Virus record (IMG/VR): IMGVR_UViG_2541047882_000006
Direction: 5' to 3' (one strand)
Source of the DNA: a virus
Taxonomy: Duplodnaviria > Heunggongvirae > Uroviricota > Caudoviricetes
DNA length: 33,679 bases
A model generated the notes under the pieces. That model searched no databases. It saw only the letters and a program-made list of their open reading frames with translations, and was not told where the DNA came from. Positions within the stretch are counted from its first letter, which is position 1. Each line of letters opens with the position of its first letter. The translations under genes and the position numbers were made by a program. This document shows positions 1 to 33,679 of this stretch, piece after piece.

Positions 1-136
1 CACAACATCCGAGGACAGCATCGTCCGCTGGCCCACAGAAGTCCGGAAAGTCATGGAAGGTCGTTGTTGGGAGGAGGTACAAATTCTCTCATGCAAAAAA
101 TACGTAAAATCGATAATAGCTGGAAATAATTCAATA

Positions 137-198
137 CATGCACTCTCGAAAGTGCATCAGCCAACCGCAGAACGTTATTGCATACAACGTTTCTGCGG
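137..198 (-). terminator. two hairpins just downstream of tfaR (minus-strand sense); possible intrinsic terminator
   Basis: Inverted repeats atgcact/agtgcat (137-156) and ccgcagaacgtt/aacgtttctgcgg (165-198); on the minus strand the second hairpin is followed by a T-rich tract. No strong U-run, so weak. Confidence 0.3.
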
Positions 199-212
199 CA
201 TAATCCCAATGA

Positions 213-797
213 TTACTCCCTGACAGGATTTGCAGGCCACTCAATATCAGGTGCAGTTGATGTATCAACACGGTTCAGCAACACCCGATACTTTTTCCAG
301 GCTTCCAGCAACAAGGTTTCTTTCTCCGTTGCGATCTCCAGATCTGCAGCATCCTGAAGCGGCGCAATATGCTCACTGGCTACCTGCATCAGGTTGTTTT
401 TTGTTTCTTCCGCCTCCCGGATCCGGAACAGTTTTTCTGCTTCCGTATCCTTCACCCAGGCTGTGCCGTTCCACTTCTGAAACTCCCCTTCCGGCGATAA
501 CCAGGTAACATTTTCCGGTAACGGACCGAGTTCAGAAATAAATAACGCGTCGCCGGAAGCCACGTCATAGACGGTTTTTCCCCGATGATCTTCAACGAGA
601 TGCCACGATGCCTCATCACTGTTGAAAACAGCCACGAAGCCTGCCGGAATATCTGGCGGTGCAATATCGGTACTGTTTGCTGGCAGACCTGTATGAGGCG
701 GAATATATGCGTCACCTTCACCAATAAATTCATTAGTTCCGGCCAGCAGATTATAAATTGTTATGGTCCGTGCTTGTTCACTCATTCTGAATGCCAT
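213..797 (-). CDS. tfaR: tail fiber assembly protein (Tfa family)
   Basis: 194-aa track ORF; sequence recognised as Rac/lambdoid Tfa. Its ATG overlaps the stop of the upstream stf fragment at base 797. Confidence 0.85.
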
Positions 798-2600
798 TAT
801 GCAAGCCTCACAATATAGTTAAATGCGATGTTTTTGACGGTGTTTTCCGCGTTACCAGCAGCGTTAACGGTGATGGTGTGTCCATGTGAGCCAATCGCAA
901 CAGAGTGCGTATGAGCACCAATACCGACAGTATGCGCGTGTGCACCTGCAGATGCTGCTGTGCCGGACAGTGAGTGGCTATGATTACCATCTGTACTGGT
1001 ATTAGCTAACGCCCCCGTAGACATACCTACTGAGCCTTGTACACCCCAGGTATTTTGACCTGAGCTTGTATAACCATATTGATAAGTATCTTTAAAAACA
1101 CTGGGGTTAAATCGACGGCCATCTCTATGGCTGTGATTACCAGCTGCATTCGTGCTGCCACTTAAACTATGGGTATGCGCACCAGTGTTATTCGTGGATT
1201 TAGTGCCGTAATCAAACGACGATGTGGTTTTCGTCCCCAAATCCGTACTGGATGCGCTGGCGCTGTGGGTGTGCGATTTAATGCCGTCCTGTTCCTGAGA
1301 CAATACGGCACGACCACTGGCAGGTTTACCCTTAATCGTCCAGCCACGCATATCAGGGATCACGCCTGACGGATAAGCAGCTGCAAGTTTCGGGTAAGCA
1401 GATTTGTCAAAAGTCTGCCCCTGCATCACGGCATAACCAGACGGAACGGTATCTGATGGCCACGGGATTGGTGCGCCGACTGGGTAGCTTTCTGGTGGAA
1501 GATTTTTCGAGGTATAAACTTCTGCCCAGTCTTCCTCAAAACCATAACCGTCTCTTGAAGAACGGTAGAACAGACCTCTATTTCTGTAATGTGCCTTCAT
1601 CTGCAGGGTGCGGCAACTTCCGACTCCGGTATAGAAGTTAACCAGAATATAGCTGTCGCCAGAGCGGGTGACATTGTAAGCGCCTGATTCGGCATTCCAG
1701 GGAACGCCACCATCAGCATCCGCATATGACCCTGTTGCCCTTCTTGCGAAAGCGGCAACATGCGCAGCGGTTAAAGTGATATCAGTAGAACCATCAAATG
1801 GAACACCGGATATTTTTCTTGCAGTCTGAAGTTTTGTAGCAGTTGCAGCATTACCAGTGGTGTTCTGGTTACCCGTAGTGTTTACACCTGGAAGGTTAAT
1901 ATTTGCAGAACCGTCGAAAACAACTCCACCGATAGATCTTGCCGTCTGCAATTTCGTGGCTGTACTTGCATTACCATTCAATGAACCAGTTAATCCACCT
2001 GTAACAGACAACGGACCTGAAACTGTTCCTCCGGTTGTTGGCAGCGCTCCAATATCTGATGGTGTAGGTTTCTGATGTGAGCTATACATCGTATAAACAA
2101 CACCACCGGTAACGCTGGAAGGCTTACTCGCTGAATATGTTGGCGAGGTATAAATAGAAACTGACGCATTTGTAGTACAATCCCAATGGATATTTACACT
2201 CGTCGCATAATTGCCAATCTCAACGTAAATATCATATGTATCGCCGGATGTGTTGATCCAGGCGAAATTCGTTAATCCGACGGCTGTACGCTTCCACAAA
2301 GCTCCGGTAATCCCTTTGGGGTTTCCATTGCCTGCTCGTAGAACCAGTTCTGAAATGCCTGCCTGCTGTGGGGAGCCGACGTTGTAACCAGCGCCACCAA
2401 TCAATGCGATGTAAACGATGGAACTCGCTTGTGGCATGGTAACCGTTGCCAGTTTGAACCACCCTGCCCCGCCAGAGAAAGAGATCGTTACTGAATTTAA
2501 AGTGCCAATATCTTTCGGTGTTAATGTTATATCCGCAGTCAGTGCTTTCCCGTTAACTTTTCGGTTAGATGGTACCCTGCCATTCGCATTGTCATTCGCT
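797..2600 (-). pseudogene. stfR: side tail fiber protein, C-terminal portion only (5'-truncated)
   Basis: Longest start-initiated ORF is 797-2437 (546 aa) with tail-fiber-type repeats ([40 protein letters not shown]). The frame stays open about 55 codons further upstream with no ATG/GTG/TTG and runs into the J remnant in the +1 frame. K-12 StfR is about twice this length as I recall it. Confidence 0.75.
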
Positions 2601-2603
2601 GCT

Positions 2604-2780
2604 TTAACTGCCTTCAGTGTCCAGCACTGGCGTACTGTTCAGCAGCACGCTTTTTAATCCATCCACCGGACCTTCAACCGGCCCTTCGCTGATGGCATCG
2701 ATCACACTCAGCAACTGCGTGGACTTCAGGTTGTCCTTCGCTTCGCGCGGGGTATGCCCCTTACTGCTGCCTTTACCCAT
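2604..2780 (-). pseudogene. remnant of lambda J-type central tail fiber gene (first 58 codons, then stop)
   Basis: Reverse complement from 2780 translates [58 protein letters not shown]-stop, matching the N-terminus of lambda gpJ as I recall it and diverging right after TEG. A full J gene would encode over 1100 aa. Confidence 0.8.
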
Positions 2781-2840
2781 TCGTCATGCTCCATAAACGA
2801 CAAAACCGCCCGGAGGCGGTTTCACATAAAACATTTTGCA

Positions 2841-3488
2841 TCAGCGACCAATCACCACAACCTGACCACCGTCCCCTTCGTCTGCCGTGCTGATCTCCTG
2901 AGAAACCACCCGCGACCCCACACGCATTTCACCGTACAGAACAGGCAAAACATTGCCCTGAGCAACCATGTTATCCAGTGAGGAAAAATAGGTGTTCTGT
3001 TTGCCGTTATCTGTACTGGCTGCCGTGGACGTCCTGGCTTTCGGTGCCAGCATCTGCGCCACTCCGCCCAGGACCATACTGGCCCCTGCCGCATACATGC
3101 CCGATACAGCCGCGGCACCCAGCCAGCCCACAGGGTTCCACCATGCCACCGCAATCAGCGCCGCCCCAAGCACCACCTGAAACACACCGCCACTTTTAGC
3201 TCCCACCAGACGCGGCACGATGTGGATCACGGCACCATTTGCCAGCGGCTCATTAAGACGGGCAGACAATTCGGTTTCACCGGCATCACGCCCGGCAATG
3301 CGTACCTGATACCAGCCGTCGCTCAGTTTCTGACGAAACGCCGGGATCTGTATGGCCAGCGCCCGGATGGCTTCGGACCCCGTTTTCACTCGAAGGTCGA
3401 TGCGGCGGCCAAATCGTTGTAAATCCCCGTAAAGGCAGATGCGTGCCATGCCCGGTGACGCCAGAGGGAGTGTGTGCGTCGCTGCCAT
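2841..3488 (-). CDS. tail tip assembly protein I (lambda gpI-like)
   Basis: 215-aa track ORF; N-terminus MAATHTLPLASPGMARICLYGDLQRF and C-terminus near-identical to lambda gpI as recalled; sits between K and the J remnant in lambda order. Confidence 0.9.
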   Translation of the reverse strand: MAATHTLPLASPGMARICLYGDLQRFGRRIDLRVKTGSEAIRALAIQIPAFRQKLSDGWYQVRIAGRDAGETELSARLNEPLANGAVIHIVPRLVGAKSGGVFQVVLGAALIAVAWWNPVGWLGAAAVSGMYAAGASMVLGGVAQMLAPKARTSTAASTDNGKQNTYFSSLDNMVAQGNVLPVLYGEMRVGSRVVSQEISTADEGDGGQVVVIGR

Positions 3489-4129
3489 TTGTCGGTATAC
3501 CTCTCTCGTTTGCTCAGTTGTTCAGGAATATGGTGCAACAGCTCGCCGTCGCCGCAGTAAATGGCGGCATGATTCGGCACCGATGAACCAAAACAGCACA
3601 GCAGCACATCGCCCGGCTGGGCCGCTGACAACGGCACCTGATACAGCCCCGTTGCCTCCATATTATCCAGATAGAGATTCTGACCGTTACGCCACCAGTC
3701 ATCCTCGCGATGAAAATCCGGCATCTCAATCCCCGCCAGATGATAAGCATCCCGGAACAGCGTGTAACAGTCCGTCACCCCGTGCTCAAAGCGCCGCCCG
3801 GTGAGATGCGGCACACAGCGGAACTTATGAATTGTCCCCCGGCAGACCAGCCACCACGGCAAATCACTCTGCACCTGCAGCCGCCGGTCGGCCTCACTCA
3901 GCCAGGGCAGACCACCGGGGTGGCTGTGGACCAGCGCCACCACCTCACCCTGCATTTCTGCCTGCAGCCAGTCTTCCGGCGACATACGGAAATACGCCTC
4001 CGGCTCACCGGAGATATTCACGCAGGGGAAATATCTTTCCCCCTCCGGCGTGCTTACCACGAAGCCGCACGACTCCGCTGGCGCACATCGCCGGGCGTGC
4101 GCCAGAATCGCTGATTCTGTCTGTGTCAT
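3386..4129 (-). CDS. tail tip assembly protein K (lambda gpK-like, MPN/JAB plus NlpC/P60-type domains)
   Basis: Track ORF 3386-4171; start placed at the internal Met (MTQTESAILAHARRCAPAESCGFV), which matches the lambda gpK N-terminus. HSHPGG motif present. Overlaps I by about 100 nt, as in lambda. Confidence 0.85.
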   Translation of the reverse strand: MTQTESAILAHARRCAPAESCGFVVSTPEGERYFPCVNISGEPEAYFRMSPEDWLQAEMQGEVVALVHSHPGGLPWLSEADRRLQVQSDLPWWLVCRGTIHKFRCVPHLTGRRFEHGVTDCYTLFRDAYHLAGIEMPDFHREDDWWRNGQNLYLDNMEATGLYQVPLSAAQPGDVLLCCFGSSVPNHAAIYCGDGELLHHIPEQLSKRERYTDKWQRRTHSLWRHRAWHASAFTGIYNDLAAASTFE

Positions 4130-4133
4130 GGGT

Positions 4134-4832
4134 TTACTGCGAAAGTTTGTTAATGGAAAGGAAGCCGCCAAAGTTGCCGACGTTATTGCGGAACTTACAA
4201 CCGCTCAGGCATTTGCTGCATTTATCCTTCGTGATATCGGACGTCGGCTGGTCATATTCATCCGCGACCGCCGGACCGCTATAACCGCACTCATCGCCGC
4301 GATAGGTCCAGGTGCAGGTGTTGGCCAGCATGATACGTCCCGGAAAAACAGCGCCATCCGTTTCAGTCGGCGTGGACAGTACAAAAGAGGCACTGACCGC
4401 GCTCAGTTCGCTGCACTGCTCGATGCGCCAGCGGCTGATCACCTCCTGCTCCGGATCGGCTTCGCTGTTTCCGTTGACGAAGTTCACCGCATCCAGAAAG
4501 CGGGCGTAAACCTTACGCCGGACCACCGTTCCGCCGACCAGACTCTGCAGATCTTCCGCCATCCCGGTGATCATGCCGTGCAGGTTAGAGACCGTCAGTG
4601 TCGGACGGGCAGCACTGCCCTTGCCGTTCATCTCAAATCCACTCCCCTGAATGGGATAGGCCTGATACTGCCGACTCTGCCAGGTGACAGACTCACCTTT
4701 TTCGTTCTGCTCATTACAGAAAAAGTAGCGATCCCCGCCTACCTCGGTCAGGTCGATTTCCCAGAGCACCACGCTGGCCGACTGCTCCGCACGAATGCAT
4801 TCATTCAGCGTTTCCTGTTGTATGTCCTGCAT
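4134..4832 (-). CDS. minor tail protein L (lambda gpL-like)
   Basis: 232-aa track ORF, same length as lambda gpL; conserved Cys-rich C-terminus (CSKCLSGCKFRNN); lambda gene order. Confidence 0.9.
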   Translation of the reverse strand: MQDIQQETLNECIRAEQSASVVLWEIDLTEVGGDRYFFCNEQNEKGESVTWQSRQYQAYPIQGSGFEMNGKGSAARPTLTVSNLHGMITGMAEDLQSLVGGTVVRRKVYARFLDAVNFVNGNSEADPEQEVISRWRIEQCSELSAVSASFVLSTPTETDGAVFPGRIMLANTCTWTYRGDECGYSGPAVADEYDQPTSDITKDKCSKCLSGCKFRNNVGNFGGFLSINKLSQ

Positions 4833-5170
4833 CAGATCACCACTTCGTCAAACTGACACGAAAAATCGGTATAGGTGATATGTTCTGTCGCTGACCACGT
4901 TCGACACACCACTCTGATTTTTCTGTTAATACCCGGCGGGCGCCAAAAAAAAGATTTATAGCCTTCATGCCGGGCTAAAAATTTTTCAAATGAATCACGT
5001 TCATTCGCCTCAACTTTGAAATCACAGGTGAAAACGCGCAGAGAATGATTAAGTCCATTTGGACTTCGTTGCTCATAACCATCGCCAAATCTTACAGTTT
5101 TTATCGATGGTTTATTTTCTGTTTTCATTCCATCCTCTGGTAACCAGTGAAATTCTTCCGTATTAGCCAC
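4832..5170 (-). CDS. minor tail protein M (lambda gpM-like)
   Basis: 112-aa track ORF; [16 protein letters not shown] and [15 protein letters not shown] resemble lambda gpM; lies between H and L. Confidence 0.8.
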
Positions 5171-8100
5171 TTAACATTCCCCCATCACGTCGCATATTTA
5201 ACAGATTGCCCTGCACCCGCTGATCAACCATCCCCATAAGTGCTTTTATTGCCTGAGGGCCAATCTCTCCATTCTGGCCGTCATTTTGAATAGTGATTTG
5301 GTATACAGGGGCATAGGTAATATCTCCGCCTCCATTACCACTTTTACTATTAATAGCTCTGACACCAAGAGAACCATCGGAAGTTCGTGTTAATGGCATA
5401 ATGGCTTCCGGACCAGCCTCACCAAAAACACCAGCCCCTCTTGCAAAAGCAAAAAATTGCGGGGAATCATAAATACCGTTCGAATACGTGTTCAATGACG
5501 GAGACTCATAAACACCGCCCTTTGCATTCGGAATAAATTTACTAATAGCACTCCCGATAGTTCCTAAAATCCCCCCAGAAGAACTGTTACTAATGCTGTC
5601 GAAAATCCCAGTAATTGAAGCCTTTAATGCTATTCGACTAAGATCCGAAATCACGGAAGTAGCGAAAGAACGAAAATTTGCCTTGCCTGTCGTGACAAAA
5701 TCACCCAACGCATCGGTCATTCCATCAAACATCTGAGTCGTGGTTGATTTTATCTGCTCACTGATATCCTTAGTGTCATCCAGCCAGTTATTGAATCCCT
5801 GGGAGGCACCACTAACCCAGTCTCCTGCCTGAATATCGAGCTGCTCGTTTTTCTGTCTGACAATTTCTTTTTCTCGTTCCAGAGCATCATTCAGAGCCTG
5901 CATTTTCTCCTGAAAAACATGATTTGACATCCCACGGGATTTATCTGCATAGTCACGTTCAAGTTGCAGACGCTGATTGTTATATTCACGTTCAATCCGC
6001 AGTAATTCCTGCTGGCGTTGCTGATTTTTATCGCCAACCCCATAACCAGCAATCTGAATATCATACCCCTGTTGACGATTATCAATCGAAGCCTGCAATG
6101 AATCACGCCATGCAGCTATTTCGGCGGATTCCTTGATTAGCCTGTTATTTTTTTCAATCGCAACATTTTTCTCCATCAACGCGGTTATTTCTTCCCGGTG
6201 TAAGAGAAGCGATTTCTGATCCTGGGTTAATTTCGATGACGGTCGTGACTCCAGGTCGGCAATCTGCTGACGCCACTTAACCAGTTCCTGTTCAGAGGAA
6301 CTTAATTTAACGGTTAATTCAGTTTGTGAACTTAGTAACGCATTCTGTTGATTCAGATGATCAATCATTCGTTGGGCAGCATCATCCGAATAACCTTTCG
6401 CCTTTGGTTGCTTTGGATCTTTATAACGCTCATTTATTTGAGCGATAAAATTATTATATTCTTCCTTTGAATACTGACTCTTTAGCTTTTCCAGTTTTGC
6501 AAGTTCACTAGCTCTCTGCTGCTCCCGGGTCTGATATTGTTTTGAAAAGGCATCTGCTCTCTGTCTGAGTTCAATTCCTTCCTGTTGTCGCTTGTTGTAA
6601 TCGTTTATTGATGAATTTAGGACGTCCTGAGCAATTTTTTCTGCTTGAAGTACGCCCAATTGCTGCTTTAATCGTGCCAGCCTTTTATTTTGAGCTCCGC
6701 CATCTCCAATGCCACCTAACCCGAAAACTCCGGGTCGGGTATTTTTTTCTATTTCATCAATTTGACGGAGAACATCTGAGATTTTTTGATCAAGGGAGGC
6801 CTCACGGCCAATATCCAGCATGGAATCCCATGCCCATTTTGCGGAGTCTGCCACAGCTTTCCATGCAGTCTCAAGATAACCAAGATTTTCTTTAATCTGG
6901 TTGGTGCGCTGGATCATTGAGGATGAGTATGCTTCTGTCGCAATGCGGGCGGCCTCCTGCTGGTTCCCTTCATCCTGTAGCGCCTTAATCTGGTTATAAG
7001 TCGCAATTGTCAGAAAATGGTACTGATCATTAAGTTTTGATATGGCACTGACAGGATCCTTTGCAATTTCATTGAAGTCATTAACCAGTTGTTCGGTTGA
7101 TATTCCTGTTACTTCGCTCGTTTTTACTATCGCTGTCGTCACTTGCTCCAGCGAACTGCTCGCTACCTTTCCCGAACGCACAAGCTGGTTTAATACTGCC
7201 GCCGCAGCGCCAGTTGTCGAATCAGCCGCATTCCCGGCACGTTGAGCTATATCGGCCAATTGCCCGCTGGTTGTCCCCAACTGATTTCCGGTAAGAATAA
7301 GAGATTTATTAAATTCGTCCTGCTCCTGAGAGCCTTTATAGTAAGCCAGCCCTAAGACGCCAACGGCTGCTGCGGCCAGGGTAAAAGGATTAATTAATCC
7401 CAGCACATAAGAACCAACACCTTTGATCGCCGGGCCAATCCCACCGAACATATCTTTTAGCTGGCCGCCCTGCTGCATTAACACCATAAAAGGCGACTGA
7501 CCAGTGGACAACCCAACAACAATATCCGTCATTTGTGCAGGCAACATGCGCATAGCAAAAGCCGTTTGTTTTGCCGACATTCCGGTTTTGCTTAATTGAG
7601 ATTGAGTAACCTCAAGCTCACTCCGCATAGCACGAAGTTTTCCAGAAAGTTCCTCATACATTTCAGGAGAGAGCATCCCCTTAGCTTTTGCTTCATTGAG
7701 CTGTTTCTGTTGTTCTACCAGACGATTAAAAGCAGTTCCGACAGGGTCAAGTTGAGCAATCAGACGTTGCAAAGCAGCAACCTGTTCATCATGCGCTTTT
7801 GCTGCTTCTCGCTCTGCCTGAGCCTCTCCGGTAAGCTCTCGCCGTGTTTCCTGTATTTTTCGGCTATAATTCTCAAACTGAGAACCATTTATTTTCCCGG
7901 ATGCAAACGCAGCATTAAGTTCATCCTGCTGTTGTTCAAGATTTCTTAGCGCCGCAACCAGAGGGTCGATCTTGTCCAGCATTCTTTGAAAGGCCTGAGC
8001 CTGCGATTCCTGCTGGGCGGCAGCAAGTTTTCCGGCCTTCTCGGCTTCTCTCTGCGCTTGCGCAACCCCGCTCAATTCCTCTGTGGTTTCATTAAGTTTA

Positions 8101-8396
8101 CGGACAAGAAATTCATATTCTTCTTTATCAATAAGCCCTTTATCGAAAAATTTCTTTAATTCAGAATAGCGTCGACCGACAGTATCAATTGCGGCACCAA
8201 CTGGATCAATAGCTGCTTTTAATTTTGCGAGCGCGTTCTTCTCATCTTCTGTTGCCTTAGTCACTTTCCCTGCGCTATTTGCAGCAGTTTCCCCGGCCTG
8301 CGTCATTTTGACTAATGAGGAGGTCAGATTGTCAGCATTATTTTTTGCTCCAGTGCTATCAATAATTATTGCGAGACGCGAGGTTTGCTCTGCCAT
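5163..8396 (-). CDS. tail tape measure protein (gpH-like)
   Basis: 1077-aa track ORF; long coiled-coil N-terminal half with three ~65-aa tandem repeat units, hydrophobic central segment, C-terminal region resembling lambda gpH ([19 protein letters not shown]). Confidence 0.85.
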
Positions 8397-8420
8397 TTAT
8401 TAAAACTCCAGACAACAAAA

Positions 8421-8438
8421 AGCCCACCGAAGTGGGTT
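8421..8438 (-). terminator. terminator-like hairpin between T and H (minus-strand sense)
   Basis: Minus-strand RNA reads cccac-uucg-guggg followed by cuuuuuguugu: a short GC stem with a UUCG loop and a U-tract, about 25 nt upstream of the H start codon. Confidence 0.3.
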
Positions 8439-8559
8439 TCAGGCGACATAATAGTAGATATAGCGATTACGAGGCCACGCAATGCTTTTCTCCAGGAGCA
8501 TCATCGATTTAATTAAAGACACCATCACATCTCTGTAACAGAGTGTACGTAATTAACAA

Positions 8560-8880
8560 CTACACACACTGCTCCTGAAAATACTGGTCATCCAGTGCAA
8601 AGATCACTGCTTCAAACTCATCGCGCTCAATCAATACCGGATGAGTGGCTAAATATTCATTTATCTCTGTCAGAGATAAAGGCAAAGGCACCCCGGTCAT
8701 TCCAGCATAACGTCGGGCACGGGATATTACCGAATAGGCGTACAACAATTCCTTAAGCACCGGGTCTATTTCTGGTTCCGGTATCGGTGGCAACCTGAGT
8801 TTTTCTCGCTTCCATCTTGCCTTTTCCCCCCTTTCTCCCCCGAACTCCGATAACCACCGCTGGGCGGCTATGGCTTTTTT
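8560..8880 (-). CDS. tail assembly chaperone T segment, expressed as a G-T fusion by -1 programmed frameshift
   Basis: Track ORF 8560-8793 (TTG called as start). The same frame is open upstream through the G stop. A slippery heptamer A_AAA_AAG lies at 8874-8880 (minus strand), two codons before the G stop at 8868-8870. Confidence 0.65.
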   Translation of the reverse strand, partial: KKAIAAQRWLSEFGGERGEKARWKREKLRLPPIPEPEIDPVLKELLYAYSVISRARRYAGMTGVPLPLSLTEINEYLATHPVLIERDEFEAVIFALDDQYFQEQCV

Positions 8881-9317
8881 ATCGTATCCTGCTTCTGCTG
8901 CTCTTTACCCTGGGCGATGCTGGCTGCTTCTGCAAGGATCTGCCAGTACAACTCTGGATTCTGCTTAAGCAGCGCGATCCCTCGTTCTGGCGTATATTCC
9001 AGTGCAACCTCAGCACCATTAACCAGTTCACCAACCCCTTTCCAGTCTTTCAGCAGATAACGAGCAGCATTATCAATGAGTAAATCATCAACAGAATCTA
9101 CCTCGGAAACCTTTGAAATATCAAACTCCTTCGTTCCGACGTGCAAACTGGCATCCATTTTCTCAATGTGACGACGGATTAATGCATTACGGGAGCGATA
9201 CTGATCGTTATCGCTGCTTGCCACCAACAGTTTTAACCCGTCTACAGGTTTTAAGTCCTTCATTGGCGTAAACCAGCGTTCTCCACCGATGATAATTTTC
9301 TGATTAAGAATAAACAT
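8868..9317 (-). CDS. tail assembly chaperone G (lambda gpG-like)
   Basis: 149-aa track ORF directly upstream of the T frame and H in lambda order; ends with the slippery site; GAGG ribosome-binding site 7 nt upstream, inside the IS903 target duplication. Confidence 0.7.
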   Translation of the reverse strand: MFILNQKIIIGGERWFTPMKDLKPVDGLKLLVASSDNDQYRSRNALIRRHIEKMDASLHVGTKEFDISKVSEVDSVDDLLIDNAARYLLKDWKGVGELVNGAEVALEYTPERGIALLKQNPELYWQILAEAASIAQGKEQQKQDTIKKP

Positions 9318-9319
9318 CC

Positions 9320-9328
9320 ATAACCTCA
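9320..9328. repeat. 9-bp target site duplication ATAACCTCA (left copy) flanking IS903
   Basis: Identical 9-mer at 9320-9328 and 10386-10394, immediately outside the 18-bp terminal inverted repeats. Confidence 0.8.
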
Positions 9329-10385
9329 GGCTTTGTTGAATAAATCAGATTTCGGGTAAGTCTCCCCCGTAGCGGGTTGTGTTTTCAGGCAATACGCACG
9401 CTTTCAGGCATACCTGCTTTCGTCATTTTGTTCAGCGCTCGTACCAGGGCCATAGCCTCCGCAACCTGACCATCGTAGTCACGCAGCGTCAGTGAACCCC
9501 CGAACAGCTGTTTTACCCGGTACATCGCCGTTTCCGCTATCGAGCGACGGTTGTAATCTGTTGTCCATTTCCACCGCGCATTACTCCCGGTCATTCGCTG
9601 ATTAGCCACTGCACTGTTACGGTCTGCATATTCACCGGGCCAGTAACCCGCACCTTTTCGGGGAGGGATAAGGGCGCTGATTTTCTTACGCCGCAGTTCA
9701 TCGTGACAGAGCCGGGTGTCGTAAGCGCCGTCTGCCGATGCTGCCCTGATTTTTCTGTGAGTCTGCCGGATAAGACCCGGGAAGGCTTCTGAGTCCGTCA
9801 CATTGTTCAGCGACAGGTCTGCACAGATGATTTCATGTGTTTTACTGTCAACGGCGAGATGCAGCTTACGCCAGATACGGCGGCGTTCCTGGCCATGCTT
9901 TTTGACTTTCCACTCGCCTTCACCGAAGACCTTCAGCCCGGTGGAATCAATTACCAGGTGTGCGATTTCACCCCGGGTGGGCGTTTTGAAACTGACATTA
10001 ACCGACTTTGCGCGCTTGCTGACACTGGTGTAATCCGGGCAGCGCAACGGAACATTCATCAGTGTAAAAATGGAATCAATAAAACCCTGTGCAGCCCGCA
10101 GGGTCAACCTGAACACGCGTTTAATGACCAGAACGGTGGTGATGGCGAGATCAGAATAGCGCTGAGGTCTTCCCCGTGATGAAGGCGTTGTCGACTCATA
10201 CCAGGCCTGAATGGCTTCATCATCCAGCCAGAAAGTTATGGAGCCACGGTTGATGAGGGCTTTATTGTAGGTGGGCCAGTTGGTGATTTTGAACTTTTGC
10301 TTTGCCACGGAACGGTCTGCGTTGTCGGGAAGATGCGTGATCTGATCCTTCAACTCAGCAAAAGTTCGATTTATTCAACAAAGCC
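9329..10385 (-). mobile_element. IS903 (IS5 family) insertion sequence, complete
   Basis: 1057 bp bounded by perfect 18-bp inverted repeats GGCTTTGTTGAATAAATC (9329-9346) and GATTTATTCAACAAAGCC (10368-10385); one transposase ORF; 9-bp direct target duplication; length and repeats match IS903 as I recall it. Confidence 0.85.
9385..10308 (-). CDS. IS903 transposase (DDE, IS5 family)
   Basis: Track ORF 9385-10353 (322 aa from a TTG). Starting at the in-frame GTG (VAKQKFKITNWPTYNK) gives 307 aa; C-terminus MTKAGMPESVRIA recognised as IS903 transposase. Confidence 0.8.
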   Translation of the reverse strand: MAKQKFKITNWPTYNKALINRGSITFWLDDEAIQAWYESTTPSSRGRPQRYSDLAITTVLVIKRVFRLTLRAAQGFIDSIFTLMNVPLRCPDYTSVSKRAKSVNVSFKTPTRGEIAHLVIDSTGLKVFGEGEWKVKKHGQERRRIWRKLHLAVDSKTHEIICADLSLNNVTDSEAFPGLIRQTHRKIRAASADGAYDTRLCHDELRRKKISALIPPRKGAGYWPGEYADRNSAVANQRMTGSNARWKWTTDYNRRSIAETAMYRVKQLFGGSLTLRDYDGQVAEAMALVRALNKMTKAGMPESVRIA

Positions 10386-10394
10386 ATAACCTCA
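10386..10394. repeat. 9-bp target site duplication ATAACCTCA (right copy) flanking IS903
   Basis: See left copy. Confidence 0.8.
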
Positions 10395-10443
10395 TTCAAT
10401 GCGTCCCCCTGTAGTGCAGTACCACAGGGGGAATAACGGAAAA

Positions 10444-10872
10444 TCAACTAATCGCATCAGCACTGGCTTTTGCGATCACGGCAGTCGGGGAGCATTTTTT
10501 TCTGGTTGTCGGCTTTTTACCCTGAGCAACAAGCATCGCAAACTTAGCCTGCTGGTCAGAAATGCCGAATTCATCGGGACAGAACGAAAATTCCTCCGCG
10601 TCGCCCTCATTCAGGCCCGCATCGAATACTGGCTTTTTTTCCTGAGATTTTTCGTTCCGCTTTTGTGCAGTCTGCGCAGATTTTTTCTGCGCACTTTTTT
10701 GCGCAGTTTTGCACATTTCTGTCTGCGCATTTTTCGGAGTTTTTTTGATGTAACGACGGGCTGTTGCGTAATTCAGTCCCCTTGCTTCACACCATGCCAC
10801 CGGAGATATACCGGAGCGGGTGTATTCAGCAATATACTCCTGCTGCAACGCCCCCCAGTCCGGTCTGCTCAT
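10444..10872 (-). CDS. small-terminase-like DNA-binding protein (resembles Rac YdaY region)
   Basis: 142-aa track ORF; N-terminal helix-turn-helix-like segment (ISPVAWCEARGLNYATARRYIKK) followed by a basic, low-complexity tail. Assignment by sequence impression only. Confidence 0.45.
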   Translation of the reverse strand: MSRPDWGALQQEYIAEYTRSGISPVAWCEARGLNYATARRYIKKTPKNAQTEMCKTAQKSAQKKSAQTAQKRNEKSQEKKPVFDAGLNEGDAEEFSFCPDEFGISDQQAKFAMLVAQGKKPTTRKKCSPTAVIAKASADAIS

Positions 10873-10875
10873 CAG

Positions 10876-11127
10876 TTAGTCCTGATTTTTATCCACCCTG
10901 AGTAGTTCGCGCAGAGCAAAGGCATCCCCTTTTCTGGCAAGCTTAAACAATGCCGCTCGTAACTCGGCTTCACCTTTCGCTCTGCCCTTACGGATGGCCG
11001 CATAAAAATCTGTCATTGCTTCCCGATTTTCTTTCAGTCGGTTCAGATCAACATCCAGAACGTCAGCGATTTGTTGTGCAGTCATCCGGCACGCTGCCAG
11101 AGACTCGACTTTCGAATACGGAATCAT
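10876..11127 (-). CDS. small HTH protein (resembles Rac YnaK / terminase small subunit N-terminal fragment)
   Basis: 83-aa track ORF; TAQQIADVLDVDLNRLKENREAMTDFY resembles terminase small-subunit DNA-binding domains. Confidence 0.45.
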   Translation of the reverse strand: MIPYSKVESLAACRMTAQQIADVLDVDLNRLKENREAMTDFYAAIRKGRAKGEAELRAALFKLARKGDAFALRELLRVDKNQD

Positions 11128-11995
11128 TTGTCACCCCCATTGATATGCAGGGTGTCTTCTTCCTGTATTTTTCGTGAAGGATTTTTACTGCAGCGTTGTT
11201 CCAGGTGACCTGATGGTGAATGCGTTTATGGCTGGCACCCATCAGTGAGATTTTTACGCACGACGGCGCATACATGACGGAGTAAAAACTTTTAACGTAG
11301 GTTCCGGAATCCAGATACAGCTCGGTCATTCCGCCGCTGTTTTTCTGCGTCTGTTTCTGCCCTAACTGGACAGCACCGATCGTCATAAACAATTCACCAC
11401 AGCGACCGAGATTCGTGTACGTATTCACATCCTCGTTAATGCGCCCCATGAATGAGAACGGTCGATCAACCGAACAGATAAAGCTGTTCATTGCCTTGCG
11501 TTTCACCCACGAAGCATGGCCGCCATTGTCACCAAGAAAATCCCCGCCCTGCGACATAGCGATGGAAAGAGCAGGTATTGATTCGTAGTACGCCAGCATT
11601 TCAGAAAGGATCGCATCCAGTTTCCTTATCGGAAAATAGGCCTGGTCATAGTTGCGATCCACCCGAAACTGGAACTCGTGATAATCATCATCGAGCTGAA
11701 TGAAGTATTTACACCCGACCAGTTTTGCCAGGTCGAAACAGGCATTACGGGCGTAAAAAATTGAGCGGCGGTCACAGAAATTATCGGCTTCGTCAAAACG
11801 ACTGGCGATATCGGCTTTGGAAAACACCAGCACCTGTTCACCAAATTCAGCCATGTACTGATGCCGTGTCTTATCTTCATCATCAACAACGATAAAAATT
11901 TTCCCGGTATAGCCAGCACGACGCAACGTCCGGTAAGTCAGAACTTTGTCCGGTCGCCCGTGAGTCAGAATAAAGGCGCAAAAATCATCACGCAT
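11063..11995 (-). CDS. hypothetical 310-aa protein, possibly a nucleotide-sugar transferase-like (GT-A-like) fold
   Basis: Track ORF 11063-12016; start moved to the internal ATG (MRDDFCAF) preceded by GGAGG and overlapping the ParB-like stop (ATGCGTGA), suggesting translational coupling. Two acidic DxD-like motifs (FIVVDDEDK, IQLDDDYHEF). Fold assignment is speculative. Confidence 0.5.
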   Translation of the reverse strand: MRDDFCAFILTHGRPDKVLTYRTLRRAGYTGKIFIVVDDEDKTRHQYMAEFGEQVLVFSKADIASRFDEADNFCDRRSIFYARNACFDLAKLVGCKYFIQLDDDYHEFQFRVDRNYDQAYFPIRKLDAILSEMLAYYESIPALSIAMSQGGDFLGDNGGHASWVKRKAMNSFICSVDRPFSFMGRINEDVNTYTNLGRCGELFMTIGAVQLGQKQTQKNSGGMTELYLDSGTYVKSFYSVMYAPSCVKISLMGASHKRIHHQVTWNNAAVKILHEKYRKKTPCISMGVTNDSVFESRVSGSVPDDCTTNR

Positions 11996-12779
11996 ATTCC
12001 TCCTCCTCACCACCATGCATGATCTCCACCATGCGCTGCGTCATCCGGACAAATCCATTTTCAATAGCCTGCTGATAATCAATGATCACCAGCGCCGACT
12101 CCTCGAAAAAACACTGAATTTCAGCGGGGGCGTGAGCGTAATAGTCCGCAATTCTGCTGAAATTAAACACCGTGTGACGTTCTGCCGCACACAGGAGGAA
12201 TTTCTCAATATCAGGCTCAAGGGACGCCGAACGTATCCGGCTGATCAGCTCCTGAGTTTTCGTATCGTCGTACAGTTCACTGATATCCGGTTTACCGCCC
12301 GACGGCTCATAAACAGGCGTATCAATTTTCGTCGTATACGGCTCCTCCTCATTTCCTGTACCGGGCAAAACATCCGTCAACAGTTCATCAATTTCTGTCG
12401 GGATGAAGCCTGTCAGGGAGACATCAAAATCAGCATTGATTAGGTCCGACAGCTCCATCCGCAACAGATCTTCATCCCAGCCAGCATTCATCGGCAGGCG
12501 ATTATCTGCCAGGCGGTACGCCTGTTTCTGCTCATCCGTCAGGCCAGACAGAACAATGACCGGAACAGAATCCATTTTGAGCATTTCAGCCGCCATAACA
12601 CGACCGTGACCCGCAATAATTTCGCCCTTTTCGTCAATCAGCACCGGATTAGTCCAGCCGAATTGCTTAATACTTTCTACCAGTTGTGCCACCTGCTCAG
12701 TACTGTGCGTCCTGGCGTTGTGCGCATACGGTGACAATTCTTGTAATGGGCGATAGACTATCTTTAATTTCTCGCTCAT
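11988..12779 (-). CDS. ParB-like nuclease domain protein (ParB/sulfiredoxin N-terminal fold) with C-terminal extension of unknown function
   Basis: 263-aa track ORF; ParB N-terminal-domain hallmarks (PLQELSPYAHNARTHS, IIAGHGR, QAYRLADNRL); AAGG ribosome-binding site upstream of the ATG. Confidence 0.7.
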   Translation of the reverse strand: MSEKLKIVYRPLQELSPYAHNARTHSTEQVAQLVESIKQFGWTNPVLIDEKGEIIAGHGRVMAAEMLKMDSVPVIVLSGLTDEQKQAYRLADNRLPMNAGWDEDLLRMELSDLINADFDVSLTGFIPTEIDELLTDVLPGTGNEEEPYTTKIDTPVYEPSGGKPDISELYDDTKTQELISRIRSASLEPDIEKFLLCAAERHTVFNFSRIADYYAHAPAEIQCFFEESALVIIDYQQAIENGFVRMTQRMVEIMHGGEEEEYA

Positions 12780-12916
12780 ACAGCCTTGCTTTATGAATAA
12801 AACGCACCCCAGCAGCCAGTGCTACTGGGGACGGAGGTGTTGCTGGTAAAGTTAGGTATTGGATCAATGAGTGAGTCAACATAATATTAAACTCACAATT
12901 ATAAATCAGCCATATA

Positions 12917-14374
12917 TTAGGAGCGCCAAAAAAAACCTGAAAACAATATAATAACAGGATAAATTTCAAGGCGACCAAGAATCATAGCTATGCACATTAA
13001 ACATTTTGCAATGTCATTAAGCACTCCGAATGACGATGCAGTAGCCCCAAAACCTAATCCCATATTATTAATACATGCAGCCACTGTTGCAAATGATGTA
13101 AGAAAATCATATCCCATACCATTTAACACCAGTATAAAAAACACCGTGAAGAGAGTATAAAGAAAAAAGAAACTCCATACAGACCTCATTACACGATCTG
13201 TAACTATCTTCCCTCCTACATTTACACTCAACAACGCTCTGGGATGAGAAAGCTGATTTATCTCGTGTTTGCTTTGTTTGAAAAGTATAAGAAATCGAAG
13301 TGACTTAATTCCACCACAAGTTGAACCTATACATCCCCCAAAGAAACTTGACAACAGCAAAAACACTATCGTATGCGTGGGCCAACTTGCATAATCCTGC
13401 GTAGCTAAACCATTATCAGTGAGCATGGAGCTGGCAAGAAAAAACGAATGAATAAAACTTCCATGCAAGTCATACATACCTATATGCCAGACCTGGAAAG
13501 AGGTAACAATGATCACCCCTAAGGCTATTAACAGAAAGAAACGAAGTTCAATATCTCTGATTAAAGGTTTTATCGTTTTCCTGCTAATAACAATATACCA
13601 AAGAGTGAAGTTGAAAGCCGATAGCAGGGAAAAAGAACCAGCCACCAGCTCAACCAAATAGTTATTAAAATATCCGATACTCTCGCTATGAGTTGAGAAA
13701 CCACCAAGCGAAACTGTGGAAATCCCGTGACAAATAGCATCAAACAAAGGCATTCCTGCAAGTCTATAACAGACAATACAAGCAATACCTAATAAAGAAT
13801 AAGTTATCCACAGTGTCCGTGACGTATCGGCCAGGCGGGGAGTGAGTTTGTCATCCTTAAATGGCCCCGGCATTTCTGACTGATAAAGCTTTGCACCACC
13901 AATACCCAATAATGGCAATACAGCAACCGCCAGAACAATAACTCCTAAACCACCTATAAAATTTAACTGTGACCGATAGTACAAATATGCCCGAGGTAAT
14001 GAACTAACATCATCAATTACAGTTGCTCCTGTTGTTGTTATTCCAGAAACCCCTTCAAACAGAGCATCAATGAACGTTAAATTAAGTTCTGAGTCAATCC
14101 ATAAAGGGAATGCACTAATAACAGAAAACAAAATCCAAAACATTACAATTATAATAAACCCATCACGGGTACGTAATTGAATGCCAGATTTCTTAGTTGT
14201 ATACCACGCTCCGCCACCAATGCAAAAAAATATAACGAAAGTTATAAAGAAAACGAACAGGCTTTTTTCTTTATAAAACAATGCTACAACCATTGGTGGC
14301 AACATTGAAAGACTATAGAGCCAAACCAGGAACCCACACATATGAGTAACAACTCTTACATGAGATGTATTCAT
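12917..14374 (-). CDS. trkG: Trk-system potassium uptake protein TrkG (prophage-borne TrkH paralog)
   Basis: Track ORF 12917-14392; start placed at MNTSHVRVVTHMCGFLVW to match K-12 TrkG (485 aa as recalled); polytopic membrane protein; AT-rich. Confidence 0.9.
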   Translation of the reverse strand: MNTSHVRVVTHMCGFLVWLYSLSMLPPMVVALFYKEKSLFVFFITFVIFFCIGGGAWYTTKKSGIQLRTRDGFIIIVMFWILFSVISAFPLWIDSELNLTFIDALFEGVSGITTTGATVIDDVSSLPRAYLYYRSQLNFIGGLGVIVLAVAVLPLLGIGGAKLYQSEMPGPFKDDKLTPRLADTSRTLWITYSLLGIACIVCYRLAGMPLFDAICHGISTVSLGGFSTHSESIGYFNNYLVELVAGSFSLLSAFNFTLWYIVISRKTIKPLIRDIELRFFLLIALGVIIVTSFQVWHIGMYDLHGSFIHSFFLASSMLTDNGLATQDYASWPTHTIVFLLLSSFFGGCIGSTCGGIKSLRFLILFKQSKHEINQLSHPRALLSVNVGGKIVTDRVMRSVWSFFFLYTLFTVFFILVLNGMGYDFLTSFATVAACINNMGLGFGATASSFGVLNDIAKCLMCIAMILGRLEIYPVIILFSGFFWRS

Positions 14375-14511
14375 ATCTAAATATTCTTTCAATTATAACC
14401 ACCTTGCTGCAATATTATGATTATACTGTATAAAATTTAACTCCTCTTAGATCTTACTTCACTGTTCCTTATGAAACAATCATCAAAATGAATCATATTG
14501 TAGTTAAGATT

Positions 14512-14976
14512 TTACTTTAAACACTGCTCGGTTATGTATTGCTGAGCACCTTCAAGTTGGGCCTGCATCATTACCAGTCGTTCCCGGAGGGTGAAATAAT
14601 CCCGTTCAGCGGTGTCTGCCAGTCGGGGGGAGGCTGCATTATCCACGCCGGAGGCGGTGGTGGCTTCACGCACTGACTGACAGACTGCTTTGATGTGCAA
14701 CCGACGACGACCAGCGGCAACATCATCACGCAGAGCATCATTTTCAGCTTTCGCATCAGCTAACTCCTTCGTGTATTTTGCATCGAGCGCAGCAATATCA
14801 CGCTGACGCATCTGCATGTCAGTAATTGCCGCGTTCGCCAGCTTCAGTTCTCTGGCATTTTTGTCGCGCTGGGCTTTGTAGGTAATGGCGTTATCACGGT
14901 AATGATTAACAGCCCATGACAGGCAGACGATGATGCAGATAACCAGAGCGGAGATAATCGCGGTTACTCTGTTCAT
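14512..14976 (-). CDS. i-spanin Rz
   Basis: Track ORF 14512-14988; start at [17 protein letters not shown] (N-terminal transmembrane helix) directly after the endolysin stop; coiled-coil periplasmic domain; contains the embedded Rz1 frame. Confidence 0.8.
14571..14756 (-). CDS. o-spanin Rz1 (outer-membrane lipoprotein), embedded in Rz in the +1 frame
   Basis: 61-aa track ORF; lipobox LVVVGC; proline-rich mature region ([16 protein letters not shown]); fully nested in Rz as in lambda and phage 21. Confidence 0.75.
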
Positions 14977-15470
14977 TGCTGACCCCACAAACAGATTTCA
15001 CGCTCAATCTCACGACGAGTCATGAGACCTTTCCATTGCTTACCGCCAGCATATGTCCAGCGACGTAGCTGATCACATGCGCCTTTGATATCGCCCTGGT
15101 TTATTTTGCGAAGAAGCGTCGATGTTCTGAAATTGCCAGCACCCACGTTGTAAACGAATGAGTAAAGAGCGCCGCGCGTTGTTTCCGGTATATCGACTTT
15201 GATGTACGGGTTAATTTGTCTGGCGACAGTGGCAAGGTCTTTATTCAAGAGTGTTTTGCATTCTGCTTTGGTATACGTTTTACCGAGCATGATGTCTTTT
15301 CCTGTATGCCCGTGACATACAGTCCATACACCAACAATATCTTTGTATGGTATGTAGCTGACACCTTCCAGACCATCGTTACCACTTGGGCCAGTGATTA
15401 ACACTGATGCTATAGCAATTGCTCCGCCACCAATAGCAGCAGCAACGACTTTTCGTAATGATGGAGGCAT
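14973..15470 (-). CDS. SAR endolysin (T4-lysozyme-type glycoside hydrolase with N-terminal signal-anchor-release segment, phage 21 R-like)
   Basis: 165-aa track ORF; N-terminal weakly hydrophobic Gly/Ala-rich segment ([18 protein letters not shown]); catalytic E-x8-D-x5-T pattern ([16 protein letters not shown]). Confidence 0.85.
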
Positions 15471-15685
15471 TATTCACCTCTCGCAGCCTTGCGCTTATCT
15501 TCTTTAATCTTGAAATAAAGGTTTGTCAGGTACGTCAGCAGGCCAAATACCAGACTACCCAGCACACCGATTGCAGCCCACTGTGACGGAGTTACTCTAT
15601 CGAGCAACTGTAAAAACCAGTAGCCAGCACTGCCTGCGGAGGTGCCGTAGGCAATGCCTGTTGAAATTTTGTCCATGGATTTCAT
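15470..15685 (-). CDS. holin (phage 21 S-type pinholin)
   Basis: Track ORF 15470-15742; start placed at [14 protein letters not shown] (dual-start motif MKSM); two transmembrane segments; C-terminal [13 protein letters not shown] recognised as S21-like. Confidence 0.8.
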
Positions 15686-15936
15686 AGCCTCACCTCCGCA
15701 CGGAACGGATGGCATAGTTATTATGTGTAGGCTTTCAGACACATCAATCAGAGCCTTAATTGATATATATGCTGGAGACGATGCAATATAAAAAGCTCGC
15801 CGTAGCGAGCTAATAAAATGTATTTCTCTGATATTATGTTTATTTGTATTAGCTCAGACTTGACATCACAGGTTTCGTATATAGAACATCATCAAATCTG
15901 TCAGTTTGCTATGAATGAGATATAGTAATTGAAGAG

Positions 15937-16332
15937 CTAACCTCGCATGTCAAAGCCAGATTTCTGAAAATCTCTGTAGACTTCCGGATTGTTGAAGGCC
16001 GGAAATTTGGCTTTATGAGCTGCGGACTTTATCGCTTCGCAATAGGCTTTATCACCGTTACTGGTAGATATTTTTAACGCCGTGCCATCCTGAGAGAATT
16101 CCATATGCAACCTGCATTTTTTCCCTTTCCAGTTATGCGGCTCATCAAGTTTGGCATTAATTGCAGCTCTGATTCCCCGCGCTTGCGCCCCCCATTCATC
16201 CTGATCATCCCAGCGTCCTGAACTGCAACTACCTGTAGCAGTAGTTTTGTGGCAATCTGAAGGGTGTAAAGGTGTGCATCCCGCAACAAAACCGACCCAA
16301 AAAGTCAACATAACGATTTTCTTTAATCCCAC
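15937..16332 (-). CDS. lipoprotein with TolA domain III-like C-terminal domain (paralog 2, divergent)
   Basis: 131-aa track ORF; signal peptide and lipobox (FVAGC); C-terminal ~80 aa share the two-Cys pattern and the PEVY-x-F motif with the upstream paralog and with TolA domain III. Confidence 0.6.
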   Translation of the reverse strand: MGLKKIVMLTFWVGFVAGCTPLHPSDCHKTTATGSCSSGRWDDQDEWGAQARGIRAAINAKLDEPHNWKGKKCRLHMEFSQDGTALKISTSNGDKAYCEAIKSAAHKAKFPAFNNPEVYRDFQKSGFDMRG

Positions 16333-16482
16333 TTCTTGCTCCTCAATCCATTAAAATCTCAGCAATAGTAGTTGTTACGTCCGCCACTGGCTCAGAGCTG
16401 ACTATCCGCTAAATTTAGCTCAGTGCCGTAGCTGTGTCAGAACAAACCTAAGCCGAAACCGTTTATTACAAAACAATAAATA

Positions 16483-16911
16483 TCAGGGTTTAAAATCCAG
16501 CACCCCATTTTGAAATACTTTATATACTTCCGGCGAAGGGGGGGCAGGTATATCAGCATTCTTTATCGCATTCATCGCTTCACGACATAAATCGAGGTCT
16601 CCACTTTCTCTTTTAACCTCCAGTAGAAGGCCATTCGGGGCCATATGCATTCTCAGTGTACACTCTTTTCCTGAATACTTACTCGCATCCCCGAACTGTT
16701 TTTCGATGGCGCTCTTGATTTGATGGGCATACAGACGGATATCCTCACTAACATCAGAAGTACGTTCAGATGAACTCACATACTGTGTCTCTATTGCTTT
16801 ATCGGAGTAATATGATGTACGGTCATGATAATTTGTCGATACAGCATCAGTGCACCCGATAATAATCCCACTAATAATCAACGTAAGAATTGATGCGCTA
16901 CGAAAACCCAT
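16483..16911 (-). CDS. lipoprotein with TolA domain III-like C-terminal domain (paralog 1)
   Basis: 142-aa track ORF; lipobox IIIGC; C-terminus YAHQIKSAIEKQFGDASKYSGKECTLRMHMAPNGLLLEVKRESGDLDLCREAMNAIKNADIPAPPSPEVYKVFQNGVLDFKP aligns closely with the E. coli TolA C-terminus (...YAGQIKSAIESKFYDASSYAGKTCTLRIKLAPDGMLLDIKPEGGDPALCQAALAAAKLAKIPKPPSQAVYEVFKNAPLDFKP) as I recall it. Confidence 0.7.
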   Translation of the reverse strand: MGFRSASILTLIISGIIIGCTDAVSTNYHDRTSYYSDKAIETQYVSSSERTSDVSEDIRLYAHQIKSAIEKQFGDASKYSGKECTLRMHMAPNGLLLEVKRESGDLDLCREAMNAIKNADIPAPPSPEVYKVFQNGVLDFKP

Positions 16912-17849
16912 TTTTCCTCACATATGTCATATAGTAAAGGATTATATATACCGTTGTTTTGGACGCTCAAACAGCGAATCAGATCAAATAAAACGCACAT
17001 TTGTTAACATTTACACAAAGTCTGCGTGGGATATTCTGAAAGAATATCCATAATGTGGAGAGAATCTATTGAAGTGCATGGTGCCGGGTGCCTCCCGGTG
17101 AACAAAATGTTCGTGATACCTGTCGGCGACAGAAAAGGTTAATGGTATCACCCCACCGCACAGGGGGATTCACCATGCAGGAGTTTTCTTAGCAAACTCA
17201 CTGCGCGCCCGGCAACTCCCAACCACATAAAAATGCGGAGTTTGTGGCATTTATGCATATAACTCGCAGGAATTATCTTAAAAAACTGATGTCGATCCGG
17301 ATTAAAAAGAAGCAGGTCATCATCAGATGACTGGAAAAAAGGAAAACAAAAAATACTCATCATACAGTTTTGATTGCAGGGATGAGCCTGCTATGCACAA
17401 TATGCAGAATATAAGCAAGATAAAAATATGCAGGCATATTATTTCGGATTTTGTTATTAACACAACCTTTTTAATAATCATTTGGCATACAATAAACCAG
17501 CCCAGAAAGAACCGCCTAAACAGGCGGTTGGTCAATACAAAGGATGCTTCGTCTTTATTATAGTAATCTGAGGCGTCGGGTGTCTTGTATCAGACAACAT
17601 ATTGTCCCGCTAAACAGCGAATTACAAACCACCCTGCAATGATCTCTCATCTCATTTTATATGAGTTGACGACATCAGGATAACGCATCATCAGCCCCTG
17701 CCAAGAAATATCAAAACTCCCGCCAGCAATGTGTTATCACAATATTGTAAAAAAAACACAGCACCGAAACTATAACTGGTCTCTGTTATAATTTGGAGCA
17801 GAAAGACCAGTTGCCCAACTAGCAGCATTCTCCCCTGCTTTCCTGACGT

Positions 17850-17876
17850 AAAAAAACCGCATTAAGCGGTTTTTTT
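17850..17876. terminator. bidirectional intrinsic terminator; candidate late terminator tR' downstream of the Q-like gene
   Basis: Perfect inverted repeat AAAAAAACCGC-attaa-GCGGTTTTTTT: GC core stem with an A-run on one side and a T-run on the other, about 80 nt downstream of the Q-like stop codon. Confidence 0.6.
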
Positions 17877-17956
17877 ACGATGTCCATGTCTGCAATCCGC
17901 CTCGCGATACAGCTTTGCGAAGCATAGCAAAATTGAAGCAGTTTATACGTAAGAAA

Positions 17957-18499
17957 TCAAGCCATTTTCTCAGCAAATGATTCACGCATGGGAATATATA
18001 GGGCATACTCAGCAACAGCTAACCAATTAGCAATCCGTTTTTCGCATGTGCTAAAACACCACTCTGGGTGTGCATCATTTAGCAATTCAGCCATTTTGCG
18101 CTTAGTCATCCCCCGCCCTTCATAGCGTTGCCGGAGAATGCAAATCAATCCTGGATGCTCTGCCAGCACCTCACTTATGACTCGATCAATACATAACGCC
18201 TCTGCATCAGTACAATGCGCCAGCCAGCTCTTTTGCTTGCCGTTGATCATCTCTCGCAAAAACGCTTCCAGCTCAGCTTTCTCTATTCCCGCTTTTTTCA
18301 TTCTGCGCAGGGCTTCATTAATGGCTGTTTTCGTCAGTTTTTTGGATGCCAACAACTGATTGAACATATTCCCTGACCTGCCACCGCCAATATACGACCA
18401 GCGCCCCCACATACGTAGTTTTCCCTGAATCCAGACACTTTCCAGCGTGGTGAGGCGAAGGTGTTCTCCGCTTTTTCCTGTATTCGTTGGGTAAATCAT
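17957..18499 (-). CDS. putative late-gene antiterminator (Q-like), assigned mainly by position
   Basis: 180-aa track ORF immediately upstream of a terminator and the lysis cassette, following nin-type genes. No confident sequence match recalled. Confidence 0.4.
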   Translation of the reverse strand: MIYPTNTGKSGEHLRLTTLESVWIQGKLRMWGRWSYIGGGRSGNMFNQLLASKKLTKTAINEALRRMKKAGIEKAELEAFLREMINGKQKSWLAHCTDAEALCIDRVISEVLAEHPGLICILRQRYEGRGMTKRKMAELLNDAHPEWCFSTCEKRIANWLAVAEYALYIPMRESFAEKMA

Positions 18500-18786
18500 A
18501 AATGACCTTTCTTTCTCCAGATTTCTTGTGTGCGAAAAACCCCTTCAGCATGCATCAGGCGCAATTCTTCTTTGGTGTAATCGCTGGTTTTTACCCGCCC
18601 GTCGATTAGATCGTGGCATGAGCTACAGGCTATCGCCGCCTGCATATCGTGTGGTTTTGTCGCTGTTCCGCACGTCCCCGCCAGCCTGTAATGCGCCAGC
18701 ACAGAGGTTTCGGGATTGTGATTGCAGTAGCCAGGGATTCTGATCTGGCACATCTGGCCTTTAGCCGCTTTACGTAAATTCACCAT
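18496..18786 (-). CDS. YbcO-like nin-region protein (DUF1364-type, Cys-rich)
   Basis: 96-aa track ORF; LRKAAKGQMCQIRIPGYCNHNPETSVLAH...IACSSCHD resembles DLP12 YbcO as recalled. Confidence 0.6.
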   Translation of the reverse strand: MVNLRKAAKGQMCQIRIPGYCNHNPETSVLAHYRLAGTCGTATKPHDMQAAIACSSCHDLIDGRVKTSDYTKEELRLMHAEGVFRTQEIWRKKGHL

Positions 18787-19385
18787 TACGCAAACTCCAG
18801 TAGTTGTGCGGCCACATTTTCAACTTCCTCCTGAGAGGAGAATTTACGGAACAGAATCCAGTTCCACAGCACATTCAGTACAGATTTATAAACCTGCTGA
18901 AACTCGACTTCGTCCATATTCGCAAAAGCGATGGATTTTGCCCGACGCCCACGGCTACCGTCCGGATAAATATGCTCGGTGTAAAATCCGGCCTGAATGG
19001 TTACCCACTCGCGGAAAGCCTCAAACGACTTTAGCAACGCCGTATCCCGGGTTCTACGAGTCGCAACGGTGTTAAGGTATTGCTCTGCGGCATCACTCAG
19101 GGCTGATGTGTGTTCCCGACCAACTGATTCGCACAGGTAATCCACGAAACCAGACAGCAGTTCTCGTTCGCGAGGCGTGATCGCCCCACCGACCGGAGTC
19201 CAGTAATCGAATCCCAGTTGCAGGAGTTTGAAAAAACGCTTGTGGAATGCGTAGTTACGCACACGCTTAAAGTCTGCGTGTATCCACTCACCTATTTTGA
19301 TTTGATGCAGAAAATCGCAACTCTCCGGCGTCGCCGGGAGAAGTAAACCAGAAGAGGTTTGTTTGACCAGTTGTATATGCGCCAT
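18786..19385 (-). CDS. nin-region phage protein (DUF1367-like), hypothetical
   Basis: 199-aa track ORF, stop overlapping the downstream gene start; family assignment from memory, uncertain. Confidence 0.45.
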   Translation of the reverse strand: MAHIQLVKQTSSGLLLPATPESCDFLHQIKIGEWIHADFKRVRNYAFHKRFFKLLQLGFDYWTPVGGAITPRERELLSGFVDYLCESVGREHTSALSDAAEQYLNTVATRRTRDTALLKSFEAFREWVTIQAGFYTEHIYPDGSRGRRAKSIAFANMDEVEFQQVYKSVLNVLWNWILFRKFSSQEEVENVAAQLLEFA

Positions 19386-19660
19386 TTCTCAATCTCTCGA
19401 TGGCGCAGTGCAGCAGATGCCAGTTGTTCAGGCTGACGTATAAAGTATAAATAAACTGGTTCCAGTGTAAAGCCCCCACATTGATGGAATAAAAATCAAA
19501 CAATAGATTGCTGGGATAAAAATACAACGCTTATTATTAAAAGCGGTTAGACAAATTAAATTTTAATGTTATGCAAATCTGCCAGATTAGCATAATATCT
19601 CATTTGAAAACCGCTGAAATAACAATCTTATCAGGATTAATCATATTAAGGTGAGTAAAT

Positions 19661-19747
19661 ATGGAAAACAACAAATCTGCACATTACGCTCCTTTTTTAT
19701 CTGTAATACTTTTTGTATTTTGTTGTGTATGGGCGGTATTTTTATAA
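19661..19747 (+). CDS. candidate small hydrophobic peptide (28 aa)
   Basis: ATG at 19661 preceded by AAGGTGAG 5 nt upstream; translates MENNKSAHYAPFLSVILFVFCCVWAVFL; ends just before a strong hairpin. Below the ORF-track size cutoff. Confidence 0.3.
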   Translation: MENNKSAHYAPFLSVILFVFCCVWAVFL

Positions 19748-19762
19748 AACACACCCACAAAT

Positions 19763-19792
19763 AAATCAAACCCGCTACAGCGGGTTTGATTT
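19763..19792. terminator. bidirectional intrinsic terminator between the small ORF (+) and the S8 protease gene (-)
   Basis: Perfect 13-bp inverted repeat AAATCAAACCCGC-taca-GCGGGTTTGATTT, flanked by A/T-rich sequence; convergent genes on either side. Confidence 0.55.
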
Positions 19793-19801
19793 ATATAGTT
19801 G

Positions 19802-22066
19802 TTATACGGAAACTGGCACACGAGCAGGCAATGGATAGTGAGCCCAGTTATTAGCATTTAAAGCTCTTACACCATCAGCATAAACTTGTGTGTTTCCATC
19901 TAATGATTTTAAAGTTACTACAATAGTTACAGGTAAAGGCTCCATTAAGGCCGGTTCATTCGCTCTCAACGTTGTTTTAGCCTGAAGAGCCCAGTTACCC
20001 GAAGTAATTCCTTTATTAAATGCCTTGCGATGAATTTTTACTGGTGACCACTTTCCACCATGCTCAATTTGAGCTCTCTCATATCCAGATTGACCGTTTT
20101 CTCCTTCCATAGGCACTTTTCCTTTTATAGTATTATTCTCAATTAAGCCAAAACTTAGCTCTACGTTCGCGCGAACATATTCACTGCCGGCATTAGGGTT
20201 TAGTGGTGGTGCATATGCAGCAGTAATTACAATCTCACCTTTAAATTTTCCATTTTGAATAAGTGCCGATGGTATGGGATAGTTTTCCTTTCTCCACCTC
20301 ACCCCAGGAACCAAGAATGTTTGGAAAATCAGAGTAAACCTATCATCACTATCATATAAGGTCTCAATAACCTCATTAGGAATTCCCGCTCCCAAATAGC
20401 GTCTTTCACTTGGCGAGTAATCAGGAGAAGATAATTGAGCGGAATGAATTAATAATGCTTTAATCAATGATGGTGAAACATTAAAGTCTGAATTAGTGGC
20501 TATTCTCTGCCATGTATGCGCAGCTAAACTTGCCACAATTGGAGCAGCAAAACTAGTACCAAAATTAGAGCAAAGCCTATTATCTGGCCCTACGACCTTT
20601 AAACTGCTTGCTCCTACATTCCAAGGTCTATGAACCCCACCGCCAGCATGGATTATATCTGGCTTTGGAGTAAATACAGGCCCAGGGCCACGACGAGTAT
20701 ATGGTGTCGGTGTTCCAATTTCACTTAAAGCATCATTAGCTTCCATATGAGAAACTGAACCAACTGTTAGTGCTCGGACTGACTCTCCAGGAGAGGAAAT
20801 TAAATCAGCACCTCCAAGCGGATCAGGATTTGGCCATGTACGTATAGGTTCATCTACATAATTACCTGCAGCAACTACAAACAAAATACCAAATTTATCG
20901 CTGAGCCGATCTAACTCCATCGCAAAATCACTAAACATCTGCTCATTACATGGTCCGCCTCCCAAAGACAAATTCCAGACTTTTATATCTGGTCTTTTAT
21001 TTACAGCATCTGCTAGCCTCAGAATTAAATCTGATATATAAGATCCATTTTCATCTAAAGCACAAACATCATGGATTTTAGATTTTGTATCAGGAATCCA
21101 TGGATGATTGTCATTTAAAAAATGAGCGCCTGATATCAATGAAGACACCATAGTCCCATGTTCATAACTCGTATCAGGAGGAATTACGTATGTTTCCCTA
21201 CTCACTACCCAAGGAGTAATTGTTGCCGCGATGGGGCTTACCCCAGTGTCAAATACAGCAACAATGGGTAATTCTTCTGATGGTACGGGAAAGCTATTTG
21301 TTTCAATGCCAACAGAATCACTTACACTAACCGGGAATGCTGAATATTTTGGTTCTGGAATTAACGTTCTTATACCCGGGTAATCAATGAGAATGTCTAA
21401 TATATATCTATCACTTGGGGATAAATCCATTATCCTTAATAAGGGAAGACCACATTTTTGTCTAATTTCATCATATTTAACTCCGTATTGTTCTAATATA
21501 GAAATAACGTTTTCATAGTTGTTGTAAGTTGCATCTTCACCTGTGTACTCAAATAGTCGTACAAGGATGTTTGATGATTCAAACAAACCATCAGTGCCTC
21601 CCGGAACCTTCCTATTCTCATCCCAAGGTTCAATGCGCTCAATCGCGCTTAGATTAGCCAAAATCGCTTTAATATTCCGATTTAAAATGACTGACTCTAA
21701 TACGTCAAAACAGCCGGCATGAGCAGCAACCAACATTTCATCTATTTTGGCATGACCGGCATTTTGCAATCCAGCCTCTTGAGCAATTTTGTTCGGCCTA
21801 TGCGTTTTGGCTATTCCCTGGTCTCTTAATTTGAAAACCAAAGTACCCAAGCTTCCAGGGTACTCTGAAAGTTTGGATTCTAAATAATGTTTACTGGTTG
21901 TTAAATTTCTTACTAGCCCTTGTCTATATTCGGCTGTTACATCAACCAATACCTTTGCCCCACCGCCAGCGTTTACTATTGCACCCAAGTCACTACTGGA
22001 AAAAGGGATTCTTAACGTTGGGTTTGTAACTTTTGCGTTACTAAACTGTGTACCCCTTCTGCTCAT
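19802..22066 (-). CDS. subtilisin-like serine protease (peptidase S8) with large N- and C-terminal extensions; IetS-like
   Basis: 754-aa track ORF; S8 motifs in order D (VAVFDTGVS, ~aa 273), H (YEHGTMVSS, ~303), N (VVAAGNY, ~402), S (GTSFAAPIVASLAAH, ~505); no N-terminal signal peptide; AGGAG ribosome-binding site; start overlaps the upstream ATPase gene by 26 nt. Confidence 0.8.
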   Translation of the reverse strand: MSRRGTQFSNAKVTNPTLRIPFSSSDLGAIVNAGGGAKVLVDVTAEYRQGLVRNLTTSKHYLESKLSEYPGSLGTLVFKLRDQGIAKTHRPNKIAQEAGLQNAGHAKIDEMLVAAHAGCFDVLESVILNRNIKAILANLSAIERIEPWDENRKVPGGTDGLFESSNILVRLFEYTGEDATYNNYENVISILEQYGVKYDEIRQKCGLPLLRIMDLSPSDRYILDILIDYPGIRTLIPEPKYSAFPVSVSDSVGIETNSFPVPSEELPIVAVFDTGVSPIAATITPWVVSRETYVIPPDTSYEHGTMVSSLISGAHFLNDNHPWIPDTKSKIHDVCALDENGSYISDLILRLADAVNKRPDIKVWNLSLGGGPCNEQMFSDFAMELDRLSDKFGILFVVAAGNYVDEPIRTWPNPDPLGGADLISSPGESVRALTVGSVSHMEANDALSEIGTPTPYTRRGPGPVFTPKPDIIHAGGGVHRPWNVGASSLKVVGPDNRLCSNFGTSFAAPIVASLAAHTWQRIATNSDFNVSPSLIKALLIHSAQLSSPDYSPSERRYLGAGIPNEVIETLYDSDDRFTLIFQTFLVPGVRWRKENYPIPSALIQNGKFKGEIVITAAYAPPLNPNAGSEYVRANVELSFGLIENNTIKGKVPMEGENGQSGYERAQIEHGGKWSPVKIHRKAFNKGITSGNWALQAKTTLRANEPALMEPLPVTIVVTLKSLDGNTQVYADGVRALNANNWAHYPLPARVPVSV

Positions 22067-23195
22067 ATGCTCCTGACTCCTTCAGAATGTTTGAAATTAC
22101 TCTTGATGTAAGTTTGTACAAATTAGCAAGAACTCTGATAGAAAATAATTTTTTATCTTTAGAACGTAACCAACGAATTTCATCTTCGTAAGTGCTTAAA
22201 TTTACACCTTCCATAAGCGATTGAGCAAGATACAAACGCCTATACAATTTGTGGTGATTTATCACACTTGCACCTTCAATAACTGCATCCCTACGTGCAT
22301 CCAAGCTCACCTGTTCAATTATTGCTCCGGATAATCCTTCCGATTTTCTTGATAAATCACTTAAATCTAGATCGCTACATATCATATTCTTTAAACGATT
22401 TTTCCAAATTAACTCTCTCTGATGTATGTCAGGCAGAGGCATTGGAATTCTGAAGCTAAATCGCCTCCAGATTGCAGGATCCAGAAGTTGCTCATGGTTA
22501 GTTGAGGCAATAATTACCGTATCCTCTGATGCCGCATCCATATTCTGCAATAGTGAAATGACAACTCGCTGAAGCTCACCTATATCTCTCTCATTACCTC
22601 TTGCTCCAGCTAAAGCATCAAATTCGTCTAAAAAAAGCACTGATGGCCTCTGCATTACATAATCGAAAACCTGTCTAAGATTTTTGCTGGTTTGTCCCAA
22701 TAAACTACTAATCAAAGTATCGCAACGCACTGTAAGAAGTGGAAAATCTAAGCGGGTAGCGATGTACTTAGATAACATAGTCTTACCTGTTCCTGGCTTT
22801 CCATACACGAGCATACGACTCGGCAATGCTGCATCAGCTTTAACAAACTCATCATAACGTTGAACATTAGTGATAAACTCTTCAACACGGGTACTGATTG
22901 CTGCAGGCAGAAAAATCTCTGAACTGTCTAATTTAGGATAACTGACATCAACAGTGTTGAGTCGACTATCAATATCTACCGGTAATGAGCCCAGAGATAT
23001 CCCACCTCCAGCCCTTTGAGCTCCTGCCAACGCCTGGGGAGCTCTAAGCAACCTTTCTCTTATCATTCTGGCTTGCTTGACCTCCCCTTTTTGTTCGAGC
23101 TTATCTGCCAGCAACCCAGCATAATTACTAGCCATCGAAGCATTTGCCTTTGTTGCACCTTCAATGATTTTTAACACTTCTGATAAATAATCCAT
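22041..23195 (-). CDS. AAA+ ATPase; IetA-like
   Basis: 384-aa track ORF; Walker A GKPGTGKT (~aa 132-139), Walker B VLFLDEFD (~185-192), sensor-1 IIASTNH, arginine pair WRRF; ~125-aa N-terminal and ~130-aa C-terminal non-ATPase regions. Confidence 0.8.
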   Translation of the reverse strand: MDYLSEVLKIIEGATKANASMASNYAGLLADKLEQKGEVKQARMIRERLLRAPQALAGAQRAGGGISLGSLPVDIDSRLNTVDVSYPKLDSSEIFLPAAISTRVEEFITNVQRYDEFVKADAALPSRMLVYGKPGTGKTMLSKYIATRLDFPLLTVRCDTLISSLLGQTSKNLRQVFDYVMQRPSVLFLDEFDALAGARGNERDIGELQRVVISLLQNMDAASEDTVIIASTNHEQLLDPAIWRRFSFRIPMPLPDIHQRELIWKNRLKNMICSDLDLSDLSRKSEGLSGAIIEQVSLDARRDAVIEGASVINHHKLYRRLYLAQSLMEGVNLSTYEDEIRWLRSKDKKLFSIRVLANLYKLTSRVISNILKESGAYEQKGYTV

Positions 23196-23388
23196 TCAAC
23201 ACTCCCACAACAAAAAGCCACAGCAATCAAAAAATGAGCACGCAGAATCAAAATACTCTCTAATCGTAACGCATTTTGAGATTTTTGATACGTTTTTTTG
23301 GGATTATGTAACGCCAAATGGTCATTTTGTGTCAGAAAAATAAATCTTAGTACCGAGAATATGTAGCTTCCATCCTTCATCGTTCTAT

Positions 23389-23835
23389 TCATCCCTGATC
23401 TCCAAGCCTCTCTCGAAAACCATTCTGATAAAACGCCAGCACACGCTGCATAACTTCGCTCTTCCGGCACTCGCGACAGATTATGTTCAGACGCCTGTCG
23501 TAGCGGCGTATTTCTCCGTCTGGTAATGACCAGATAAGGTCCGGATCAACCACAGATGGTTTCTTCACCTTTGCCCTAGATAGTTTTTTGCGGGCATTTT
23601 GCCAGTCCTTACGAGCCTGTTCAGACGGGAATAACCCGTAACCAGAGTTGTATACATCGCCACTGGCAACCAGCTCTCTGGCGAGAACGCTCATCAGATA
23701 TCTTGTCGCACCTGTCTTGGCTTCCAGTTGCCGTAACGTCTCGCGCCCACTCCGGCGTACTAGTTCAACAACCTGCCCTTTAATTTTTTCCCGCTCTTCT
23801 TGTGTAAATACTTTTGCCATAAGCGCCTCCGGCAA
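23389..23835 (-). CDS. hypothetical protein (nin region)
   Basis: 148-aa track ORF on the same strand upstream of the ATPase gene; backbone-like GC; no recognised motifs. Confidence 0.4.
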   Translation of the reverse strand: MPEALMAKVFTQEEREKIKGQVVELVRRSGRETLRQLEAKTGATRYLMSVLARELVASGDVYNSGYGLFPSEQARKDWQNARKKLSRAKVKKPSVVDPDLIWSLPDGEIRRYDRRLNIICRECRKSEVMQRVLAFYQNGFRERLGDQG

Positions 23836-23996
23836 TCACTTTTCCGATACAACACGGCGGGAAGAATCAGTAATCTGTCGAACAATATCCCGGTGCTTGT
23901 TCAGCTCCCGCAGCGCGGCGCAGACTCGCTCCCACTTCTGGACATGATTTTTCGCCCGACGCAGTTCACGGTTTGCCATATGCAGCGATGGTAAAA

Positions 23997-24248
23997 TCAG
24001 GTTATCCGCTTGCGTTTCAGTAAACGATGGCAACGACTGCACAATGTCCGCCACAGTTTCTGTTTTAATATCTTCCTGTGTTGCAGCTTCCTGTACTGGC
24101 AGGTGTACGCGCTTTTATCAACGAAACCAGCCTTTTTCAGTTCCCATAGTTCGTTCAGCACTTCTTCACGGCTGATATCAAGTCGCGCAGCAAGTTCTAT
24201 GGATGTAGCTTTTCCCATTGCTTTCAGTGCGTCAAAAACAGTCTCCAT
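23997..24248 (-). CDS. hypothetical small winged-helix-like protein
   Basis: Track ORF 23997-24299; start moved to [43 protein letters not shown], preceded by GGGAGA; HTH-like segment. Confidence 0.4.
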
Positions 24249-24270
24249 TAAATTTTTCTCCCGGTAAAAA

Positions 24271-24810
24271 TTACTTCGCAATTCCTGGCTGGACGACATT
24301 CGGACGCCAGCTCTCCCAGTTAAAATTCACCCATCGCCCGCCGTTCATGGTCATGCGATCCATAATCCTCTCGCCGAGCAATGTTTTCATGGCCTCATAA
24401 TTCAGGTTTGTCAGCATCCCCACGCTGCGCATCGACGCTGTCCGGCGATCAACAATCTGGTGCAGCACCACCTGCTCGTTTTTTGTCTCGCGCTGAATGC
24501 CAATTTCATCAAGAACCAGCAGATCCACTTGGCACAGTTCCCGCAAAAATTTTTCGCCTGATTGCCCGTCGTCATAGCTGGCGTGTAGGGCACTCATGAC
24601 ATCAGCCACGGTAACCACAATCACTGTCTGGCCATCTTTCAGCAGGCGATTCCCGATAGCCGCCGCCAGATGGTTTTTTCCGGTACCAGGTTTTCCGCTG
24701 AACGCAAAATTTGTACATCGAAGATGCAGAGTCGGTGACGCAGCTCGCGCGGAAGGATTGCCAGAATTGCTGGGATCAGCTTCTGAATTTTTTCTCTTTG
24801 CGTTTTCGTT
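24271..24810 (-). pseudogene. DnaC-like helicase loader (Rac YdaV-type), 5'-truncated
   Basis: Frame open from a stop at 24811-24813 with no ATG/TTG and no GTG before 24624. Walker A FSGKPGTGKNHLAAAI and the downstream segment (DLLVLDEIG, IVDRR, GMLTN, GERIMDRM) closely match E. coli DnaC as I recall it, but only ~22 codons lie upstream of Walker A and do not resemble DnaC. Confidence 0.65.
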
Positions 24811-24995
24811 TCACCTTTCAACCAACGGTGATAGATATTCTGCTGATTGTTCCAGTCCTTGCCTGGAACCAGGGGCAATTCGCCGCCCCCCTGGCGCAGA
24901 TATTCTTCAGTAATTGCATTGGCTACCCATGCCTGCCCTTTTTCGGCTGCTAGGGCAAACAACACTGATTCGATGTGCTCATGCTTGATTTTCAT
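24639..24995 (-). CDS. YdaT-like protein, possibly C-terminally altered by a deletion junction
   Basis: 118-aa track ORF directly downstream of ydaS; N-terminal MKIKHEHIESVLFALAAEKGQ; 3' end overlaps the DnaC-like frame in another frame. Confidence 0.45.
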   Translation of the reverse strand: MKIKHEHIESVLFALAAEKGQAWVANAITEEYLRQGGGELPLVPGKDWNNQQNIYHRWLKGETKTQREKIQKLIPAILAILPRELRHRLCIFDVQILRSAENLVPEKTIWRRLSGIAC

Positions 24996-25017
24996 GAATC
25001 ATTTGCCTCTTGATGTT

Positions 25018-25314
25018 TCAGGTATGATCAAATGAGGATTTGTTACTGTCATTTAGTTGCTTCACTGACATATTCTGCGAACAACATGCCGAACGTCGTA
25101 AATATGACCAGTCAATATCAGGACGAAGTTCTTCGCACAGAACCTCACCTCTTGTTGCACGTTCAATTGCTGGACATCTCTCGGCAGGCAATTGACGTAC
25201 CCCTTTGATCCATTGATTTACGCTTGGAGGTGATACACCTAAAAGCCTAGCCATTGCTGATTGCCCACCGACAACAGCACAAGCTTGCTTGAATGAATAG
25301 TTCTCTTTTTTCAT
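25018..25314 (-). CDS. ydaS: Cro/CI-type HTH regulator YdaS (Rac)
   Basis: 98-aa track ORF; HTH MARLLGVSPPSVNQWIKG; divergent from racR across an operator-rich spacer; recognised as K-12 YdaS. Confidence 0.8.
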   Translation of the reverse strand: MKKENYSFKQACAVVGGQSAMARLLGVSPPSVNQWIKGVRQLPAERCPAIERATRGEVLCEELRPDIDWSYLRRSACCSQNMSVKQLNDSNKSSFDHT

Positions 25315-25339
25315 CGAATGAACTCCAAAAACACACAGA

Positions 25340-25430
25340 AATATTAGGCGACGCCTAACGCAATTGTCAATAGGCTGTGCCTAATGCGGTAAGGGTAGGG
25401 ATTGCCTAATGTAATGCGCATAGGAGAATA
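25340..25430. promoter_or_regulatory. divergent racR/ydaS control region with palindromic operator-like sites
   Basis: TTAGGCGaCGCCTAA (25344-25358), ATTGtCAAT (~25363-25371), TAGGCtgtGCCTA (25371-25383) and further GCCTAA half-sites in the 123-bp spacer between the two start codons. Confidence 0.6.
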
Positions 25431-25437
25431 TTAAGCA

Positions 25438-25914
25438 ATGCTTAGTGGTAAAGACTTAGGCCGAGCGATAGAGCAGGCCATTAACAAAAAAATCGCATCG
25501 GGATCCGTCAAATCAAAGGCGGAGGTCGCACGCCACTTCAAAGTCCAACCACCATCAATTTATGACTGGATTAAGAAAGGCTCTATAAGTAAAGATAAAC
25601 TTCCAGAATTATGGCGTTTCTTTTCTGATGTTGTTGGTCCAGAGCATTGGGGGCTTAACGAATACCCCATACCAACCCCCACCAATTCAGATACAAAAAG
25701 TGAACTTTTAGATATAAACAACCTTTATCAAGCAGCCTCTGATGAAATAAGAGCGATTGTAGCTTTCCTGTTATCTGGAAATGCTACAGAACCAGATTGG
25801 GTTGACCACGATGTTCGCGCCTATATAGCAGCGATGGAAATGAAAGTGGGTAAGTATCTGAAAGCTCTAGAATCTGAACGGAAAAGCCAGAACATCACAA
25901 AAACTGGAACTTAA
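25438..25914 (+). CDS. racR: Rac prophage repressor RacR
   Basis: 158-aa track ORF, recognised as K-12 RacR (same length as recalled); HTH near the N-terminus. Confidence 0.85.
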   Translation: MLSGKDLGRAIEQAINKKIASGSVKSKAEVARHFKVQPPSIYDWIKKGSISKDKLPELWRFFSDVVGPEHWGLNEYPIPTPTNSDTKSELLDINNLYQAASDEIRAIVAFLLSGNATEPDWVDHDVRAYIAAMEMKVGKYLKALESERKSQNITKTGT

Positions 25915-25989
25915 ACTTATATGGTCTGACGGAAAACTCCTGGATTCCGTTATTTAACCCCCCCATCACTTTCTGCTGTCGCCATCACC

Positions 25990-26045
25990 TATTAGGTTAC
26001 GCTCAAAACATTAGGCATAGCCTATTGACAATCAATTAGGCATTA
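25990..26045. promoter_or_regulatory. second operator-like cluster downstream of racR (candidate leftward-operon operator/promoter)
   Basis: TAGGCataGCCTA (26012-26024), ATTGAcaaTCAAT (26024-26036) and TTAGGCAT (26036-26043): same half-site family as the racR/ydaS spacer. Confidence 0.5.
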
Positions 26046-26367
26046 CCTATAGTTCCAGCATACCACCCACCCCGCCCCACAGAACGCCGGGCAATACTTC
26101 GAGTTACCAGGCAGTGGTAAGGGGTTAAGTAGCCAGCCCGAGGCGTATGAATATGACGGCGGGATTCAAATTTTGCAGTGCAGCAGTTAGTTCCGCCACC
26201 CGGCGTTAAGGGGAGAGATAAGATGGTGCATTACGAAGTAGTTCAGTATTTGATGGATTGTTGCGGTATCACTTACAACTAGGCTGTGCAGGCTTTACGC
26301 AGCAACGACTGGGATCTCTGGCAGGCAGAAGTCGCTATACGTAGCAACAAGATGTGAGATTCGCAAA

Positions 26368-26523
26368 ATGCAAAAAATCGACCTCGGCAACAACGAATCC
26401 CTGGTGTGCGGCGTGTTCCCCAACCAGGATGGAACGTTCACTGCCATGACGTATACCAAAAGCAAAACATTTAAAACCGAAACTGGTGCGCGCCGATGGT
26501 TGGAGAAGCACACAGTAAGCTAA
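26368..26523 (+). CDS. small Rac protein (YdaF/YdaG-like, 51 aa)
   Basis: ATG at ~26368; translates MQKIDLGNNESLVCGVFPNQDGTFTAMTYTKSKTFKTETGARRWLEKHTVS; convergent with sieB, 3' ends overlapping. Below the track cutoff. Confidence 0.5.
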   Translation: MQKIDLGNNESLVCGVFPNQDGTFTAMTYTKSKTFKTETGARRWLEKHTVS

Positions 26524-27008
26524 CGATTAAAACGTCTACTCCTGCTGTTCCAGAATAACTTCATAAAATGGGAGTATTTTTCGGTGACGAGATAATAAGA
26601 ACAGTTTGCGCTATCACTCTGATGTTGAATGATGCCCTTCCGTTCTAATTTTTTCATAACCGGGTTACGGCAAGGAGAAGTGATAATAAGATTTCCTGTT
26701 TTAAGGAAATCTTTAAATACAGCGATTTCTTTCTCAGATAAACGAAGCAATACTCGTTGCTCTGGTAGTAATGAATAATGCTTTTGAATATGTGCTCGCA
26801 ATCTTGAGAAGGAAATGGCGACCACGAAAGAAAAGGCAAAAACGATAATCTGAAAGAGCCAAGGTATTTCAGTATAAGCATTGAATGCGACAGTAAACTC
26901 TTTCGGTATCAGCCAGAGAGTGAGACCAAAAATGATAATCGTATACATAAGTCTTTCGAGTGGCTCGTTAGCAAAAAGTTTCAACAATGGAGTAAATGCA
27001 TCCAACAT
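26520..27008 (-). CDS. sieB: superinfection exclusion protein B
   Basis: Track ORF 26520-27131; start placed at MLDAFTPLLKLFANEPLERLMYTIIIFGLTLWLIP to give the 162-aa K-12 SieB; membrane protein. Confidence 0.85.
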   Translation of the reverse strand: MLDAFTPLLKLFANEPLERLMYTIIIFGLTLWLIPKEFTVAFNAYTEIPWLFQIIVFAFSFVVAISFSRLRAHIQKHYSLLPEQRVLLRLSEKEIAVFKDFLKTGNLIITSPCRNPVMKKLERKGIIQHQSDSANCSYYLVTEKYSHFMKLFWNSRSRRFNR

Positions 27009-27225
27009 ATCAATAACTCTCAACTGTAAGGGTATTGAAATGTTAACACAAGCTCTCGCTGTAGGGGTATAGCCGAGACCACCGAAGCCCGGAGGTGGTG
27101 AAATAAAACCGGGCACAACACGAAGGCGCATTTCCGATATCCATAAAGAGTCGGTCTTGTCTGTTAAATTTAAATGGTGGGAGTGCGCCTCCGGTTGTAA
27201 ATAACGACATTGCTGTGTGTAGTCC

Positions 27226-27290
27226 TGGCGGCATCAGTTTTTTTCTTGAAGTTCGGCTGATGTCCGCCCTTTTTAAAGTGAATTTTGTGA
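27226..27290 (+). terminator. hairpin plus T-run in the sieB-kilR intergenic region; possible terminator or regulatory RNA element
   Basis: Imperfect inverted repeat GGCGGCATCAG ... CTGATGTCCGCC followed by CTTTTTAAAG; approximate coordinates. Confidence 0.25.
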
Positions 27291-27449
27291 TGCGGTGAAT
27301 GCGGCTAAGCGCACGTGGCACAGTTAAAAGTCATGTTAGTCCTTATTGGTTTGGGTGGGAAAGCCGACTGTAATTGTTAACTGGTTGCAGTCACCTGGAG
27401 GCACCAGGCACCGCATCAACAAAGTTCATTTGTAAAAATGGAGATAATT

Positions 27450-27671
27450 ATGATTGCACATCACTTCGGAACTGATGAAATACCACGTCAGTGTGTGACT
27501 CCTGGCGATTATGTTCTTCATGAAGGCCGGACATATATTGCCTCGGCAAACAATATTAAAAAGCGAAAACTATATATTCGTAACCTGACCACAAAAACAT
27601 GCATTACTGACCGCATGATTAAAGTCTTCCTCGGTCGTGATGGTTTACCTGTAAAGGCGGAGTCATGGTGA
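27450..27671 (+). CDS. kilR: killing protein KilR (cell-division inhibitor)
   Basis: Track ORF 27438-27671; start at [14 protein letters not shown] gives the 73-aa K-12 KilR. Confidence 0.85.
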
Positions 27672-27841
27672 TGACTAAGAAAATAAAATGTGCTTACCAC
27701 CTTTGCAAAAAAGACGTTGAAGAAAGCAAAGCTATTGAAAGAATGCTTCACTTCATGCACGGGATTTTATCAAAAGACGAACCGAGAAAATATTGCAGTG
27801 AAGCTTGTGCCGAAAAAGACCAGATGGCACATGAACTTTAA
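27671..27841 (+). CDS. ydaE: small Cys-rich protein YdaE (56 aa)
   Basis: ATG overlaps the kilR stop (TGATGA); translates [56 protein letters not shown] (C-x4-C ... C-x3-C). Below the track cutoff. Confidence 0.7.
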   Translation: MTKKIKCAYHLCKKDVEESKAIERMLHFMHGILSKDEPRKYCSEACAEKDQMAHEL

Positions 27842-27915
27842 TTAATTGACTATTCGAAACTGAATTTATGCCAGAAATGGCAGGTATTCGCTCAACCTTA
27901 ATTAAGGAGAAAAAC

Positions 27916-28191
27916 ATGATTACCAATTATGAAGCCACTGTTGTAACTACCGATGACATTGTTCACGAGGTGAATCTGGAAGGAAAGCGCATTGGCTACG
28001 TAATTAAAACAGAAAATAAAGAAACCCCATTCACTGTGGTTGATATCGATGGTCCATCAGGCAACGTAAAAACACTTGATGAAGGTGTCAAAAAAATGTG
28101 CCTGGTGCATATCGGAAAGAATCTGCCCGCAGAAAAAAAAGCCGAATTTCTGGCAACTCTAATTGCAATGAAATTAAAAGATGAAATCTGA
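27916..28191 (+). CDS. racC: RacC
   Basis: Track ORF 27868-28191; start at MITNYEATVVTT preceded by AAGGAG; 91 aa, recognised as K-12 RacC. Confidence 0.8.
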   Translation: MITNYEATVVTTDDIVHEVNLEGKRIGYVIKTENKETPFTVVDIDGPSGNVKTLDEGVKKMCLVHIGKNLPAEKKAEFLATLIAMKLKDEI

Positions 28192-28292
28192 AAGAAATAG
28201 CCTGCGTATGGCGCAGGCTATGAACAGTGTGTATCCGGCAAGATCATTCACTGAACAAAACGAATTTTAATCTGAGTTGAGGTTAAAAAACA

Positions 28293-30893
28293 ATGAGCAC
28301 AAAACCACTCTTCCTGTTACGGAAAGCGAAAAAATCATCCGGTGAACCTGACGTCGTCCTGTGGGCAAGCAACGATTTTGAATCGACCTGTGCCACTCTG
28401 GACTACCTGATCGTTAAGTCAGGTAAAAAACTGAGCAGCTATTTTAAAGCTGTTGCCACGAATTTTCCTGTCGTTAATGACCTGCCCGCTGAAGGTGAGA
28501 TCGATTTTACCTGGAGTGAACGCTATCAACTCAGCAAAGACTCCATGACATGGGAACTAAAACCGGGAGCAGCACCAGACAACGCTCACTATCAAGGCAA
28601 TACCAACGTCAACGGCGAAGACATGACTGAGATTGAGGAGAATATGCTACTCCCAATTTCTGGCCAGGAACTGCCCATTCGTTGGCTTGCTCAACACGGC
28701 AGCGAAAAACCGGTAACGCACGTTTCACGCGACGGACTCCAGGCATTACACATTGCTCGGGCTGAAGAACTACCGGCTGTTACTGCCCTGGCTGTTTCCC
28801 ACAAAACCAGCCTGCTCGACCCGCTGGAAATTCGCGAACTCCACAAACTGGTTCGTGACACTGACAAAGTTTTCCCTAATCCTGGTAATTCAAACCTGGG
28901 ACTGATAACTGCTTTTTTCGAAGCATACCTGAACGCTGACTACACCGATCGAGGACTGCTGACAAAAGAGTGGATGAAGGGTAATCGTGTTTCACACATC
29001 ACTCGCACGGCTTCCGGTGCTAATGCTGGCGGCGGAAACCTCACCGATCGCGGCGAAGGTTTCGTACACGATCTGACGTCACTGGCGCGCGACGTAGCCA
29101 CTGGCGTACTGGCCCGTTCAATGGATCTGGACATCTATAACCTTCATCCGGCACACGCTAAACGCATTGAGGAAATTATCGCTGAAAATAAACCGCCCTT
29201 TTCTGTTTTCCGCGACAAATTCATCACCATGCCTGGCGGGTTGGATTATTCCCGCGCCATCGTGGTTGCGTCCGTAAAAGAAGCACCAATTGGGATCGAG
29301 GTCATCCCCGCGCACGTCACTGAATATCTGAACAAAGTACTGACTGAAACCGATCATGCCAACCCTGATCCGGAAATCGTGGATATTGCCTGCGGTCGCT
29401 CCTCTGCCCCGATGCCGCAGCGAGTAACAGAAGAAGGAAAACAGGATGATGAAGAAAAACCGCAACCATCTGGAACAACGGCAGTTGAACAGGGAGAGGC
29501 TGAAACAATGGAACCGGACGCAACTGAACATCATCAGGACACGCAGCCGCTGGATGCTCAGTCACAGGTAAATTCTGTTGATGCGAAATATCAGGAACTG
29601 CGGGCAGAACTCCATGAAGCCCGGAAAAACATTCCATCAAAAAATCCTGTCGATGCCGATAAATTGCTTGCTGCATCACGTGGTGAATTTGTTGACGGAA
29701 TTAGCGACCCGAACGATCCGAAATGGGTAAAGGGGATCCAGACTCGCGATTGTGTGTACCAGAACCAGCCAGAAACGGAAAAAACCAGCCCAGATATGAA
29801 TCAACCTGAGCCAGTAGTGCAACAGGAACCGGAAATAGCCTGCAATGCCTGCGGCCAGACTGGCGGGGATAACTGCCCTGACTGTGGTGCGGTGATGGGC
29901 GACGCAACATACCAGGAAACATTCGATGAAGAGAGTCAGGTTGAAGCTAAGGAAAATGATCCGGAGGAAATGGAAGGCGCTGAACATCCGCACAATGAGA
30001 ATGCTGGCAGCGATCCGCATCGCGATTGCAGTGATGAAACTGGCGAAGTCGCAGATCCCGTAATCGTAGAAGACATAGAGCCAGGTATTTATTACGGAAT
30101 TTCGAATGAGAATTACCACGCGGGTCCCGGTATCAGTAAGTCTCAGCTCGATGACATTGCTGATACTCCGGCACTATATTTGTGGCGTAAAAATGCCCCC
30201 GTGGACACCACAAAGACAAAAACGCTCGATTTAGGAACTGCTTTCCACTGCCGGGTACTTGAACCGGAAGAATTCAGTAACCGCTTTATCGTAGCACCTG
30301 AATTTAACCGCCGTACAAACGCCGGAAAAGAAGAAGAGAAAGCGTTTCTGATGGAATGCGCAAGCACAGGAAAAACGGTTATCACTGCGGAAGAAGGCCG
30401 GAAAATTGAACTCATGTATCAAAGCGTTATGGCTTTGCCGCTGGGGCAATGGCTTGTTGAAAGCGCCGGACACGCTGAATCATCAATTTACTGGGAAGAT
30501 CCTGAAACAGGAATTTTGTGTCGGTGCCGTCCGGACAAAATTATCCCTGAATTTCACTGGATCATGGACGTGAAAACTACGGCGGATATTCAACGATTCA
30601 AAACCGCTTATTACGACTACCGCTATCACGTTCAGGATGCATTCTACAGTGACGGTTATGAAGCACAGTTTGGAGTGCAGCCAACTTTCGTTTTTCTGGT
30701 TGCCAGCACAACTATTGAATGCGGACGTTATCCGGTTGAAATTTTCATGATGGGCGAAGAAGCAAAACTGGCAGGTCAACAGGAATATCACCGCAATCTG
30801 CGAACCCTGTCTGACTGCCTGAATACCGATGAATGGCCAGCTATTAAGACATTATCACTGCCCCGCTGGGCTAAGGAATATGCAAATGACTAA
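28293..30893 (+). CDS. recE: exodeoxyribonuclease VIII (RecE)
   Basis: 866-aa track ORF, same length as K-12 RecE; C-terminal nuclease domain; 3' end overlaps the recT start. Confidence 0.95.
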
Positions 30894-31695
30894 GCAACCA
30901 CCAATCGCAAAAGCCGATCTGCAAAAAACTCAGGGAAACCGTGCACCAGCAGCAGTTAAAAATAGCGACGTGATTAGTTTTATTAACCAGCCATCAATGA
31001 AAGAGCAACTGGCAGCAGCTCTTCCACGCCATATGACGGCTGAACGTATGATCCGTATCGCCACCACAGAAATTCGTAAAGTTCCGGCGTTAGGAAACTG
31101 TGACACTATGAGTTTTGTCAGTGCGATCGTACAGTGTTCACAGCTCGGACTTGAGCCAGGTAGCGCCCTCGGTCATGCATATTTACTGCCTTTTGGTAAT
31201 AAAAACGAAAAGAGCGGTAAAAAGAACGTTCAGCTAATCATTGGCTATCGCGGCATGATTGATCTGGCTCGCCGTTCTGGTCAAATCGCCAGCCTGTCAG
31301 CCCGTGTTGTCCGTGAAGGTGACGAGTTTAGCTTCGAATTTGGCCTTGATGAAAAGTTAATACACCGCCCGGGAGAAAACGAAGATGCCCCGGTTACCCA
31401 CGTCTATGCTGTCGCAAGACTGAAAGACGGAGGTACTCAGTTTGAAGTTATGACGCGCAAACAGATTGAGCTGGTGCGCAGCCTGAGTAAAGCTGGTAAT
31501 AACGGGCCGTGGGTAACTCACTGGGAAGAAATGGCAAAGAAAACGGCTATTCGTCGCCTGTTCAAATATCTGCCCGTATCAATTGAGATCCAGCGTGCAG
31601 TATCAATGGATGAAAAGGAACCACTGACAATCGATCCTGCAGATTCCTCTGTATTAACCGGGGAATACAGTGTAATCGATAATTCAGAGGAATAA
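30886..31695 (+). CDS. recT: single-strand annealing recombinase RecT
   Basis: Track ORF 30829-31695; start at [18 protein letters not shown] gives 269 aa as in K-12 RecT; overlaps the recE stop by 8 nt (ATGACTAA). Confidence 0.95.
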
Positions 31696-31751
31696 TTCAG
31701 CCTGGCGGTGTAATGCACCGCCAACTTGAAATATTTTTTATGAGAAAAATT

Positions 31752-31946
31752 ATGAGATATGACAATGTTAAACCATGTCCATTTTGTGGTTGTCCATCAG
31801 TAACGGTGAAAGCCATTTCAGGATATTACCGAGCGAAGTGTAACGGATGCGAATCCCGAACCGGTTATGGTGGAAGTGAAAAAGAAGCACTCGAAAGATG
31901 GAATAAACGAACCACTGGAAATAATAATGGAGGTGTTCATGTATAA
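31752..31946 (+). CDS. ralR: restriction alleviation protein / type I toxin RalR (Lar)
   Basis: Track ORF 31713-31946; start at MRYDNVKPCPFCGCPSVTVKA gives the 64-aa K-12 RalR; Cys-rich. Confidence 0.85.
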   Translation: MRYDNVKPCPFCGCPSVTVKAISGYYRAKCNGCESRTGYGGSEKEALERWNKRTTGNNNGGVHV

Positions 31947-32148
31947 AATTACCGCCACTATTGAAAAGGAAGGTGGCACTCCTACTAACTGGACAAGATA
32001 TTCAAAATCTAAACTAACGAAATCAGAATGCGAAAAAATGCTCTCAGGTAAAAAAGAAGCAGGCGTTTCCAGAGAGCAGAAAGTAAAACTGATAAATTTT
32101 AATTGCGAGAAACTTCAGTCCTCGAGAATTGCATTGTATTCAAATTAA
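31939..32148 (+). CDS. ydaC: YdaC
   Basis: Track ORF 31867-32148; start at MYKITATIEKEGG preceded by GGAGG; overlaps the ralR stop. Confidence 0.7.
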   Translation: MYKITATIEKEGGTPTNWTRYSKSKLTKSECEKMLSGKKEAGVSREQKVKLINFNCEKLQSSRIALYSN

Positions 32149-32226
32149 AACTTCATAGCTGATTATTAATAATCAACATCGGGCGTCAATTTCAGTCTAA
32201 CATTGGCGCCTGCCAGAGGTGATGCG

Positions 32227-32442
32227 ATGGCACAAGTAATCTTTAATGAAGAGTGGATGGTTGAATACGGCCTGATGCTTCGCACTGGTCTGGGGGCCAG
32301 ACAAATTGAAGCATACCGCCAGAACTGTTGGGTGGAGGGCTTCCACTTCAAACGAGTATCTCCTTTAGGTAAGCCAGACAGCAAACGAGGGATTATCTGG
32401 TACAACTATCCAAAGATAAATCAGTTTATCAAAGACTCATGA
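32227..32442 (+). CDS. xisR: excisionase (XisR / YdaQ)
   Basis: Track ORF 32203-32442; start at [15 protein letters not shown]; lies immediately upstream of the integrase gene. Confidence 0.75.
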
Positions 32443-32443
32443 T

Positions 32444-33679
32444 ATGTCTAAATTACCAACAGGTGTCGAGATTAGAGGTAGATACATTCGCATCTGGTTC
32501 ATGTTTCGAGGAAAACGATGTCGGGAAACATTAAAAGGCTGGGAGATTACAAACAGTAATATTAAAAAGGCCGGAAATTTAAGAGCGCTGATAGTTCATG
32601 AAATAAACTCCGGTGAATTTGAGTATTTAAGACGTTTTCCCCAGTCCAGCACTGGGGCAAAAATGGTGACAACGAGAGTCATAAAAACGTTCGGAGAGCT
32701 TTGTGATATCTGGACAAAAATTAAAGAGACAGAGTTAACAACAAACACAATGAAGAAAACGAAATCACAATTAAAAACACTCAGAATAATAATTTGTGAA
32801 AGTACCCCGATATCACATATTCGTTATAGCGATATCTTAAACTACCGGAATGAACTGCTGCATGGAGAAACGCTTTACCTGGATAATCCAAGATCCAACA
32901 AAAAAGGAAGAACCGTGCGCACAGTTGATAACTATATCGCCCTGCTCTGTTCGCTGTTGCGTTTTGCGTATCAGTCGGGATTTATATCAACCAAACCATT
33001 TGAAGGAGTAAAAAAATTACAGCGAAACAGAATAAAGCCTGATCCGTTATCTAAAACAGAATTCAATGCATTAATGGAAAGTGAAAAAGGACAGAGCCAG
33101 AACTTGTGGAAATTTGCCGTTTACTCAGGACTTCGTCACGGGGAACTGGCAGCTCTGGCGTGGGAGGATGTGGATCTCGAAAAGGGAATAGTGAATGTCA
33201 GAAGAAACCTGACGATACTTGATATGTTCGGTCCCCCAAAAACAAATGCCGGGATCCGAACAGTAACACTACTGCAGCCTGCTCTTGAAGCACTGAAGGA
33301 GCAATACAAACTGACCGGGCATCATCGCAAAAGCGAAATCACCTTTTATCATCGGGAGTACGGCAGAACCGAAAAGCAAAAACTGCATTTTGTTTTCATG
33401 CCCAGGGTGTGTAACGGAAAACAAAAACCTTATTACTCGGTAAGCAGTTTGGGGGCAAGGTGGAATGCAGCAGTAAAACGTGCTGGTATTCGCCGCCGTA
33501 ATCCGTACCATACGCGACATACTTTTGCCTGCTGGCTGTTGACGGCAGGAGCGAACCCGGCATTTATAGCCAGCCAAATGGGGCATGAAACTGCGCAGAT
33601 GGTGTATGAAATTTACGGTATGTGGATTGATGACATGAACGACGAACAGATAGCCATGTTGAATGCGCGGTTATCGTAG
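32444..33679 (+). CDS. intR: tyrosine site-specific integrase IntR
   Basis: 411-aa track ORF, same length as K-12 IntR; C-terminal catalytic region (HTRHTFACWLL, HETAQMVYEIYG); the window ends at its stop codon. Confidence 0.9.
   Translation: MSKLPTGVEIRGRYIRIWFMFRGKRCRETLKGWEITNSNIKKAGNLRALIVHEINSGEFEYLRRFPQSSTGAKMVTTRVIKTFGELCDIWTKIKETELTTNTMKKTKSQLKTLRIIICESTPISHIRYSDILNYRNELLHGETLYLDNPRSNKKGRTVRTVDNYIALLCSLLRFAYQSGFISTKPFEGVKKLQRNRIKPDPLSKTEFNALMESEKGQSQNLWKFAVYSGLRHGELAALAWEDVDLEKGIVNVRRNLTILDMFGPPKTNAGIRTVTLLQPALEALKEQYKLTGHHRKSEITFYHREYGRTEKQKLHFVFMPRVCNGKQKPYYSVSSLGARWNAAVKRAGIRRRNPYHTRHTFACWLLTAGANPAFIASQMGHETAQMVYEIYGMWIDDMNDEQIAMLNARLS

Follow-up and report, generated by a model that had tools for sequence, protein, structure and literature searches.

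An out-of-frame J-stf junction as a probable deletion scar in a Rac-type prophage of Escherichia coli

Organisation of the locus

The window analysed here is the whole stretch of 33,679 nucleotides of the IMG/VR record IMGVR_UViG_2541047882_000006. The late genes of this lambdoid prophage are all on the minus strand, and so are the hairpin and the junction described below. In the direction of that strand, the tape measure gene H (5163-8396) is followed by M (4832-5170), L (4134-4832), K (an ORF ending at 3386) and I (2841-3488). The latter is the intact upstream neighbour of the scar; it encodes the tail assembly protein I of 215 aa (Pfam Lambda_tail_I, E=3.4e-23) and is colinear with annotated Rac-type prophages. 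Beyond it come an intergenic hairpin (2803-2822), a 58-codon ORF that is a remnant of the tail-tip gene J (J', 2604-2780), the junction (2611-2621), the 3' 56% of a side-tail-fibre gene (stf', 797-2615) and tfa (213-797). The tfa gene is intact and encodes a full-length Caudo_TAP protein of 194 aa, the tail fibre assembly protein (PF02413, E=1.6e-43), directly 3' of stf, its ATG overlapping the stf stop codon (TAATG at 795-799, as read from the sequence). In the 99.9%-identical locus of E. coli LSN03-016011/A (hereafter LSN03) the equivalent gene is annotated as tfaR.

The hairpin in the I-J spacer has the form AAACCGCC-TCCG-GGCGGTTT and is followed by TGTCGTTT. It folds with -25.2 kcal/mol (z=-2.3) and, though stably folding, it was not called by a simple terminator scan. 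Its retention had been noted in the original prediction, and indeed both arms of the stem are present, as in lambda and other lambdoid prophages; the same I-J hairpin is found in lambda, LSN03, C2, XD35 and 94-3024. Hence it is a normal conserved feature of the lambda-type spacer which was left untouched by the deletion.

A full-length gpJ is a protein of about 1130-1165 aa that comprises FNIII-A, the Phage-tail_3 hub, Ig domains and, at its C-terminal end, a receptor-binding domain. Residues 1-57 of J' are identical to residues 1-57 of lambda gpJ (PDB 8IYK chain J) at 56 of 57 positions (E=7e-31) and align to positions 1-57 of the 1163 positions of the NCBIfam model lambda_TipJ (E=4e-30), with a bit score of 104 that is far under the NCBIfam cutoff of 1950. 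N-terminal gpJ homology is thus present in a product of 58 codons, in which no Pfam domain was found, compared to the six J-specific domains of an intact reference J. Moreover, tblastn of the 1165-aa J against the whole window matches residues 1-58 only. J' is a gene fragment and a non-functional member of the gpJ family. J is the essential tail-tip hub of lambda, and given its loss here no tail could be completed.

In the case of stf', the product corresponds to residues 485-1091 of the 1091-aa Stf of LSN03, with 605 of 607 aa identical. The 484 absent codons (44%) include the native start codon and the tail-attachment domain PF08400 (phage_tail_N), which covers residues 1-134 of the intact LSN03 Stf (E=2e-71) and is not found in the window fragment. 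The C-terminal shaft and tip (Collar, gp37_C-like, His-rich needle) are kept: the Pfam domains Collar (E=4.7e-12) and gp37_C (E=2.3e-5) are present, 2XGF, the needle domain of T4 gp37, is matched by the tip (E=9e-85), and identity to K-12 StfR amounts to 82% over the C-terminal 359 aa. The fibre frame is open from 2638 and contains no ATG, GTG or TTG until the ATG at 2437, which is residue 546 of intact Stf. The sole fibre ORF bounded by a start codon therefore begins at this internal Met (797-2437, 546 aa), and no longer fibre ORF was found in any frame of the window. Likewise, when full-length J, Lom and Stf as well as the IS200 transposase were used as tblastn queries against the whole window, J 1-58 and Stf 485-1091 were the only matches. 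The stf'-tfa remnant is without disabling mutations, showing 2 aa differences from the intact allele, which is compatible with a very recent deletion and also with retention.

Taken against these data, the original prediction of a fusion between the first 58 codons of J and a 5'-truncated stf gene holds as far as the fusion is concerned, but the J-derived codons are 1-57, and codon 58 (Ser) and the TAA stop (2604-2606) come from out-of-frame stf sequence at the junction. Similarly, the startless fibre frame reaching down to the ATG at 2437 is real, but stf sequence begins at 2613-2615 and not at about 2610. A 58-codon ORF that was not J-derived, or a full-length fibre ORF in another frame, would have spoken against the fusion; neither was found.

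Position and homology of the breakpoint

The breakpoint was placed by alignment of the window with five J references and the stf reference. Microhomology at the junction, which the original prediction had proposed to look for, was found in the form of an 11-bp imperfect homology at 2611-2621, where the minus strand of the window reads GACACTGAAGG, J reads GACACTGAGGG and stf reads GACACCGAAGG (wider junction on the minus strand of the window, CTGGACACTGAAGGCAGTTAAAGC). At this site the J alleles of lambda, XD35, C2, SCU-104 and LSN03 (n=5) read GACA(C/G)TGAGGGGAAT and the stf allele reads GACACCGAAGGCAGTT. J-specific sequence ends with the T at 2616, and stf-specific sequence starts from the A at 2613. 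Of the 11 positions, 9 are shared by the two parents, whose exact overlap is the dinucleotide GA at 2614-2615. On the stf side, the breakpoint is located inside the conserved fibre motif LAATPKAVKAA.

The BLAST blocks of the two flanks overlap at 2611-2621, and an exact microhomology of 11 bp or 5 bp, as could be read from the block ends at 2611 and 2621, was considered. Base-by-base comparison with the five J alleles reduced it to 2 bp. GAGGGG stands at the site in every one of the five J references; a parental J allele with GAAGG would raise the exact microhomology from 2 to 5 bp. The degree of similarity expected by chance was estimated by simulating random J x stf endpoint pairs on the LSN03 sequence. 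Exact homology of at least 2 bp is found at 16% (0.16) of random endpoint pairs, while an 11-bp window with at most 2 mismatches across the junction is found for 0.13% (0.0013) of them. The rarity of such a 9/11-bp similarity favours short-homology illegitimate recombination or replication slippage, and a microhomology-mediated mechanism is suggested by these alignments, with replication slippage, single-strand annealing or alternative end joining as candidate pathways.

A deletion mediated by an insertion sequence was also considered, given that IS200C sits between lom and stf in LSN03, and was rejected: the junction and its surroundings are free of IS sequence, the window yields no match to IS200 tnpA, and neither an IS end nor an att site or long repeat was found at the junction.

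At the join, the J frame reads CTG GAC ACT GAA GGC AGT TAA and the stf frame reads ...ACA CTG AAG GCA GTT AAA. Since the two frames differ, the fusion is out of frame and J' ends after Ser58; hence, translation of J' is not linked to that of stf'.

Deleted segment and state of the prophage

Positions 1-2621 of the window (99.92% identical) and 2611-9328 (96.8% identical) are colinear and in the same orientation with the LSN03 Rac prophage. The locus thus displays the features of a deletion scar, namely colinear flanks with an internal block missing and a short similarity at the breakpoint. Compared to LSN03, 6,235 bp are missing, comprising J codons 58-1165, lom, IS200C and stf codons 1-484; compared to strain C2, which is without IS200, the missing segment is about 5,553 bp. 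The removal of most of J, any lom-like gene and the 5' half of stf, as originally put forward, is borne out by the colinearity with LSN03 and by tblastn, except that 44% of stf and not half of it is gone. A single deletion event, as was also proposed, is the parsimonious reading rather than a provable one, only the final junction being visible.

The right flank of the junction is 98.6% identical to C2 but 96.8% identical to LSN03, and the left flank is 99.9% identical to LSN03. Given that the flanks differ in their identity to LSN03, the ancestor was a mosaic absent from the references, and the deleted length is therefore an estimate.

Colinearity with annotated copies identifies the Rac genes intR, xisR, recET, racR, ydaS/T, iteAS, trkG and ydaY as well as lambda-like tail genes; the prophage is integrated next to ttcA, and sitABCD starts directly beyond tfa. 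Judged by this gene content, the window is a Rac-type lambdoid prophage of E. coli. A literature search on sitABCD combined with a Rac prophage found nothing. Apart from the J-stf scar, the element has lost, compared to the Rac prophage of SCU-104, a 9.3-kb block with the tail tube, head, portal, large terminase and part of the small terminase genes, and it shows two smaller deletions in the early region. An IS903-type element of 1057 bp with a 9-11-bp target duplication is located at 9329-10385. Since the head, portal, terminase and tail-tube genes are lost and the IS903-type element is inserted, the prophage cannot make particles.

The different best relatives of the two flanks (left, LSN03 at 99.9%; right, C2 at 98.6%) could also be taken to mean that J recombined with the stf of another prophage or of an incoming phage, in an inter-element event which also replaced the stf-tfa-sit end. 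Partners would be available, with a median of 5 matching places for the region per E. coli genome, and lambdoid phages are known to swap stf-tfa with Rac and Qin (PMC3945230). However, mosaic identity is usual among lambdoid prophages and can predate the deletion, and an intact Rac-sit prophage would show exactly the arrangement I - J' - stf' - tfa - sitD, in this order and orientation, if an internal block were taken out. Furthermore, had two prophages crossed over at the 9/11-bp site, the chromosome between them would have been deleted or inverted as well. We therefore regard an inter-element origin as improbable and retain an internal deletion.

Expression signals of stf' and tfa

According to the original prediction, the C-terminal half of Stf and Tfa could still be expressed from the internal ATG at 2437, which was held to matter if a Pin-invertible fibre segment is being kept for another purpose. 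Neither part of this proposal is supported. The anti-SD pairing at ATG 2437 is -2.4 kcal/mol, and 67% of the ATG triplets on the same strand of the tail region are as good or better, compared to -5.6 to -9.3 kcal/mol for I, M, H, J and tfa. No sigma-70-like site was found on the minus strand from 2437 to 3600. The J' stop lies 167 nt upstream of the ATG, thus precluding translational coupling to it. Since the tfa start overlaps the stf stop, translation of tfa is probably coupled to that of stf and is likely reduced too. From these predicted signals it would follow that stf' is not expressed; leaky or read-through translation of stf' from a late transcript is possible.

Regarding Pin, the next gene after tfa is sitD, from which only the sitD-tfa intergenic region separates it. 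No serine invertase gene (pin) adjoins tfa, the only recombinase being intR by colinearity with annotated Rac. Within positions 1-3000, only one inverted repeat of at least 14 nt was found, a 23-mer that is 74% complementary, and the window has neither tfa nor the stf 3' end in a second copy of opposite orientation. With sitD next to tfa, no recombinase gene and no flanking inverted repeats, a Pin-type invertible segment was rejected.

It could nevertheless be argued that a truncated Stf of 546 aa is made from ATG 2437 together with Tfa, and that both are kept for a host-beneficial or phage-related purpose. Indeed, the intact ORF at 797-2437 shares 99.7% identity with the functional allele, although a recent deletion explains this high identity equally well. 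The Collar/gp37-like receptor-binding tip is kept and tfa is intact, but such a fibre has lost PF08400 and would find no J, head or tail tube for its attachment. The survival of tfa and the stf 3' end in independent deletions in strains 94-3024 and EC21Z-048 is also in keeping with a retained function. Against this stand the signals described above, namely an internal Met with weak SD pairing, no promoter-like site upstream and no coupling to J', as well as the lack of pin or of an invertible segment. On balance, we consider continued expression of a truncated fibre unlikely. A related idea is that the promoterless stf 3' half and tfa are kept as a donor from which infecting lambdoid phages acquire receptor-binding modules by recombination, or that a Stf fragment and Tfa present at a low level have a host role. 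If true, this would explain why the stf 3' end and tfa survive in several independent deletions, and a role as donor in recombination is, to our knowledge, the only expression-independent role known for such remnants; still, we give this idea little credence as well.

Occurrence of the junction

No match spanning the junction was obtained by megablast in complete E. coli genomes (0/5,426), and the exact 30-nt junction was found neither in GTDB species-representative genomes nor in JGI metagenome contigs. Carriers emerged when the 58-aa J' was looked up as an exact protein match. Five contigs share an identical 461-nt junction segment and display 0-3 mismatches over about 6.9 kb; two belong to the assemblies GCA_000460335.1 and GCA_016685915.1 and three to Logan assemblies of the read sets ERR3328240, SRR11462841 and SRR958583, with at least 9 samples counted. 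Among these, KE701672.1 (GCA_000460335.1) is identical to the window over positions 1-8780 and is probably its source.

The absence from complete genomes and the multi-copy nature of stf and J in E. coli (median of 5 places per genome) are what one would see if contigs had been mis-joined at a short repeat. However, the exact junction is present in two NCBI assemblies and three independent Logan read sets, and assemblers are not led astray by an imperfect match as short as 11 bp, making an assembly artefact hardly conceivable. The recurrence of the same junction in five independent assemblies or read sets therefore marks a lineage-specific deletion. The junction is thus real and rare, a deletion that would be inherited clonally. 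In its exact form it provides a clean lineage marker: a handful of assemblies carry it, as opposed to none of the 5,426 complete E. coli genomes.

Origin and significance of the junction

A J'-Stf' fusion protein produced by programmed +1 ribosomal frameshifting between 2638 and 2604, where the open stf frame overlaps the last 11 codons of J', can be dismissed as next to impossible, since CTGAACAGTACGCCAGTGCTGGACACTGAAGGCAGTTAA shows neither an evident slippery sequence nor a stimulatory structure, the arrangement was made by an accidental deletion, and we know of no autonomous function for J residues 1-57 alone.

In light of these results, we hold it very probable that the junction is the product of a lineage-specific internal short-homology deletion in a Rac-type E. 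coli prophage, and that J' and stf' are dead pseudogene fragments undergoing neutral decay. Short-homology recombination (illegitimate, of the RecA-independent type) or replication slippage would have joined J codon 57 to stf codon 485. About 5.5-6.2 kb would have been removed in this way, comprising J from codon 58 onwards, lom, stf codons 1-484 and IS200 where present. Because of the out-of-frame join, J' terminates after one foreign codon; stf' is left without its own start codon, the tail-attachment domain and any recognisable translation or transcription signal. The scar would then represent one neutral step of prophage decay.

J' (2604-2780) and stf' (797-2615) should hence be annotated as pseudogene fragments and the Rac-type element as cryptic. 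The importance of the finding beyond annotation is small, and it makes no open question newly testable.

Comparison with known prophages

Among the closest counterparts are intact Rac-type prophages with sitABCD, such as those of LSN03-016011/A (NZ_CP035884) and SCU-104 (NZ_CP053284), whose gene order follows that of the window colinearly to either side of the scar. Identity to these copies is 99.9% for the flank with the stf 3' end, tfa and sitD and 96.6-96.8% for the tail genes. Both prophages carry a full J (1165 aa), lom, a full stf (1091 aa) and the head/terminase block, with IS200C in LSN03.

The Rac prophage of K-12, with its ynaA/tmpR-lomR-stfR-tfaR-pinR end, belongs to the same family and has the same neighbourhood (intR/ttcA side; trkG, ydaY, recET, racR). 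It is likewise defective by internal deletions of late genes, but its own scar joins the tape-measure fragment ynaA to lomR. Indeed, K-12 Rac has lost the 3' part of H as well as M, L, K, I and J and has kept lom (with IS5), full-length stfR, tfaR and pinR, whereas the window has kept H-M-L-K-I and has lost J, lom and the 5' 44% of stf, and sitABCD replaces pinR beyond tfa.

Scars of the same kind are found in two other strains. In 94-3024 (NZ_CP009106), 351 nt of J are joined to the last 564 nt of stf, and in EC21Z-048 (NZ_CP101269), a truncated I is joined to the last 108 nt of stf; tfa is retained in both, and both scars are annotated by PGAP as partial pseudogenes. They differ from the window in their breakpoints and in the elements that carry them, and hence represent independent events. 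Moreover, pinR is next to tfa in 94-3024 and EC21Z-048, as in K-12, while the window is without it.

Another natural inactivation of stf that leaves an intact downstream tfa is the frameshift of lambda PaPa (orf-401/orf-314; PMC3945230). There, stf is split into two ORFs in a viable phage that has J, whereas in the window 5.5-6.2 kb including J are deleted and the element is non-viable. The stf-tfa regions of the K-12 prophages Rac and Qin have been shown to act as homologous-recombination donors to infecting lambdoid phages (PMC3945230).

Compared with these systems, the J'-stf' scar is ordinary prophage decay of a kind that is common, and it adds one more example to the deletions by which lambdoid prophages have repeatedly and independently lost parts of their J-lom-stf region.

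Coupling of stf and tfa and deletion scars in other prophages

On the minus strand, the stop codon of stf', the 3' remnant of the side-tail-fibre gene, overlaps the start codon of the intact tail fibre assembly gene tfa in the motif TAATG (window 795-799). This overlap suggests translational coupling of the two genes and therefore, judging from the sequence, the synthesis of Tfa would probably also be lowered by the loss of stf translation.

Other E. coli prophages, those of strains 94-3024, EC21Z-048 and K-12, carry independent deletion scars in this same tail-tip/fibre region. In 94-3024 a 351-nt 5' remnant of the tail-tip gene J is followed by 564 nt of stf' (2067-3055 of its locus, L013), while the EC21Z-048 scar joins I' to 108 nt of stf' (2067-2488 of L014) and the one of K-12 joins ynaA(H') to lomR (4455-6985 of L012). 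All three of these scarred prophages have retained tfa.

Other deletions and an insertion sequence

Compared with an intact Rac-type prophage, a second deletion scar, larger than the J'-stf' one, is found at window ~10507-10511, where 9.3 kb are gone and the junction shows an overlap of ~5 bp. The missing block corresponds to 8246-17562 of the reference locus L003 and comprises the tail tube, the tail terminator, head genes, the portal, the large terminase and part of the small terminase. Relative to the SCU-104 Rac prophage, the early replication region has also lost two smaller segments, at 24099/24100 and ~24717, about 350 bp and 1.3 kb long; one falls between the DUF977/DUF1627 genes, the other in the ydaV/ydaU region.

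In addition, the tail-tube gene is, by comparison with SCU-104 Rac, interrupted in its 3' end by a 1057-bp insertion sequence of IS903 type, a member of the IS5 family (9329-10385), whose transposase ORF occupies 9385-10353 (-). The element ends in terminal inverted repeats GGCTTTGTTGAATAAATC... and is flanked at 9318-9328 and 10384-10394 by a target duplication of 9-11 bp, CCATAACCT(CA).

Gene content and comparison with known Rac prophages

Colinearity with the SCU-104 annotation identifies as cargo of the prophage (19802-23195, -) two anti-phage genes, iteS, encoding an S8 peptidase (ORF 19802-22066, -), and iteA, encoding an ATPase (ORF 22041-23195, -). The intR gene (32444-33679) reaches the window edge. 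The recE ORF (28293-30893, +) is full length, with 866 aa, whereas SCU-104 recE is annotated with an internal stop although the two are otherwise 99.6-99.9% identical.

At its tfa end (window 1-212 and beyond the left edge) the prophage is abutted by the sitABCD iron/manganese transporter operon, the sitD stop lying just before window position 1. A literature search for sitABCD and Rac prophage together found no papers. In contrast to the window's prophage, Rac of K-12 carries pinR-ynaE where sitABCD is found here.

Follow-up and report, generated by a model that had tools for sequence, protein, structure and literature searches.

A probable deletion scar between the small terminase and tail tube genes of a Rac-type prophage of Escherichia coli

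Background

The cryptic prophage Rac of Escherichia coli K-12 is incomplete relative to Rac in other strains (PMC6379469). A search of the literature returned only general statements on this incompleteness, and no paper mapping the endpoints given below. The K-12 comparison sequence used here is the Rac prophage of MG1655 (NC_000913.3, 1411899-1434958). Two E. coli prophages that keep the head-tail module served as further references, those of M18 (NZ_CP010219.1; locus L001) and WP3-W18-ESBL-08 (NZ_AP022003.1; WP3 below). They count as intact for the compared module only: M18 ydaY carries an IS2, and the WP3 tape measure gene has an internal stop. The 10.5-kb module is found at 99.4-100% identity across 10 phage records, for example Escherichia phage vB_EcoS-683R6 (ON470595.1).

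We have analyzed a window of 33,679 nt, the whole stretch of DNA considered here, in which a preliminary description had reported that small-terminase-like ORFs directly adjoin the tail chaperone gene and that large terminase, portal, head and proximal tail genes are absent. The gene content is as reported, and the region is very probably the scar of a single deletion in a decaying Rac-type prophage, followed by the insertion of an IS903-type element. The scar is a case of ordinary prophage decay, and no new kind of system is involved.

A Rac-type prophage without its head-tail module

The window represents an E. coli prophage of the Rac type and belongs to the K-12 Rac lineage. Over the 8,963 bp from intR to racR (33679-24717), its identity to K-12 Rac is 99.84%. 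The early region is colinear (intR, xis, ralR/RalA, recT, recE, racC, kilR, sieB, racR), with RalA located at 31945-32123 by Rfam, and the cargo gene trkG lies in a region 99.5% identical to its K-12 counterpart. A further mark of Rac-type prophages is integration at the attachment site in ttcA; the boundary of the window is the end of intR, the host flank lying outside it (4.1-Mb source contig KE701672.1). Both prophages carry trkG, the 5' part of ynaK, ydaY, the 5' part of the tape measure gene and tfaR, and the block from terminase to tail tube is missing from both. Unlike K-12 Rac, the window has holin, lysozyme and Rz genes, an iteA/iteS pair, a full ParB-like gene, a TAGT glycosyltransferase gene, a 69-aa ORF, the 5' part of a small terminase gene (terS'), a full chaperone gene with its upstream region, and a full tape measure gene together with M, L, K and I genes. 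The insertion sequences differ as well, an IS903 being present in the window and an IS5, in lomR, in K-12 Rac.

Absent from the window are the large terminase, portal, minor head, scaffold-like, coat, connector, tail terminator and tail tube genes. In M18 and WP3 this module lies between the same flanks, which are 99.2-100% identical to those in the window, with unchanged gene order on both sides. What the relatives carry and the window lacks comprises terS codons 123-364, terL, a DUF4055 portal, a Mu F-like minor head protein, a DUF6651 protein, a P22-type coat protein, five small ORFs including the tail terminator, and tube codons 1-300. Pfam and PHROGs confirm four of these genes in the relatives, namely terL, portal, coat and tube. 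The ancestral order would have run from the lysis genes through trkG, the ParB-like gene, the glycosyltransferase, the 69-aa ORF, terS, terL and portal to the minor head protein, scaffold-like protein, P22-type coat protein and connectors, and from there to the tail terminator, tail tube, chaperone G/GT and tape measure. The preliminary description had compared this region to a lambda-type late operon. The gene order does parallel that of lambda, but the analogy goes no further: the ancestral head module, with its P22-type coat protein, DUF4055 portal and Terminase_6 large terminase, is not lambda-type.

The deletion and its junction

In colinear alignment the window is missing exactly 9,320 bp relative to M18 and WP3, with the same endpoints against both. 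The deleted segment corresponds to positions 16625-25944 of the M18 locus L001, and it starts at codon 123 of the small terminase gene (364 aa) and ends at codon 300 of the tail tube gene (320 aa). By blastn against L001 and L007 and by a three-way junction alignment, the junction was placed at 10506-10507 (no strand), where codon 122 of terS is followed in frame by codon 301 of the tube gene. It is present in an NCBI assembly and in separate Logan assemblies, and is thus not a misassembly.

Exact identity at the junction is limited to 1 nt, the A at 10507. Around it lies an imperfect overlap (CGACA against CGATA, 4/5 matching), judged against the closest relatives, which are one base off within the 5 nt and stand in for the true parental sequence. 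A tube gene reading CGACA, which would make the 5-nt overlap perfect, was sought among relatives, and the closest of them, 99.7% identical, reads CGATA. With the breakpoints placed in register, 36 of 120 positions are identical and extended homology is not present. Homologous recombination between repeats was ruled out on the basis of these values. Because the junction has only 1 nt of exact identity (4/5 in the imperfect overlap), the deletion probably arose by illegitimate recombination with almost no homology, and its molecular route was presumably slippage or end joining. One such event would have removed the 9,320 bp and fused terS codon 122 to tube codon 301 in frame, leaving a 142-aa chimeric ORF that ends at the tube gene's own stop and is followed by the native tube-chaperone spacer. 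Later, an IS903-type element transposed into the ribosome-binding site of the chaperone gene, with duplication of 9 bp.

This allele is rare. The junction occurs in none of 5,426 complete E. coli genomes, as against 348 with the K-12 junction, and an exact 41-mer was absent from the species-representative genomes. Exact-protein look-up alone recovered it, from a single NCBI draft assembly and from Logan assemblies; carriers include GCA_000460335.1, ERR3328240, SRR958583 and related runs.

Relation to the K-12 Rac deletion

It had been suggested in the preliminary description that the deletion endpoints differ from those in K-12 Rac and that alignment with K-12 Rac and intact Rac-like prophages would map them. 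That alignment, against the module-keeping relatives, supports the suggestion. The K-12 deletion measures ~11.56 kb (L001 about 14606-26165), compared with 9,320 bp in the window, and extends from codon ~85 of the ParB-like gene ynaK into codon 15 of the chaperone gene ydaY. Both ends differ, with the window deletion nested fully inside that of K-12, and the two are different alleles. The mapping also explains ynaK and ydaY of K-12, which represent a fragment of the ParB-like gene fused to a chaperone gene missing its first 15 codons. At the Rac locus, E. coli strains have lost the virion module through separate deletions that do not share their endpoints. The window and K-12 types are two of these, and there may be others, as a match to one half of the K-12 junction query is all that some genomes show. 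With our result the known series of Rac decay states gains one allele whose endpoints are mapped exactly, which is little more than bookkeeping.

The nesting of the two deletions is what would be expected if the window state were the direct precursor of K-12 Rac, a second and larger ynaK-to-ydaY deletion having occurred in a window-like ancestor; a later deletion of this extent would erase the window junction. Single nucleotide differences in the flanks give a mixed signal on this point. The left flank has 3 sites at which the window and K-12 agree with each other against M18 and WP3, and only 2 of 1,166 positions there separate the two, a slight indication of relatedness to K-12. The right flank gives no such indication, since K-12 and the window differ there at 22 of 1,637 sites and the window differs from the module-keeping relatives at 4-6. 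The frequencies given above, 0 complete genomes for the window allele and 348 for that of K-12, also argue against a precursor, as does the 100% identity of terS' to full-length copies, which suggests a recent event. In addition, further alleles may exist, as other genomes match the K-12 junction query in its ynaK half and not in its ydaY half. On balance we consider it improbable that K-12 Rac descends from the window state.

The chimeric ORF and its upstream neighbour

ORF 10444-10872 (minus strand, 142 aa) is an in-frame TerS(1-122)-tube(301-320) fusion, and the 142-aa 'hypothetical protein' of public assemblies can now be recognized as this chimera. It matches PHROG 51 'terminase small subunit' with an E-value of 5e-37, although only over profile positions 1-107 of 261. 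The terS remnant (10507-10872, minus strand; codons 1-122 of 364) is identical to M18 TerS at 122 of 122 residues; many E. coli genomes contain its DNA at 100% identity across 624 nt, with the homology stopping at window position 10507. In the full-length 364-aa TerS the Pfam Terminase_2 domain covers residues 122-321, all of which was deleted in the window. Because the PHROG 51 match is partial and the whole Terminase_2 domain is lost, a full gene was cut here, rather than DNA having been gained by the relatives. ORF 10444-10872 is a gene fragment and not a terminase.

The remainder of the chimera is what is left of the tail tube (major tail) gene at its 3' end (10444-10506, minus strand; codons 301-320 plus stop). 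Its translation, TRKKCSPTAVIAKASADAIS followed by the stop, is the C-terminus of the WP3 tube protein, with 20 of 20 residues identical; the full-length tube protein matches PF18906 Phage_tube_2 at 1.4e-31. From these 20 codons through their stop to the end of the 60-nt spacer the sequence is native, and comprises the 3' end of the tube gene and the tube-chaperone intergenic region. Directly upstream of terS lies a small ORF (10876-11127, minus strand) of 83 aa when read from the first ATG, or 69 aa (10876-11085) in public assemblies. Over profile positions 145-218 of 319 this ORF matches PHROG 309 'terminase small subunit' (8e-23), and it is unaffected by the deletion; the 69-aa form is annotated as a hypothetical protein in M18, WP3 and L003. 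Neither of these two ORFs nor the chaperone had a match in the local copy of Pfam, the PHROGs matches notwithstanding.

The earlier assignment of both ORFs as small-terminase-like therefore agrees with their PHROG families, but it had taken as a gene what is a fragment with the deletion junction inside it. Tail proteins at 10444-11127, which were said to be what would make the gene order intact, are represented there by the 20-codon tube tail of the fragment and nothing more.

The TerS(1-122)-tube(301-320) protein could conceivably be a retained functional product, such as a helix-turn-helix decoy against packaging by related superinfecting phages. The frame is preserved, at least three independent assemblies have an intact ORF, and the N-terminal 50 residues weakly match the helix-turn-helix family phrog_32288 (7e-3). 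However, one third of random deletions are in frame, and the allele is rare, with no sign of spread or of sequence change after the event, so that we regard a retained function as very unlikely. If expressed from the late operon, the chimera might act as a dominant-negative or decoy against superinfecting Rac-like phages, with the TerS part as a possible DNA-binding domain, and would then be a domesticated prophage fragment with an exclusion function; we find this equally doubtful.

The IS903-type element

Insertion sequences of the IS903 group are about 1,057 bp long, with 18-bp terminal inverted repeats, a 9-bp target duplication and one DDE transposase. The element at 9329-10385 (minus strand) is 1,057 bp in length and ends in 18-bp perfect terminal inverted repeats (GGCTTTGTTGAATAAATC), with a perfect 9-bp target duplication, ATAACCTCA, at 9320-9328 and 10386-10394. 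Its transposase ORF (9385-10353, minus strand) matches PF01609 and PF13737 (DDE_Tnp_1 domains) and is annotated 'IS5 family transposase' in E. coli genomes. The assignment is to the IS903 group of the IS5 family, a level that covers IS903, IS903B or IS102. The insertion point is the ribosome-binding site of the chaperone gene, and the element is a simple insertion by ordinary transposition.

An allele from an independent public assembly (L004) has the identical deletion junction and an empty IS site with a single TGAGGTTAT. The deletion came first and the IS insertion later, which gives a clean order of events at this locus. The same allele bears on the distance between the ORF stop and the chaperone gene, which had been put at about 50 bp with the IS removed. 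The gap is indeed short, but it measures 60 nt from the stop at 10444 to the ATG at 9317 when the IS and one copy of the duplication are taken out, and the gap in the IS-free L004 is also 60 nt.

The position of the element between the two retained blocks, and the ability of IS903 to promote adjacent deletions, would fit a deletion caused by the IS itself, either as an adjacent deletion or through recombination between two IS copies. An adjacent deletion should have an endpoint at the IS end and no matching duplication, and neither feature was found at 10506/10507: the 9-bp target duplication is perfect, and 112 nt separate the IS end from the junction, which falls within the terS' ORF. Moreover, L004 shares the junction and has an empty site, which refutes an IS-caused deletion unless L004 arose by precise IS excision, a very rare event. 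We thus judge a causal role of the element to be extremely unlikely. Least credible of all, to the point of being practically inconceivable, is that nothing was deleted, the short arrangement being ancestral and M18-like prophages having gained the module, or the ORFs being tail genes in intact order: the compact, in-frame look of the junction is all that favours this, against an ORF in which the initial third of a small terminase is followed by the final 20 tube codons, both identical to parts of full-length genes, and against the impossibility of a virion without terminase, portal, coat or tube gene.

Retained tail genes and the chaperone region

With the deletion accepted as the cause of the missing module, the prophage is presumably unable to package DNA or to make heads or tail tubes, and would be locked in the chromosome. 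The retention of G, T, a full-length tape measure, M, L, K and I, as first described, was confirmed. These distal tail genes are probably leftovers and not a working unit. A tailocin-like or satellite reading of them was ruled out, the tube gene and most of J being absent. The tape measure gene (5163-8396, minus strand; 1,077 aa) matches TMP_2 at 1e-81, as well as Tape_meas_lam_C and TMP_4, and has the same length in M18; in K-12 it is truncated (ynaA), the K-12 homology ending at window position 7462.

The tail chaperone gene of the preliminary description is the ORF at 8868-9317 (minus strand, 149 aa), and its match to PHROG 313 'tail assembly chaperone' (1e-46) corroborates the assignment. 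It is a G analogue and the full-length form of K-12 ydaY, annotated publicly with PF27119 Phage_YdaY and named ydaY in E. coli genomes. Its neighbours are the tube gene remnant on one side and the tape measure gene on the other, and in M18 and WP3 ydaY likewise follows the tube gene and precedes the tape measure gene. A putative -1 frameshift site, the slippery heptamer A-AAA-AAG (8874-8880, minus strand), is located one codon (CCA) before the chaperone stop, and the -1 frame stays open over 8880-8560. All the features of a G/GT chaperone, namely family homology, position, slippery heptamer and an overlapping open -1 frame, are found in the sequence. Frameshifting at the heptamer would yield a G-T fusion. 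The conceptual 252-aa fusion matches PHROG 313 positions 20-246 of 258 at 1.7e-51, which is better than G alone. The T-like extension (8560-8880, minus strand; listed as a 77-aa ORF at 8560-8793) matches PHROG 1189 at 4.8e-37 and shows a weak match to Phage_TAC_18 (4e-4, under the Pfam cut-off). Lambda G/GT occupies the same place between the major tail and tape measure genes, and the window shares with it a slippery heptamer towards the 3' end of G and a -1 frame that is open, which in the window would give a fusion of ~250 aa; the lambda heptamer, however, is G-GGA-AAG. The window chaperone belongs to PHROG 313 / Phage_YdaY, and its likeness to lambda G is one of position and frameshift layout.

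A native stem-loop with a 12-bp stem and no T tract is present in the tube-chaperone intergenic region (10404-10432, minus strand). A terminator scan did not call it. Its predicted energy is -22.2 kcal/mol (z = -4.1), none of 200 shuffles folding equally well, and it is kept in the module-retaining relatives, inside the aligned segments.

Small-terminase-like genes next to the tail chaperone gene

From its ORF list and its alignment to K-12 MG1655, the window is assigned to the Rac type of prophage: from intR to racR (window 33679-24717) it shares 99.84% identity with K-12 Rac over 8,963 bp. A stretch of 12,429 bp is 100% identical to contig KE701672.1 of NCBI draft assembly GCA_000460335.1. 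Most lysis, late and tail genes discussed here lie on the minus strand.

Two small-terminase-like ORFs abut a tail assembly chaperone gene (G), as the preliminary description had stated. ORF 10444-10872 (minus strand, 142 aa) matches PHROG 51 'terminase small subunit' (5e-37, profile positions 1-107 of 261 only), ORF 10876-11127 (minus) partially matches PHROG 309 (small terminase, 8e-23), and 8868-9317 (minus, 149 aa) matches PHROG 313 'tail assembly chaperone' (1e-46). The reported absence of the terminase-to-proximal-tail block was confirmed by alignment. With the IS element removed in silico, the window is colinear with two loci that keep the head-tail module, L001 (E. coli M18, NZ_CP010219.1) and L007 (WP3-W18-ESBL-08, NZ_AP022003.1). 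Window 13000-10507 corresponds to L001 14131-16624 and window 10511-9106 (IS-free) to L001 25940-26279; the corresponding L007 positions are 3185 and 12501, and 9,320 bp are missing relative to M18 and likewise to WP3. The module of M18 comprises, in order, a 69-aa ORF, terS (364 aa), terL, a DUF4055 portal, a minor head protein, a DUF6651 protein, a P22-type coat protein, five small ORFs including the tail terminator, tube (320 aa), ydaY (the chaperone gene) and the tape measure; WP3 has the same gene order and is closer to the window on the tube side. The deleted genes identified by Pfam and PHROGs are large terminase (Terminase_6N/6C), portal, coat and tube. The missing module is also present in GenBank phage records, e.g. 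vB_EcoS-683R6 (99.4-100% identity across 10.5 kb).

The junction (window 10506/10507) lies inside ORF 10444-10872. terS is left with exactly 122 codons, followed directly by tube codon 301, so that the two are joined in frame. The chimera agrees with TerS at 122/122 residues and ends in the 20 residues of the WP3 tube C-terminus, TRKKCSPTAVIAKASADAIS; the stop at 10444 is thus the tube gene's own. Pfam Terminase_2 covers residues 122-321 of full-length TerS, so the terS remnant is without the whole domain. The spacer between this stop and G, previously put at about 50 bp, is 60 nt long and is the native tube-chaperone intergenic region. Just downstream of the tube stop is a stem-loop (10404-10432, minus; 12-bp stem, no T tract; -22.2 kcal/mol, z = -4.1) that is conserved in module-keeping relatives and might set the tube:chaperone expression ratio or stabilise the tube mRNA.

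A slippery sequence, A-AAA-AAG (8880-8874, minus), ends one codon ahead of the chaperone stop codon, with an open -1 frame extending from it to 8560. A 77-aa ORF in this region (8560-8793, minus) matches PHROG 1189 and, weakly, Phage_TAC_18. Against PHROG 313 the conceptual 252-aa G-T fusion scores better (1.7e-51, covering 20-246 of its 258 positions) than G alone. The chaperone gene is genuine, in the G/GT arrangement expected between tail tube and tape measure genes, with a putative frameshift. The 163-nt gap between the T-frame stop and the tape measure start (8397-8559) contains a terminator-like hairpin (8423-8436, minus; CCCAC-TTCG-GTGGG, then CTTTTTGTTG), unusual inside a tail operon.

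Origin of the deletion

The breakpoint sequences are GCCGACA/GAGG on the terS side and ACGATA/ACCAG on the tube side. Exact identity at the junction is limited to one A (CGACA and CGATA agree at 4/5 positions), and with the breakpoints in register 36/120 flanking positions are identical, which indicates that extended homology is absent. The loss probably came about by illegitimate recombination, through slippage or end joining.

The IS element (9329-10385) is 1,057 bp long; its 18-bp inverted repeats are perfect, and the 9-bp sequence ATAACCTCA flanks it as a direct duplication (9320-9328 and 10386-10394). It is annotated in E. coli genomes as an IS5-family transposase, and its dimensions fit IS903. 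A deletion caused by the IS is ruled out: the target duplication is perfect, the junction is 112 nt away, and a locus in Logan assembly ERR3328240 (L004) has the identical junction with the IS site uninterrupted, bearing a single TGAGGTTAT. The deletion thus came first and the insertion afterwards. The element sits in the chaperone gene's Shine-Dalgarno region; owing to the duplication a GAGG still stands 7 nt before the ATG, and transcriptional polarity is therefore the only effect that would be expected. The same gene is struck by different elements in different strains, an IS903-type at the ribosome-binding site here and an IS2 within ydaY in M18 (L001 26280-27610). Together with an internal stop in the WP3 tape measure gene, the latter indicates that the reference relatives are themselves decaying.

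Comparison with K-12 Rac

Alignment with K-12 Rac and module-keeping relatives, which the preliminary description had proposed, mapped the endpoints to terS codon 122 and tube codon 301 and upheld its view that they are unlike those of K-12. K-12 sequence ends at L001 14605, inside the ParB-like gene (the stump is ynaK), and restarts at L001 26166, 44 nt into ydaY. At ~11.56 kb, the K-12 deletion shares neither endpoint with that of the window, which lies wholly within it. The tape measure gene, truncated in K-12, is full length in the window (5163-8396, minus; 1,077 aa; domains TMP_2, TMP_4 and Tape_meas_lam_C), and G/GT, M, L, K and I are retained, as described earlier.

The K-12 junction occurs in 348 of 5,426 complete E. 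coli genomes, the window junction in none of these and in none of the species-representative genomes. Window 10395-11130 is matched by 916 of the 5,426, none past query position 624-629 (window 10507-10502). Some E. coli genomes (H78-H81) match the K-12 junction query in its ynaK half alone, with no ydaY match; these may be further deletion alleles.

Of the two origins suggested previously, an independent or an intermediate decay state, we favour independent deletions in the window and K-12, although the flanking SNPs are mixed. Descent of K-12 from a window-like precursor by a second, enclosing deletion would fit three left-flank sites common to both, but is less favoured, since it is K-12 that stands apart on the right flank, where it and the window differ at 22 of 1,637 bp.

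Consequences and a second lesion

This element presumably cannot make particles, since it lacks a functional terS as well as terL, portal, coat, connectors, tail terminator and tube. A second lesion lies further along the tail genes. Homology to M18 covers the I gene and extends ~170 nt into J, as far as window 2611; for the ~1.1 kb beyond this (1519-2610) blastn gives no match in M18, and similarity picks up again at 1518, within the C-terminal portion of the side tail fibre gene (stf). The bulk of J, together with lom and the N-terminal portion of stf, is thus missing or replaced, leaving a 546-aa ORF (797-2437, minus; context 797-3488). Given both lesions, G/GT, the tape measure, M, L, K and I are probably remnants that do not make up a functional tail or tailocin. 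It is already established (PMC6379469, citing Lawrence et al. 2001) that prophages decay by deletion and that Rac is less complete in K-12 than in other strains; the window adds one further precisely mapped allele of this familiar decay.

Other genes

Directly upstream of the terminase genes, overlapping genes (11063-12779, minus) encode a ParB/Srx-like protein, full length at 263 aa whereas ynaK is an 87-aa stump, and a glycosyltransferase of the TET-associated family (PF20691 TAGT, 3.8e-35; RefSeq 'GREB1-related protein') that matches PHROG 842 'beta-glucosyl-HMC-alpha-glucosyltransferase' (7e-104). The two may act together in DNA modification; no TET/JBP gene was seen near them. trkG (12917-14392) and the lysis genes come after the intR-racR region. 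ORFs of 384 and 754 aa (19802-23195, minus) are equivalents, by position and near-identity, of the M18 genes annotated as an anti-phage pair, iteA (an ATPase) and iteS (an S8 peptidase), which K-12 Rac lacks. Rfam matches above the gathering score, all on the minus strand, are the RalA antitoxin sRNA (31945-32123, 225 bits), IS009 (256-454, 223 bits), within the tail fibre assembly gene, and STnc100 (17022-17208, 87 bits).

Follow-up and report, generated by a model that had tools for sequence, protein, structure and literature searches.

An intact insertion sequence (IS) of the IS903 group entered a Rac-type prophage remnant by simple insertion, after an unrelated deletion had removed 9,242 bp from the same prophage. 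We assign this account as a whole a probability of about 0.93. The analysis covered a stretch of 33,679 nucleotides (the window), and all coordinates given without further specification refer to it. The element, its mode of insertion, and this kind of defective prophage are each already known, and the biological consequence is small, as a very common enterobacterial IS has landed in a decaying prophage. The case nevertheless provides a clean worked example in which two decay events are ordered within one prophage lineage, and it allows the element, its target duplication, the hybrid terS::tube open reading frame (ORF), and a G/GT-type frameshift site to be labelled correctly in annotation.

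In the series of events reconstructed here, a deletion at a short microhomology, unrelated to the IS, first removed 9,242 bp, with the head genes and nearly all of the tail tube gene. The DDE transposase would subsequently have bound both 18-bp ends of the element and transferred them to target strands cleaved with a 9-bp stagger, a chemistry that is established for IS903 and for DDE transposases. The target was a 60-bp spacer separating what remains of the tube gene from a ydaY-type tail chaperone gene, and repair of the gaps would have duplicated ATAACCTCA, restoring a GAGG ahead of the chaperone gene.

Structure of the element and its target duplication

The element is complete, occupies positions 9329 to 10385 on the minus strand (1,057 bp), and carries a transposase gene that is co-directional with the prophage tail genes. 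It is bounded by GGCTTTGTTGAATAAATC at the end far from the transposase start (9329 to 9346, plus strand) and by the perfect 18-bp counterpart of this sequence near the transposase start (10368 to 10385, minus strand). The two inverted repeats match at 18 of 18 positions and diverge beyond them, and the same ends are present in the copies from P7, HK022, and pSC101. When the 33.7-kb window was searched for the 18-mer with up to 3 mismatches, the two IS ends were the only matches, with 0.07 expected by chance.

Both flanking 9-mers are ATAACCTCA, the gene-proximal copy at 9320 to 9328 and the distal copy at 10386 to 10394; the chance of such identity is 4^-9, or about 4e-6. A repeat finder reports 11 identical bases in this region, CCATAACCTCA, the extra CC on the right-hand side being the last two bases of the IS. 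That exactly 9 bp were duplicated is established by empty-site alleles in related genomes (loci L001, L011, L013, and L014), which have a single copy. The 9-mer reads TGAGGTTAT on the coding strand and includes GAGG at 9327 to 9324. The coding-strand junction consists of CAACAAAGCC, TGAGGTTAT, GG, and ATG in that order, with the ATG of the chaperone gene at 9317, such that the IS ends 11 bp upstream of this start codon and the duplicate stops 2 bp before it. A preliminary description of this DNA had reported a complete 1,057-bp element with perfect 18-bp ends, a 307-amino-acid (aa) transposase starting at GTG, and an intact 9-bp duplication, and each of these features was recovered at the coordinates it gave, the 9-mers being identical on both sides.

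The transposase ORF runs on the minus strand from the GTG at 10308 to a stop at 9385 (9385 to 10308) and encodes 307 aa; reading from an upstream TTG at 10353, a start often chosen by annotation pipelines, yields 322 aa. The protein matches the Pfam families DDE_Tnp_1_5 (3.8e-39) and DDE_Tnp_1 (1.2e-32) and carries D, D, and E at positions 121, 193, and 259. We take D121, D193, and E259 to be the catalytic residues in the numbering of IS903; a literature search found no publication supporting this numbering. The identical 322-aa product occurs at three sites on plasmid CP099088.1 and at least four sites on chromosome CP098183.1, and the presence of one protein at several different sites in other strains indicates that this transposase variant has been mobile recently. 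The copy in the window looks transposition-competent, which agrees with the earlier view that it is active: its transposase appears functional, and the same variant is multicopy, at differing sites, elsewhere. An intact copy of this kind could in principle set off more rearrangements or inactivate genes in the host strain; in Klebsiella, IS903B inactivates mgrB (PMC8796155).

Affiliation within the IS903 group

Its length of 1,057 bp, its 18-bp ends, its 9-bp duplication, and its single 307-aa DDE transposase place the element in the IS903 group, within the IS5 family. The ISfinder convention treats as isoforms those copies that exceed roughly 90% identity in DNA or 95% in protein. Relative to the IS903 of phage P7 (AF503408), the element shows 95.4% nucleotide identity and differs at 9 of 307 aa (298 of 307 identical), values that reach the isoform range, and relative to the IS903 of HK022 (NC_002166), it shows 95.1% identity and 8 differences in 307 aa. 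The P7 and HK022 copies have the same length, 18-bp ends, 9-bp duplication, and GTG-initiated 307-aa transposase but differ from it in sequence, making the element an isoform of them. IS102 of pSC101 is likewise equal in length, ends, and architecture but stands further away, at 94.4% nucleotide identity with 13 of 307 aa changed.

Among the annotated copies aligned, the closest come from Klebsiella. A copy labelled "IS903B family" by the PGAP annotation is 99.1% identical in nucleotide sequence, with 2 of 307 aa different, and one labelled "IS903 family" is 98.7% identical, with 6 of 307 aa different. The variant represented by such copies, compared under the label IS903B (98.7 to 99.1% identity), is widespread on Klebsiella and E. 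coli plasmids. A megablast search of plasmids with the element matched at least 5,000 records, mostly from Klebsiella and Escherichia, and 100% identical copies among the matches listed include those on E. coli plasmids CP099088.1 and AP027635.1. Members of the 90% protein cluster are named either "IS5 family" or "IS5-like element IS903B family" transposase. The element is absent from the first 50 kb of plasmid Rts1, from which Tn2680 and IS903.B derive. The IS903B reference is X02527, with 1,057 bp and a 307-aa ORF (PMC8796155), and IS903B copies on Klebsiella plasmids average 98.7% identity to it (PMC8796155).

The ISfinder name of the element is thus most probably IS903B, a name that rests on annotated copies and on PGAP labels that are themselves inconsistent: the copy labelled IS903B in strain ET5 is 99.5% identical to the HK022 element labelled IS903 and just 95.4% identical to the element in the window. 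The earlier identification as IS903 holds at the level of the IS903 group and the IS5 family, and it needs refinement at the level of the isoform, where identity is about 95% to annotated IS903 and about 99% to copies that carry the IS903B label.

Uninterrupted sites in related genomes

Several sources display the target before insertion. E. coli phages with names beginning vB_EcoS- and Salmonella phage SPF_0923 match both flanks of the element, spanning 1,646 bp (1,529 + 126 - 9). In phage 683R6, read at base level, AACATCC is followed by a single ATAACCTCA and then by TTCAATGCG. A query rebuilt without the IS returned 282 records at 99% identity or above in complete E. coli genomes and, among the matches listed, was contiguous over the site at 99.8% identity. 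The IS itself was present at this site in 0 of 5,426 complete E. coli genomes.

Closer relatives were located through the hybrid terS::tube ORF created by the deletion, the exact sequence of which served as a unique marker that was looked up in public assemblies and checked at base level. The Logan contigs of ERR3328240 and SRR11462841 carry the same deletion, lack the IS, and have one TGAGGTTAT, with 3 mismatches over 8.2 kb. Two further assemblies have the insertion: scaffold KE701672.1 of GCA_000460335.1 is 100% identical to window positions 6444 to 14872, IS included, and a Logan contig of SRR958583, which is present in 4 samples, crosses the same junction and breaks off after 30 bp of IS sequence, as expected of a short-read assembly with the same insertion.

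Because the near-isogenic assemblies and other E. coli have an uninterrupted site with one 9-mer, the insertion is a simple and recent transposition. This had been proposed earlier, in preference to an IS-mediated deletion, from the flanking repeats of the window; the empty sites now demonstrate it directly, and comparison with related strains lacking the insertion, run on assemblies, gave an uninterrupted site with a single 9-mer.

Order of the deletion and the insertion

Upstream of the IS lies a hybrid ORF of 142 aa (10444 to 10872, minus strand), in which residues 1 to about 122 of the small terminase subunit, TerS, continue in frame into the C-terminal 20 residues of the tail tube protein. 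Residues 1 to 122 match phrog_51, terminase small subunit. Positions 10386 to 10511 comprise the last 68 bases of the tube gene, stop codon included, and its downstream spacer, with homology to the tube region ending 121 bp past the IS, and from position 10507 on, the window has the sequence of the small-terminase gene of strain ET5 at 100% identity. TGTCG, at 10507 to 10511, is common to the alignment with the tube region and the alignment with terS, and this microhomology marks the deletion junction. Strain 144, which is intact, has 9,242 bp that are absent here. The loss takes in two thirds of terS, then terL, the genes for the portal, a minor head protein, a DUF6651 protein, and the major capsid protein, five small head-tail genes, the tail terminator gene, and all of the tail tube gene except 20 codons. 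The terS::tube junction was spanned in 0 of 5,426 complete E. coli genomes.

Given that ERR3328240 and SRR11462841 have the deletion without the IS, the deletion preceded the IS and was not caused by it; these assemblies show an order of deletion first and insertion second, as read from their sequences, and precise excision of IS903 is rare. A causal role for the IS, whether through an IS-mediated adjacent deletion or through recombination between two copies, might be suspected from the position of the deletion junction, just 121 bp from the IS end, and from the precedent of strain ET5, in which an IS903B copy lacking a target duplication truncates the same prophage in terL, beside uspF. Such a role was rejected and is extremely improbable: the IS in the window retains its 9-bp duplication, 112 bp of tail tube DNA and the duplicate stand between its end and the junction, and the junction itself is a terS/tube microhomology with no IS end in it, while the sister assemblies carry the scar free of the IS. 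An equally slim chance attaches to the idea that the placement of the IS is an assembly artefact, arising from a repeat that was collapsed or misplaced in a draft scaffold. GCA_000460335.1 is a scaffold-level assembly, and short-read assemblies tend to break at IS copies, as contig L015 illustrates. The independent Logan assembly SRR958583, however, reads 30 bp into the IS across the right-hand junction, the empty-site alleles join the two flanks with no base gained or lost, and both ends of the IS carry a perfect 9-bp duplication, which a misjoin would not produce.

The tail chaperone gene and its translation signals

The gene immediately downstream of the IS (8868 to 9317, minus strand) encodes a tail assembly chaperone of the ydaY family, with 149 aa, and is a functional analogue of lambda G. 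It matches phrog_313, "tail assembly chaperone," at 1e-46 and PF27119 Phage_YdaY. Searched against Pfam at an E value of 0.01 or below, the 149-aa protein matched no family, that of lambda G included, so the chaperone is regarded as an analogue of lambda G and not as a member of its family. In intact relatives, the gene order is tail tube, ydaY, and tape measure; in the window, only the last 20 codons of the tube gene remain.

A canonical slippery heptamer, A AAA AAG, is present at 8880 to 8874, with the -1 frame running free of stops between 8904 and 8563. The extension in this frame (8560 to 8904, minus strand), entered from the heptamer, would form the T part of a predicted G-T fusion; it matches phrog_1189 at 4.8e-37 and, below threshold, Phage_TAC_18 (20.8 bits against a cutoff of 27 bits). 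The heptamer and the open -1 frame together indicate that this ydaY-type pair has a G/GT arrangement. As in lambda G/GT, the gene has the tail tube gene on one side and the tape-measure gene on the other, a heptamer near its 3' end, and an overlapping -1 ORF; unlike lambda G, the chaperone belongs to phrog_313 and PF27119 Phage_YdaY. The description of this gene as tail chaperone G was accordingly right as to its type, a G/GT-type chaperone, and imprecise as to its family, which is ydaY rather than lambda G. The predicted G-T-like fusion product would be about 250 aa long. In relatives, PGAP annotates a ydaY of just 119 aa and leaves the frameshift product unannotated.

The IS had also been described as lying within the ribosome-binding site of this gene. 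The duplicated 9-mer does include the GAGG, but the site is not disrupted: since the 9-mer carries the Shine-Dalgarno sequence of the chaperone gene, its duplication restores GAGG at the native spacing, leaving GAGG-TTATGG-ATG unchanged with a 6-nucleotide (nt) spacer. The translation signals of the chaperone gene remain intact.

An inverted repeat between the tube stop codon and the Shine-Dalgarno sequence of the chaperone could form a stable stem-loop (10404 to 10432, minus strand), with the IS 9 nt downstream. Its predicted folding energy is -23.9 kcal/mol (z = -3.3), no U-tract follows it, and it is conserved. The stem-loop may stabilise an mRNA 3' end or act in attenuation, setting the ratio of tube to chaperone.

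Effects on the downstream tail genes

For the chaperone gene, the change brought about by the insertion is the placement of 1,057 bp of co-oriented IS DNA between the gene and any upstream promoter. A scan of positions 8700 to 11200 predicted no terminator-like site inside the IS on the transcribed strand, and promoter-like and terminator-like sites in this interval were no more numerous than in shuffled sequence. With nothing above the shuffles in the scan of 8700 to 11200, the sequence offers no evidence for polarity or for an outward promoter. On general grounds, the IS may exert polarity on the tail genes that remain downstream. As the head genes, the tail terminator, and the tube have been lost and the tail-tip gene J is truncated, neither particles nor tails could be made with or without the IS. 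The prophage remnant that received the IS was already dead, so phage production is unaffected by the insertion.

This context also bears on the significance of the insertion. The preliminary description held that the IS separates the genes G-T-H-M-L-K-I from upstream transcription. The interposition is real, but the working late operon that the statement implies is not, given the 9,242-bp deletion and the cut in J. It is very unlikely, on these grounds, that the IS is a consequential polar mutation that silences the tail genes of an otherwise functional prophage: every late promoter upstream of the chaperone-TMP-M-L-K-I genes is indeed on the far side of the element, and IS elements within operons are commonly polar, but the prophage lacks terL, the portal, capsid, and connector genes, the tail terminator, and the tail tube, its J is truncated, the Shine-Dalgarno sequence and its spacing are kept, and the transcribed strand of the IS has no predicted terminator-like site. 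More doubtful still is a selected regulatory change, in which read-through from the IS's own promoter, or insulation by the IS, would serve a chaperone-TMP-M-L-K-I block co-opted by the host for a nonvirion role; a weaker variant of this idea would treat the region as a hotspot for IS903-group elements. The reading preferred here remains a simple insertion into a prophage that was already defective.

Choice of target site

The preferred-target motif of IS903 is WTTYA-N9-TRAAW (PMC2577343, Table 1). The insertion site agrees with this motif at 5 of 10 flanking positions, a score that about 30% of positions in the IS-less window equal or exceed, and the motif was rejected as an explanation for the choice of site. 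The poor agreement, which marks this as no favoured target of IS903, does not speak against the insertion itself.

Other strains carry IS903-group insertions in the same prophage (LR-48, GDSC2239PM, and ET5; positions 3001 to 4056 of the retrieved loci L002, L003, and L004). In LR-48 and GDSC2239PM, IS102-like elements form simple insertions inside the T part of the chaperone gene, LR-48 with the 9-bp duplication GCTTCCATC and GDSC2239PM with ATTCATCGC; both copies are nearer to IS102 (95%) than to the element in the window (89.5%). In ET5, an IS903B copy without a duplication cuts terL short beside uspF and looks like the product of an IS-adjacent deletion. Three independent simple insertions of IS903-group elements, in different strains, lie within about 700 bp. 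As the query that brought up the other insertions was itself centred on this region, they give no ground for claiming enrichment, and an IS903-group hotspot in the tail-chaperone region of Rac-type prophages was rejected on account of this ascertainment bias.

The Rac-type prophage

The host of the IS is a Rac-type prophage in an E. coli chromosome. Signatures of Rac in the window include RalA, recE and recT (Exonuc_VIII and RecT), Phage_integrase, trkG (TrkH), a homologue of ynaK (ParB_N), and ydaY; the window stops within the prophage on the integrase side. The RalA antitoxin small RNA (31945 to 32123, minus strand) matches its Rfam model at gathering level with 225 bits. Two other Rfam matches at gathering level, also on the minus strand, are IS009 at 256 to 454 (223 bits) and STnc100 at 17022 to 17208 (87 bits). 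The potassium transporter gene trkG (12917 to 14392, minus strand; TrkH family, 5e-145) separates the lysis cassette from the packaging genes, the same position as in the Rac prophage of K-12. Lysozyme and lysis genes and a TAGT-type glycosyltransferase gene are also present, and the chaperone gene is followed by a full-length tape-measure gene (1,077 aa) and then by M, L, K, and I.

The K-12 Rac prophage, with its trkG, ynaK, ydaY, and tmpR region, is defective through the loss of head genes. The prophage in the window shares with it the integrase, RalA, recT, recE, the lysis genes, trkG, the ynaK homologue, ydaY, and the tape measure, but differs in having full-length ydaY, tape-measure, M, L, K, and I genes, the terS::tube scar, and an IetAS module. 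Only about 58 codons remain of the tail-tip gene J (2607 to 2783, minus strand), with homology to the intact relative ending at 2611; the tail module has thereby undergone another loss or replacement, distinct from the 9,242-bp deletion. Beyond the J remnant lies a tail-fibre ORF of 546 aa (797 to 2437) with Collar and gp37_C domains.

The early region contains a pair of genes (19802 to 23195, minus strand) for an AAA-ATPase of 384 aa and a subtilase of 754 aa. These proteins match the anti-phage defence proteins IetA and IetS (PADLOC, 8.9e-143 and 1.7e-300), and the pair is a predicted IetAS defence module carried by this Rac-type prophage. Between trkG and terS (11063 to 12779, minus strand), the gene for a ParB_N protein of 263 aa overlaps that for a homologue of the TET-associated glycosyltransferase TAGT (3.8e-35; phrog_842). 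The N terminus of the ParB_N protein also resembles type II methyltransferase models (PADLOC, 4e-38), and the two genes may constitute a DNA-modification module of Rac-type phages.

Follow-up and report, generated by a model that had tools for sequence, protein, structure and literature searches.

The window, a stretch of 33,679 nucleotides from a Caudoviricetes virus record (IMG/VR IMGVR_UViG_2541047882_000006), carries, as part of a Rac-type E. coli prophage, two overlapping genes that encode a ParB-like protein and a glycosyltransferase, upstream of the remains of a packaging gene region (Table 1). Read directly, plus strand positions 11988–11995 are tcacgcat and the minus strand is ATGCGTGA, so that the stop codon of the ParB-like gene and the start codon of the transferase gene overlap; this overlap, preceded by the GAGGAGGAGG run, bears out the translational coupling proposed in the initial annotation. 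The program-made open reading frame for the transferase spans 317 residues from an in-frame ATG further upstream; the 310-residue form is used here. In alignments, relatives measure about 285 residues and the last ~25 residues of the 310-residue protein are not conserved; this tail overlaps the following 83-residue ORF. The downstream remnants (10444..11127) match PHROG 309 and PHROG 51, both labelled ‘terminase small subunit’. Of 5426 complete E. coli genomes, 859 contain at least 80% of the region; with the Pfam and PHROG matches described below, this recurrence establishes that both ORFs are true genes and not chance reading frames.

Table 1 Features of the ParB-like/glycosyltransferase locus, in window coordinates
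Feature	Position	Strand	Details
IS5, interrupts the TerS gene	9385..10353		transposase ORF
TerS remnant	10444..10872	(-)	N-terminal 142 aa, cut by IS5
83-aa ORF	10876..11127	(-)	downstream packaging-gene context
Glycosyltransferase gene	11063..11995	(-)	TAGT family, GT-A fold; 310 aa from ATG 11993-11995
DDD motif (D102-D104)	11684..11692	(-)	metal/nucleotide-sugar binding motif of GT-A enzymes; reads GATGATGAT
Coupling junction	11988..12008	(-)	ParB stop TGA 11988-11990 within ATGCGTGA; transferase ATG 11993-11995
Ribosome-binding run GAGGAGGAGG	11999-12008	(-)	4-13 nt 5' of the transferase ATG
ParB-like gene	11988..12779	(-)	263 aa; full-length form of K-12 ynaK
C-terminal domain (CTD) of ParB-like protein	12030..12257	(-)	residues ~175-250, helical; best conserved part of the protein
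Linker motif of ParB-like protein	12258..12344	(-)	residues ~146-174, Y148-T-x-K-x-x-x-P155-x-Y157-E-P...K174
N-domain of ParB-like protein	12375..12779	(-)	residues 1 to ~135, ParB-CTPase/Srx fold plus helical segment; pLDDT ~80-90
Terminator-like hairpin between trkG and the ParB-like gene	12807..12830	(-)	10-bp stem, 7 GC pairs, T-rich tail

The 310-residue protein is a TET-associated glycosyltransferase (TAGT) with a GT-A fold. It matches Pfam PF20691 (TAGT) with an E-value of 3.4e-35 over residues 8–222, covering profile positions 4–205 of 205 and scoring 122.3 bits against a curated cut-off of 27.5, and it matches PHROG 842 over its full length (E = 6e-104). A Foldseek search with its AF2 model returned 33 PDB matches at E ≤ 0.001, almost all GT-A glycosyltransferases and among them LARGE1, GalS1, SpsA, TarS, glycogenin and AvpGT; these are generic GT-A enzymes, matched at TM-scores of 0.3–0.4. 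Searching the PDB by sequence with the transferase found nothing. The model is confident in its N-terminal half and poor in its C-terminal half; the AF2 models were limited by shallow alignments because the usable sequences were only those of at least 55% identity. Two acidic motifs flagged earlier are real, namely VVDDEDK (residues 36–42) and QLDDDY, which holds the DDD triad, and the nucleotide-sugar transferase-like fold surmised from them is that of a GT-A enzyme by Pfam, PHROG and Foldseek alike.

Residues D102–D104 are invariant in every alignment made, and R14, D41, D71, R83, N187, D189, T216, Q217, R258, H260 and H261 are invariant in both alignment A1 and alignment A6; E188 joins them in A6 and comes close to invariance in A1. 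This set corresponds to the R...DDD...ED motifs described for phage GT-A DNA glycosyltransferases (bioRxiv 10.1101/2023.12.21.572611). Identity to orthologues from Lactobacillus, Nocardia and haloarchaeal viruses is 38–48%. The RefSeq name of the E. coli transferase is ‘GREB1-related protein’.

The 263-residue protein is, as had been proposed, of the ParB/sulfiredoxin type; it carries the motifs HNARTHS (residues 20–26) and AGHGR (residues 56–60), a ParB_N match (PF02195, E = 8e-7, residues 23–90, 29.5 bits against a cut-off of 26.3) and a predicted Srx-like fold, and it matches PHROG 620 (E = 5e-90). By Foldseek, the N-domain of the AF2 model resembles CTP- or CDP-bound ParB, Noc, KorB and PadC, as well as sulfiredoxin and SerK, at E-values down to 2e-6. 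The same domain is homologous to the N-terminal part of phage ParB–DNA methyltransferase fusions: residues 10–144 match the start of the PADLOC MTase_II model (PDLC03229, 4e-38), and residues 3–141 match PHROG 498, ‘DNA methyltransferase’ (2.7e-50). Across 86 non-redundant orthologues, conservation reaches at least 90% for N21, S36, G57 and N93 and at least 70% for R23, R60 and D92. Compared by eye with published motifs, G57-H-G-R60 and D92-N93 stand at the positions of Box II GERR and Box III EN; the glutamate of canonical ParB CTP hydrolysis is replaced by His58, which is not conserved.

The best conserved part of this protein is the linker motif together with the CTD. In 107 non-redundant partner proteins, Y148, P155 and Y157 of the linker are kept in 98–99% and K174 in 91%, and the CTD residues R201, A211, Y214, D234 and A238 are present in all, with G242 in 99%, E226 in 98%, Q222 in 97% and H202 in 93%. 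The linker stretch falls below pLDDT 50 in the AF2 model, and the CTD is modelled with low confidence. The CTD belongs to no Pfam family, a sub-threshold match being the sole return. Used as a phmmer query, residues 138–263 (linker motif plus CTD) retrieved 1188 clusters at 50% identity; in all of the 150 matches listed the C-terminal part carries the match, and the proteins are mostly 250–310 residues long, or 128–200 residues for CTD-only forms, which also possess the linker motif. We considered a role in ParABS partition and rejected it, as Pfam detects neither a helix-turn-helix nor a ParB dimerisation family in the protein, no ParA-like gene stands among the module neighbours examined, and the TIGR00180 score is 38 bits where the cut-off is 58, which makes ‘partition protein’ a misleading database label. 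By the model and by conservation, the layout is an N-domain, a linker and a CTD without a DNA-binding domain, encoded next to a client enzyme.

The initial annotation regarded the pair as extra cargo inserted beside trkG. This is contradicted by comparison with K-12, by the gene order of an intact phage and by GC content. K-12 YnaK is 100% identical to residues 1–86 of the ParB-like protein, and K-12 YdaY corresponds to the 3' portion of a gene in the tail region (window 8868..9317); ydaY had been a candidate for a remnant of the transferase and was dismissed on that correspondence. The two truncated genes show that K-12 has a deletion, which took out the remainder of the ParB-like gene, the glycosyltransferase, the terminase and the head genes and left ynaK as a remnant, not an independent gene. 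In an intact Rac-like phage (L007) the order is lysis genes, trkG, ParB, TAGT, a small ORF, TerS, TerL and portal. The GC fraction of trkG is 0.34–0.42 versus 0.47–0.50 for the pair and its phage neighbours; from this low value and its own terminator-like hairpin, the inserted cargo is trkG and not the ParB–TAGT pair. The hairpin would further imply that late transcription reaches the pair by read-through. Since the window's prophage has lost the large terminase subunit and head genes, its copy of the module is probably a silent passenger.

Pairing of the two genes elsewhere, a point the initial annotation had left to be checked, is the rule. We surveyed 233 TAGT loci, which form 109 clusters at 80% identity, and wherever upstream DNA is available, the TAGT is accompanied by this ParB or by its CTD. 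The partner was called directly upstream in 212 of the 233; the 21 flagged exceptions comprise contig-edge TAGTs, over-extended ORF calls, an inserted gene, a nearby CTD-only partner and one fusion ORF. That fusion of ParB and TAGT (locus L106) was set aside and left uncounted, because the genes normally overlap and it may stem from a frameshift or from faulty assembly. Among the 105 non-redundant loci whose upstream DNA is available, 96 show overlap of the ParB stop with the TAGT start; the partner stop in these lies between -14 and +5 nt relative to TAGT profile position 1, or at -53 in one locus. The correlation between the distance matrices of the two proteins is weak (r = 0.31, a value reached by 0 of 500 permutations), and with mirror-tree distances nearly saturated we give this co-evolution result little weight. 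A literature search returned no paper on the ParB–TAGT pair and no experimental data for any member.

The pair keeps its place immediately before the packaging genes in phages from many bacterial phyla and in an archaeal virus. Phages of Escherichia, Lactobacillus, Nocardia and Porphyromonas share the order ParB–TAGT–terminase, and haloarchaeal virus HHTV-2 encodes its large terminase subunit ~3 kb downstream of the pair. Recognised terminase or portal genes occur within five genes downstream in 72 of the 89 loci with a full-length ParB. In Lactobacillus phage c5 the gene series that begins at the cos site opens with the pair; Nocardia NTR1 and some contigs have TerL directly behind the pair and no recognisable TerS. 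At least three TerL families and several portal and TerS families are found near the module, and the sole invariable companion of the TAGT is the partner protein. The initial annotation had also raised the case that the pair might be a conserved morphogenetic part of the terminase region: it is indeed conserved near the terminase, and no established morphogenetic role for it was found. Large lytic phages encode a CTD-only partner with 1–5 TAGT paralogues among genes for DNA polymerase A, sliding clamp, helicase, primase and RecA, and these CTD-only versions lie away from terminases. Tandem arrays of 2–5 TAGT paralogues occur, and a minority of loci include nucleotide-sugar accessory genes, namely GalE (above the curated cut-off) and sugar-phosphate nucleotidyltransferases.

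An enzyme that would generate a hydroxylated acceptor was searched for in several neighbourhoods. Pfam scans of the window's ORFs revealed no TET/JBP or thymidylate-synthase-like protein, and neither a TET/JBP protein nor a pyrimidine hydroxymethylase is among the genes annotated in the record of the intact Rac-like phage. No acceptor-generating enzyme appeared among the best 25 of the 77 families matched by at least two of 138 neighbour clusters within four genes, nor within 10 kb in three Pfam-annotated contigs (L236–L238). Pfam scans of the recurring neighbour clusters disclosed no hidden oxygenase, and the immediate neighbourhood of the CTD-only partners in large lytic phages contained no thymidylate-synthase-like hydroxymethylase. 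The genomic association with TET/JBP (5mYOX) or another source of 5-hydroxymethyl-pyrimidine that characterises TAGTs was thus absent from the neighbourhoods examined.

Phage glycosyltransferases of the GT-A fold decorate 5-hydroxymethyl-pyrimidines, and the decoration defeats restriction enzymes and CRISPR nucleases. The T2/T6 beta-glucosyl-HMC-alpha-glucosyltransferase, a GT-A enzyme that glucosylates phage DNA with UDP-glucose as donor (PMC13390438; PMC13216743), is the founding phage TAGT; it belongs to the same Pfam family PF20691, and PHROG 842 bears its name. It adds a second glucose to glucosyl-5hmC derived from hydroxymethylation at the dNTP level, whereas no hmC pathway was found in the window's prophage; unlike the window's TAGT it has no ParB partner, and it is too distant from that protein for tblastn at 1e-5. 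JGT-like phage GT-A enzymes act on 5hmC, and JGT of trypanosomatids, which glucosylates 5hmU in DNA, is the closest structural relative reported for the phage GT-A DNA glycosyltransferases (bioRxiv 10.1101/2023.12.21.572611). JGT depends on JBP oxygenases, none of which was found in the window, and likewise has no ParB partner. Nor has GREB1, a large eukaryotic (vertebrate) protein of the TAGT family that is reported to modify protein (PMC7968844).

Metavirome clusters of C5-methyltransferase, 5mYOX (TET) and GT-A genes act on DNA post-replicatively; they often lie near ParB and terminase genes, and sequential glycosyltransferases, together with epimerases, lengthen the glycan (Burke et al. 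2021, PMC8256090; bioRxiv 10.1101/2023.12.21.572611). They share with the window's module the R...DDD...ED type of GT-A enzyme and the types of accessory gene, but encode a methyltransferase and an oxygenase that make 5hmC, neither of which was found in the prophage or among the recurring neighbours. Orphan glycosyltransferase contigs, ~65% of the survey total, were set aside in that work (bioRxiv 10.1101/2023.12.21.572611).

For the partner, the nearest precedent comes from phage thymine dioxygenases, which on dsDNA need ParB-like proteins composed of a nucleotide-binding domain, a disordered linker and a CTD, without a DNA-binding domain (O'Toole et al. 2026, PMC13229309); these partners are cognate-specific (PMC13229309). 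The predicted architecture of the window's ParB and its position next to a client gene are the same. The client differs, being a dioxygenase linked to kinases and amino-acid transferases in the one case and a glycosyltransferase in the other; on this ground the module stands outside the ParB-dependent 5mYOX type, and by analogy it may work similarly. The fusions of ParB-N to DNA methyltransferase (PHROG 498; PDLC03229), which are homologous to the first ~140 residues of the window's ParB and are enriched in prophages (PMC12704722), have the modifying domain covalently joined, whereas in the window it is a separate, coupled protein that presumably docks on a dedicated CTD.

Taken together, a late-expressed DNA-glycosylating module that depends on its ParB partner is the reading we favour, at somewhat better than an even chance. 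The window's pair would be the intact form of a two-gene module that sits in the late operon of Rac-type phages, directly before the packaging genes. The transferase would use a nucleotide-sugar, probably a UDP-hexose, and the 263-residue protein would be its obligatory partner: the linker motif and CTD would bind or activate the transferase, and the ParB-type N-domain would bind nucleotide and hold the enzyme on duplex DNA. Late expression would lay a sugar coat on replicated phage DNA just before packaging and thereby shield it from the nucleases of the next host cell; in the silent prophage, the host chromosome would stay unmodified. Observed are the family membership, the fold, the catalytic motifs, the overlap of the genes, their co-occurrence and their order; that DNA is the acceptor, that the partner serves as activator or clamp, that expression is late and that the function is protective are all points that we infer. 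The initial annotation's idea of a two-component, DNA-directed modification system agrees with the family, the genomic context and the near-universal co-occurrence, and its functional core is among the points so inferred.

Several observations argue for DNA glycosylation. The partner is the sole constant of the module, terminase and portal types vary and the hosts' envelopes are unrelated, which argues for a universal acceptor such as DNA; Q-dependent late expression would suit a pair that follows the lysis genes and has a terminator in front of it. Membership in the TAGT family and a GT-A fold with invariant catalytic residues point the same way, as do the obligate pairing with its recurring ParB–TAGT–terminase order, the N-domain shared with DNA methyltransferase fusions, the lytic-phage versions among replication genes and the nucleotide-sugar supply genes in a minority of loci. 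Precedent is offered by the ParB-activated phage dioxygenases on dsDNA and by the characterised TAGT and JGT-like members, which act on DNA, GREB1 being the exception. Counting against DNA glycosylation are the failure to find an acceptor-generating enzyme, protein glycosylation by GREB1, the low-confidence models of the TAGT C-terminal half and of the CTD, and the r of 0.31. One way to accommodate the missing enzyme is that the pair glycosylates canonical-base DNA, or a feature of all DNA, without prior oxidation or hydroxymethylation, the linker motif and CTD supplying an acceptor-activating or base-presenting function. We know of no glycosyltransferase that acts on canonical DNA, and we hold this variant to be unlikely.

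No hydroxymethyl base would be needed either if the acceptor were a protein. The sugar would then be placed on a Tyr or Thr of the partner's linker, in the manner of glycogenin priming, or on another protein, and the ParB fold would be a switch gated by nucleotide, not a loader onto DNA. Two near-invariant tyrosines within a stretch of predicted disorder are a pattern expected of an acceptor or docking peptide, GREB1 is reported to O-GlcNAcylate protein (PMC7968844), glycogenin is among the structural matches, and arrays of 2–5 paralogues could build a chain. The structural matches, however, are generic GT-A enzymes at TM-scores of 0.3–0.4, a docking site for the enzyme explains the linker motif equally well, and a glycosylated ParB would have no apparent function; the N-domain shared with DNA methyltransferase fusions and the lytic-phage versions among replisome genes also speak against a protein acceptor, which we rate as distinctly unlikely.

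Proximity to the terminase invites a packaging role, in which the ParB-like protein would act with terminase at the packaging site or DNA ends and the mark left by the transferase would be confined to these places instead of covering the genome. In some cos phages, HNH proteins help to recognise or process the packaging site or DNA ends. The terminase or portal genes downstream in 72 of 89 full-length-ParB loci, the position right after the cos site in phage c5, and TerL directly next to the pair without a recognisable TerS in NTR1 and some contigs are in keeping with such a role, as is the suggestion of earlier authors, quoted in PMC8256090, that ParB guides modification enzymes to sites in packaging. 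Yet the downstream terminase families are mutually unrelated, so that a specific protein partnership is not conserved, and CTD-only versions sit among replication genes, away from terminases. A packaging function is, to our knowledge, on record for no TAGT; we find this explanation quite improbable. Least of all do we expect a benefit to the host from the prophage, whether as an anti-phage defence in which incoming DNA is bound or glycosylated or as a lysogenic-conversion enzyme for a cell-surface polymer. Defective Rac derivatives with differing deletions (the window and L001) retain the pair intact, the prophage has other defence genes (IetAS and SieB), and wall teichoic acid is a substrate of prophage GT-A enzymes such as TarP (cited in bioRxiv 10.1101/2023.12.21.572611). 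Retention in E. coli can nevertheless be explained by hitch-hiking next to trkG, and the pair lies in a late operon behind a terminator. Identity of 38–48% across viruses of Gram-negative, Gram-positive, actinobacterial and haloarchaeal hosts excludes an envelope-specific acceptor. Assignment to a known anti-phage defence system was rejected, as PADLOC gave no match for the transferase and matched the partner solely through its methyltransferase-type N-terminal ParB part.

ParB–TAGT pairs constitute a large and sharply defined subset of the orphan glycosyltransferases, always with one specific partner domain. If, as favoured here, the pair modifies DNA, it would reveal the acceptor of orphan enzymes, extend ParB-like activation from oxygenases to glycosyltransferases and possibly yield new DNA-marking tools; glycosylation of canonical DNA, if true, would be a new DNA-modification chemistry in temperate phages of many bacterial phyla and in haloarchaea. 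Modification of protein would give the TAGT family a new role in phages. The system is experimentally tractable: about one in six complete E. coli genomes has the pair, and K-12, with ynaK truncated and the transferase deleted, is naturally free of the module. For annotation, ynaK is best described as a remnant, and ‘partition protein’ is a misnomer for the partner.

The two genes were found as the initial annotation had described them, in their open reading frames, motifs and overlap. Read directly from the sequence, the ATG of the transferase gene lies within ATGCGTGA, a stretch that also holds the TGA of the ParB-like partner gene, and a GAGGAGGAGG run is positioned 4–13 nt 5′ of this ATG. 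Pfam recognized the partner as ParB_N (E = 8e-7) and the transferase as PF20691, TET-associated glycosyltransferase (TAGT; E = 3.4e-35); the PHROGs matches were phrog_620, "ParB-like partition protein" (5e-90), and phrog_842, "beta-glucosyl-HMC-alpha-glucosyltransferase" (6e-104), respectively. The nucleotide-sugar transferase fold guessed earlier for the 310-aa protein was right, as judged from PF20691 and from the PDB matches of its AF2 model, almost all of which are GT-A glycosyltransferases (LARGE1, GalS1, SpsA, TarS, glycogenin and AvpGT). The mean pLDDT of this model is 66.8, with most of the N-terminal half exceeding 85 and a large part of the C-terminal half under 50; a sequence search of the PDB found no solved structure matching the transferase. 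Compared with orthologues in E. coli, Lactobacillus, Nocardia and a haloarchaeal virus, the window protein is 38–48% identical. Residues invariant in two orthologue alignments (A1 and A6) include R14, D41, D71, R83, D102–D104, N187, D189, T216–Q217, R258 and H260–H261; E188 is invariant in A6 and nearly so in A1. These conserved residues fit the R...DDD...ED motif set of phage GT-A DNA glycosyltransferases (bioRxiv 10.1101/2023.12.21.572611).

Coordinates of features in the window and in loci compared with it
Sequence	Feature	Coordinates	Strand	Description
Window	Tail-region ORF	8868..9317		residues 34–149 = K-12 YdaY
Window	IS5-family transposase gene	9385..10353		truncates small terminase subunit gene
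Window	Small terminase subunit remnant	10444..10872		142-aa N-terminal remnant; abuts IS5 transposase gene
Window	Transferase gene	11063..11995	minus	310 aa; downstream of partner gene
Window	Partner gene	11988..12779	minus	263 aa; HNARTHS, residues 20–26; AGHGR, residues 56–60
Window	Terminator-like hairpin	12807..12830	minus	strong; 3′ of trkG
Window	trkG	12917..14392	minus	moron between lysis cassette and ParB gene
Window	TolA-domain gene	15937..16332	minus	131 aa; Pfam 1e-14
Window	TolA-domain gene	16483..16911	minus	142 aa; Pfam 2e-23
Window	S8 subtilase gene	19802..22066	minus	754 aa; PADLOC IetS, 2e-300
Window	AAA-ATPase gene	22041..23195	minus	384 aa; PADLOC IetA, 9e-143
L001	ynaK	21482..22273	minus	263-aa ORF
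L106	Partner + transferase	9287..10855		single 522-aa ORF
L126	Radical-SAM gene	10870..11829		~320 aa
L130	Radical-SAM gene	10872..11834		~320 aa
L178	Radical-SAM gene	936..1904		~320 aa
L153	CTD-only partner + TAGT array	7794..13218		metagenomic phage contig
L154	CTD-only partner + TAGT array	1531..6140		metagenomic phage contig
L157	CTD-only partner + TAGT array	8731..10849		metagenomic phage contig

The window is an E. coli Rac-type prophage; of 5426 complete E. coli genomes, 859 contain at least 80% of region 10400–13000. In RefSeq, the partner is named ynaK (ParB/Srx family) and the transferase "GREB1-related protein" or "hypothetical protein". No large terminase subunit, portal or head genes are found in the window, and the tail genes come directly after; these losses and the truncation of the small terminase subunit by IS5 make the prophage defective, and the pair itself is intact. 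The 87-aa YnaK of K-12 is 100% identical to partner residues 1–86, which, together with the YdaY match, places a K-12 deletion from within the ParB gene to the tail gene; this deletion took out the transferase, terminase and head genes. vB_EcoS-683R6, a relative that was induced and is more complete, has its genes arranged as holin, lysozyme, spanin, trkG, ParB, transferase, a 69-aa ORF, TerS, TerL and portal. The GC content of trkG is 0.34–0.42, versus 0.47–0.50 for the pair and neighboring phage genes. While the initial annotation viewed the pair as extra cargo beside trkG, the K-12 remnants, the intact gene order and the GC content point the other way: trkG was inserted as cargo, and the late operon originally included the pair. 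The same place is differently deleted in other E. coli strains (L001). In the RefSeq genome of L001, identical to the window in this region, PGAP calls ynaK a 258-nt pseudogene "missing C-terminus" despite the full 263-aa ORF being intact; we suspect that this annotation is carried over from the truncated K-12 YnaK model.

The transferase was detected by tblastn in 36 of 50,697 phage records, which belong to phages of Escherichia, Salmonella, Lactobacillus, Nocardia, Vibrio and Porphyromonas, to one gut phage that is uncultured and to HHTV-2, a haloarchaeal virus. The ParB and transferase genes are followed by TerS and TerL in Lactobacillus phi jlb1 (11-nt overlap within the pair), by two small ORFs and TerL in L. 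delbrueckii phage c5, where a cos site precedes them, by TerL in Nocardia NTR1, by TerS, TerL and portal in a Porphyromonas phage whose transferase is only 27.5% identical, and by TerL ~3 kb downstream in HHTV-2. Three scans of IMG/VR added ~225 loci, in which ORFs were called and searched with profiles made from both proteins. Co-occurrence elsewhere, a check named at the outset, was seen in 212 of 233 loci, where the partner was called directly upstream of the transferase; the 21 flagged exceptions come down to a TAGT located at the edge of its contig, ORF calls that extend too far, an inserted gene separating the two, a nearby CTD-only protein (lacking the ParB N-domain) or one fusion ORF. 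Clustering at 80% identity gave 109 clusters, 105 of them with upstream DNA; in 96 of these 105, the partner stop falls −14 to +5 nt from transferase profile position 1 (−53 in one locus). Recurrent downstream genes encode small terminase subunits, large terminases from at least three families unrelated to one another and portal proteins of several families, with a recognized terminase or portal gene at most five genes downstream in 72 of 89 full-length-ParB loci; Pfam-annotated metagenome contigs display the same neighborhood pattern. Within one set of 45 loci (cluster-1 TerL), transferases average 51% pairwise identity, partners 40% and large terminase subunits 20%; the 51% against 20% indicates that the transferase is under strong constraint, that the module was recently mobile among unrelated phages, or both. 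The single ORF of L106 may be a natural fusion; alternatively, a frameshift or an assembly artefact may have joined the two genes where they usually overlap.

The partner is divided into an N-domain (residues 1 to ~135), a linker and a helical C-terminal domain (CTD). For the N-domain, modelled confidently by AF2, the structural matches are CTP- or CDP-bound ParB, Noc, KorB and PadC, with sulfiredoxin and free serine kinase matching less well. Among 86 orthologues, at least 90% retain G57 and N93, and at least 70% retain R60, R23 and D92; judged by eye, these residues appear to lie at ParB phosphate-binding motif positions, and the hydrolytic Glu is not conserved. Pfam detected no DNA-binding HTH domain in the partner, which also scores below the cut-off of the partition-protein model TIGR00180. 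Residues 10–144 match the N-terminus of the PADLOC "type II methyltransferase" model (4e-38) and residues 3–141 match PHROG 498, "DNA methyltransferase" (2.7e-50); the N-domain is of the ParB type fused to DNA methyltransferases in other phages. The best-conserved parts of the partner fall outside this domain; they are the CTD and a linker motif, Y148-T-x-K-x-x-x-P155-x-Y157-E-P ... K174, located in a low-confidence part of the model. R201, A211, Y214, D234 and A238 of the CTD are present in 100% of 107 partners, G242 in 99%, E226 in 98%, Q222 in 97% and H202 in 93%. The CTD has no Pfam family. Querying 1.84 billion representative proteins with residues 138–263 matched 1188 clusters; among the 150 matches listed, all fall in the C-terminal part of proteins mostly 250–310 or 128–200 aa long.

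Large lytic phages, Vibrio phage pv27 among them, have a partner that is cut down to the motif and CTD (130–150 aa) and adjoins one to five transferase paralogues amid genes for DNA polymerase A, sliding clamp, DnaB helicase, primase, RecA and RecU. Two transferases in tandem also occur in some terminase-proximal loci (L097, L121 and L132). In eight others, a radical-SAM gene directly follows the transferase or lies between it and the partner; no subfamily could be assigned to its product, the best matches (MoaA, tungsten-cofactor maturase and viperin) being weak and far below cut-off. Other accessory genes encode a UDP-glucose 4-epimerase (above the curated cut-off) and sugar-phosphate nucleotidyltransferases; these are types found in known DNA-glycan clusters (bioRxiv 10.1101/2023.12.21.572611), and they point to UDP-hexose donors. 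The arrays of two to five TAGT paralogues in L153, L154 and L157 occur with cytidylyl/adenylyltransferase-like, CofD/YvcK-like+HAD and GlmU-like genes, amid replication genes, which suggests multi-sugar modifications. The L130 transferase carries an additional 185-aa N-terminal region with no Pfam match.

Taken together, we lean towards a model in which the transferase adds sugar to phage DNA at a late stage of infection, aided by its docked partner: the linker motif and CTD would dock on the transferase, and the ParB N-domain would hold or activate it on duplex DNA. The placement of the pair downstream of the lysis genes and of the trkG terminator suggests the late timing. A host-benefit role, with the pair expressed from the prophage, appears very improbable. 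The partner is the only invariant companion, structural and packaging proteins vary and host envelopes are unrelated, which calls for a universal acceptor such as DNA. A packaging accessory role tied to the terminase is improbable, and glycosylation of a protein, be it the invariant tyrosine or threonine motif of the partner or another protein, is only marginally less so, GREB1 offering a precedent (PMC7968844). DNA as the acceptor is argued for by the characterized microbial members of the transferase family, which act on DNA (PMC13390438; PMC13216743; bioRxiv 10.1101/2023.12.21.572611), by the attachment of this N-domain type to DNA methyltransferases, and by the embedding of the lytic-phage versions in replisome gene clusters. 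A direct precedent is furnished by neighboring phage thymine dioxygenases, which need ParB-like proteins specifically on dsDNA and with cognate specificity (PMC13229309); the partner has the same layout as these proteins. An earlier proposal, as quoted in PMC8256090, that ParB directs modification enzymes during packaging argues likewise.

The acceptor is also the weak point of this DNA-directed model, as canonical DNA carries no hydroxymethyl group and we know of no glycosyltransferase acting on canonical DNA. The TAGT family is named for its association with TET/JBP oxygenases, the makers of the hydroxymethyl acceptor. Neither a TET/JBP oxygenase nor a thymidylate-synthase-like hydroxymethylase was found in the window or the annotated part of the intact relative; likewise, no TET/JBP oxygenase appeared within 10 kb in three Pfam-annotated contigs, or among the best 25 of 77 families matched by at least two of 138 neighbor-cluster representatives within four genes. 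In the largest published survey, ~65% of phage GT contigs have no adjacent TET/JBP-type oxygenase (5mYOX) or thymidylate synthase; these orphan contigs, whose neighbors include ParB-like proteins and terminases, were left uninterpreted (bioRxiv 10.1101/2023.12.21.572611).

Both families, the general link between ParB and phage DNA-modification clusters, and the ParB-dependent activation of a DNA-modifying enzyme are already published. The literature searched gave no description or test of this pair, though Iyer et al. 2013 may mention the association, and none of its near-obligate coupling, the conserved motif and domain of the partner, the variants with a stand-alone domain or the apparent TET independence. 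The main value of the pair is a direct experimental route, in E. coli, to the role of "orphan" phage GT-A enzymes.

In the early region, the overlapping AAA-ATPase and S8 subtilase genes constitute the known anti-phage/anti-plasmid defence system IetAS, which the prophage carries as cargo. Two genes flanked by the Q antiterminator region and the holin gene each encode a small protein with a TolA C-terminal domain; neither protein has a PADLOC match, and they may be decoys that hamper the Tol-dependent entry of colicins or filamentous phages.

Follow-up and report, generated by a model that had tools for sequence, protein, structure and literature searches.

Two tandem genes in the Q-to-lysis interval of a Rac-family E. 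coli prophage, ORF A and ORF B, encode short lipoproteins whose C-terminal part is a TolA domain III (TolA-III), and with a probability of about 0.45 we regard them as decoys that compete with native TolA for TolA-III ligands and thereby protect the host. Group A colicins and filamentous phages alike enter cells by way of TolA-III. An earlier note, made from the letters of the window alone (the window is the whole stretch of 33,679 nucleotides that was analysed), had described two tandem lipoproteins between Q and the holin gene, the upstream one matching E. coli TolA-III almost residue for residue and both keeping its cysteine pattern; it had taken them to be absent from the K-12 Rac prophage, had suggested a profile search and a structural superposition, and had read them as a decoy or as a perturber of Tol-Pal. 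Its description of the genes is borne out in every part by the data below, and its functional reading is plausible, fitting both the known biology of TolA-III and the genomic context added here. New in the present analysis are the distribution of the A and B types, the plasmid and chromosomal copies, a large family of short lipoproteins, and the purifying selection on ORF B; the TolA_C domain itself was already annotated by RefSeq, and it is the large family of short TolA-III lipoproteins that is uncharacterised.

The coordinates and minus-strand orientation of both genes were verified in the window (Table 1). ORF A and ORF B match the TolA C-terminal family PF06519 (TolA_C) of Pfam with 82.6 bits (E 2.4e-23) and 54.6 bits (E 1.3e-14), respectively, both above the curated cut-off of 25 bits. 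In phmmer searches against PDB sequences (1s62, 3qdp, 2x9a, 1tol), residues 55–142 of ORF A align without gaps to residues 334–421 of E. coli TolA (E about 5e-28; 59% identity), and ORF B matches PDB TolA-III sequences with an E of about 5e-9 (31% identity to the E. coli domain). When TolA-III is aligned with the A and B families, the cysteine pair of enterobacterial TolA-III is invariant, ORF B included, and the last strand, LDFKP, is kept exactly at the C-terminus of ORF A; the corresponding FDMRG of ORF B has the same length and retains the Asp, the rest being altered. The AF2 models of both proteins (domain pLDDT about 90) have the TolA-III fold, a three-stranded sheet packed on helices, and in Foldseek comparisons the ORF A model superposes on 2x9a_B with a TM of 0.95 and an rmsd of 0.7 Å, and the ORF B model on 3qdp with a TM of 0.92 and an rmsd of 1.1 Å. 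Transporter-bound TonB C-terminal domains are also among the structural neighbours of the models.

The Pfam family, the fold and the disulfide cysteines are thus common to ORF A, ORF B and E. coli TolA-III (about residues 330–421), and the LDFKP strand that ORF A retains is the one used by TolB, colicin N and g3p. Other traits of full-length TolA are absent from both proteins: they have neither the N-terminal inner-membrane helix nor the long helical domain II, hence no link to TolQR, and unlike TolA they bear a lipoprotein signal and are encoded in a prophage and not in a tol-pal operon. ORF B departs further through its altered last strand and an extra conserved linker that contains cysteines. 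Scores against NF007065, the equivalog model of full-length TolA, are 107.8 bits (ORF A) and 53.7 bits (ORF B), below the cut-off of 213, with the match confined to model positions 293–387; ORF A exceeds the cut-off of TIGR02794 (75.6 against 59.45), but only over the last 98 of 362 model positions. The RefSeq name for ORF A is 'tolA', and with this label many genomes seem to hold two tolA genes.

Both proteins begin with a signal peptide and a lipobox that can be read directly from the sequence and that conform to the pattern [LVI][ASTVI][GAS]C behind a basic n-region. ORF A starts with MGFRSASILTLIISGIIIG followed by the lipobox Cys, Thr and Asp, and ORF B, from a GTG at 16332 with a GAGGAG Shine-Dalgarno sequence in front, starts with MGLKKIVMLTFWVGFVAG followed by Cys, Thr and Pro; the later ATG start given by RefSeq for ORF B loses the basic n-region. 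Lipoprotein sorting follows the Lol +2 rule, by which the +2 residues of ORF A and ORF B predict sorting to the outer membrane, and the proteins are probably seated in its inner leaflet. Linkers of 25–35 residues connect the lipoboxes to the domains. The ORF A linker is predicted to be disordered and is poorly conserved; that of ORF B is likewise predicted to be disordered, yet its conservation exceeds that of the folded domain. Comparison of the conserved ORF B linker with PDB sequences gave no meaningful match, and its SSGRWDDQDEW segment may loosely resemble the colicin TolB box.

Table 1. Features in and around the ORF A and ORF B genes (positions in the window)
Feature	Coordinates	Strand	Remarks
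Q-like protein	17957..18499	minus	DUF1133; Phage_antitermQ match marginal
Putative pR'/tR'-like late promoter and early terminator	17850..17956	minus	just past the Q-like gene; predicted hairpin aaaaaaaccgcttaatgcggttttttt
Putative transferable TolA module, approximate extent	15725..17199	minus	shared with phage mEp460_ev081 alone
STnc100 prophage sRNA element	17022..17208	minus	directly upstream of the promoter-like site of the module
Sigma-70-like promoter match	16941..16970	minus	TTGAGC, 18-nt spacer, TATAAT; 10/12, a consensus match
ORF A	16483..16911	minus	142 aa; lipoprotein with TolA domain III
ORF A signal peptide and lipobox	16852..16911	minus	IIIG-C20; +2 Thr, +3 Asp
ORF A linker	16750..16851	minus	residues 21–54
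ORF A TolA-III domain	16486..16749	minus	residues 55–142
ORF B	15937..16332	minus	131 aa from GTG; lipoprotein with divergent TolA domain III
ORF B signal peptide and lipobox	16276..16332	minus	FVAG-C19; +2 Thr
ORF B linker	16201..16275	minus	residues 20–44 (TPLHPSDCHKTTATGSCSSGRWDDQDEW); two additional cysteines
ORF B TolA-III domain	15940..16200	minus	residues 45–131; C-terminal FDMRG
Intrinsic-terminator-like hairpin	15786..15811	minus	AGCTCGC-TACG-GCGAGCT (15811..15794) then TTTTT; a consensus match
Lysis cassette	14512..15685	minus	holin, lysozyme, Rz, embedded Rz1-like ORF
P21-type holin	15470..15685	minus	lysis cassette
Lysozyme	14973..15470	minus	lysis cassette
Rz	14512..14988	minus	lysis cassette
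Rz1-like lipoprotein ORF, embedded	14571..14756	minus	lysis cassette

ORF A and ORF B lie between the Q-like gene and the lysis cassette, where lambdoid prophages have cargo genes ('morons'), and in the K-12 Rac prophage, where the TolA segment is missing, ydaW adjoins the rzpR pseudogene. The two genes have the look of a cargo unit complete in itself, with putative signals of its own. The promoter-like site precedes the ORF A start by about 30 nt and is followed by a GAGGA Shine-Dalgarno sequence, and the terminator-like hairpin is between ORF B and the holin gene, within DNA that is unique to the TolA module. The GC content of the module is 38–47%, compared with 45–55% in the lysis genes and 45–54% in the genes on the Q side, and its boundaries are not common to other holin-upstream regions. 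Because the DNA upstream of A variants with 66% identity is unrelated to that of ORF A, conservation of the promoter is unusable as evidence. There are no tRNA genes in the window.

The A-type gene is present in 898 of 5426 complete E. coli genomes, about one in six, but in just 1 of 50,697 phage records, a distribution that suggests selection in the host and not in lytic growth; the rarity in phage records argues against a role in lysis. ORF A is at least 99% identical across 782 genomes, and one frameshifted allele is present (P0010). The B-type gene is found directly after the relaxase gene nikB in all seven sampled I-complex plasmids (IncK2/Z and IncI-gamma/K1), where it belongs to the backbone of resistance plasmids, and also on pO157-like plasmids and in the chromosomes of Enterobacter and Citrobacter, at differing, non-syntenic spots; its neighbours in Enterobacter are constant across at least five genomes. 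A third lineage is carried by Klebsiella plasmids, 3.4 kb from the Gabija gene gajA. A profile search recovers dozens of clusters of short TolA-III lipoproteins: among the best 150 matches, 95 of the 148 newly retrieved representatives are shorter than 175 aa, at least 59 of these 95 have the lipobox pattern, and Asp is never the +2 residue in the short relatives with a lipobox. Some family members are syntenic chromosomal genes between housekeeping genes, and at one locus, flanked by a ClC-channel gene and an osmoprotectant ABC transporter, representatives of two different 50%-identity clusters are found. A phage-only framing is too narrow for this large family, whose members are found on conjugative plasmids and as conserved genes of the chromosome too.

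ORF B is under strong purifying selection, with a dN/dS of 0.04–0.09 that includes the linker; in ORF A the ratio is 0.24 for the domain and 0.57 over mature codons 1–35. Judged by these ratios, both are functional genes. Recent capture from E. coli tolA was considered and rejected, as a sensitive DNA search with ORF A misses native tolA in all genomes and the protein identity is just 59%.

As decoys, ORF A and ORF B would be exported, lipid-anchored copies of the TolA C-terminal domain, free of the parts that link TolA to the TolQR motor, and would compete with TolA for ligands attaching to its domain III by beta-strand addition. The candidate ligands are the translocation domains of Tol-dependent colicins, the N1 domain of filamentous-phage g3p and, indirectly, the TolB N-terminus in colicin-TolB complexes. 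A ligand held by an unenergised outer-membrane decoy could not be pulled inward, and the cell would therefore be tolerant. The selected effect would be the shielding of the host by the mobile element, with the genes presumably expressed in the lysogen, and they would thus count as lysogenic-conversion or plasmid-fitness genes. One strand-addition site on TolA-III (A415–K420) is common to TolB, colicin N and g3p-N1, and the affinity of TolA-III is about 1 uM for colicin N and g3p and about 40 uM for TolB (PMC4339652; PMC7391070), so that a decoy could catch invaders without titrating much TolB.

Several features of the family support the decoy explanation. ORF A, ORF B and their lipobox-bearing short relatives have lipoboxes without Asp at +2, as expected of candidate outer-membrane proteins. 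The B-type genes next to nikB reside on I-complex plasmids, and phage If1 has the pili of IncI plasmids as its receptor (PMC7911639) and TolA-III as the co-receptor of its g3p (PDB 2x9a). The scatter of B-type genes over chromosomal spots and the Klebsiella lineage near gajA also support it, as do the closeness of the ORF A domain to TolA-III, the self-contained look of the module, the distribution of the A type and the low dN/dS ratios. Other features count against it. Because ORF A and ORF B sit in a late operon, the strongest transcription is expected when lysis is imminent and protection is useless; the promoter-like and terminator-like sites are consensus matches; the last strand of ORF B has diverged; the strongly conserved ORF B linker hints at a partner that decoys do not predict; and the syntenic copies between housekeeping genes suggest an ordinary envelope role for part of the family. 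Colicin tolerance was reportedly obtained from overproduced periplasmic TolA-III (Levengood-Freyermuth, 1993), and natural expression may be too low by comparison.

A wider form of the decoy explanation is more doubtful, and we put it forward tentatively: short outer-membrane TolA-III lipoproteins would form a widespread, unrecognised class of receptor-mimic defence, carried by prophages, I-complex and Klebsiella conjugative plasmids, pO157 and chromosomal islets and conferring broad tolerance to Tol-dependent bacteriocins and pilus-specific filamentous phages, with the cysteine loop and acidic-tryptophan linker of the B type as a second binding epitope. If the ORF B linker binds TolB, the protein would have two hands with which to trap TolB-colicin complexes.

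An unlikely alternative is that the proteins modulate Tol-Pal for the benefit of the element itself, the anchored TolA-III binding the TolB N-terminus or another TolA-III partner and disabling Tol-Pal locally, so that a looser outer membrane would favour late phage release or vesicles, or easier assembly of a plasmid pilus or mating channel. The position of the genes agrees with this: all prophage contexts seen have them inside the Q-dependent late transcript and in its orientation, and on I-complex plasmids the gene follows the relaxase genes. It also agrees with published observations: exporting TolA-III is a laboratory means of making the outer membrane leaky (PMC6195910), a full tol phenotype results from TolA mutations that abolish TolB binding (PMC4339652), and vesicle production is perhaps regulated via TolB interactions, as a Tol-Pal review has it (PMC7391070). 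However, an aid to lysis should be common in active phages, and since sequenced phages almost never carry the A-type gene, a lysis accessory as the main role was judged less likely; the prophage, moreover, already has a complete set of holin, endolysin and spanin genes. The genes are stably kept in the chromosomes of Enterobacter, Citrobacter and other Enterobacterales, which argues against a damaging activity, and the weak TolA-TolB affinity also counts against this alternative. If the proteins do tune Tol-Pal, they would be its first mobile-element regulators.

Somewhat less probable again is an ordinary envelope family with a native partner, having a housekeeping role in some Enterobacterales, in which the prophage and plasmid copies are passengers or suppliers of the same role. 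The size and diversity of the family favour this, as do the two clusters that share the ClC-channel locus, the constant neighbours of the Enterobacter gene, and the ORF B linker, whose conservation above that of the domain suggests a specific partner. Against it, B-type loci differ among genera and B-type genes are carried by three kinds of mobile element, a pattern typical of horizontally traded accessory genes, and E. coli K-12 does without such a gene. Nor does the proposal specify a mechanism, and it leaves room for the decoy as a traded trait.

Exclusion of tailed phages by receptor masking is improbable. Here the lipoprotein would attach to an outer-membrane protein on its periplasmic face, so that the latter could no longer serve as a phage or colicin receptor, with the TolA-III fold as a scaffold only. 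Cor and Llp, lipoproteins of prophages or phages, inactivate FhuA, and a predicted outer-membrane lipoprotein in a prophage cargo position would be in keeping with such a role; the TolA/TonB-type fold docks outer-membrane partners by strand addition, and the TonB domains are among the structural neighbours. But neither protein proved related in sequence to a known exclusion protein, no PADLOC-DB defence model matches ORF A or ORF B, and ORF A keeps TolA-specific features (its 59% identity and LDFKP) that a mere scaffold would not need. Together with TraT and lambda Bor, Cor and Llp belong to the small cargo lipoproteins of prophages and plasmids that alter cell entry; their likeness to ORF A and ORF B is one of role, with no known relationship in sequence or fold, and they act on outer-membrane receptors, whereas ORF A and ORF B would be mimics of a periplasmic import hub.

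That the two genes are functionless, decaying fragments of a captured tolA has next to no likelihood, for although the prophage family is cryptic in K-12 and one ORF A allele is frameshifted, both ORFs are intact with newly acquired signal peptides and lipoboxes, and purifying selection, the near-identity of ORF A across genomes, the lack of DNA-level similarity to native tolA, and the same architecture recurring in dozens of protein clusters contradict it; a pseudogene or remnant was rejected on dN/dS, the intact lipoboxes and the size of the family.

The decoy explanation has laboratory precedent in two close parallels. Engineered periplasmic TolA-III (Levengood-Freyermuth 1993; Wan and Baneyx 1998, as cited in PMC6195910) is likewise an exported domain without the motor connection and is reported to make the outer membrane leaky; it is soluble and overproduced, whereas ORF A and ORF B are natural and probably anchored by lipid in the outer membrane. 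The N1 domain of g3p (pIII) in an infected cell hits the same TolA-III interaction: periplasmic N1 sequesters TolA, giving colicin A resistance and a 4-log lower uptake of further phage (PMC10424213). It is the mirror image of the proposed decoys, which would sequester the TolA-binding domain of the invader and leave TolA free.

If lipid-anchored TolA-III copies do protect cells, they would represent defence by molecular mimicry of an import hub in common carriers, with a bearing on bacteriocin competition in the gut, on colicin- or phage-based therapeutics and on the use of pilus-specific phages against resistance plasmids, and they would provide natural competitors of the TolA-TolB contact for Tol-Pal research. 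Searches of the full-text literature brought up no functional work on TolA-III proteins encoded by phages or plasmids. PHROG 5772 is listed with 'unknown function'. A TolA-like gene is remarked on in passing in the annotation of a Cronobacter prophage (PMC2833190), and a second passing mention, in a transcriptome of EHEC treated with ciprofloxacin, is ambiguous.

The two genes between the Q-like gene and the lysis cassette, ORFs A and B, lie in tandem on the same strand, and each codes for a predicted lipoprotein with a C-terminal copy of TolA domain III (TolA-III); the earlier note had proposed this, and lipoboxes, Pfam, PDB alignment, and structure models fully confirm it. As read directly from the sequence, a basic n-region leads in both proteins into a hydrophobic stretch and then a lipobox (A, IIIG-C20; B, FVAG-C19) whose Cys is followed by Thr. 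RefSeq starts B at a later, internal ATG (a 375-nt CDS in SE11), with loss of the Lys-Lys of the n-region; from the GTG at 16332 there is a proper lipoprotein signal (16276-16332), and this together with the GAGGAG ribosome-binding site makes the GTG the more likely start. The Pfam TolA C-terminal model (cut-off 25 bits) matches A with 82.6 bits and B with 54.6 bits, and against PDB sequences A residues 55-142 are the ungapped counterpart of E. coli TolA 334-421 (E about 5e-28; about 5e-9 for B). A is 59% and B 31% identical to TolA-III, and the cysteine pair is invariant; A ends in LDFKP, as TolA does, and B in FDMRG. The AlphaFold2 domains (pLDDT about 90; N-terminal regions low-confidence) superpose on solved TolA-III structures, with TM 0.95 and rmsd 0.7 Å for A (2x9a_B), and TM 0.92 and rmsd 1.1 Å for B (3qdp).

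Neither A nor B is a full TolA, as both lack the membrane helix and domain II, and score far under the NF007065 cut-off; unlike TolA, they consist of TolA-III joined by a short tether to a lipoprotein signal, and are carried on mobile elements. The domain family is already known and the genes are named in RefSeq, where the 142-aa ORF A has the symbol tolA. This is an over-naming, because the TIGR02794 equivalog cut-off (59.45 bits) is passed with 75.6 bits on the C-terminal part alone (the final 98 positions of the 362-position model), and hundreds of genomes consequently seem to carry two tolA genes. PHROG 5772 labels A and B as 'unknown function', PADLOC has no model for either, and a full-text literature search found no functional study of phage- or plasmid-borne TolA-III proteins.

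Features of the prophage window and of a sampled Klebsiella plasmid
Feature	Coordinates	Strand	Remarks
trkG, potassium transporter (TrkH family, E 5e-145)	12917-14392	minus	just downstream of lysis cassette
ORF B	15937..16332	minus	131 aa, from GTG start with GAGGAG ribosome-binding site
ORF A	16483..16911	minus	142 aa
STnc100 prophage sRNA element, full-length match	17022-17208	minus	86.6 bits, gathering score 47
Strong hairpin and T-run aaaaaaaccgcttaatgcggttttttt	within 17850-17956	minus	directly after Q-like gene
DUF1133 protein, Q-like	17957..18499	minus	marginal Phage_antitermQ match
Klebsiella plasmid NZ_CP024835 (L022), third-lineage and gajA regions	5217-6246 and 1-2394

The window is a Rac-family prophage in which recE, kilR, sieB, the ydaS-V genes, trkG, and ydaY are present, and the minus-strand order is DUF1367, YbcO, the DUF1133 protein, a gap, A, B, a P21-type holin, lysozyme, and Rz/Rz1. 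The pair is missing from K-12 Rac, as the earlier note stated: the whole interval between ydaW and the rzpR pseudogene has been lost there. The trkG gene, in DNA of very low GC content (about 33-34%), is a further piece of cargo that is usual in Rac. Between the Q-like gene and A, about 1 kb is devoid of long ORFs. The DNA that immediately follows the Q-like gene matches other phages at 91-93% identity; in Rfam, its hairpin region scores 21.6 bits, a weak and sub-threshold isrK-like match, and the terminator there is absent from the consensus scan's list. This segment probably holds the late promoter and an early terminator of it, which would place A and B inside the late transcript.

Among phages, only mEp460_ev081 has the stretch between about 17199 and about 15725 in common with the window, and similarity to the others begins only some 20-40 nt upstream of the start of the holin gene. 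The GC content of this module is 38-47%, compared with 45-55% for the lysis genes and 45-54% for the Q-side genes. A promoter match (TTGAGC, 18-nt spacer, TATAAT; 10 of 12) precedes the ATG of A by about 30 nt, and a hairpin with a T-run follows B within the module, both recognized by consensus match only; with this putative promoter and terminator, the module is organized like prophage cargo that could be expressed in the lysogen. Of the two mEp460 records, LR597641 (mEp460_ev081) has the module, and the reference genome (NC_019716) matches only from the holin onward; mEp460_ev081 looks like a recombinant that acquired the region from a Rac-type prophage. The STnc100 element, about 110 nt upstream of A, has a terminal hairpin without the usual U-run, and STnc100 has been linked in a 2026 preprint to the PasD sRNAs that Stx phages carry. 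Within it, 42 nt (17148-17189) match, at 90% identity, a sequence that about 70 Stx1 phages (e.g. H-19B) have just downstream of stx1B, and may be a shared junction for swapping cargo modules in the late region.

Of 5426 complete E. coli genomes, 898 carry ORF A, almost always on the chromosome and with 782 copies at least 99% identical; the whole pair is present in 773 genomes. Stx-type prophages have variants of A with 66% identity in their Q-to-holin interval, alone and without B, and an A-type gene is encoded by just one phage record out of 50,697. A 158-aa E. coli protein at NCBI (P0010) is a frameshifted A allele, identical through ADIPAPP and then with an unrelated tail in place of the last helix and LDFKP strand; it might be used as a naturally occurring loss-of-function control.

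About 600 plasmids encode B-type proteins (about 88% identical). In each of the seven I-complex plasmids that were sampled (IncK2/Z, IncI-gamma/K1), the gene comes immediately after nikA-nikB; it is near psiA, psiB, and hok in pO157-type plasmids, and occupies differing, non-prophage chromosomal loci in Enterobacter and Citrobacter. In the IncI-gamma/K1 plasmid NZ_CP122602, a BrxA-family gene (BREX component; 4759-4998) is found about 860 nt downstream of the B-type gene next to nikB. A third lineage of TolA-III lipoproteins (144 aa, lipobox ITA-C, C-terminal end ALDFRL) is encoded by about 290 plasmids, most of them Klebsiella plasmids. In NZ_CP024835, the single plasmid sampled, its gene directly follows that of a secreted thioredoxin-fold protein, and is 3.4 kb from Gabija gajA (E 2e-217), after which comes a UvrD-helicase gene. 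A profile search of 1.84 billion representatives yields 575 relatives; of 148 newly retrieved sequences from the best 150 matches, 95 are short TolA-III proteins (<175 aa), at least 59 of these have a lipobox, and none of the lipobox-bearing ones has Asp at +2. One chromosomal locus is common to two representatives of different 50%-identity clusters.

The last strand of TolA (A415-K420) accepts the TolB N-terminus, colicin N, and g3p-N1 by strand addition; the sheet edge bound by colicin A is the opposite one, and TolA-III affinities are about 1 uM for colicin N and g3p and about 40 uM for TolB (PMC4339652; PMC7391070). Sequestration of TolA by periplasmic g3p-N1 confers colicin A resistance and lowers phage uptake by 4-log (PMC10424213), and in the laboratory exported TolA-III makes the outer membrane looser (PMC6195910). 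A and B would be TolA-III copies that are anchored in the outer membrane and have no connection to TolQR, and as such should capture TolA-III ligands at the point of entry and stall them. This decoy hypothesis, in which the anchored copies compete with native TolA, is sharp, and the idea is close to known laboratory results.

Host protection is our main hypothesis for the selected effect of A and B, with a probability of about 0.45. It is favored by a gene that is common in (pro)phage-bearing genomes yet near-absent from phage records, that is found again on plasmids and at varying chromosomal sites, and that is located in the relaxase operon in plasmids with relatives whose pili act as the If1 receptor (PMC7911639), the g3p of If1 having been crystallised with TolA-III (PDB 2x9a). 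The transcription peak expected at lysis, the diverged last strand of B, and the syntenic chromosomal position of some family members speak against protection. Among the alternatives, modulation of Tol-Pal, for release or for mating, is rather unlikely, a housekeeping role of some other kind is unlikely, and receptor masking is quite improbable.

Decay is hardly credible, as A and B are working genes by their selection patterns: dN/dS is 0.04-0.09 for mature B among prophage, plasmid, and chromosomal copies (synonymous sites near saturation), and 0.24 for the domain of A, whose linker (0.57) is much less constrained. The linker of B (CxPLHPSxCHKTTATGSCSSGRWDDQDEW) is under constraint equal to that of its domain by dN/dS, and among 113 representatives is less variable (entropy 0.17 versus 0.34 bits), so this predicted-disordered segment probably has a function of its own.

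Follow-up and report, generated by a model that had tools for sequence, protein, structure and literature searches.

The interval of about 1 kb that separates the Q-like antiterminator gene from the first TolA-like gene, positions 16912-17956 of the window (the whole 33,679-nucleotide stretch of DNA analysed here), forms the non-coding leader of a late operon of the lambdoid type, a mosaic whose modules differ in origin and all lie on the minus strand. The Q-like, TolA-like and lysis genes are likewise encoded on that strand, and "downstream of Q" here means falling coordinates. Read in this direction the mosaic has four parts: a Q cassette (17960-17847), a leader (17830-17209), an STnc100 copy (17208-17022) and a promoter-like site (16970-16941). 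We consider it probable that a late-gene control cassette, a non-coding leader, an STnc100 copy and a promoter-like site before the TolA-like gene together explain the interval (Table 1). Every part belongs to a known kind and the current understanding of lambdoid late control is unchanged; a 1 kb gap left unannotated in ~450 complete E. coli genomes is resolved into a defined set of elements.

Table 1. Elements in and around the interval, and STnc100 copies from other phages and prophages
Feature	Position	Strand	Details
Q-like antiterminator gene	17957-18499	-	180 aa, DUF1133
Candidate late promoter (pR' analogue)	17932-17960	-	-35 TTGATT 17960-17955 over Q stop; 17-nt spacer; -10 TTCAAT 17937-17932
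Promoter spacer, candidate Q-binding element	17954-17938	-	Conserved within lineages
-10-like hexamer TATGCT, candidate sigma-dependent pause element	17921-17926	-	~+1 to +6; TAnGCT in cassettes
Conserved block, predicted to be initially transcribed	17895-17923	-	Possible 5' hairpin GCUUCGC (17923-17917)/GCGAGGC (17905-17899)
Intrinsic, bidirectional-looking terminator (candidate tR' analogue)	17847-17879	-	CGUAAAAAAACCGC-UUAAU-GCGGUUUUUUUACG
Lineage-specific non-coding leader block	17500-17846	-	Holds 17774-17812 repeat, T8 run and hairpin 17510-17529
AT-rich spacer, no recognisable feature	17209-17499	-	GC down to 0.315
STnc100-family sRNA gene (Rfam RF02076)	17022-17208	-	86.6 bits vs gathering score 47, E = 1.9e-17, full model 1-206
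Two 3' hairpins of STnc100 copy	16993-17049	-	Fold jointly at -18.8 kcal/mol, z = -2.85
Promoter-like site TTGAGC-18-TATAAT	16941-16970	-	10/12 consensus, 30 nt upstream of TolA-like start
TolA C-terminal-domain gene, first after interval	16483-16911	-	Pfam TolA 82.6 bits; RefSeq "cell envelope integrity protein TolA"
Second TolA C-terminal-domain gene	15937-16332	-	Followed by holin and lysozyme genes, same strand
STnc100 copy, 933W	After stxB2		207.7 bits
STnc100 copy, H-19B	After stx1B		178.6 bits
STnc100 copy, mEp460	After two tRNAs, before same TolA-like gene		114 bits
STnc100 copy, E2348/69 prophage PP5	Upstream of esterase gene		123.6 bits

The element that hosts the interval is an E. 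coli Rac-type prophage, as evidenced by a RalA antitoxin RNA that Rfam places at 31945-32123; a RefSeq locus of 99.9% identity contains trkG and has an equal gene order. Among 5426 complete E. coli genomes the interval was found in 1189, with coverage of at least 80% in 446. The prophage is probably defective, so parts of it may be decaying, as suggested by the loss of a U-run at 17510 (described below) and by the insertion of an IS3 element at ~17686 in strain M10.

The Q-like gene scores 356 bits against Pfam DUF1133 and 26.1 bits, at a cut-off of 26, against PF06530 (Phage_antitermQ), and it matches PHROG 753, "anti-termination protein Q-like". Compared as a single sequence with the phage 21 Q structures, its product gave a weak match (E = 0.27). 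A profile of six DUF1133 sequences from E. coli, Klebsiella, Providencia and Edwardsiella phages matched the Q21 structures 6p18 and 6jnx with E = 1.2e-7, over an N-terminal WGxW motif and residues 94-177, which bears out the Q-like label given in the original prediction, and hhalign of DUF1133 against the 933W and H-19B Q proteins gave E = 1.4e-4. The profile match and the hhalign result thus show that the window's protein is a detectable relative of Q21 and a distant member of its lineage. The three families of Q that bioRxiv 10.1101/651190 names do not include DUF1133.

An sRNA was one of the contents that had been proposed for the interval, and the suggested Rfam search gave a significant match to STnc100 there; neither it nor ARAGORN found an intact tRNA. 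All of the STnc100 copies compared have the lysis genes on one side and Q or cargo on the other, and positions 17102-16900 of the window are a 100% match to mEp460_ev081. The intervals of mEp460, 933W, H-19B and Rac-SA53 follow the same order as the window's, namely Q, terminator(s), optional cargo, STnc100 where present, and lysis genes; they differ in that mEp460 and 933W carry tRNA genes, 933W and H-19B Shiga toxin, and Rac-SA53 a pertussis-like toxin, none of which occurs in the window's interval. Unlike the Stx-phage copies, the window's STnc100 follows a DUF1133-type Q and resides in a Rac-type prophage.

The likeness of the window's copy to the family lies in a long-range helix, GCAUGGUG/CACCAUGC, and an CCGGGAGGCACCCGG hairpin, both of which are kept. 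Its central section is shortened, and the GC-rich terminal hairpin and U-run of the family are not present, a variant shared with mEp460. The first of its two 3' hairpins, at 17049-17029 (GGAUAUUCU/AGAAUAUCC), is AU-rich and is not followed by a U-run; the second, at 17027-16993 (ACGCA...UGCGU), is followed by UUUUAUUU and makes a possible weak terminator. CACGCAG follows the terminal hairpin GGAUAUUC/GAAUAUCC, and the Rfam match flags non-standard pairs. Since it has a shortened middle and neither the GC-rich terminator nor the U-run, the window's copy may be read through or non-functional. This terminator-less STnc100 appears to be a modest novelty, and a variant of this kind bears on the question whether an RNA so common in prophages works in trans or belongs to the late leader.

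We asked in this connection whether STnc100 acts here in cis, as a structured leader, a processing site or a stabiliser of the late or TolA-like mRNA, and not as a trans-acting sRNA. Such a role would agree with the position of the family, which always lies in sense orientation just upstream of late genes whatever the type of Q upstream, and with the copies in the window and in mEp460, past which transcription should continue into the TolA-like gene for want of a U-run terminator. Nor was a promoter identified for STnc100: upstream TTGAC occurs in three of five copies, with no usable -10 after it, and the window has TTGGGA there. EDL933, however, has 11 STnc100 copies, and these EHEC copies are transcribed in lysogens, one of them being confirmed by Northern as a discrete band (PMC5331693), and binding of RpoD has been reported at STnc100 promoters in Salmonella (PMC10794520). 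STnc100 is, moreover, structurally related to PasD1/PasD2, with Hfq-dependent stability (bioRxiv 10.64898/2026.05.13.724894, PMC8550237); both of these RNAs are abundant and pair with many mRNAs, and they have many RIL-seq partners (PMC8550237). On balance we regard a function exclusively in cis as unlikely, albeit worth bearing in mind; the window's own copy is a candidate sRNA. STnc100 is also related to the EcOnc sRNAs of pathogenic E. coli, and it is present in STEC outer-membrane vesicles (PMC12370729). The resemblance of the PasD seed UGUGAG to AGUGAG at the 5' end of the window's STnc100 was rejected as coincidence because the PasD seed lies near the 3' end of that RNA.

At the Q-proximal end of the interval, the perfect 11-bp stem originally reported at 17850-17876 proved to be the core, with four G:C and seven A:T pairs, of a 14-bp perfect repeat (17847-17860/17866-17879) around a 5-nt loop. 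Folded as RNA this terminator reaches -19.7 kcal/mol (z = -7.7), a stability that none of 200 shuffles equalled, with just four G:C pairs, and it is symmetric, being flanked by A7 and T7. A built-in terminator scan missed it and gave two weak ones; the A/T runs are absorbed into the stem, which accounts for the miss. Between the Q stop and the terminator lie ~62 nearly invariant bases, consistent with the earlier suggestion that the interval may hold the late promoter and a Q-utilisation site. This conservation could partly reflect a 3' UTR that is co-inherited with Q.

The candidate promoter over the Q stop, TTGATT-17-TTCAAT, agrees with the consensus at 8/12 positions and does not score above shuffles; the T at the second position of its -10 hexamer replaces the near-essential A at -11. 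It is assigned by positional homology with stronger orthologues. Other promoter registers after Q, with TAAACT as the -10 or TTGCTA as the -35, were not adopted, their partner hexamers upstream being poor or not conserved. Transcription is predicted to start near 17923 and to yield an RNA of ~74 nt (17923-17850) ended by the terminator; TATGCT, which is preceded by TGC, could alternatively act as an extended -10, in which case the start would shift ~9 nt further downstream. The 17895-17923 block is nearly invariant among 80 IMG/VR loci, its 5' hairpin appears in the minimum-energy fold, and the motif GCTnnGCnAAGCTG within it is kept across genera.

Those 80 loci were chosen for a Q that is 94-100% identical to the window's. 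In them the nearly invariant first ~62 nt past the Q stop give way to 20-30 variable nt and then to a hairpin and T-run, the stem of which differs by lineage (CCGC/GCGG, ACCCGCC/GGCGGGT, AACCACC/GGTGGTT or CCCCGC/GCGGG), and the flanks past the terminator are unrelated. A scan of one genome per species gave 51 loci from many Enterobacterales genera, with Q identity down to 31%, and these were anchored on TAnGCT to give 30 non-redundant cassettes. TAnGCT is present in 30/30, in a set that was itself selected and anchored by that motif, and only its third position varies. A TTGAC(T/A)-16-TAnnnT promoter (9-10/12) ends 4-7 nt before TAnGCT in half of the cassettes (15/30). At least 15 genera show this layout downstream of a DUF1133 Q, with terminators that differ in sequence and keep the stem. 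In an RNAalifold consensus of 24 cassettes the nine pairs of the terminator were all retained, compensatory changes being seen at six, and the 5' helix was reduced to 4 bp with one compensatory pair. A hairpin and T-run are found 59-100 nt after TAnGCT in 28 of the 30 cassettes, equally placed after a DUF1133-type Q with stems that differ and pairing that is kept, which argues for the stem being a Q-linked late terminator, as in the original prediction.

The promoter element is easier to read in distant phages. Edwardsiella EPP-1 has TTGACA-16-TAGTAT, Providencia PSTCR8lys TTGACT-16-TATAGT (as does Proteus) and Rac-SA53 TTGATT-17-TATCTT, each with the -35 at or over the Q stop, and TTGACT-16-TAAATT stands at the promoter position after the orthologous Q of Serratia. 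The E. coli/Shigella/Citrobacter group, the window included, has TTCAAT or TTGAAT where the others have TAnnnT. In Providencia and Edwardsiella a second -10-like hexamer, TATGCT or TACGCT, follows seven bases past the -10, and then come the GCTnnGCnAAGCTG block and the terminator. That DUF1133-type Q genes across Enterobacterales share a consistent cassette is, in our view, an apparent modest novelty. The DUF1133 family would thereby gain a concrete regulatory site, consisting of a promoter, a pause-like hexamer and a terminator, that would allow its annotation as a relative of Q antiterminators across Enterobacterales.

These comparisons also bear on a simpler account of the locus, in which 17850-17876 simply ends the early-right operon that contains Q, or insulates in both directions, the 62 nt are the 3' UTR of Q, and the late promoter has another location, such as directly before STnc100 or before the TolA-like gene. 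The weakness of the window's promoter at the Q stop fits this account, and the A7/T7 symmetry of the hairpin would let it work in both directions. The site before the TolA-like gene could be counted in its favour as well; the region contains nine such promoter-like sites where 5.6 would be expected, and 16970-16941 alone is weak evidence. The account does not, however, explain why near-consensus promoters occur exactly at this position in Proteus, Providencia, Edwardsiella, Yersinia, Serratia and Xenorhabdus cassettes, each with a second conserved -10-like hexamer, an arrangement that nothing would preserve in an ordinary 3' UTR. In E2348/69, furthermore, the cassette block is intact though it lies 92 nt from the 3' end of a different Q, and the layout of promoter, Q-binding element, sigma-dependent pause element and terminator is the defining one of Q cassettes (bioRxiv 10.1101/651190). 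We therefore hold the early-operon account to be improbable and favor a late-gene control cassette.

In the mechanism that we propose for this cassette, the Q stop would be overlapped by a sigma-70 promoter, whose conserved spacer is the probable site of Q binding, and RNA polymerase would pause where TATGCT, at ~+1 to +6, retains sigma. Only a short RNA ended at the terminator, the counterpart of lambda 6S RNA, StxS and IsrK, would be made from this promoter in a lysogen. Q, once made, would load on the paused polymerase and cause read-through of the terminator and of the weaker hairpins beyond it, and this read-through would reach the TolA-like, holin and lysozyme genes. The next ~640 nt would form a non-coding leader with a decayed terminator, in a position that tRNA genes or cargo take up in related prophages, to be followed by the STnc100 copy as a structured RNA of ~190 nt, of a family that many lambdoid prophages have close before the lysis region; a separate promoter-like site would precede the TolA-like gene.

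The arrangement has close counterparts. At lambda pR' the pause element occupies +1 to +6, and the 4-7 nt spacing of the two hexamers in DUF1133 cassettes appears to resemble that of lambda. Both lambda and phage 21 share with the window the succession of Q, a promoter (in the window a candidate one), a -10-like element in the first bases to be transcribed, a terminator within ~75 nt and late genes on the same strand; they differ from the E. coli lineage, whose -10, TTCAAT, lacks the usual A. The stop codon of Q is overlapped by the annotated pR' in 933W and by a TTGACA at Gifsy-1 AntQ, which lies upstream of IsrK (PMC4825925). StxS is the pR'-tR' short RNA of Stx phages (PMC7547250), and like IsrK it resembles the window's predicted RNA in being a short RNA from a promoter adjoining the Q stop that is ended by the late terminator (PMC7547250, PMC4825925). 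IsrK, at 77 nt with a 5' hairpin and a CCGC/GCGG-type terminator, is similar to the predicted 74-nt RNA, whereas StxS, unlike that RNA, is cut from a 258-nt transcript. The best match of Rfam isrK (RF01394) falls exactly on 17923-17850 and is weak, at 21.6 bits against a gathering score of 50. Membership of the IsrK family was rejected because of this score, the likeness being one of architecture only; Gifsy-1 AntQ carries an annotation of similarity to phage 82 Q. The post-Q element was also rejected as a Pas sRNA: PasB lies among phage structural genes, PasC on the opposite strand beyond the esterase gene, and PasD1 just upstream of a holin-sized gene.

A bolder extension would make the DUF1133 proteins an uncharacterised fourth branch of Q that combines a Q21-like fold with a lambda-like pause geometry, TAnGCT lying at +1 to +6. 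Loading of Q would then need the initially transcribed block GCTTCGCnAAGC, as nascent RNA and as DNA, and the short RNA could act in trans like StxS and IsrK. This block is conserved, partly palindromic and able to form a 5' RNA hairpin, and we offer the extension as a long shot.

Beyond the terminator, positions ~17830-17480 are 62-69% identical to non-coding segments in three other Q-to-lysis intervals (L084, L070 and L087). The homologous segment follows two tRNA genes and precedes the holin gene in L084 and L070, and it follows a tRNA-Gly in L087; gaps in the alignment are not multiples of three, so that any reading frame is broken. At the end of the segment stands one of the two inverted repeats that the original prediction had listed, an 8-bp stem with a 4-nt loop at 17510-17517/17522-17529 (AACCGCC/GGCGGTT). 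In the relatives this hairpin is followed by T7-8, and in the window by CTTTCTGGG, so that it is a terminator without its former U-run. The other repeat, predicted at about 17771-17815, was located at 17774-17782/17804-17812 (9 bp, 21-nt loop). Both repeats exist, but to call the interval hairpin-rich is to overrate the 17774-17812 repeat, which is no stabler than shuffles (z = -0.9).

The original prediction could recognise no canonical tRNA, and indeed ARAGORN found none in the whole window and Rfam gave no tRNA match in it even with E values up to 5. Its further suggestion of a decayed tRNA remnant was not sustained: relatives have two intact tRNA genes in the stretch from tR' to the following block, and nothing from the tRNA segment of L084 aligns to the window.

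The idea that the interval hides a small protein gene (a moron), for instance at 17323-17535 (-), a hydrophobic ORF of 70 aa, or at 17327-17563 (+), one of 78 aa, can draw on the existence of ORFs of 67-78 aa, on the frequency of AT-rich morons between Q and the lysis genes of lambdoid phages and on the toxin cargo that Rac-SA53 has there, but it is very improbable and was rejected, in keeping with the original failure to see a convincing ORF, given that Pfam and PHROG searches gave nothing significant for the four longest ORFs, that RefSeq annotates no gene inside the interval in the 446 E. coli genomes with at least 80% of it, that the 70-aa ORF starts with TTG, that the ATG of the 71-aa ORF, at 17148-17363 (-), has no visible Shine-Dalgarno sequence ahead of it, that gaps break the frames where homologous segments exist, and that T-rich DNA is expected to give hydrophobic ORFs by chance. 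The composition profile agrees with the AT-rich tract noted at the outset, GC reaching its minimum of 0.315 at 17300-17499, and the spacer that contains this minimum (17209-17499) is found almost only in a Rac-type prophage context.

The full-length match to RalA, which is the RNA antitoxin in the RalR/RalA system, identifies the element in the window as a Rac-type prophage. In E. coli M10 an IS3-family element lies within the same prophage's lineage-specific non-coding leader, at a position equivalent to ~17686 of the window, so the leader withstands interruption, in a resident prophage at least. Phage Rac-SA53, a related Rac-type phage with a Q cassette of the same type, carries the pertussis-like toxin genes eplBA between the Q cassette and the holin, whereas this cargo slot is empty in the window.

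Between the small RNA gene STnc100 and the holin the window carries a tandem pair of small-protein genes with a TolA C-terminal domain, both of whose products match PHROG 5772. The same gene pair is present in mEp460 and DLP12-like prophages, and could represent a moron that influences Tol-dependent uptake.

The partial pseudogenes on the strand opposite STnc100 in L004 (E2348/69) and L144 are probably annotation artefacts caused by the unannotated RNA gene. In phage 933W the anti-sRNA AsxR starts two bases past the STnc100 3' end; no AsxR counterpart was detected adjoining the window's STnc100 copy. IS009, another full-length Rfam match in the window, is a family listed as frequent near PasB sRNA genes in one cited paper.

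Features in the window and in comparison loci
Feature	Location	Strand	Basis
TolA-domain gene	window 16483-16911	(-)	Pfam, 82.6 bits
TolA-domain gene	window 15937-16332	(-)	Pfam, 54.6 bits
ORF, 754 aa	window 19802-22066	(-)	size and position of IteS in L001
ORF, 384 aa	window 22041-23195	(-)	size and position of IteA in L001
RalA (RF02694)	window 31945-32123	(-)	Rfam, full-length, 225 bits
IS009 (RF02111)	window 256-454	(-)	Rfam, full-length, 223 bits
Partial 'hypothetical protein' pseudogene	L004 7620-7745	opposite to STnc100	RefSeq
Partial 'hypothetical protein' pseudogene	L144 2511-2651	opposite to STnc100	RefSeq
AsxR (RF02703)	L085 (933W) 3985-4037	(-), opposite to STnc100	
eplBA	L089 (Rac-SA53) 3492-4723		

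Two further ORFs correspond in size and position to two genes of L001, a locus 99.9% identical over the interval searched; the RefSeq annotation of these genes is anti-phage peptidase IteS and ATPase IteA. If these ORFs are indeed IteS and IteA, a defence system would lie between the nin-like and replication genes.

Homologues of the Q protein also appeared in two other assemblies: a contig labelled as a Candidatus Nanosynbacter MAG encodes 149 residues that are 100% identical to the window's E. coli Q protein, and a Vagococcus sp. assembly encodes a homologue that is 58% identical. In each case contaminating enterobacterial DNA seems likelier than a genuine host.

Follow-up and report, generated by a model that had tools for sequence, protein, structure and literature searches.

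The intergenic DNA between iteS and the DUF1367 gene of a lambdoid E. coli prophage carries a 28-codon ORF that is, with high confidence, a real small gene absent from all database annotation. It has the anatomy of a gene, is conserved in frame and length, is under purifying selection specific to its reading frame and is independent of the cargo genes next to it. We propose, with somewhat better than even confidence, that it belongs to a moron-like cassette at the fixed border of a cargo hotspot and that its product is an inner-membrane microprotein synthesised by the lysogen.

The stretch of DNA analysed here (33,679 nucleotides, IMG/VR record IMGVR_UViG_2541047882_000006, hereafter the window) is an E. 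coli prophage of the lambdoid type with its early-right operon on the minus strand. This operon runs from the DUF977/DUF1627 replication-region genes through iteA (22041-23195) and iteS (19802-22066), which PADLOC confirms as IetA and IetS, to the DUF1367 gene (18786-19385), the DUF1364 gene and the Q-like DUF1133 gene, all on the minus strand. The small ORF lies on the plus strand between iteS and DUF1367. The window also carries a RalR/RalA type I system.

Anatomy of the small gene

The ORF (19661-19747, plus strand, stop codon included in the coordinates) starts with an ATG at 19661, ends with a TAA at 19745-19747 and encodes MENNKSAHYAPFLSVILFVFCCVWAVFL. A Shine-Dalgarno sequence, AAGGTGAG (19648-19655, plus strand), precedes the start codon with a 5-nt spacer (TAAAT). 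Residues 1-10 of the product are polar and are followed by a single hydrophobic helix that runs to the C-terminus. An earlier reading made from the sequence only had already pointed out the Shine-Dalgarno, the polar N-terminus, the single hydrophobic helix and the convergence with an S8 protease gene, and all of these held: iteS, the S8 peptidase gene, indeed faces the ORF from 19802-22066 on the minus strand. That the ORF is unannotated was likewise borne out, as the identical RefSeq locus carries no feature there. The summed insertion energy of the hydrophobic segment on the Hessa scale is -1.4 kcal/mol in the window, and the sums for the 19-residue segment range from -0.5 to -2.2 kcal/mol over all variants, values in keeping with a small hydrophobic peptide that has a TM helix.

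By listing all ATG ORFs of 15 to 50 codons on both strands of the window (440 in total), we found 13 with a Shine-Dalgarno and two with a TM-like segment. The ORF at 19661-19747 is the sole case that combines both, and it is also followed by a hairpin. Among 100 first-order Markov sequences matched to the AT-rich island in composition, the combination of Shine-Dalgarno and TM-like segment arose 0.09 times per 33.7 kb, and that of Shine-Dalgarno, TM-like segment and hairpin did not arise in any of the 100 sequences.

Upstream of the ORF, the best-conserved non-coding block (19529-19583, plus strand) contains a candidate promoter, read from the sequence as a -35 element TAGACA (19548-19553), a 16-nt spacer and an extended -10 element TG-t-TATGCA (19567-19575). 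The consensus scan did not call it, owing to the atypical -10 (TATGCA), in which the final T is missing. This candidate promoter would drive the small gene from a predicted start near 19582. The resulting leader would measure about 78 nt, a length that is approximate, and includes a putative 5'UTR at 19584-19647 (plus strand), which evolves fast, with 22-43% divergence and indels of 1-2 nt, and is less conserved than the rest of the module. In both the minimum free energy fold and the consensus fold, the Shine-Dalgarno and the AUG are paired with the invariant codons 8 and 10-12. Three clades keep this helix through one-sided changes alone, and the consensus fold, with an energy of only -5.7 kcal/mol, shows no covariation in it. 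The predicted transcript as a whole folds better than shuffled sequences (z=-3.4), mostly owing to its terminator.

The remaining upstream part of the module (19408-19528) holds a leftward promoter match and two direct repeats; in loci of the rem/DUF968 context, homology to the window begins at about 19408. The promoter match (sigma-70-like, TTTACA-16-TATACT, from 19471 to 19444 on the minus strand) faces the nin-type genes and was found in three different contexts. The 22-nt direct repeats (19480-19501 and 19507-19528) came out of a repeat search. They have diverged by 39% in the DUF1971 clade, which makes their function doubtful, and we dropped them as a functional element for want of conservation across clades, together with a palindrome at the predicted transcription start (AATCTG-C-CAGATT) and a 13-nt inverted repeat flanking the module, neither of which is conserved across clades.

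Downstream of the ORF lies a bidirectional intrinsic terminator hairpin (19761-19794). The perfect stem noted by the first reading is confirmed, except that its length was given as 13 bp and the actual arms (19761-19776 and 19779-19794) are 16 nt each and 100% complementary; the terminator scan scores the hairpin as 15 pairs with a 4-nt loop and a U-rich tail. Since U-rich tracts are found on both strands, the hairpin can also terminate the convergent iteS. Loci of the hokD context share its GC core, ACCCGC...GCGGGT, which in them terminates hokD as well. The terminator is missing from the DUF1971 clade, in which homology ends at the stop codon.

Coding signature and purifying selection

In all 127 copies that were first analysed (14 DNA haplotypes), the ORF has exactly 28 codons and keeps its frame, start and stop, and a later scan brought further haplotypes, all of which encode MENN... 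and 28 codons. A sample of 15 loci drawn by nucleotide similarity, and hence unbiased towards intact ORFs, contained 14 intact copies and one truncated by IS1. Every clade has a Shine-Dalgarno, in the form of AAGGTGAG, AAAGTGAG or AAGGTGGT, the weakened AAAGTGAG being that of the commonest clade. At the peptide level, the N-terminus reads MENNKxAH across variants, with E2, N3, N4, A7 and H8 invariant. In the helix, P11-F-L-S, I16-L-F, W24-A and F27-L are invariant, and a Cys always occupies one or more of positions 20-22. Position 20 itself is hypervariable, with F, L, C, G or S.

The comparison of synonymous and non-synonymous change in homologous loci, which the sequence-only reading had proposed as a check, strongly supports a real small gene, with the frame kept and an excess of synonymous change. 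First, dN/dS between clades (Nei-Gojobori) is 0.08-0.28 in the frame of the ORF and about 0.4-4.3 in the other two sense frames. Second, codon position 3 holds 13 of the 27 variable sites. Third, the minimum spanning tree of the haplotypes comprises 15 synonymous and 20 non-synonymous events, where the expected synonymous fraction is 0.199 (binomial P=0.0017). The test rests on about 35 substitution events, a small number that reflects how young and narrow the family is. Among the other frames, a synonymous excess was seen only in the antisense one that shares the wobble positions (P=0.0036). This frame has no conserved start or stop, its ends varying with the context, and this excess is the expected by-product of the shared wobble positions. 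We therefore rejected the 57-aa antisense ORF in that frame, and also a 42-aa antisense ORF, on which no selection was seen.

Divergence along the module agrees with this. Compared to the window, the ORF has diverged by 8% in the rem/hokD clade and by 18% in the DUF1971 clade, and the block at 19529-19583 by 9% and 18%, respectively, neither of them with any gap. The 5'UTR has diverged by 22% and 41%, with gaps in both clades. Constraint thus acts on the ORF and on an upstream block the size of a promoter, and the leader evolves almost neutrally, as would be expected of a protein-coding gene with a conserved promoter and not of an sRNA or a chance ORF.

Position at a cargo hotspot, and distribution

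The conserved module measures about 340 bp (about 19408-19748), and extends to the terminator in the window and in the hokD clades. We searched complete E. coli genomes by blastn with a 241-bp block in which position 189 corresponds to 19748 of the window. Where the right-hand neighbour differs, homology ends either at 19748, the base that follows the stop codon, or at query positions 216-227, immediately beyond the terminator core. To the left, two main types of flank were found, one being DUF1367-DUF1364-DUF1133 and the other rem-like-DUF968-RusA-Q. To the right, the 110 loci compared fall into at least 19 sequence clusters. The commonest cargo there is hokD with a mok-like frame, which is convergent with the small gene and shares its terminator core; others are relBE-hokD, IetAS, a DUF1971 gene, AAA-ATPase pairs, an OLD-like ATP-dependent nuclease, several large NTPases, a 'beta protein/sce7726' pair and IS elements. 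Because homology does not depend on the neighbour, with at least 19 right-flank clusters, the gene is part of the conserved flank and not of the IetAS island. It is the conserved flank of a cargo and defence hotspot located between the replication genes and the nin/Q genes. The ORF had initially been placed inside the AT-rich cargo island; instead, it borders the cargo as part of a module that flanks many different cargos.

Two memberships could be discarded on the same grounds. The small gene is not a component of IetAS, as the iteS junction is covered in only 77 of the 1360 matching genomes and the other right-hand neighbours are so diverse. Nor is it a component of hok/sok: this window and the DUF1971 clade both have the ORF and no hok, the homologous rem-hokD interval of K-12 Qin is present without the small gene, and only the terminator core is common to both.

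The block was found in 1177 of the 5426 complete E. coli genomes, at identities from 100% down to about 73%, and as one copy per prophage without tandem arrays. About 195 IMG/VR contigs encode the peptide, plus 37 of a divergent clade. In a set of species-representative genomes, E. ruysiae and Shigella flexneri were the only additions, and a tblastn search against phages and plasmids returned nothing beyond two 'plasmid' records of chromosome size and four induced prophages of E. coli. These four induced prophages, deposited in GenBank, carry the gene unannotated, as does CFT073 (NC_004431.1, complement(1338563..1338649)). The family, as recovered by these DNA and tblastn searches, is narrow and young, with at least 71% amino-acid identity and confined to Escherichia and Shigella. 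A scan of viral contigs with a degenerate C-terminal pattern returned chance matches only and no relatives with another N-terminus.

No annotated feature underlies the block in any of the 1177 E. coli genomes or in the fetched loci, and an exact look-up of six peptide variants in a collection of 15 billion proteins found none. Scans with Pfam and NCBIfam at E<=10 gave chance matches only (Sec20, Lp6.6), and PHROGs and PADLOC gave nothing relevant for the ORF. Two peptide strings were not found by a full-text search of the literature. Nor did the sequence turn up in the supplements of the Sakai intergenic small-gene study or of the EDL933 TSS study, or in the supplementary text of the Enterobacteriaceae microproteome study (PMC11188072), whose long files may be incomplete. 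A preprint on Pas sRNAs turned out to concern other loci. Another preprint, from 2026, reportedly describes 338 new small ORFs from Ribo-seq of CFT073.

The gene is thus missing from RefSeq, Pfam, NCBIfam, PHROGs and the 15-billion-protein collection, having been missed by annotation because it is shorter than the cut-offs of gene callers. If the peptide is made, about one fifth of the sequenced E. coli genomes, including that of the model uropathogen CFT073, carry a conserved prophage gene that is not listed. In addition, its fixed position beside the slot that holds IetAS, hok/sok, OLD-like nuclease and large NTPase genes makes it a landmark for the defence systems of lambdoid prophages. The gene is small and cleanly delimited, and it is a candidate for a membrane function expressed in the lysogen.

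Proposed function, alternatives and comparison with known systems

According to the reading we favour, the small gene would be part of a self-contained AT-rich cassette, made of the candidate promoter, the 28-codon ORF and the terminator, on the strand opposite to the early-right operon of Qin/Rac-like lambdoid prophages of Escherichia and Shigella. Its orientation is compatible with expression from a repressed prophage, and since it would be transcribed against the repressed early operon, we expect it to be expressed in the lysogen. The peptide would have a short, polar, cytoplasmic N-terminus and a single helix spanning to the C-terminus; we infer that it inserts in the inner membrane with N-in, C-out topology and would act there, for example by modulating a membrane protein of the host or of a phage, in lysogenic conversion or in exclusion. 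The gene itself constitutes the fixed left border of the cargo and defence hotspot. As for the features that define a moron, presence is patchy and base composition deviates, with the gene absent from K-12 Qin and a GC content of 0.35 at the cassette vs about 0.49 in the adjacent nin genes. Regarding an own promoter and terminator, the window has a clear terminator, the DUF1971 clade has none, and the promoter is a candidate only. The gene is dispensable, as shown by its absence from K-12 Qin and by the copy truncated by IS1. Between a non-lethal membrane role and a classical type I toxin, we find the former somewhat more likely, which is a preference rather than a result.

That hydrophobic ORFs often arise by chance in AT-rich DNA was the caveat of the sequence-only reading, and AT-rich intergenic DNA does readily give hydrophobic ORFs (PMC11188072). 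The narrowness and recent origin of the family would fit a chance ORF whose conservation reflects recent common descent only. Yet none of the 100 simulated sequences combined the three features, the ORF has no indels where the flanking non-coding DNA has diverged by 22-43% with indels, dN/dS is 0.08-0.28 and 127 of 127 copies are intact, so that we regard a chance ORF as extremely unlikely. A function at the level of RNA or transcription, with the ORF incidental or weakly translated, is quite unlikely in our view. The rightward transcript and the bidirectional terminator could insulate nin/Q by blocking read-through from constitutively expressed cargo, or the transcript could be a regulatory sRNA of about 200 nt: a candidate promoter, an RNA of that size and a strong intrinsic terminator make up the anatomy of an sRNA, the module lies in all contexts exactly between the cargo and the operon of the Q-type antiterminator, the promoter block and the ORF are equally conserved, and the transcript folds better than shuffles, mostly through the terminator. 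However, the synonymous excess is specific to the frame of the ORF and to the antisense frame that shares its wobble positions, every clade retains its start, stop, length and Shine-Dalgarno, conservation is poor in the untranslated part of the transcript, and no match to an Rfam family was found. Moreover, homology in the DUF1971 clade stops precisely at the stop codon, and a clade that keeps the ORF without the terminator indicates that the terminator is not the conserved unit. An insulator or sRNA activity is possible as an additional role, but does not account for the frame-specific selection or for the clade that lost the terminator and kept the ORF. Two further identities were rejected. 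A leader peptide or attenuator does not fit with a next gene that is convergent both here and in the hokD contexts, and the Rfam scores for the Phe and Leu leaders were far below the gathering thresholds (24.9 vs 55 and 20.7 vs 50, respectively). Likewise, the peptide is not a lipoprotein precursor, as the main clades have FVFC or FVLC, with a bulky residue at -1 and no lipobox ([LVI][ASTVI][GAS]C); LFAC or FAGC occur at this site in minor clades only.

The alternative that the gene encodes a new type I toxin with a ShoB/Ibs-like architecture, which in excess would depolarise the inner membrane, is possible but doubtful. Silencing would rely on the mRNA fold that hides the Shine-Dalgarno and on an antisense RNA, made for instance from a minus-strand promoter-like match (TTTCCA-16-TATGAT) that overlaps the ATG. 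The size and shape of the peptide resemble ShoB, with a polar N-terminus and then a helix to the C-terminal ...FL; the gene has its own candidate promoter and a long leader, the predicted fold pairs the Shine-Dalgarno and AUG with the invariant codons 8 and 10-12, the minus-strand match covers the start codon in two clades, hokD is the usual neighbour and RalR/RalA is present in the window. On the other hand, we found no match to models of Hok, Ldr, Ibs, ShoB, TisB, DinQ or Zor (Pfam/NCBIfam, E<=10), and no match to any Rfam antitoxin family. Minus-strand promoter matches are at the level of shuffled sequences (2 found vs 2.2 expected), and in the DUF1971 clade the scan does not report the one that overlaps the ATG. 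No convincing terminator was seen for the putative antisense RNA, nor an upstream complementary repeat of the kind expected for a divergent trans-antitoxin. The consensus fold is weak and its Shine-Dalgarno/AUG helix lacks covariation, the leader evolves faster than the rest of the module, and the gene is single-copy in each prophage, without tandem arrays. Thus, the support for the type I toxin suggested by the first reading does not go beyond size and hydrophobicity, and the antisense sRNA it proposed to look for yielded no convincing candidate, the promoter matches being at shuffle level and not conserved across clades. Membership in the known type I toxin families is not supported; the peptide may still work like a type I toxin.

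A function of the prophage tied to the defence hotspot that the gene borders, be it a toxin or abortive-infection peptide or a membrane modulator, seems unlikely to us. In the first version, convergent transcription of the early operon through the bidirectional terminator would control synthesis of the peptide, and an antisense RNA would be made only after induction or superinfection; in the second, the lysogen would gain exclusion or a fitness benefit. If this were true, the gene would be a widespread (about 20% of E. coli) and functionally new prophage gene.

Coming back to the cassette reading, several known systems resemble the small gene in part. One group comprises YnfQ, YnfR, YnfS and YnfU, small proteins discovered by Ribo-seq in K-12 Qin, and the microprotein clusters described from intergenic DNA of Enterobacteriaceae (PMC11188072). 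The traits in common are an unannotated small ORF between genes in a cryptic lambdoid prophage of this type, and a hydrophobic, lineage-restricted product under purifying selection. The small gene has no homology to any of them and is missing from K-12. With small inner-membrane regulators of the MgtS/AcrZ type, the peptide shares a single TM helix (here a predicted one), a similar size range and invariant polar residues in a short soluble tail that could contact a partner. These regulatory proteins of E. coli, namely MgtS, AcrZ, PmrR, MgrB, KdpF and CydX (about 29-49 aa), are encoded on the chromosome, usually adjoining or co-regulated with their partner. The neighbours of the small gene vary freely, and therefore no partner can be deduced from its context.

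The short type I toxins of E. coli, such as ShoB (26 aa), Ibs (18-19 aa), TisB (29 aa) and ZorO (29 aa), also have fewer than 30 residues and consist essentially of one hydrophobic helix, and the architecture of ShoB is similar, with a helix running to the C-terminal ...LFL/...VFL. As in these toxins, there would be an own (here candidate) promoter, a long leader and possibly a fold occluding the Shine-Dalgarno, and the small gene is on a prophage and adjoins hok in most loci. It differs from them by the absence of sequence or HMM similarity and of a detectable antitoxin RNA, by being single-copy and by its poorly conserved leader, since the leaders of known type I toxin mRNAs are conserved.

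Finally, phage morons were defined by Hendrix and colleagues, with HK97 gp15 and lambda bor and lom as examples. They have in common with the small gene an autonomous cassette of promoter (a candidate here), gene and terminator between conserved phage genes, a GC content lower than that of the neighbours, a patchy presence, exemplified here by a K-12 Qin without the gene, and an orientation that permits expression from a repressed prophage. One of them, HK97 gp15, is located in the inner membrane, as is predicted for the peptide described here. The small gene differs from morons in being much smaller (28 aa) and in its place at the locus, where it forms the conserved flank beside exchanged cargo and is not itself the cargo that is exchanged.

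A putative divergent promoter region left of the small gene

Left of the small gene (the 28-codon ORF predicted to encode a single-helix membrane peptide), we found a strong sigma-70-like match on the minus strand (19444-19471), TTTACA-16-TATACT, with 10 of 12 positions matching. It is directed leftward, toward the first nin-type gene, and the same match is found in two other loci carrying the small gene, L004 (2887-2914) and L006 (2880-2907). Moreover, it is kept whether the first nin-type gene is a DUF1367 or a rem-like gene. Together with the candidate promoter of the small gene, this match suggests, at the level of sequence, a divergent promoter region. Between both promoter candidates lie two 22-nt direct repeats, ATTGATGGAATAAAAATCAAAC (19480-19501) and ATTGCTGGGATAAAAATACAAC (19507-19528), which are kept in two clades and 39% diverged in the DUF1971 clade, that is, the divergent small-gene loci with a DUF1971 gene on the right. 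In a lysogen, any promoter that drives the Q-like antiterminator operon would have to be under control.

Antisense frames, a disrupted copy and possible extensions of the small gene

Two minus-strand ORFs cover the small gene, one of 57 codons (19684-19857) and one of 42 codons (19641-19769). No conserved start or stop was found in other contexts for either of them, and the apparent synonymous excess of the 57-codon frame arises because it has its wobble positions in common with the small gene.

Only one disrupted copy was found in the nucleotide-derived sample, L008 from E. coli PK8566, where the small gene has lost its candidate promoter, its Shine-Dalgarno and codons 1-6 to an IS1X2 insertion (2287-3069), which left a chimeric frame (...ESLPAHLAPFLSVILFACCFIWALFL). 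In four IMG/VR contigs (L032-L035), the Shine-Dalgarno region directly 5' of the small ORF reads AAAGCGAG instead of AAAGTGAG. With this change, the in-frame TGA that precedes the ATG is lost, which opens a possible, N-terminally extended frame of 55 codons. One further locus, L160, has a 36-codon extension.

Genes to the right of the small gene

In the DUF1971 clade, to which L006, L007 and their relatives belong, the small gene lacks a terminator. It is followed on the same strand, some 450 nt to the right, by a gene for a DUF1971 (YeaR-like) protein. Since the terminator is missing and the strand is shared, this arrangement indicates that both genes might be co-transcribed. A minus-strand promoter-like match, TTATCA-17-AATAAT, is also found at the 3' end of the small ORF in this clade.

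Separately, a Cys-rich ORF of 72-107 codons (...TGCCVPFLQNKITETIPNS...CRAGSQMCA.YCGCNGNLLSCCCSYGSPF) recurs 5' of hokD/mok in several otherwise differing contexts, on the minus strand and some 480-800 nt to the right of the small ORF (L027, L043, L032, L002 and L006). It may be a genuine gene or just one reading frame of the conserved hok leader.

Cargo and RNA families in the window

The hotspot cargo of this prophage is the anti-phage system IetAS (IteA/IteS), with all components present on the minus strand (19802-23195), where a 384-aa AAA ATPase is encoded together with a 754-aa S8 peptidase. Elsewhere in the window, Rfam matches on the minus strand above the gathering score were obtained for IS009 (256-454, 223 bits) and for the prophage-associated sRNA STnc100 (17022-17208, 86.6 bits). 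A third, to RalA, the sRNA antitoxin of RalR (31945-32123, also minus strand), overlaps a plus-strand ORF (31867-32148). It scored 225 bits, far above the gathering score, and the prophage therefore carries a type I toxin-antitoxin module of the Rac RalR/RalA type.

Follow-up and report, generated by a model that had tools for sequence, protein, structure and literature searches.

The locus raises the question of whether two adjacent genes in the window (the whole stretch of 33,679 nt that was analysed), one for an AAA+ ATPase and one for a subtilase, form an IetAS anti-phage system and, if so, whether they are genes of the phage itself or cargo carried by it. The first-pass annotation had placed both genes on the minus strand, with products of 384 and 754 aa and an overlap of 26 nt, and these coordinates proved exact:

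22041-23195, minus strand: ietA (iteA in the NCBI spelling), encoding a 384-aa AAA+ ATPase.
19802-22066, minus strand: ietS (iteS), encoding a 754-aa cytoplasmic S8 subtilase.
22041-22066, minus strand: the 26 nt in which the 3' end of ietA and the 5' end of ietS overlap.

Within ietA, just upstream of the start of ietS, Shine-Dalgarno-like sequences (AAGGAG and AGGAG) can be found, and because of their position translational coupling of the two genes appears likely. The overlap is kept in four genera, being 26 nt in the Kosakonia locus and in that of a second lambdoid prophage and 29 nt in Aeromonas.

When compared with profile models both proteins gave matches along their length, IetA to the PADLOC model PDLC02196 (E 8.9e-143, residues 1-374 on model positions 1-371 of 374) and IetS to PDLC02197 (E 1.7e-300, residues 12-753 on model positions 3-748 of 749). 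The cut-offs of the NCBIfam equivalogs were passed as well, by a narrow margin for IetA (IteA_antiphage, NF042959; 526.6 bits against a cut-off of 510) and with 1042.8 bits against 900 for IetS (IteS_antiphage, NF042956). The genes are adjacent and co-oriented, the AAA+ ATPase gene followed by the S8 peptidase gene as in the gene definition of IetAS, and identical DNA is named iteA/iteS in RefSeq. The assignment to IetAS, previously made on architecture only, is borne out by these matches and by the RefSeq naming, and at the level of sequence the two genes are confirmed as a textbook copy of the known IetAS (IteA/IteS) anti-phage system. Compared with the IetAS/IteAS systems of Gao et al. 2020, the locus shares gene order, protein lengths, full-length profile matches, intact catalytic residues and carriage on a mobile element; no differences were found, and by its profiles the locus is a member. 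The locus is in this respect ordinary, since public genome annotation already carries the IetAS name. A CBASS-associated TRIP13 ATPase was considered for the first gene and rejected, TRIP13 scoring 58 bits compared with 474 bits for IetA and no HORMA or cyclase genes being located nearby.

IetA gave a match to the Pfam AAA family with E 2.6e-30 and contains, as had been read from its translation, an intact Walker A (GKPGTGKT, with K138), Walker B (VLFLDE, with D190/E191), sensor-1 (N233) and arginine pair (R244/R245), the catalytic residues being invariant across 46 IetA homologues. The classical-clade AAA core of the protein, lid included, lies at about aa 98-330; a bundle of three helices precedes it at the N-terminus (aa 2-62), and an additional unit of three helices follows at the C-terminus (aa 336-375). 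Pfam searches gave no match for aa 1-117, with no MIT or other N-terminal domain even at E<=10. Pore loop 1 consists of Leu165-Leu166-Gly167 (in SSLLGQTS), invariant or nearly so in the 46 homologues, and so does not have the aromatic-hydrophobic-Gly motif of processive classical-clade AAA unfoldases; processive unfolding of IetS by IetA is therefore not assured. The same loop sets IetA apart from Vps4, spastin, katanin, FtsH and p97/VAT, which have an aromatic residue in pore loop 1 and lack the C-terminal three-helix unit, while the partner of IetA is a subtilase.

In IetS the complete S8 set that had been proposed, D273 (in DTG), H303 (in HGT), N402 and S505 (in GTSFAAP), is intact and invariant across 53 IetS homologues, and the match to Pfam Peptidase_S8 has E 5.6e-26. 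Neither a signal peptide, whose absence had been noted earlier, nor a transmembrane segment was found, the maximum Kyte-Doolittle mean over 19 residues being 1.48. In the predicted structure the S8 core spans about aa 268-560. The part before it begins with a helix, followed by two modules of beta-alpha-beta-beta-alpha-beta type at aa 74-147 and aa 167-237, and a beta-sandwich takes up the C-terminus at about aa 576-740. Pfam gave nothing for aa 1-265 or aa 561-754, and a search by sequence revealed no close structure of either IetA or IetS in the PDB. The second module, aa 167-237, is positioned as the prodomain is in subtilisin and has the secondary structure beta-alpha-beta-beta-alpha-beta. 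Structural alignment of IetS to pro-forms covers 304-368 residues (313 of 355 for pro-subtilisin E, 304 for PCSK9 with its prodomain), compared with only about 232-236 residues when the mature catalytic domains alone are used (thermitase, proteinase K and the PCSK9 catalytic chain). The predicted structure thus suggests a prodomain-like module (aa 167-237) before the protease core. Pro-subtilisin E, Tk-SP, KP-43 and PCSK9 likewise have an S8 core that is preceded by a prodomain-like module and followed by a beta-sandwich, but IetS differs from pro-subtilisins in being cytoplasmic, lacking a signal peptide and having an extra N-terminal part of ~165 aa, and the identity is only 18-25%.

The founding pair, that of pTiC58 (NC_003065, 97873-98859 for IetA and 98863-101373 for IetS), has the AAA ATPase gene directly 5' of the S8 peptidase gene, as here, and both of its proteins match the PADLOC IetA and IetS models. 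The two IetA proteins show 36% identity over 211 residues (E 1e-42), whereas the IetS proteins are barely alignable (25% over 247 residues, which is part of the S8 domain; E 3e-5) and differ in length, 836 aa in pTiC58 compared with 754 aa here. IetA of pTiC58 has 328 aa, lacks the C-terminal unit found at aa 336-375 here and has a canonical pore loop, Phe-Met-Gly, instead of Leu-Leu-Gly, and the genes abut where those of the present locus overlap by 26 nt. The two pairs would accordingly seem to belong to the same superfamily but to different subfamilies, with a distant relation. IetA and IetS modules are also shared with ietHAS (Liu-DS4; PMC13069673), a three-gene variant with an SNF2-type helicase, in which defence needs protease activity and the cloning of an ietA mutant failed (PMC13069673). 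No helicase gene is present here, the neighbours of the cassette being the phage backbone genes DUF977 and DUF1367.

The borders of the cassette and of the slot in which it is situated are as follows:

23389-23820, minus strand: DUF977 gene, which ends the replication module and forms the upstream edge of the slot, from RefSeq annotation and homology with other prophages.
23196-23424, minus strand: upstream sequence specific to the cassette, GC 0.35, its boundary set by blastn against four other prophage loci.
19761-19794, no strand assigned: hairpin resembling an intrinsic terminator, with a 15-bp stem (core AAACCCGC-loop-GCGGGTTT), closing the cassette.
18786-19385, minus strand: DUF1367 gene, with which the nin-like/Q-antiterminator block begins and which forms the downstream edge of the slot.

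The upstream spacer is AT-rich, as had been said of it, and only its proximal ~110 bp (23196-23305, block CGTATCAAAAATCTCAAAATGCGTTACGATT) are conserved with the Kosakonia copy. This block is likely to be a regulatory or promoter region; a consensus scan of 23196-23424 found no sigma-70 promoter that would serve expression in the lysogen. Homology to other prophages restarts at 23425, within the 3' end of the DUF977 gene. An ATG open reading frame of 73 codons in the spacer (23171-23389), overlapping the start of ietA and labelled 'kinase (fragment)' in the phage record ON470595, was rejected as a third gene because PGAP leaves it uncalled, because six other ietA loci have no gene called upstream and because the sequence conservation with Kosakonia ends ~110 bp upstream of the ietA ATG.

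At the other end the hairpin starts 7 nt past the ietS stop codon and is T-rich on either side. It folds strongly on both strands, the coding strand giving -26 kcal/mol (z -6.3) and the opposite strand -23 kcal/mol (z -6.5), which agrees with the bidirectional terminator proposed earlier. It is kept after ietS in Kosakonia and in the second lambdoid prophage, with a compensatory change of T-A to C-G in the stem, and was not found in a Rac-like prophage without IetAS. The downstream "spacer" of 416 bp is for the most part (19386 to about 19750) prophage backbone, common to a Rac-like prophage with other cargo, and within this spacer the hairpin alone belongs to the cassette. The IetAS module is a self-contained unit of ~3.65 kb in which a short leader of regulatory sequence precedes ietA and ietS and a terminator follows them. 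Its higher AT content, earlier judged by eye, has now been computed: GC is 0.400 in the cassette compared with 0.488 in each flank, and GC3 is 0.32 in ietA and 0.27 in ietS compared with about 0.5 in neighbouring genes. The base composition of the cassette is foreign.

The slot is part of a Rac-family lambdoid prophage of E. coli, in which it separates the replication genes from the nin/Q block, and the presence of ietAS in E. coli prophages has been noted before (10.1101/2022.08.21.504612). A near-identical cassette was found in 78 of 5,426 complete E. coli genomes, in the same slot every time. In related prophages the slot holds DUF262, YfgM, Hok and IS421, or Dcm with an O-methyltransferase and an ATPase, or QueH and HokD, or many small open reading frames. 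IetAS is therefore variable cargo and not a core phage gene, as the first-pass annotation had expected for Rac-like prophages. The annotation had also given K-12 Rac as lacking a counterpart at this position; this is correct, since in presumed K-12 genomes the flank query finds a match at its DUF1627/ydaV edge only, and the cassette is absent there because the whole region is missing. A synthetic empty-site query with the flanks directly joined was found in no E. coli genome, meaning that the slot is always occupied or that the flanks are mosaic. The same module is present elsewhere, in an integrase island of Kosakonia, the second lambdoid prophage and a chromosomal island of Aeromonas, while only one of 50,697 phage records contains a close homologue. 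The surrounding prophage is decayed: head and tail genes over about 9.4 kb have given way to an IS5-family insertion, and DUF1627 and ydaV/ydaU carry deletions. Both ietA and ietS are intact.

No paper on the mechanism or structure of IetAS was found in the literature searched. PMC13069673, citing Yamamoto 2009 and Gao 2020, describes homologues in which IetS is a toxic protease effector and IetA an ATP-dependent antitoxin. In Bacillus cereus ietAS causes abortive infection and is triggered by a single phage protein, SPbeta yosG (10.1101/2022.08.27.505566), and the ietAS of E. coli ECOR52, when cloned and tested, gave limited protection by itself (10.1101/2022.08.21.504612). Protection that depends on the active sites has been reported for homologues only (PMC13069673; 10.1101/2022.08.27.505566; 10.1101/2022.08.21.504612). 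By analogy with homologues such as the distant pTiC58 pair, and from the predicted structures, IetS would resemble a zymogen, being a cytoplasmic subtilase with the prodomain-like module (aa 167-237) and a linker (aa 238-267) before the active site. IetA would be an AAA ATPase of the classical clade, its N-terminal helical bundle being of the adaptor type, and would spend ATP either to keep IetS in a latched state or to remodel it. A trigger encoded by the phage would upset this restraint, and the released IetS would cut cellular proteins so that the infected cell halts growth before phage progeny are made. The locus is very probably a bona fide IetAS system, carried as accessory prophage cargo, with a protease, IetS, that would be restrained by IetA and would act through abortive infection.

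The pair could instead be an addiction module, stabilising the prophage by post-segregational killing, with phage defence secondary or absent in this copy. Its history gives this some weight, IetAS having first been described as a toxin-antitoxin system for plasmid stability on a Ti plasmid (Yamamoto 2009, as cited in PMC13069673), as do the two intact genes inside a decayed prophage and the limited protection from ECOR52 ietAS by itself (10.1101/2022.08.21.504612). The pTiC58 pair is however distantly related, IetS most of all, whereas the subfamily present here is the basis of the defence models, and both proteins score above curated 'anti-phage' equivalog cut-offs. Moreover, one role does not preclude the other, and survival in a dead prophage suits a host-beneficial defence equally, leaving addiction as the main role unlikely.

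It is considerably more doubtful that IetA and IetS work together as an ATP-dependent degradation machine in the manner of FtsH, Lon or the proteasome, in which IetA unfolds phage proteins for IetS and the host is spared. Subtilases are monomers with an open cleft and do not form self-compartmentalised rings, toxicity is reported for IetS and a protective role for IetA (PMC13069673), abortive infection is the phenotype of the B. cereus system (10.1101/2022.08.27.505566), and the pore loop of IetA is without the aromatic residue that is typical of processive unfoldases. That the genes serve the ordinary phage life cycle, for example as maturation protease and chaperone, fits their location within a prophage and their co-orientation with early and late genes but is effectively refuted by their absence from most related prophages, which have unrelated genes in the same slot, by their occurrence outside phages on integrase and chromosomal islands, by the foreign base composition and by the near absence of close homologues from phage records.

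For an IetAS system with a restrained protease a more specific model can be put forward, tentatively and as less likely than not. IetS may keep an uncleaved I9-like prodomain (aa 167-237) and linker over its active site, while a Vps4-like IetA, with its adaptor-type bundle, Leu-Leu-Gly pore loop and subfamily-specific C-terminal three-helix unit, would act as an ATP-driven latch and not as a processive unfoldase. Release of the latch would then come from a phage protein, and the pair might in addition be an addiction module that preserves the dead Rac prophage.

IetAS already has a name and models in PADLOC and NCBIfam, RefSeq annotates it automatically, E. coli homologues have been tested, and as a discovery the locus matters little. 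It nevertheless illustrates clearly the defence/cargo slot in Rac-type lambdoid prophages and shows a defence module outlasting its prophage, and it offers residue-level hypotheses on the prodomain-like module of IetS and the non-aromatic pore loop of IetA.

Two minus-strand genes overlapping by 26 nt were recovered in the cassette, with the same extents and overlap as in the first-pass annotation:

22041-23195, minus strand: iteA (ietA), encoding the 384-aa AAA+ ATPase IetA
19802-22066, minus strand: iteS (ietS), encoding the 754-aa S8 peptidase IetS
19761-19794: hairpin with a perfect 15-bp stem, 7 nt past the iteS stop

The PADLOC models matched both proteins over their whole length (IetA, E 8.9e-143; IetS, E 1.7e-300) and the curated cut-offs of the NCBI equivalogs "anti-phage ATPase IteA" (526.6 bits, cut-off 510) and "S8 family anti-phage peptidase IteS" (1042.8 bits, cut-off 900) were passed, and the names iteA and iteS are already in use for the genes in the RefSeq annotation of E. 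coli. These results confirm at sequence level an identity that had been proposed from architecture only: the cassette is IetAS, intact, mobile cargo, and this identity is already known.

Both Pfam families named in the first-pass annotation were matched, AAA in IetA (E 2.6e-30) and Peptidase_S8 in IetS (E 5.6e-26), and every motif listed there was found. These are, in IetA, Walker A GKPGTGKT (K138), Walker B VLFLDE (D190/E191), sensor-1 N233 and R244/R245, and in IetS the catalytic set D273, H303, N402 and S505, all invariant in alignments of 46 IetA and 53 IetS homologues. Hydropathy revealed no signal peptide or membrane segment in either protein; for IetS the lack of a signal peptide had been claimed before. 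The AT-richness noted by eye was borne out by calculation, with a GC of 0.400 for the cassette and 0.488 for each flank, and a GC3 of 0.32 for iteA and 0.27 for iteS compared with ~0.5 for adjacent phage genes. A 73-codon ATG ORF overlapping the iteA start (23171-23389, minus strand), annotated as "kinase (fragment)" in phage record ON470595, is probably spurious as a third gene since it has no PGAP call and is not conserved at other IetAS loci.

The window is a Rac-family prophage adjoining ttcA and bearing racR, kilR, recET, xisR/intR and trkG. In transcription order the cassette is preceded by the replication module (ydaU, ydaV, DUF1627, DUF977) and followed by the DUF1367, DUF1364 and DUF1133 genes, the last annotated in ON470595 as antitermination protein Q, a gene order that makes the earlier label "nin/late-regulatory region" a fair one. 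Cassette DNA at least 99% identical was found in 78 of 5,426 complete E. coli genomes, in all 78 in the same slot between DUF977 and DUF1367, and the deposited phage genome vB_EcoS-683R6 carries a near-identical copy with the gene order of the window. Homology to related prophages without IetAS ends at 23425, in the last DUF977 codons, and at ~19750-19775, at the hairpin; these breaks define a mobile unit of ~3.65 kb comprising a 229-bp leader, ietA, ietS and the terminator. The downstream terminator ascribed to the cassette was found, but the 416-bp "downstream spacer" is mostly prophage backbone outside it.

Variable cargo was confirmed by neighbourhood comparison, related prophages holding other genes in the slot: a DUF262 protein, YfgM, Hok and IS421; a Dcm methyltransferase, an O-methyltransferase and an ATPase; QueH and HokD; or a run of small ORFs. 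Three such loci (L002-L004) are:

L002 8407-13702: slot with DUF262 protein, YfgM and Hok
L003 8400-13554: slot with Dcm methyltransferase and an oppositely oriented ATPase/O-methyltransferase pair
L004 5737-6795: slot with QueH and HokD

The slot behaves as a cargo hotspot. The genes in these three loci are candidate defence or toxin genes. A search for both flanks adjoining found no empty slot among E. coli genomes. In genomes of K-12 size the flank match was limited to the DUF1627/ydaV edge, and K-12 Rac lacks the cassette, in line with the first-pass annotation, because the entire region is missing.

Three settings beyond E. coli share the module and a gene overlap of 26-29 nt: an integrase island in Kosakonia, a different lambdoid prophage in which the module (78% identical) occupies the DUF977-to-DUF1367 slot, and a chromosomal island in Aeromonas. 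The hairpin has a folding energy of -26 kcal/mol (z -6.3) on the coding strand; for the opposite strand the figure is -23 kcal/mol (z -6.5). It accompanies the module, with a compensatory substitution in its stem, and in the leader E. coli-Kosakonia conservation spans ~110 bp only. The founding pair on the Ti plasmid pTiC58, whose record leaves the genes unnamed, was inferred from position as the plasmid's only ATPase-plus-S8 pair, and it also matches the PADLOC IetA and IetS models. Since its IetA is 36% identical to that of the window across the AAA core (E 1e-42) and its IetS aligns weakly (25% over 247 residues, E 3e-5), the window IetAS probably belongs to the enterobacterial/proteobacterial defence subfamily and is no close relative of the founder. 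Pore loop 1 of the window IetA, SSLLGQTS (aa 163-170; window 22690-22713), is invariant or nearly so in the 46 homologues, whereas pTiC58 IetA, which is 56 aa shorter and lacks the C-terminal unit, aligns there with the canonical aromatic form, TKFMGET.

The predicted IetS model is confident (pLDDT 84.6, pTM 0.88), and the following elements were delimited in the two proteins:

IetS aa 45-68: predicted long helix
IetS aa 74-147 and aa 167-237: two predicted beta-alpha-beta-beta-alpha-beta modules
IetS linker: low-confidence in part (pLDDT <50 at aa 246-250)
IetS thereafter: predicted S8 core, then C-terminal beta-sandwich
IetA aa 336-375 (window 22071-22190): C-terminal three-helix unit, FSIRVLANLYKLTSRVISNILKE

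The IetA unit is helix-turn-helix-like in appearance and drew no Pfam hit at cut-offs up to E 10; a possible binding target is the conserved leader that precedes ietA. No solved structure close to IetA or IetS was found.

When comparing the window with SCU-104, an E. coli strain with an intact relative of the prophage and a 100% identical cassette, a region of ~1.2 kb was found in place of the tail, head and terminase genes that span ~9.4 kb in SCU-104:

9329-10506 (ORF 9385-10353), minus strand: IS5-type DDE transposase (Pfam DDE_Tnp_1_5, E 4.5e-39)

With these genes absent and the transposase in their place the prophage is unable to produce virions, although ietAS remains intact. Two further deletions relative to SCU-104, at 24099/24100 and 24717, one of ~350 bp within the DUF1627 gene and one of ~1.3 kb taking parts of ydaV and ydaU, have broken the replication module, which explains the fragmented ORFs at 23836-24624. 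The 411-aa integrase ORF (32444-33679, plus strand) is intact in the window and frameshifted in SCU-104; Rac copies have decayed at differing places. A second low-GC island of the prophage is trkG (12917-14392, minus strand; GC 0.377, GC3 0.32), already known as a potassium-transporter gene that Rac carries as cargo. Two minus-strand genes (15937-16332 and 16483-16911), located between the lysis cassette and the Q-like gene, bear the annotation TolA or TolA C-terminal domain protein in the RefSeq entry of identical sequence.

As recounted in a 2026 paper (PMC13069673), IetAS was first described on pTiC58 as a plasmid-stability toxin-antitoxin pair, with protease toxin and ATPase antitoxin; its description as an anti-phage system came later (Gao 2020). 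The same paper regards the anti-phage mechanism as still unknown and reports that defence by a three-gene ietHAS variant needs protease activity and that cloning of an ietA mutant failed. B. cereus ietAS shows abortive-infection behaviour and becomes toxic on expression of the SPbeta gene yosG (10.1101/2022.08.27.505566), while cloned ietAS of E. coli ECOR52 gave limited protection on its own (10.1101/2022.08.21.504612). No structural or mechanistic paper on IetAS was found in the literature searched. By analogy with these homologues IetS would be the toxic effector, IetA an ATP-dependent restraint on it, and a phage protein would set off abortive infection: restraint by IetA would be lost upon infection and the IetS protease freed. 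IetS is suggested to be zymogen-like, with IetA latching or remodelling it and no processive unfolding. An addiction module for the prophage is an unlikely alternative, and such a role and defence are not mutually exclusive. A direct ATP-dependent degradation machine is considerably more doubtful, and an ordinary phage life-cycle function is effectively refuted by the cargo analysis.

The cassette is a tidy example of the lambdoid cargo slot, and the locus supplies testable structural hypotheses for the mechanism of IetAS.

Follow-up and report, generated by a model that had tools for sequence, protein, structure and literature searches.

The replication module of the prophage described here very probably owes its present state to an illegitimate deletion of 1,320 bp that has left a pseudogenised remnant in a decaying Rac-type element. 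The deletion maps to 24717|24718 of the 33,679-nucleotide stretch of viral DNA that was analysed (the window). A single illegitimate-recombination event at this site explains three lesions together: it has truncated ydaT, removed ydaU and beheaded ydaV. Only pseudogene fragments remain of these genes; the loss is specific to one lineage and amounts to ordinary decay of a cryptic prophage.

Judged from its sequence, the window is a Rac-type lambdoid prophage that is integrated beside ttcA and matches E. coli UMEA 3150-1. A scaffold of this strain (GCA_000460335.1) is 100 % identical over window positions 18639-30995. From racR to intR, window 24717-33679 is collinear in blastn with the Rac-type prophage of strain SCU-316 at 99.9 % identity, and in SCU-316 intR abuts ttcA. 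The Rac-type gene order is present, with racR / ydaS-ydaT at one end and kilR-recE-recT-xisR-intR beside ttcA at the other, and all of these reading frames are open. For comparison we used loci from K-12 (L009), SCU-316 (L004), SCU-104 (L003), PK8568 (L002) and a full-length Rac-like prophage (L010); the intact near-identical prophages that were aligned to the window are those of SCU-316, SCU-104 and NCTC9082, and K-12 was aligned as well. The early-right operon of a Rac-type prophage runs ydaS-ydaT-ydaU-ydaV-DUF1627-DUF977. According to the list of open reading frames and the annotation of the relatives, the Cro-like gene ydaS is intact in the window (25018..25314, minus strand), as is the divergently oriented repressor gene racR (25438..25914, plus strand), and the intergenic region between the two is retained. 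The final gene of the operon, a DUF977 / Ren-like gene, is intact too (23389..23820, minus strand), and the left arm has been kept with kilR, recET and xis/int, with Int and Xis intact. The Rac prophage of K-12 has the same gene order, orientation and ttcA site, and its racR, ydaS, YdaT-box, kilR, recET and xis/int are all retained in the window. In K-12, however, ydaT, ydaU and ydaV are intact and almost all late genes have been lost, whereas in the window some late genes are still present (tape measure, lysis genes, trkG), alongside the genes of the IetAS defence system.

The extent of the deletion can be read directly from the blastn alignment to SCU-316. Window 24100-24717 corresponds to L004 7175-7792 and window 24717-33679 to L004 9113-18075; the interval that is absent from the window, L004 7793-9112, is exactly 1,320 bp long. 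In the annotation of the SCU-316 locus this interval is made up of 144 nt from the 3' end of ydaT (codons 94-140 and the stop), a 12-nt spacer, the 858 bp of ydaU, a 6-nt spacer and 300 nt from the 5' end of ydaV (codons 1-100), which add up to 1,320. The ydaU gene lies wholly inside it and is gone entirely, and no ydaU is found between ydaT and ydaV in the window. Codon 93 of ydaT is now followed, out of frame, by codon 101 of ydaV. The earlier note on this DNA had proposed that a deletion took out the ydaU equivalent together with the beginning of the loader gene, and had placed the junction around 24700-24720; alignment to K-12, SCU-316, SCU-104 and NCTC9082 confirms the deletion, and the actual junction falls within that bracket.

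On one side of the junction the deletion leaves a chimeric ydaT' frame of 118 aa (24639..24995, minus strand), which was delimited by alignment to the YdaT of K-12 and SCU-316 and which matches Pfam PF06254 with 39.7 bits. Its first part is native YdaT, residues 1-93 (24995-24717), with 100 % identity to the K-12 protein; ydaV DNA read out of frame then supplies 25 more residues (VQILRSAENLVPEKTIWRRLSGIAC) before the frame stops. A residue-for-residue match has been deposited from UMEA 3150-1 as ERB17801.1, labelled 'phage protein' in GenBank. YdaT carries the PHROGs label 'CII-like transcriptional activator', and its family of CII-like regulators is represented in the PDB by 8bt1/3c4r. The POU-type helix-turn-helix DNA-binding domain is present in the chimera, including the recognition-helix residues H56/R57. 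A pattern search also found the YdaT-box retained (ATGATTCATGAAAATCAA on the coding strand; 24985..25002, minus strand), overlapping the ydaT start codon; this site has been defined experimentally (PMC11879457). What the chimera lacks is the tetramerisation helix alpha6, with residues 94-140 replaced by the 25 unrelated ones. In Rac YdaT, residues 95-128 make up this C-terminal helix, which serves as the scaffold of the tetramer, and oligomerisation is disrupted by L107P/A110P (PMC11879457). The tetramer is held together as a four-helix bundle of alpha6 helices, on which DNA binding depends (PMC11879457, PMC9986795). Residues 1-96 of the YdaT of CP-933P, which comprise the POU domain only, are monomeric and show no DNA binding in EMSA (PMC9986795). 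Because the native sequence stops at residue 93, alpha6 is gone and the homologous 1-96 construct is monomeric, ydaT has probably been inactivated too; the claim that the element keeps racR, ydaS and a ydaT-like gene thus holds for the intact racR and ydaS, but not for ydaT. YdaT' would then be a monomeric POU domain, inactive as CII-like activator and as toxic factor, and the element would have lost both the activation of racR transcription by YdaT and the toxicity of YdaT on derepression. Both the CP-933P 1-96 protein and Rac YdaT L107P/A110P are without a functional alpha6, like YdaT', and serve as experimental analogues of it. They are engineered, whereas YdaT' is natural and has 25 unrelated residues appended, and the CP-933P protein shares only about 30 % identity with the YdaT of Rac.

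On the other side of the junction lies ydaV' (24271..24717, minus strand), codons 101-248 and the stop, as defined by translation, by alignment to K-12 and SCU-316 YdaV and by PF01695. Homology to YdaV begins abruptly at C101 and runs to the natural stop, and residues 101-248 are about 99 % identical to K-12. Intact YdaV aligns over its full length with E. coli DnaC (6qel, E=1e-76); the isolated N-terminal fragment of DnaC (6kza) aligns with residues 2-57 of YdaV, which PHROGs labels 'DnaC-like helicase loader'. The N-terminal domain of DnaC is the DnaB-binding domain; in ydaV' this domain is absent, as it lies inside the deleted residues 1-100. Set against DnaC / IstB-type AAA+ loaders, ydaV' keeps in its frame Walker A (GKPGTGK, 24696-24676, minus strand), Walker B (LVLDEIG, 24519-24499, minus strand) and what else belongs to the AAA+ core, but it lacks the N-terminal 100 residues. 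Moreover, the reading frame shows Walker A to be undeliverable from any start codon. Behind a TGA stop (24813-24811) the frame passes through 31 non-homologous codons of ydaT coding DNA (24718..24813, minus strand), in which no ATG, GTG or TTG occurs; the sole near-cognate codon is CTG 24729, and on reading the sequence we saw no GGAGG-like Shine-Dalgarno upstream of it. The first ATG, GTG or TTG in the frame is GTG 24624, equivalent to V132 of intact YdaV, which gives a product of 117 aa, while gene callers started ydaV' at ATG 24597 (M141, 108 aa); both starts are downstream of Walker A. The PF01695 score is 68.5 bits for the 179-codon open frame and 36.2 bits for the 117-aa frame from GTG, at a cut-off of 24.1. 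The loader-family profile is hence matched, but a DnaB-binding domain and a translatable Walker A together with Walker B are missing.

Much of this had been anticipated in the earlier note, which described a DnaC-like frame open from a stop at 24811 without a usable start before 24624, and a YdaT-like frame that ends inside it; our translation of both frames agrees, with the stop a TGA at 24811-24813, the DnaC-like frame open down to 24271 and the YdaT-like frame ending at 24639. Its count of about 22 non-homologous codons in front of Walker A has to be corrected to 31, followed by 7 homologous codons (CTNFAFS), and the roughly 80 residues it assigned to this part of the family fall short of the 107 that precede Walker A in intact YdaV. 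As a separate matter, a -1 frameshift that would join YdaT' to YdaV via the A6 run in the Walker A codons was rejected on inspection of the frames, which contain no canonical slippery heptamer; after a slip at this run most of Walker A (GKPGTG) stays in the wrong frame.

One may ask whether the two remnants are functional novelties, with YdaT(1-93) plus 25 residues acting as an attenuated or dominant-negative regulator, or the YdaV fragment of 108-117 aa modulating host DnaC/DnaB. The chimeric frame does keep its native promoter, its ribosome-binding context, the YdaT-box and a complete DNA-binding domain, and the allele persists in several isolates. Nevertheless we consider such a role very unlikely. 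The POU domain of the CP-933P homologue, taken alone, behaves as the monomeric, non-binding protein described above (PMC9986795), the YdaV fragment is without Walker A and its candidate starts are without an obvious Shine-Dalgarno, and the adjacent gene has likewise been disrupted by a deletion that shifts its frame, as is typical of neutral decay.

The nature of the join bears on a further alternative. At 24717|24718 the microhomology is 1 nt: base 24717 is a single common 'A'/'T' that can be assigned to either side, and there is no further homology. The flanks are 99.8-100 % identical to the intact relatives and collinear with them on both sides, and with a gap of exactly 1,320 bp between them, coincidence need not be considered. 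The comparison shows one out-of-frame, homology-independent event. Recombination between two lambdoid prophages with different replication modules would instead make the region a mosaic, which we hold to be highly improbable. Rac-type prophages are indeed mosaic, many genomes have an unrelated initiator between ydaT and ydaV (hits covering 70-75 %), and the two flanks differ in their identity to NCTC9082 (100 % vs 97.9 %). Both flanks are, however, 99.8-99.9 % identical to and collinear with one and the same relative, SCU-316, and the join is out of frame, lies mid-gene on both sides and has no common homology, a configuration that homologous exchange would not give. No repeats or IS element were found at the end points of this deletion or of a second, smaller one nearby, where microhomology amounts to only 1 nt and 0 nt, respectively, and the mechanism therefore stays at illegitimate recombination, unspecified.

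The allele is genuine, though restricted to a small lineage. An exact-protein look-up in NCBI and Logan assemblies found the junction reading frames in five contigs, with at least three slightly different sequences. The junction of the 1,320-bp deletion and that of the smaller one (24099|24100) are both present in GCA_000460335.1, in GCA_016685915.1 (2 SNPs from the window in 12.4 kb) and in the Logan assemblies SRR11462841 (1 SNP) and SRR958583. A search for carriers of 24099|24100 alone, which would have given the order of the two deletions, returned the same five contigs with both junctions. Among 5,426 complete E. coli genomes neither junction was found, which would fit a sequencing or assembly artefact, either a frameshift error or a collapsed assembly. 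This explanation is hardly credible, as the gap amounts to 1,320 bp and not to an indel of 1-2 nt, the 1-nt microhomology offers no repeat to cause a collapse, and the same junction appears in separately assembled data sets, with some contigs 1-2 SNPs from the window. A frameshift from sequencing error was one of two readings that the earlier note had set against its own proposal; the other, a naturally short DnaC-like loader with a non-canonical start upstream of Walker A, is practically negligible. In its favour, 38 codons of open frame precede Walker A, with the in-frame CTG 24729 among them. However, what lies upstream of the remnant is coding DNA of ydaT (the 31 codons before C101 are 100 % identical to K-12 ydaT and out of frame), relatives that are 99.8 % identical in the retained part encode a 248-aa protein, the usual start codons and a Shine-Dalgarno at the CTG are wanting, and the product would be without the DnaB-binding N-terminal domain.

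The same module has been damaged in other strains as well. At least 80 % of ydaV-ydaU-ydaT is kept contiguously in 722 of the 5,426 genomes. PK8568 (L002 4319-4606) and SZQ1 have an independent, different deletion in ydaU/ydaV; compared with the window, PK8568 has kept ydaT at full length together with pieces of ydaU and of ydaV, and the end points differ. In SCU-104 (L003 6121-6867) ydaV has an internal stop, and this prophage also has a stop in recE and a frameshift in intR. The Rac-type ydaU/ydaV module has been hit repeatedly and independently, and the window adds one example. These repeated hits agree with the idea that prophage domestication entails the loss of replication and toxic early genes, among other functions.

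The protein encoded by the missing ydaU belongs to the family DUF1376 (PF07120) and has the PHROGs label 'primosomal protein', and a 'replication initiation O-like' match covers its residues 111-259. In the intact relatives AGGTGTTCAAACA occurs twice without mismatch in the middle of ydaU, with the copies 33 bp apart, and a palindromic variant, GGTGTTTGAACA, lies nearby. This iteron-like cluster (L004 8450-8570, absent from the window) lies beside a stretch of 32 % GC, the lowest of the region. The repeats were picked post hoc, and two exact 13-mers are no more than suggestive; the cluster is a candidate for the Rac origin oriJ. Likewise, ori-lambda lies inside gene O. A search of the literature for the mapped position of oriJ returned, in the portions of the sources that were accessible, an active origin in Rac without coordinates (PMC3945230; reference list of PMC11014345). 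With the initiator and the loader gone, and the origin probably gone as well, the element would no longer be able to initiate its own replication. The earlier note had drawn this conclusion, and soundly, but the prophage is defective in any case, since it has also lost head, tail and terminase genes. Another lambdoid prophage in the same genome could supply replication functions in trans. The organisation of intact Rac is similar to O-P-ori of lambda in that an initiator and loader pair lies downstream of cro/cII-type genes, with the candidate origin in the Rac initiator gene. The Rac proteins are, however, unrelated in sequence to O and P, except for the O-like match over YdaU 111-259, and the loader is a DnaC paralogue in Rac and P in lambda.

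Decay in the window extends beyond the replication module. The smaller deletion, of 349 bp, sits 618 bp from the 1,320-bp deletion and is blunt, with 0 nt of microhomology at 24099|24100, and frameshifting. It has broken the DUF1627 gene (remnant 23836..24248, minus strand, from alignment to the relatives), of which 49 native N-terminal codons followed by a frameshift (83-aa ORF, 24248-23997) and a detached C-terminal ORF of 72 aa (24054-23836) are left. Compared with the full-length Rac-like prophage (L010), the window lacks two blocks, which together come to about 15 kb and held genes for head, tail and terminase. The first, of ~6.2 kb, is missing at window ~2611-2621 (L010 3621->9846), where the alignment blocks overlap by 11 bases; it held most of the N-terminal part of the tail fibre, IS200C, lom and most of gpJ. 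The second, of ~9.3 kb (L010 16682->25998), extends from the tail tube over head and portal to the large terminase. An IS5-family element of ~1,057 bp (window ~9329-10385) adjoins this second gap, and an IS-associated adjacent deletion is a plausible origin of the loss. The 349-bp deletion and the large losses of morphogenesis genes attest to general prophage decay.

More speculatively, the loss of replication and toxic functions may have been selectively favoured. The host is harmed both by unscheduled replication of a resident prophage and by toxicity of its early genes, in analogy to 'replicative killing' by lambda and the RK- survivors, in which the loss of functions has abolished prophage-initiated replication (PMC6022878). 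It seems unlikely to us that the deletion was a domestication step that disarmed two host-killing activities, YdaT toxicity and in-situ replication, in one event, with the POU domain of YdaT' perhaps acting as a weak competitor for YdaT-boxes in other Rac-like prophages. Int and Xis are intact here, so that the argument from replicative killing is weaker than for non-excisable lambda constructs, the adjacent frameshifting deletion looks like neutral decay, and with a handful of carriers selection and drift are indistinguishable. RacR/YdaS immunity, RecET, KilR, SieB and the IetAS defence genes are retained alongside the deletion.

The practical value lies in annotation: ERB17801.1 and the 108-aa IstB-like ORF are best recorded as pseudogene fragments, the former of ydaT and the latter of ydaV, and the Rac element of the window should be scored as replication-defective; no new question is opened by it. 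Directly downstream of the early-right operon lies an intact anti-phage defence pair on the minus strand (19802-23195), the AAA+ ATPase IetA and the S8 peptidase IetS, detected by PADLOC with E=9e-143 and 2e-300 and named iteA/iteS in RefSeq; a literature search on IteA/IteS returned unrelated papers only. In the interval between racR and ydaF a 44-codon 'phage protein' ORF (26223-26357, plus strand), intact in SCU-316, has an internal stop. Finally, the sieB frame (26520-27131, minus strand) appears as a 203-aa ORF in the list of reading frames and in some calls and as 162 aa (26520-27008) in RefSeq, a difference in length that looks like an annotation ambiguity only.
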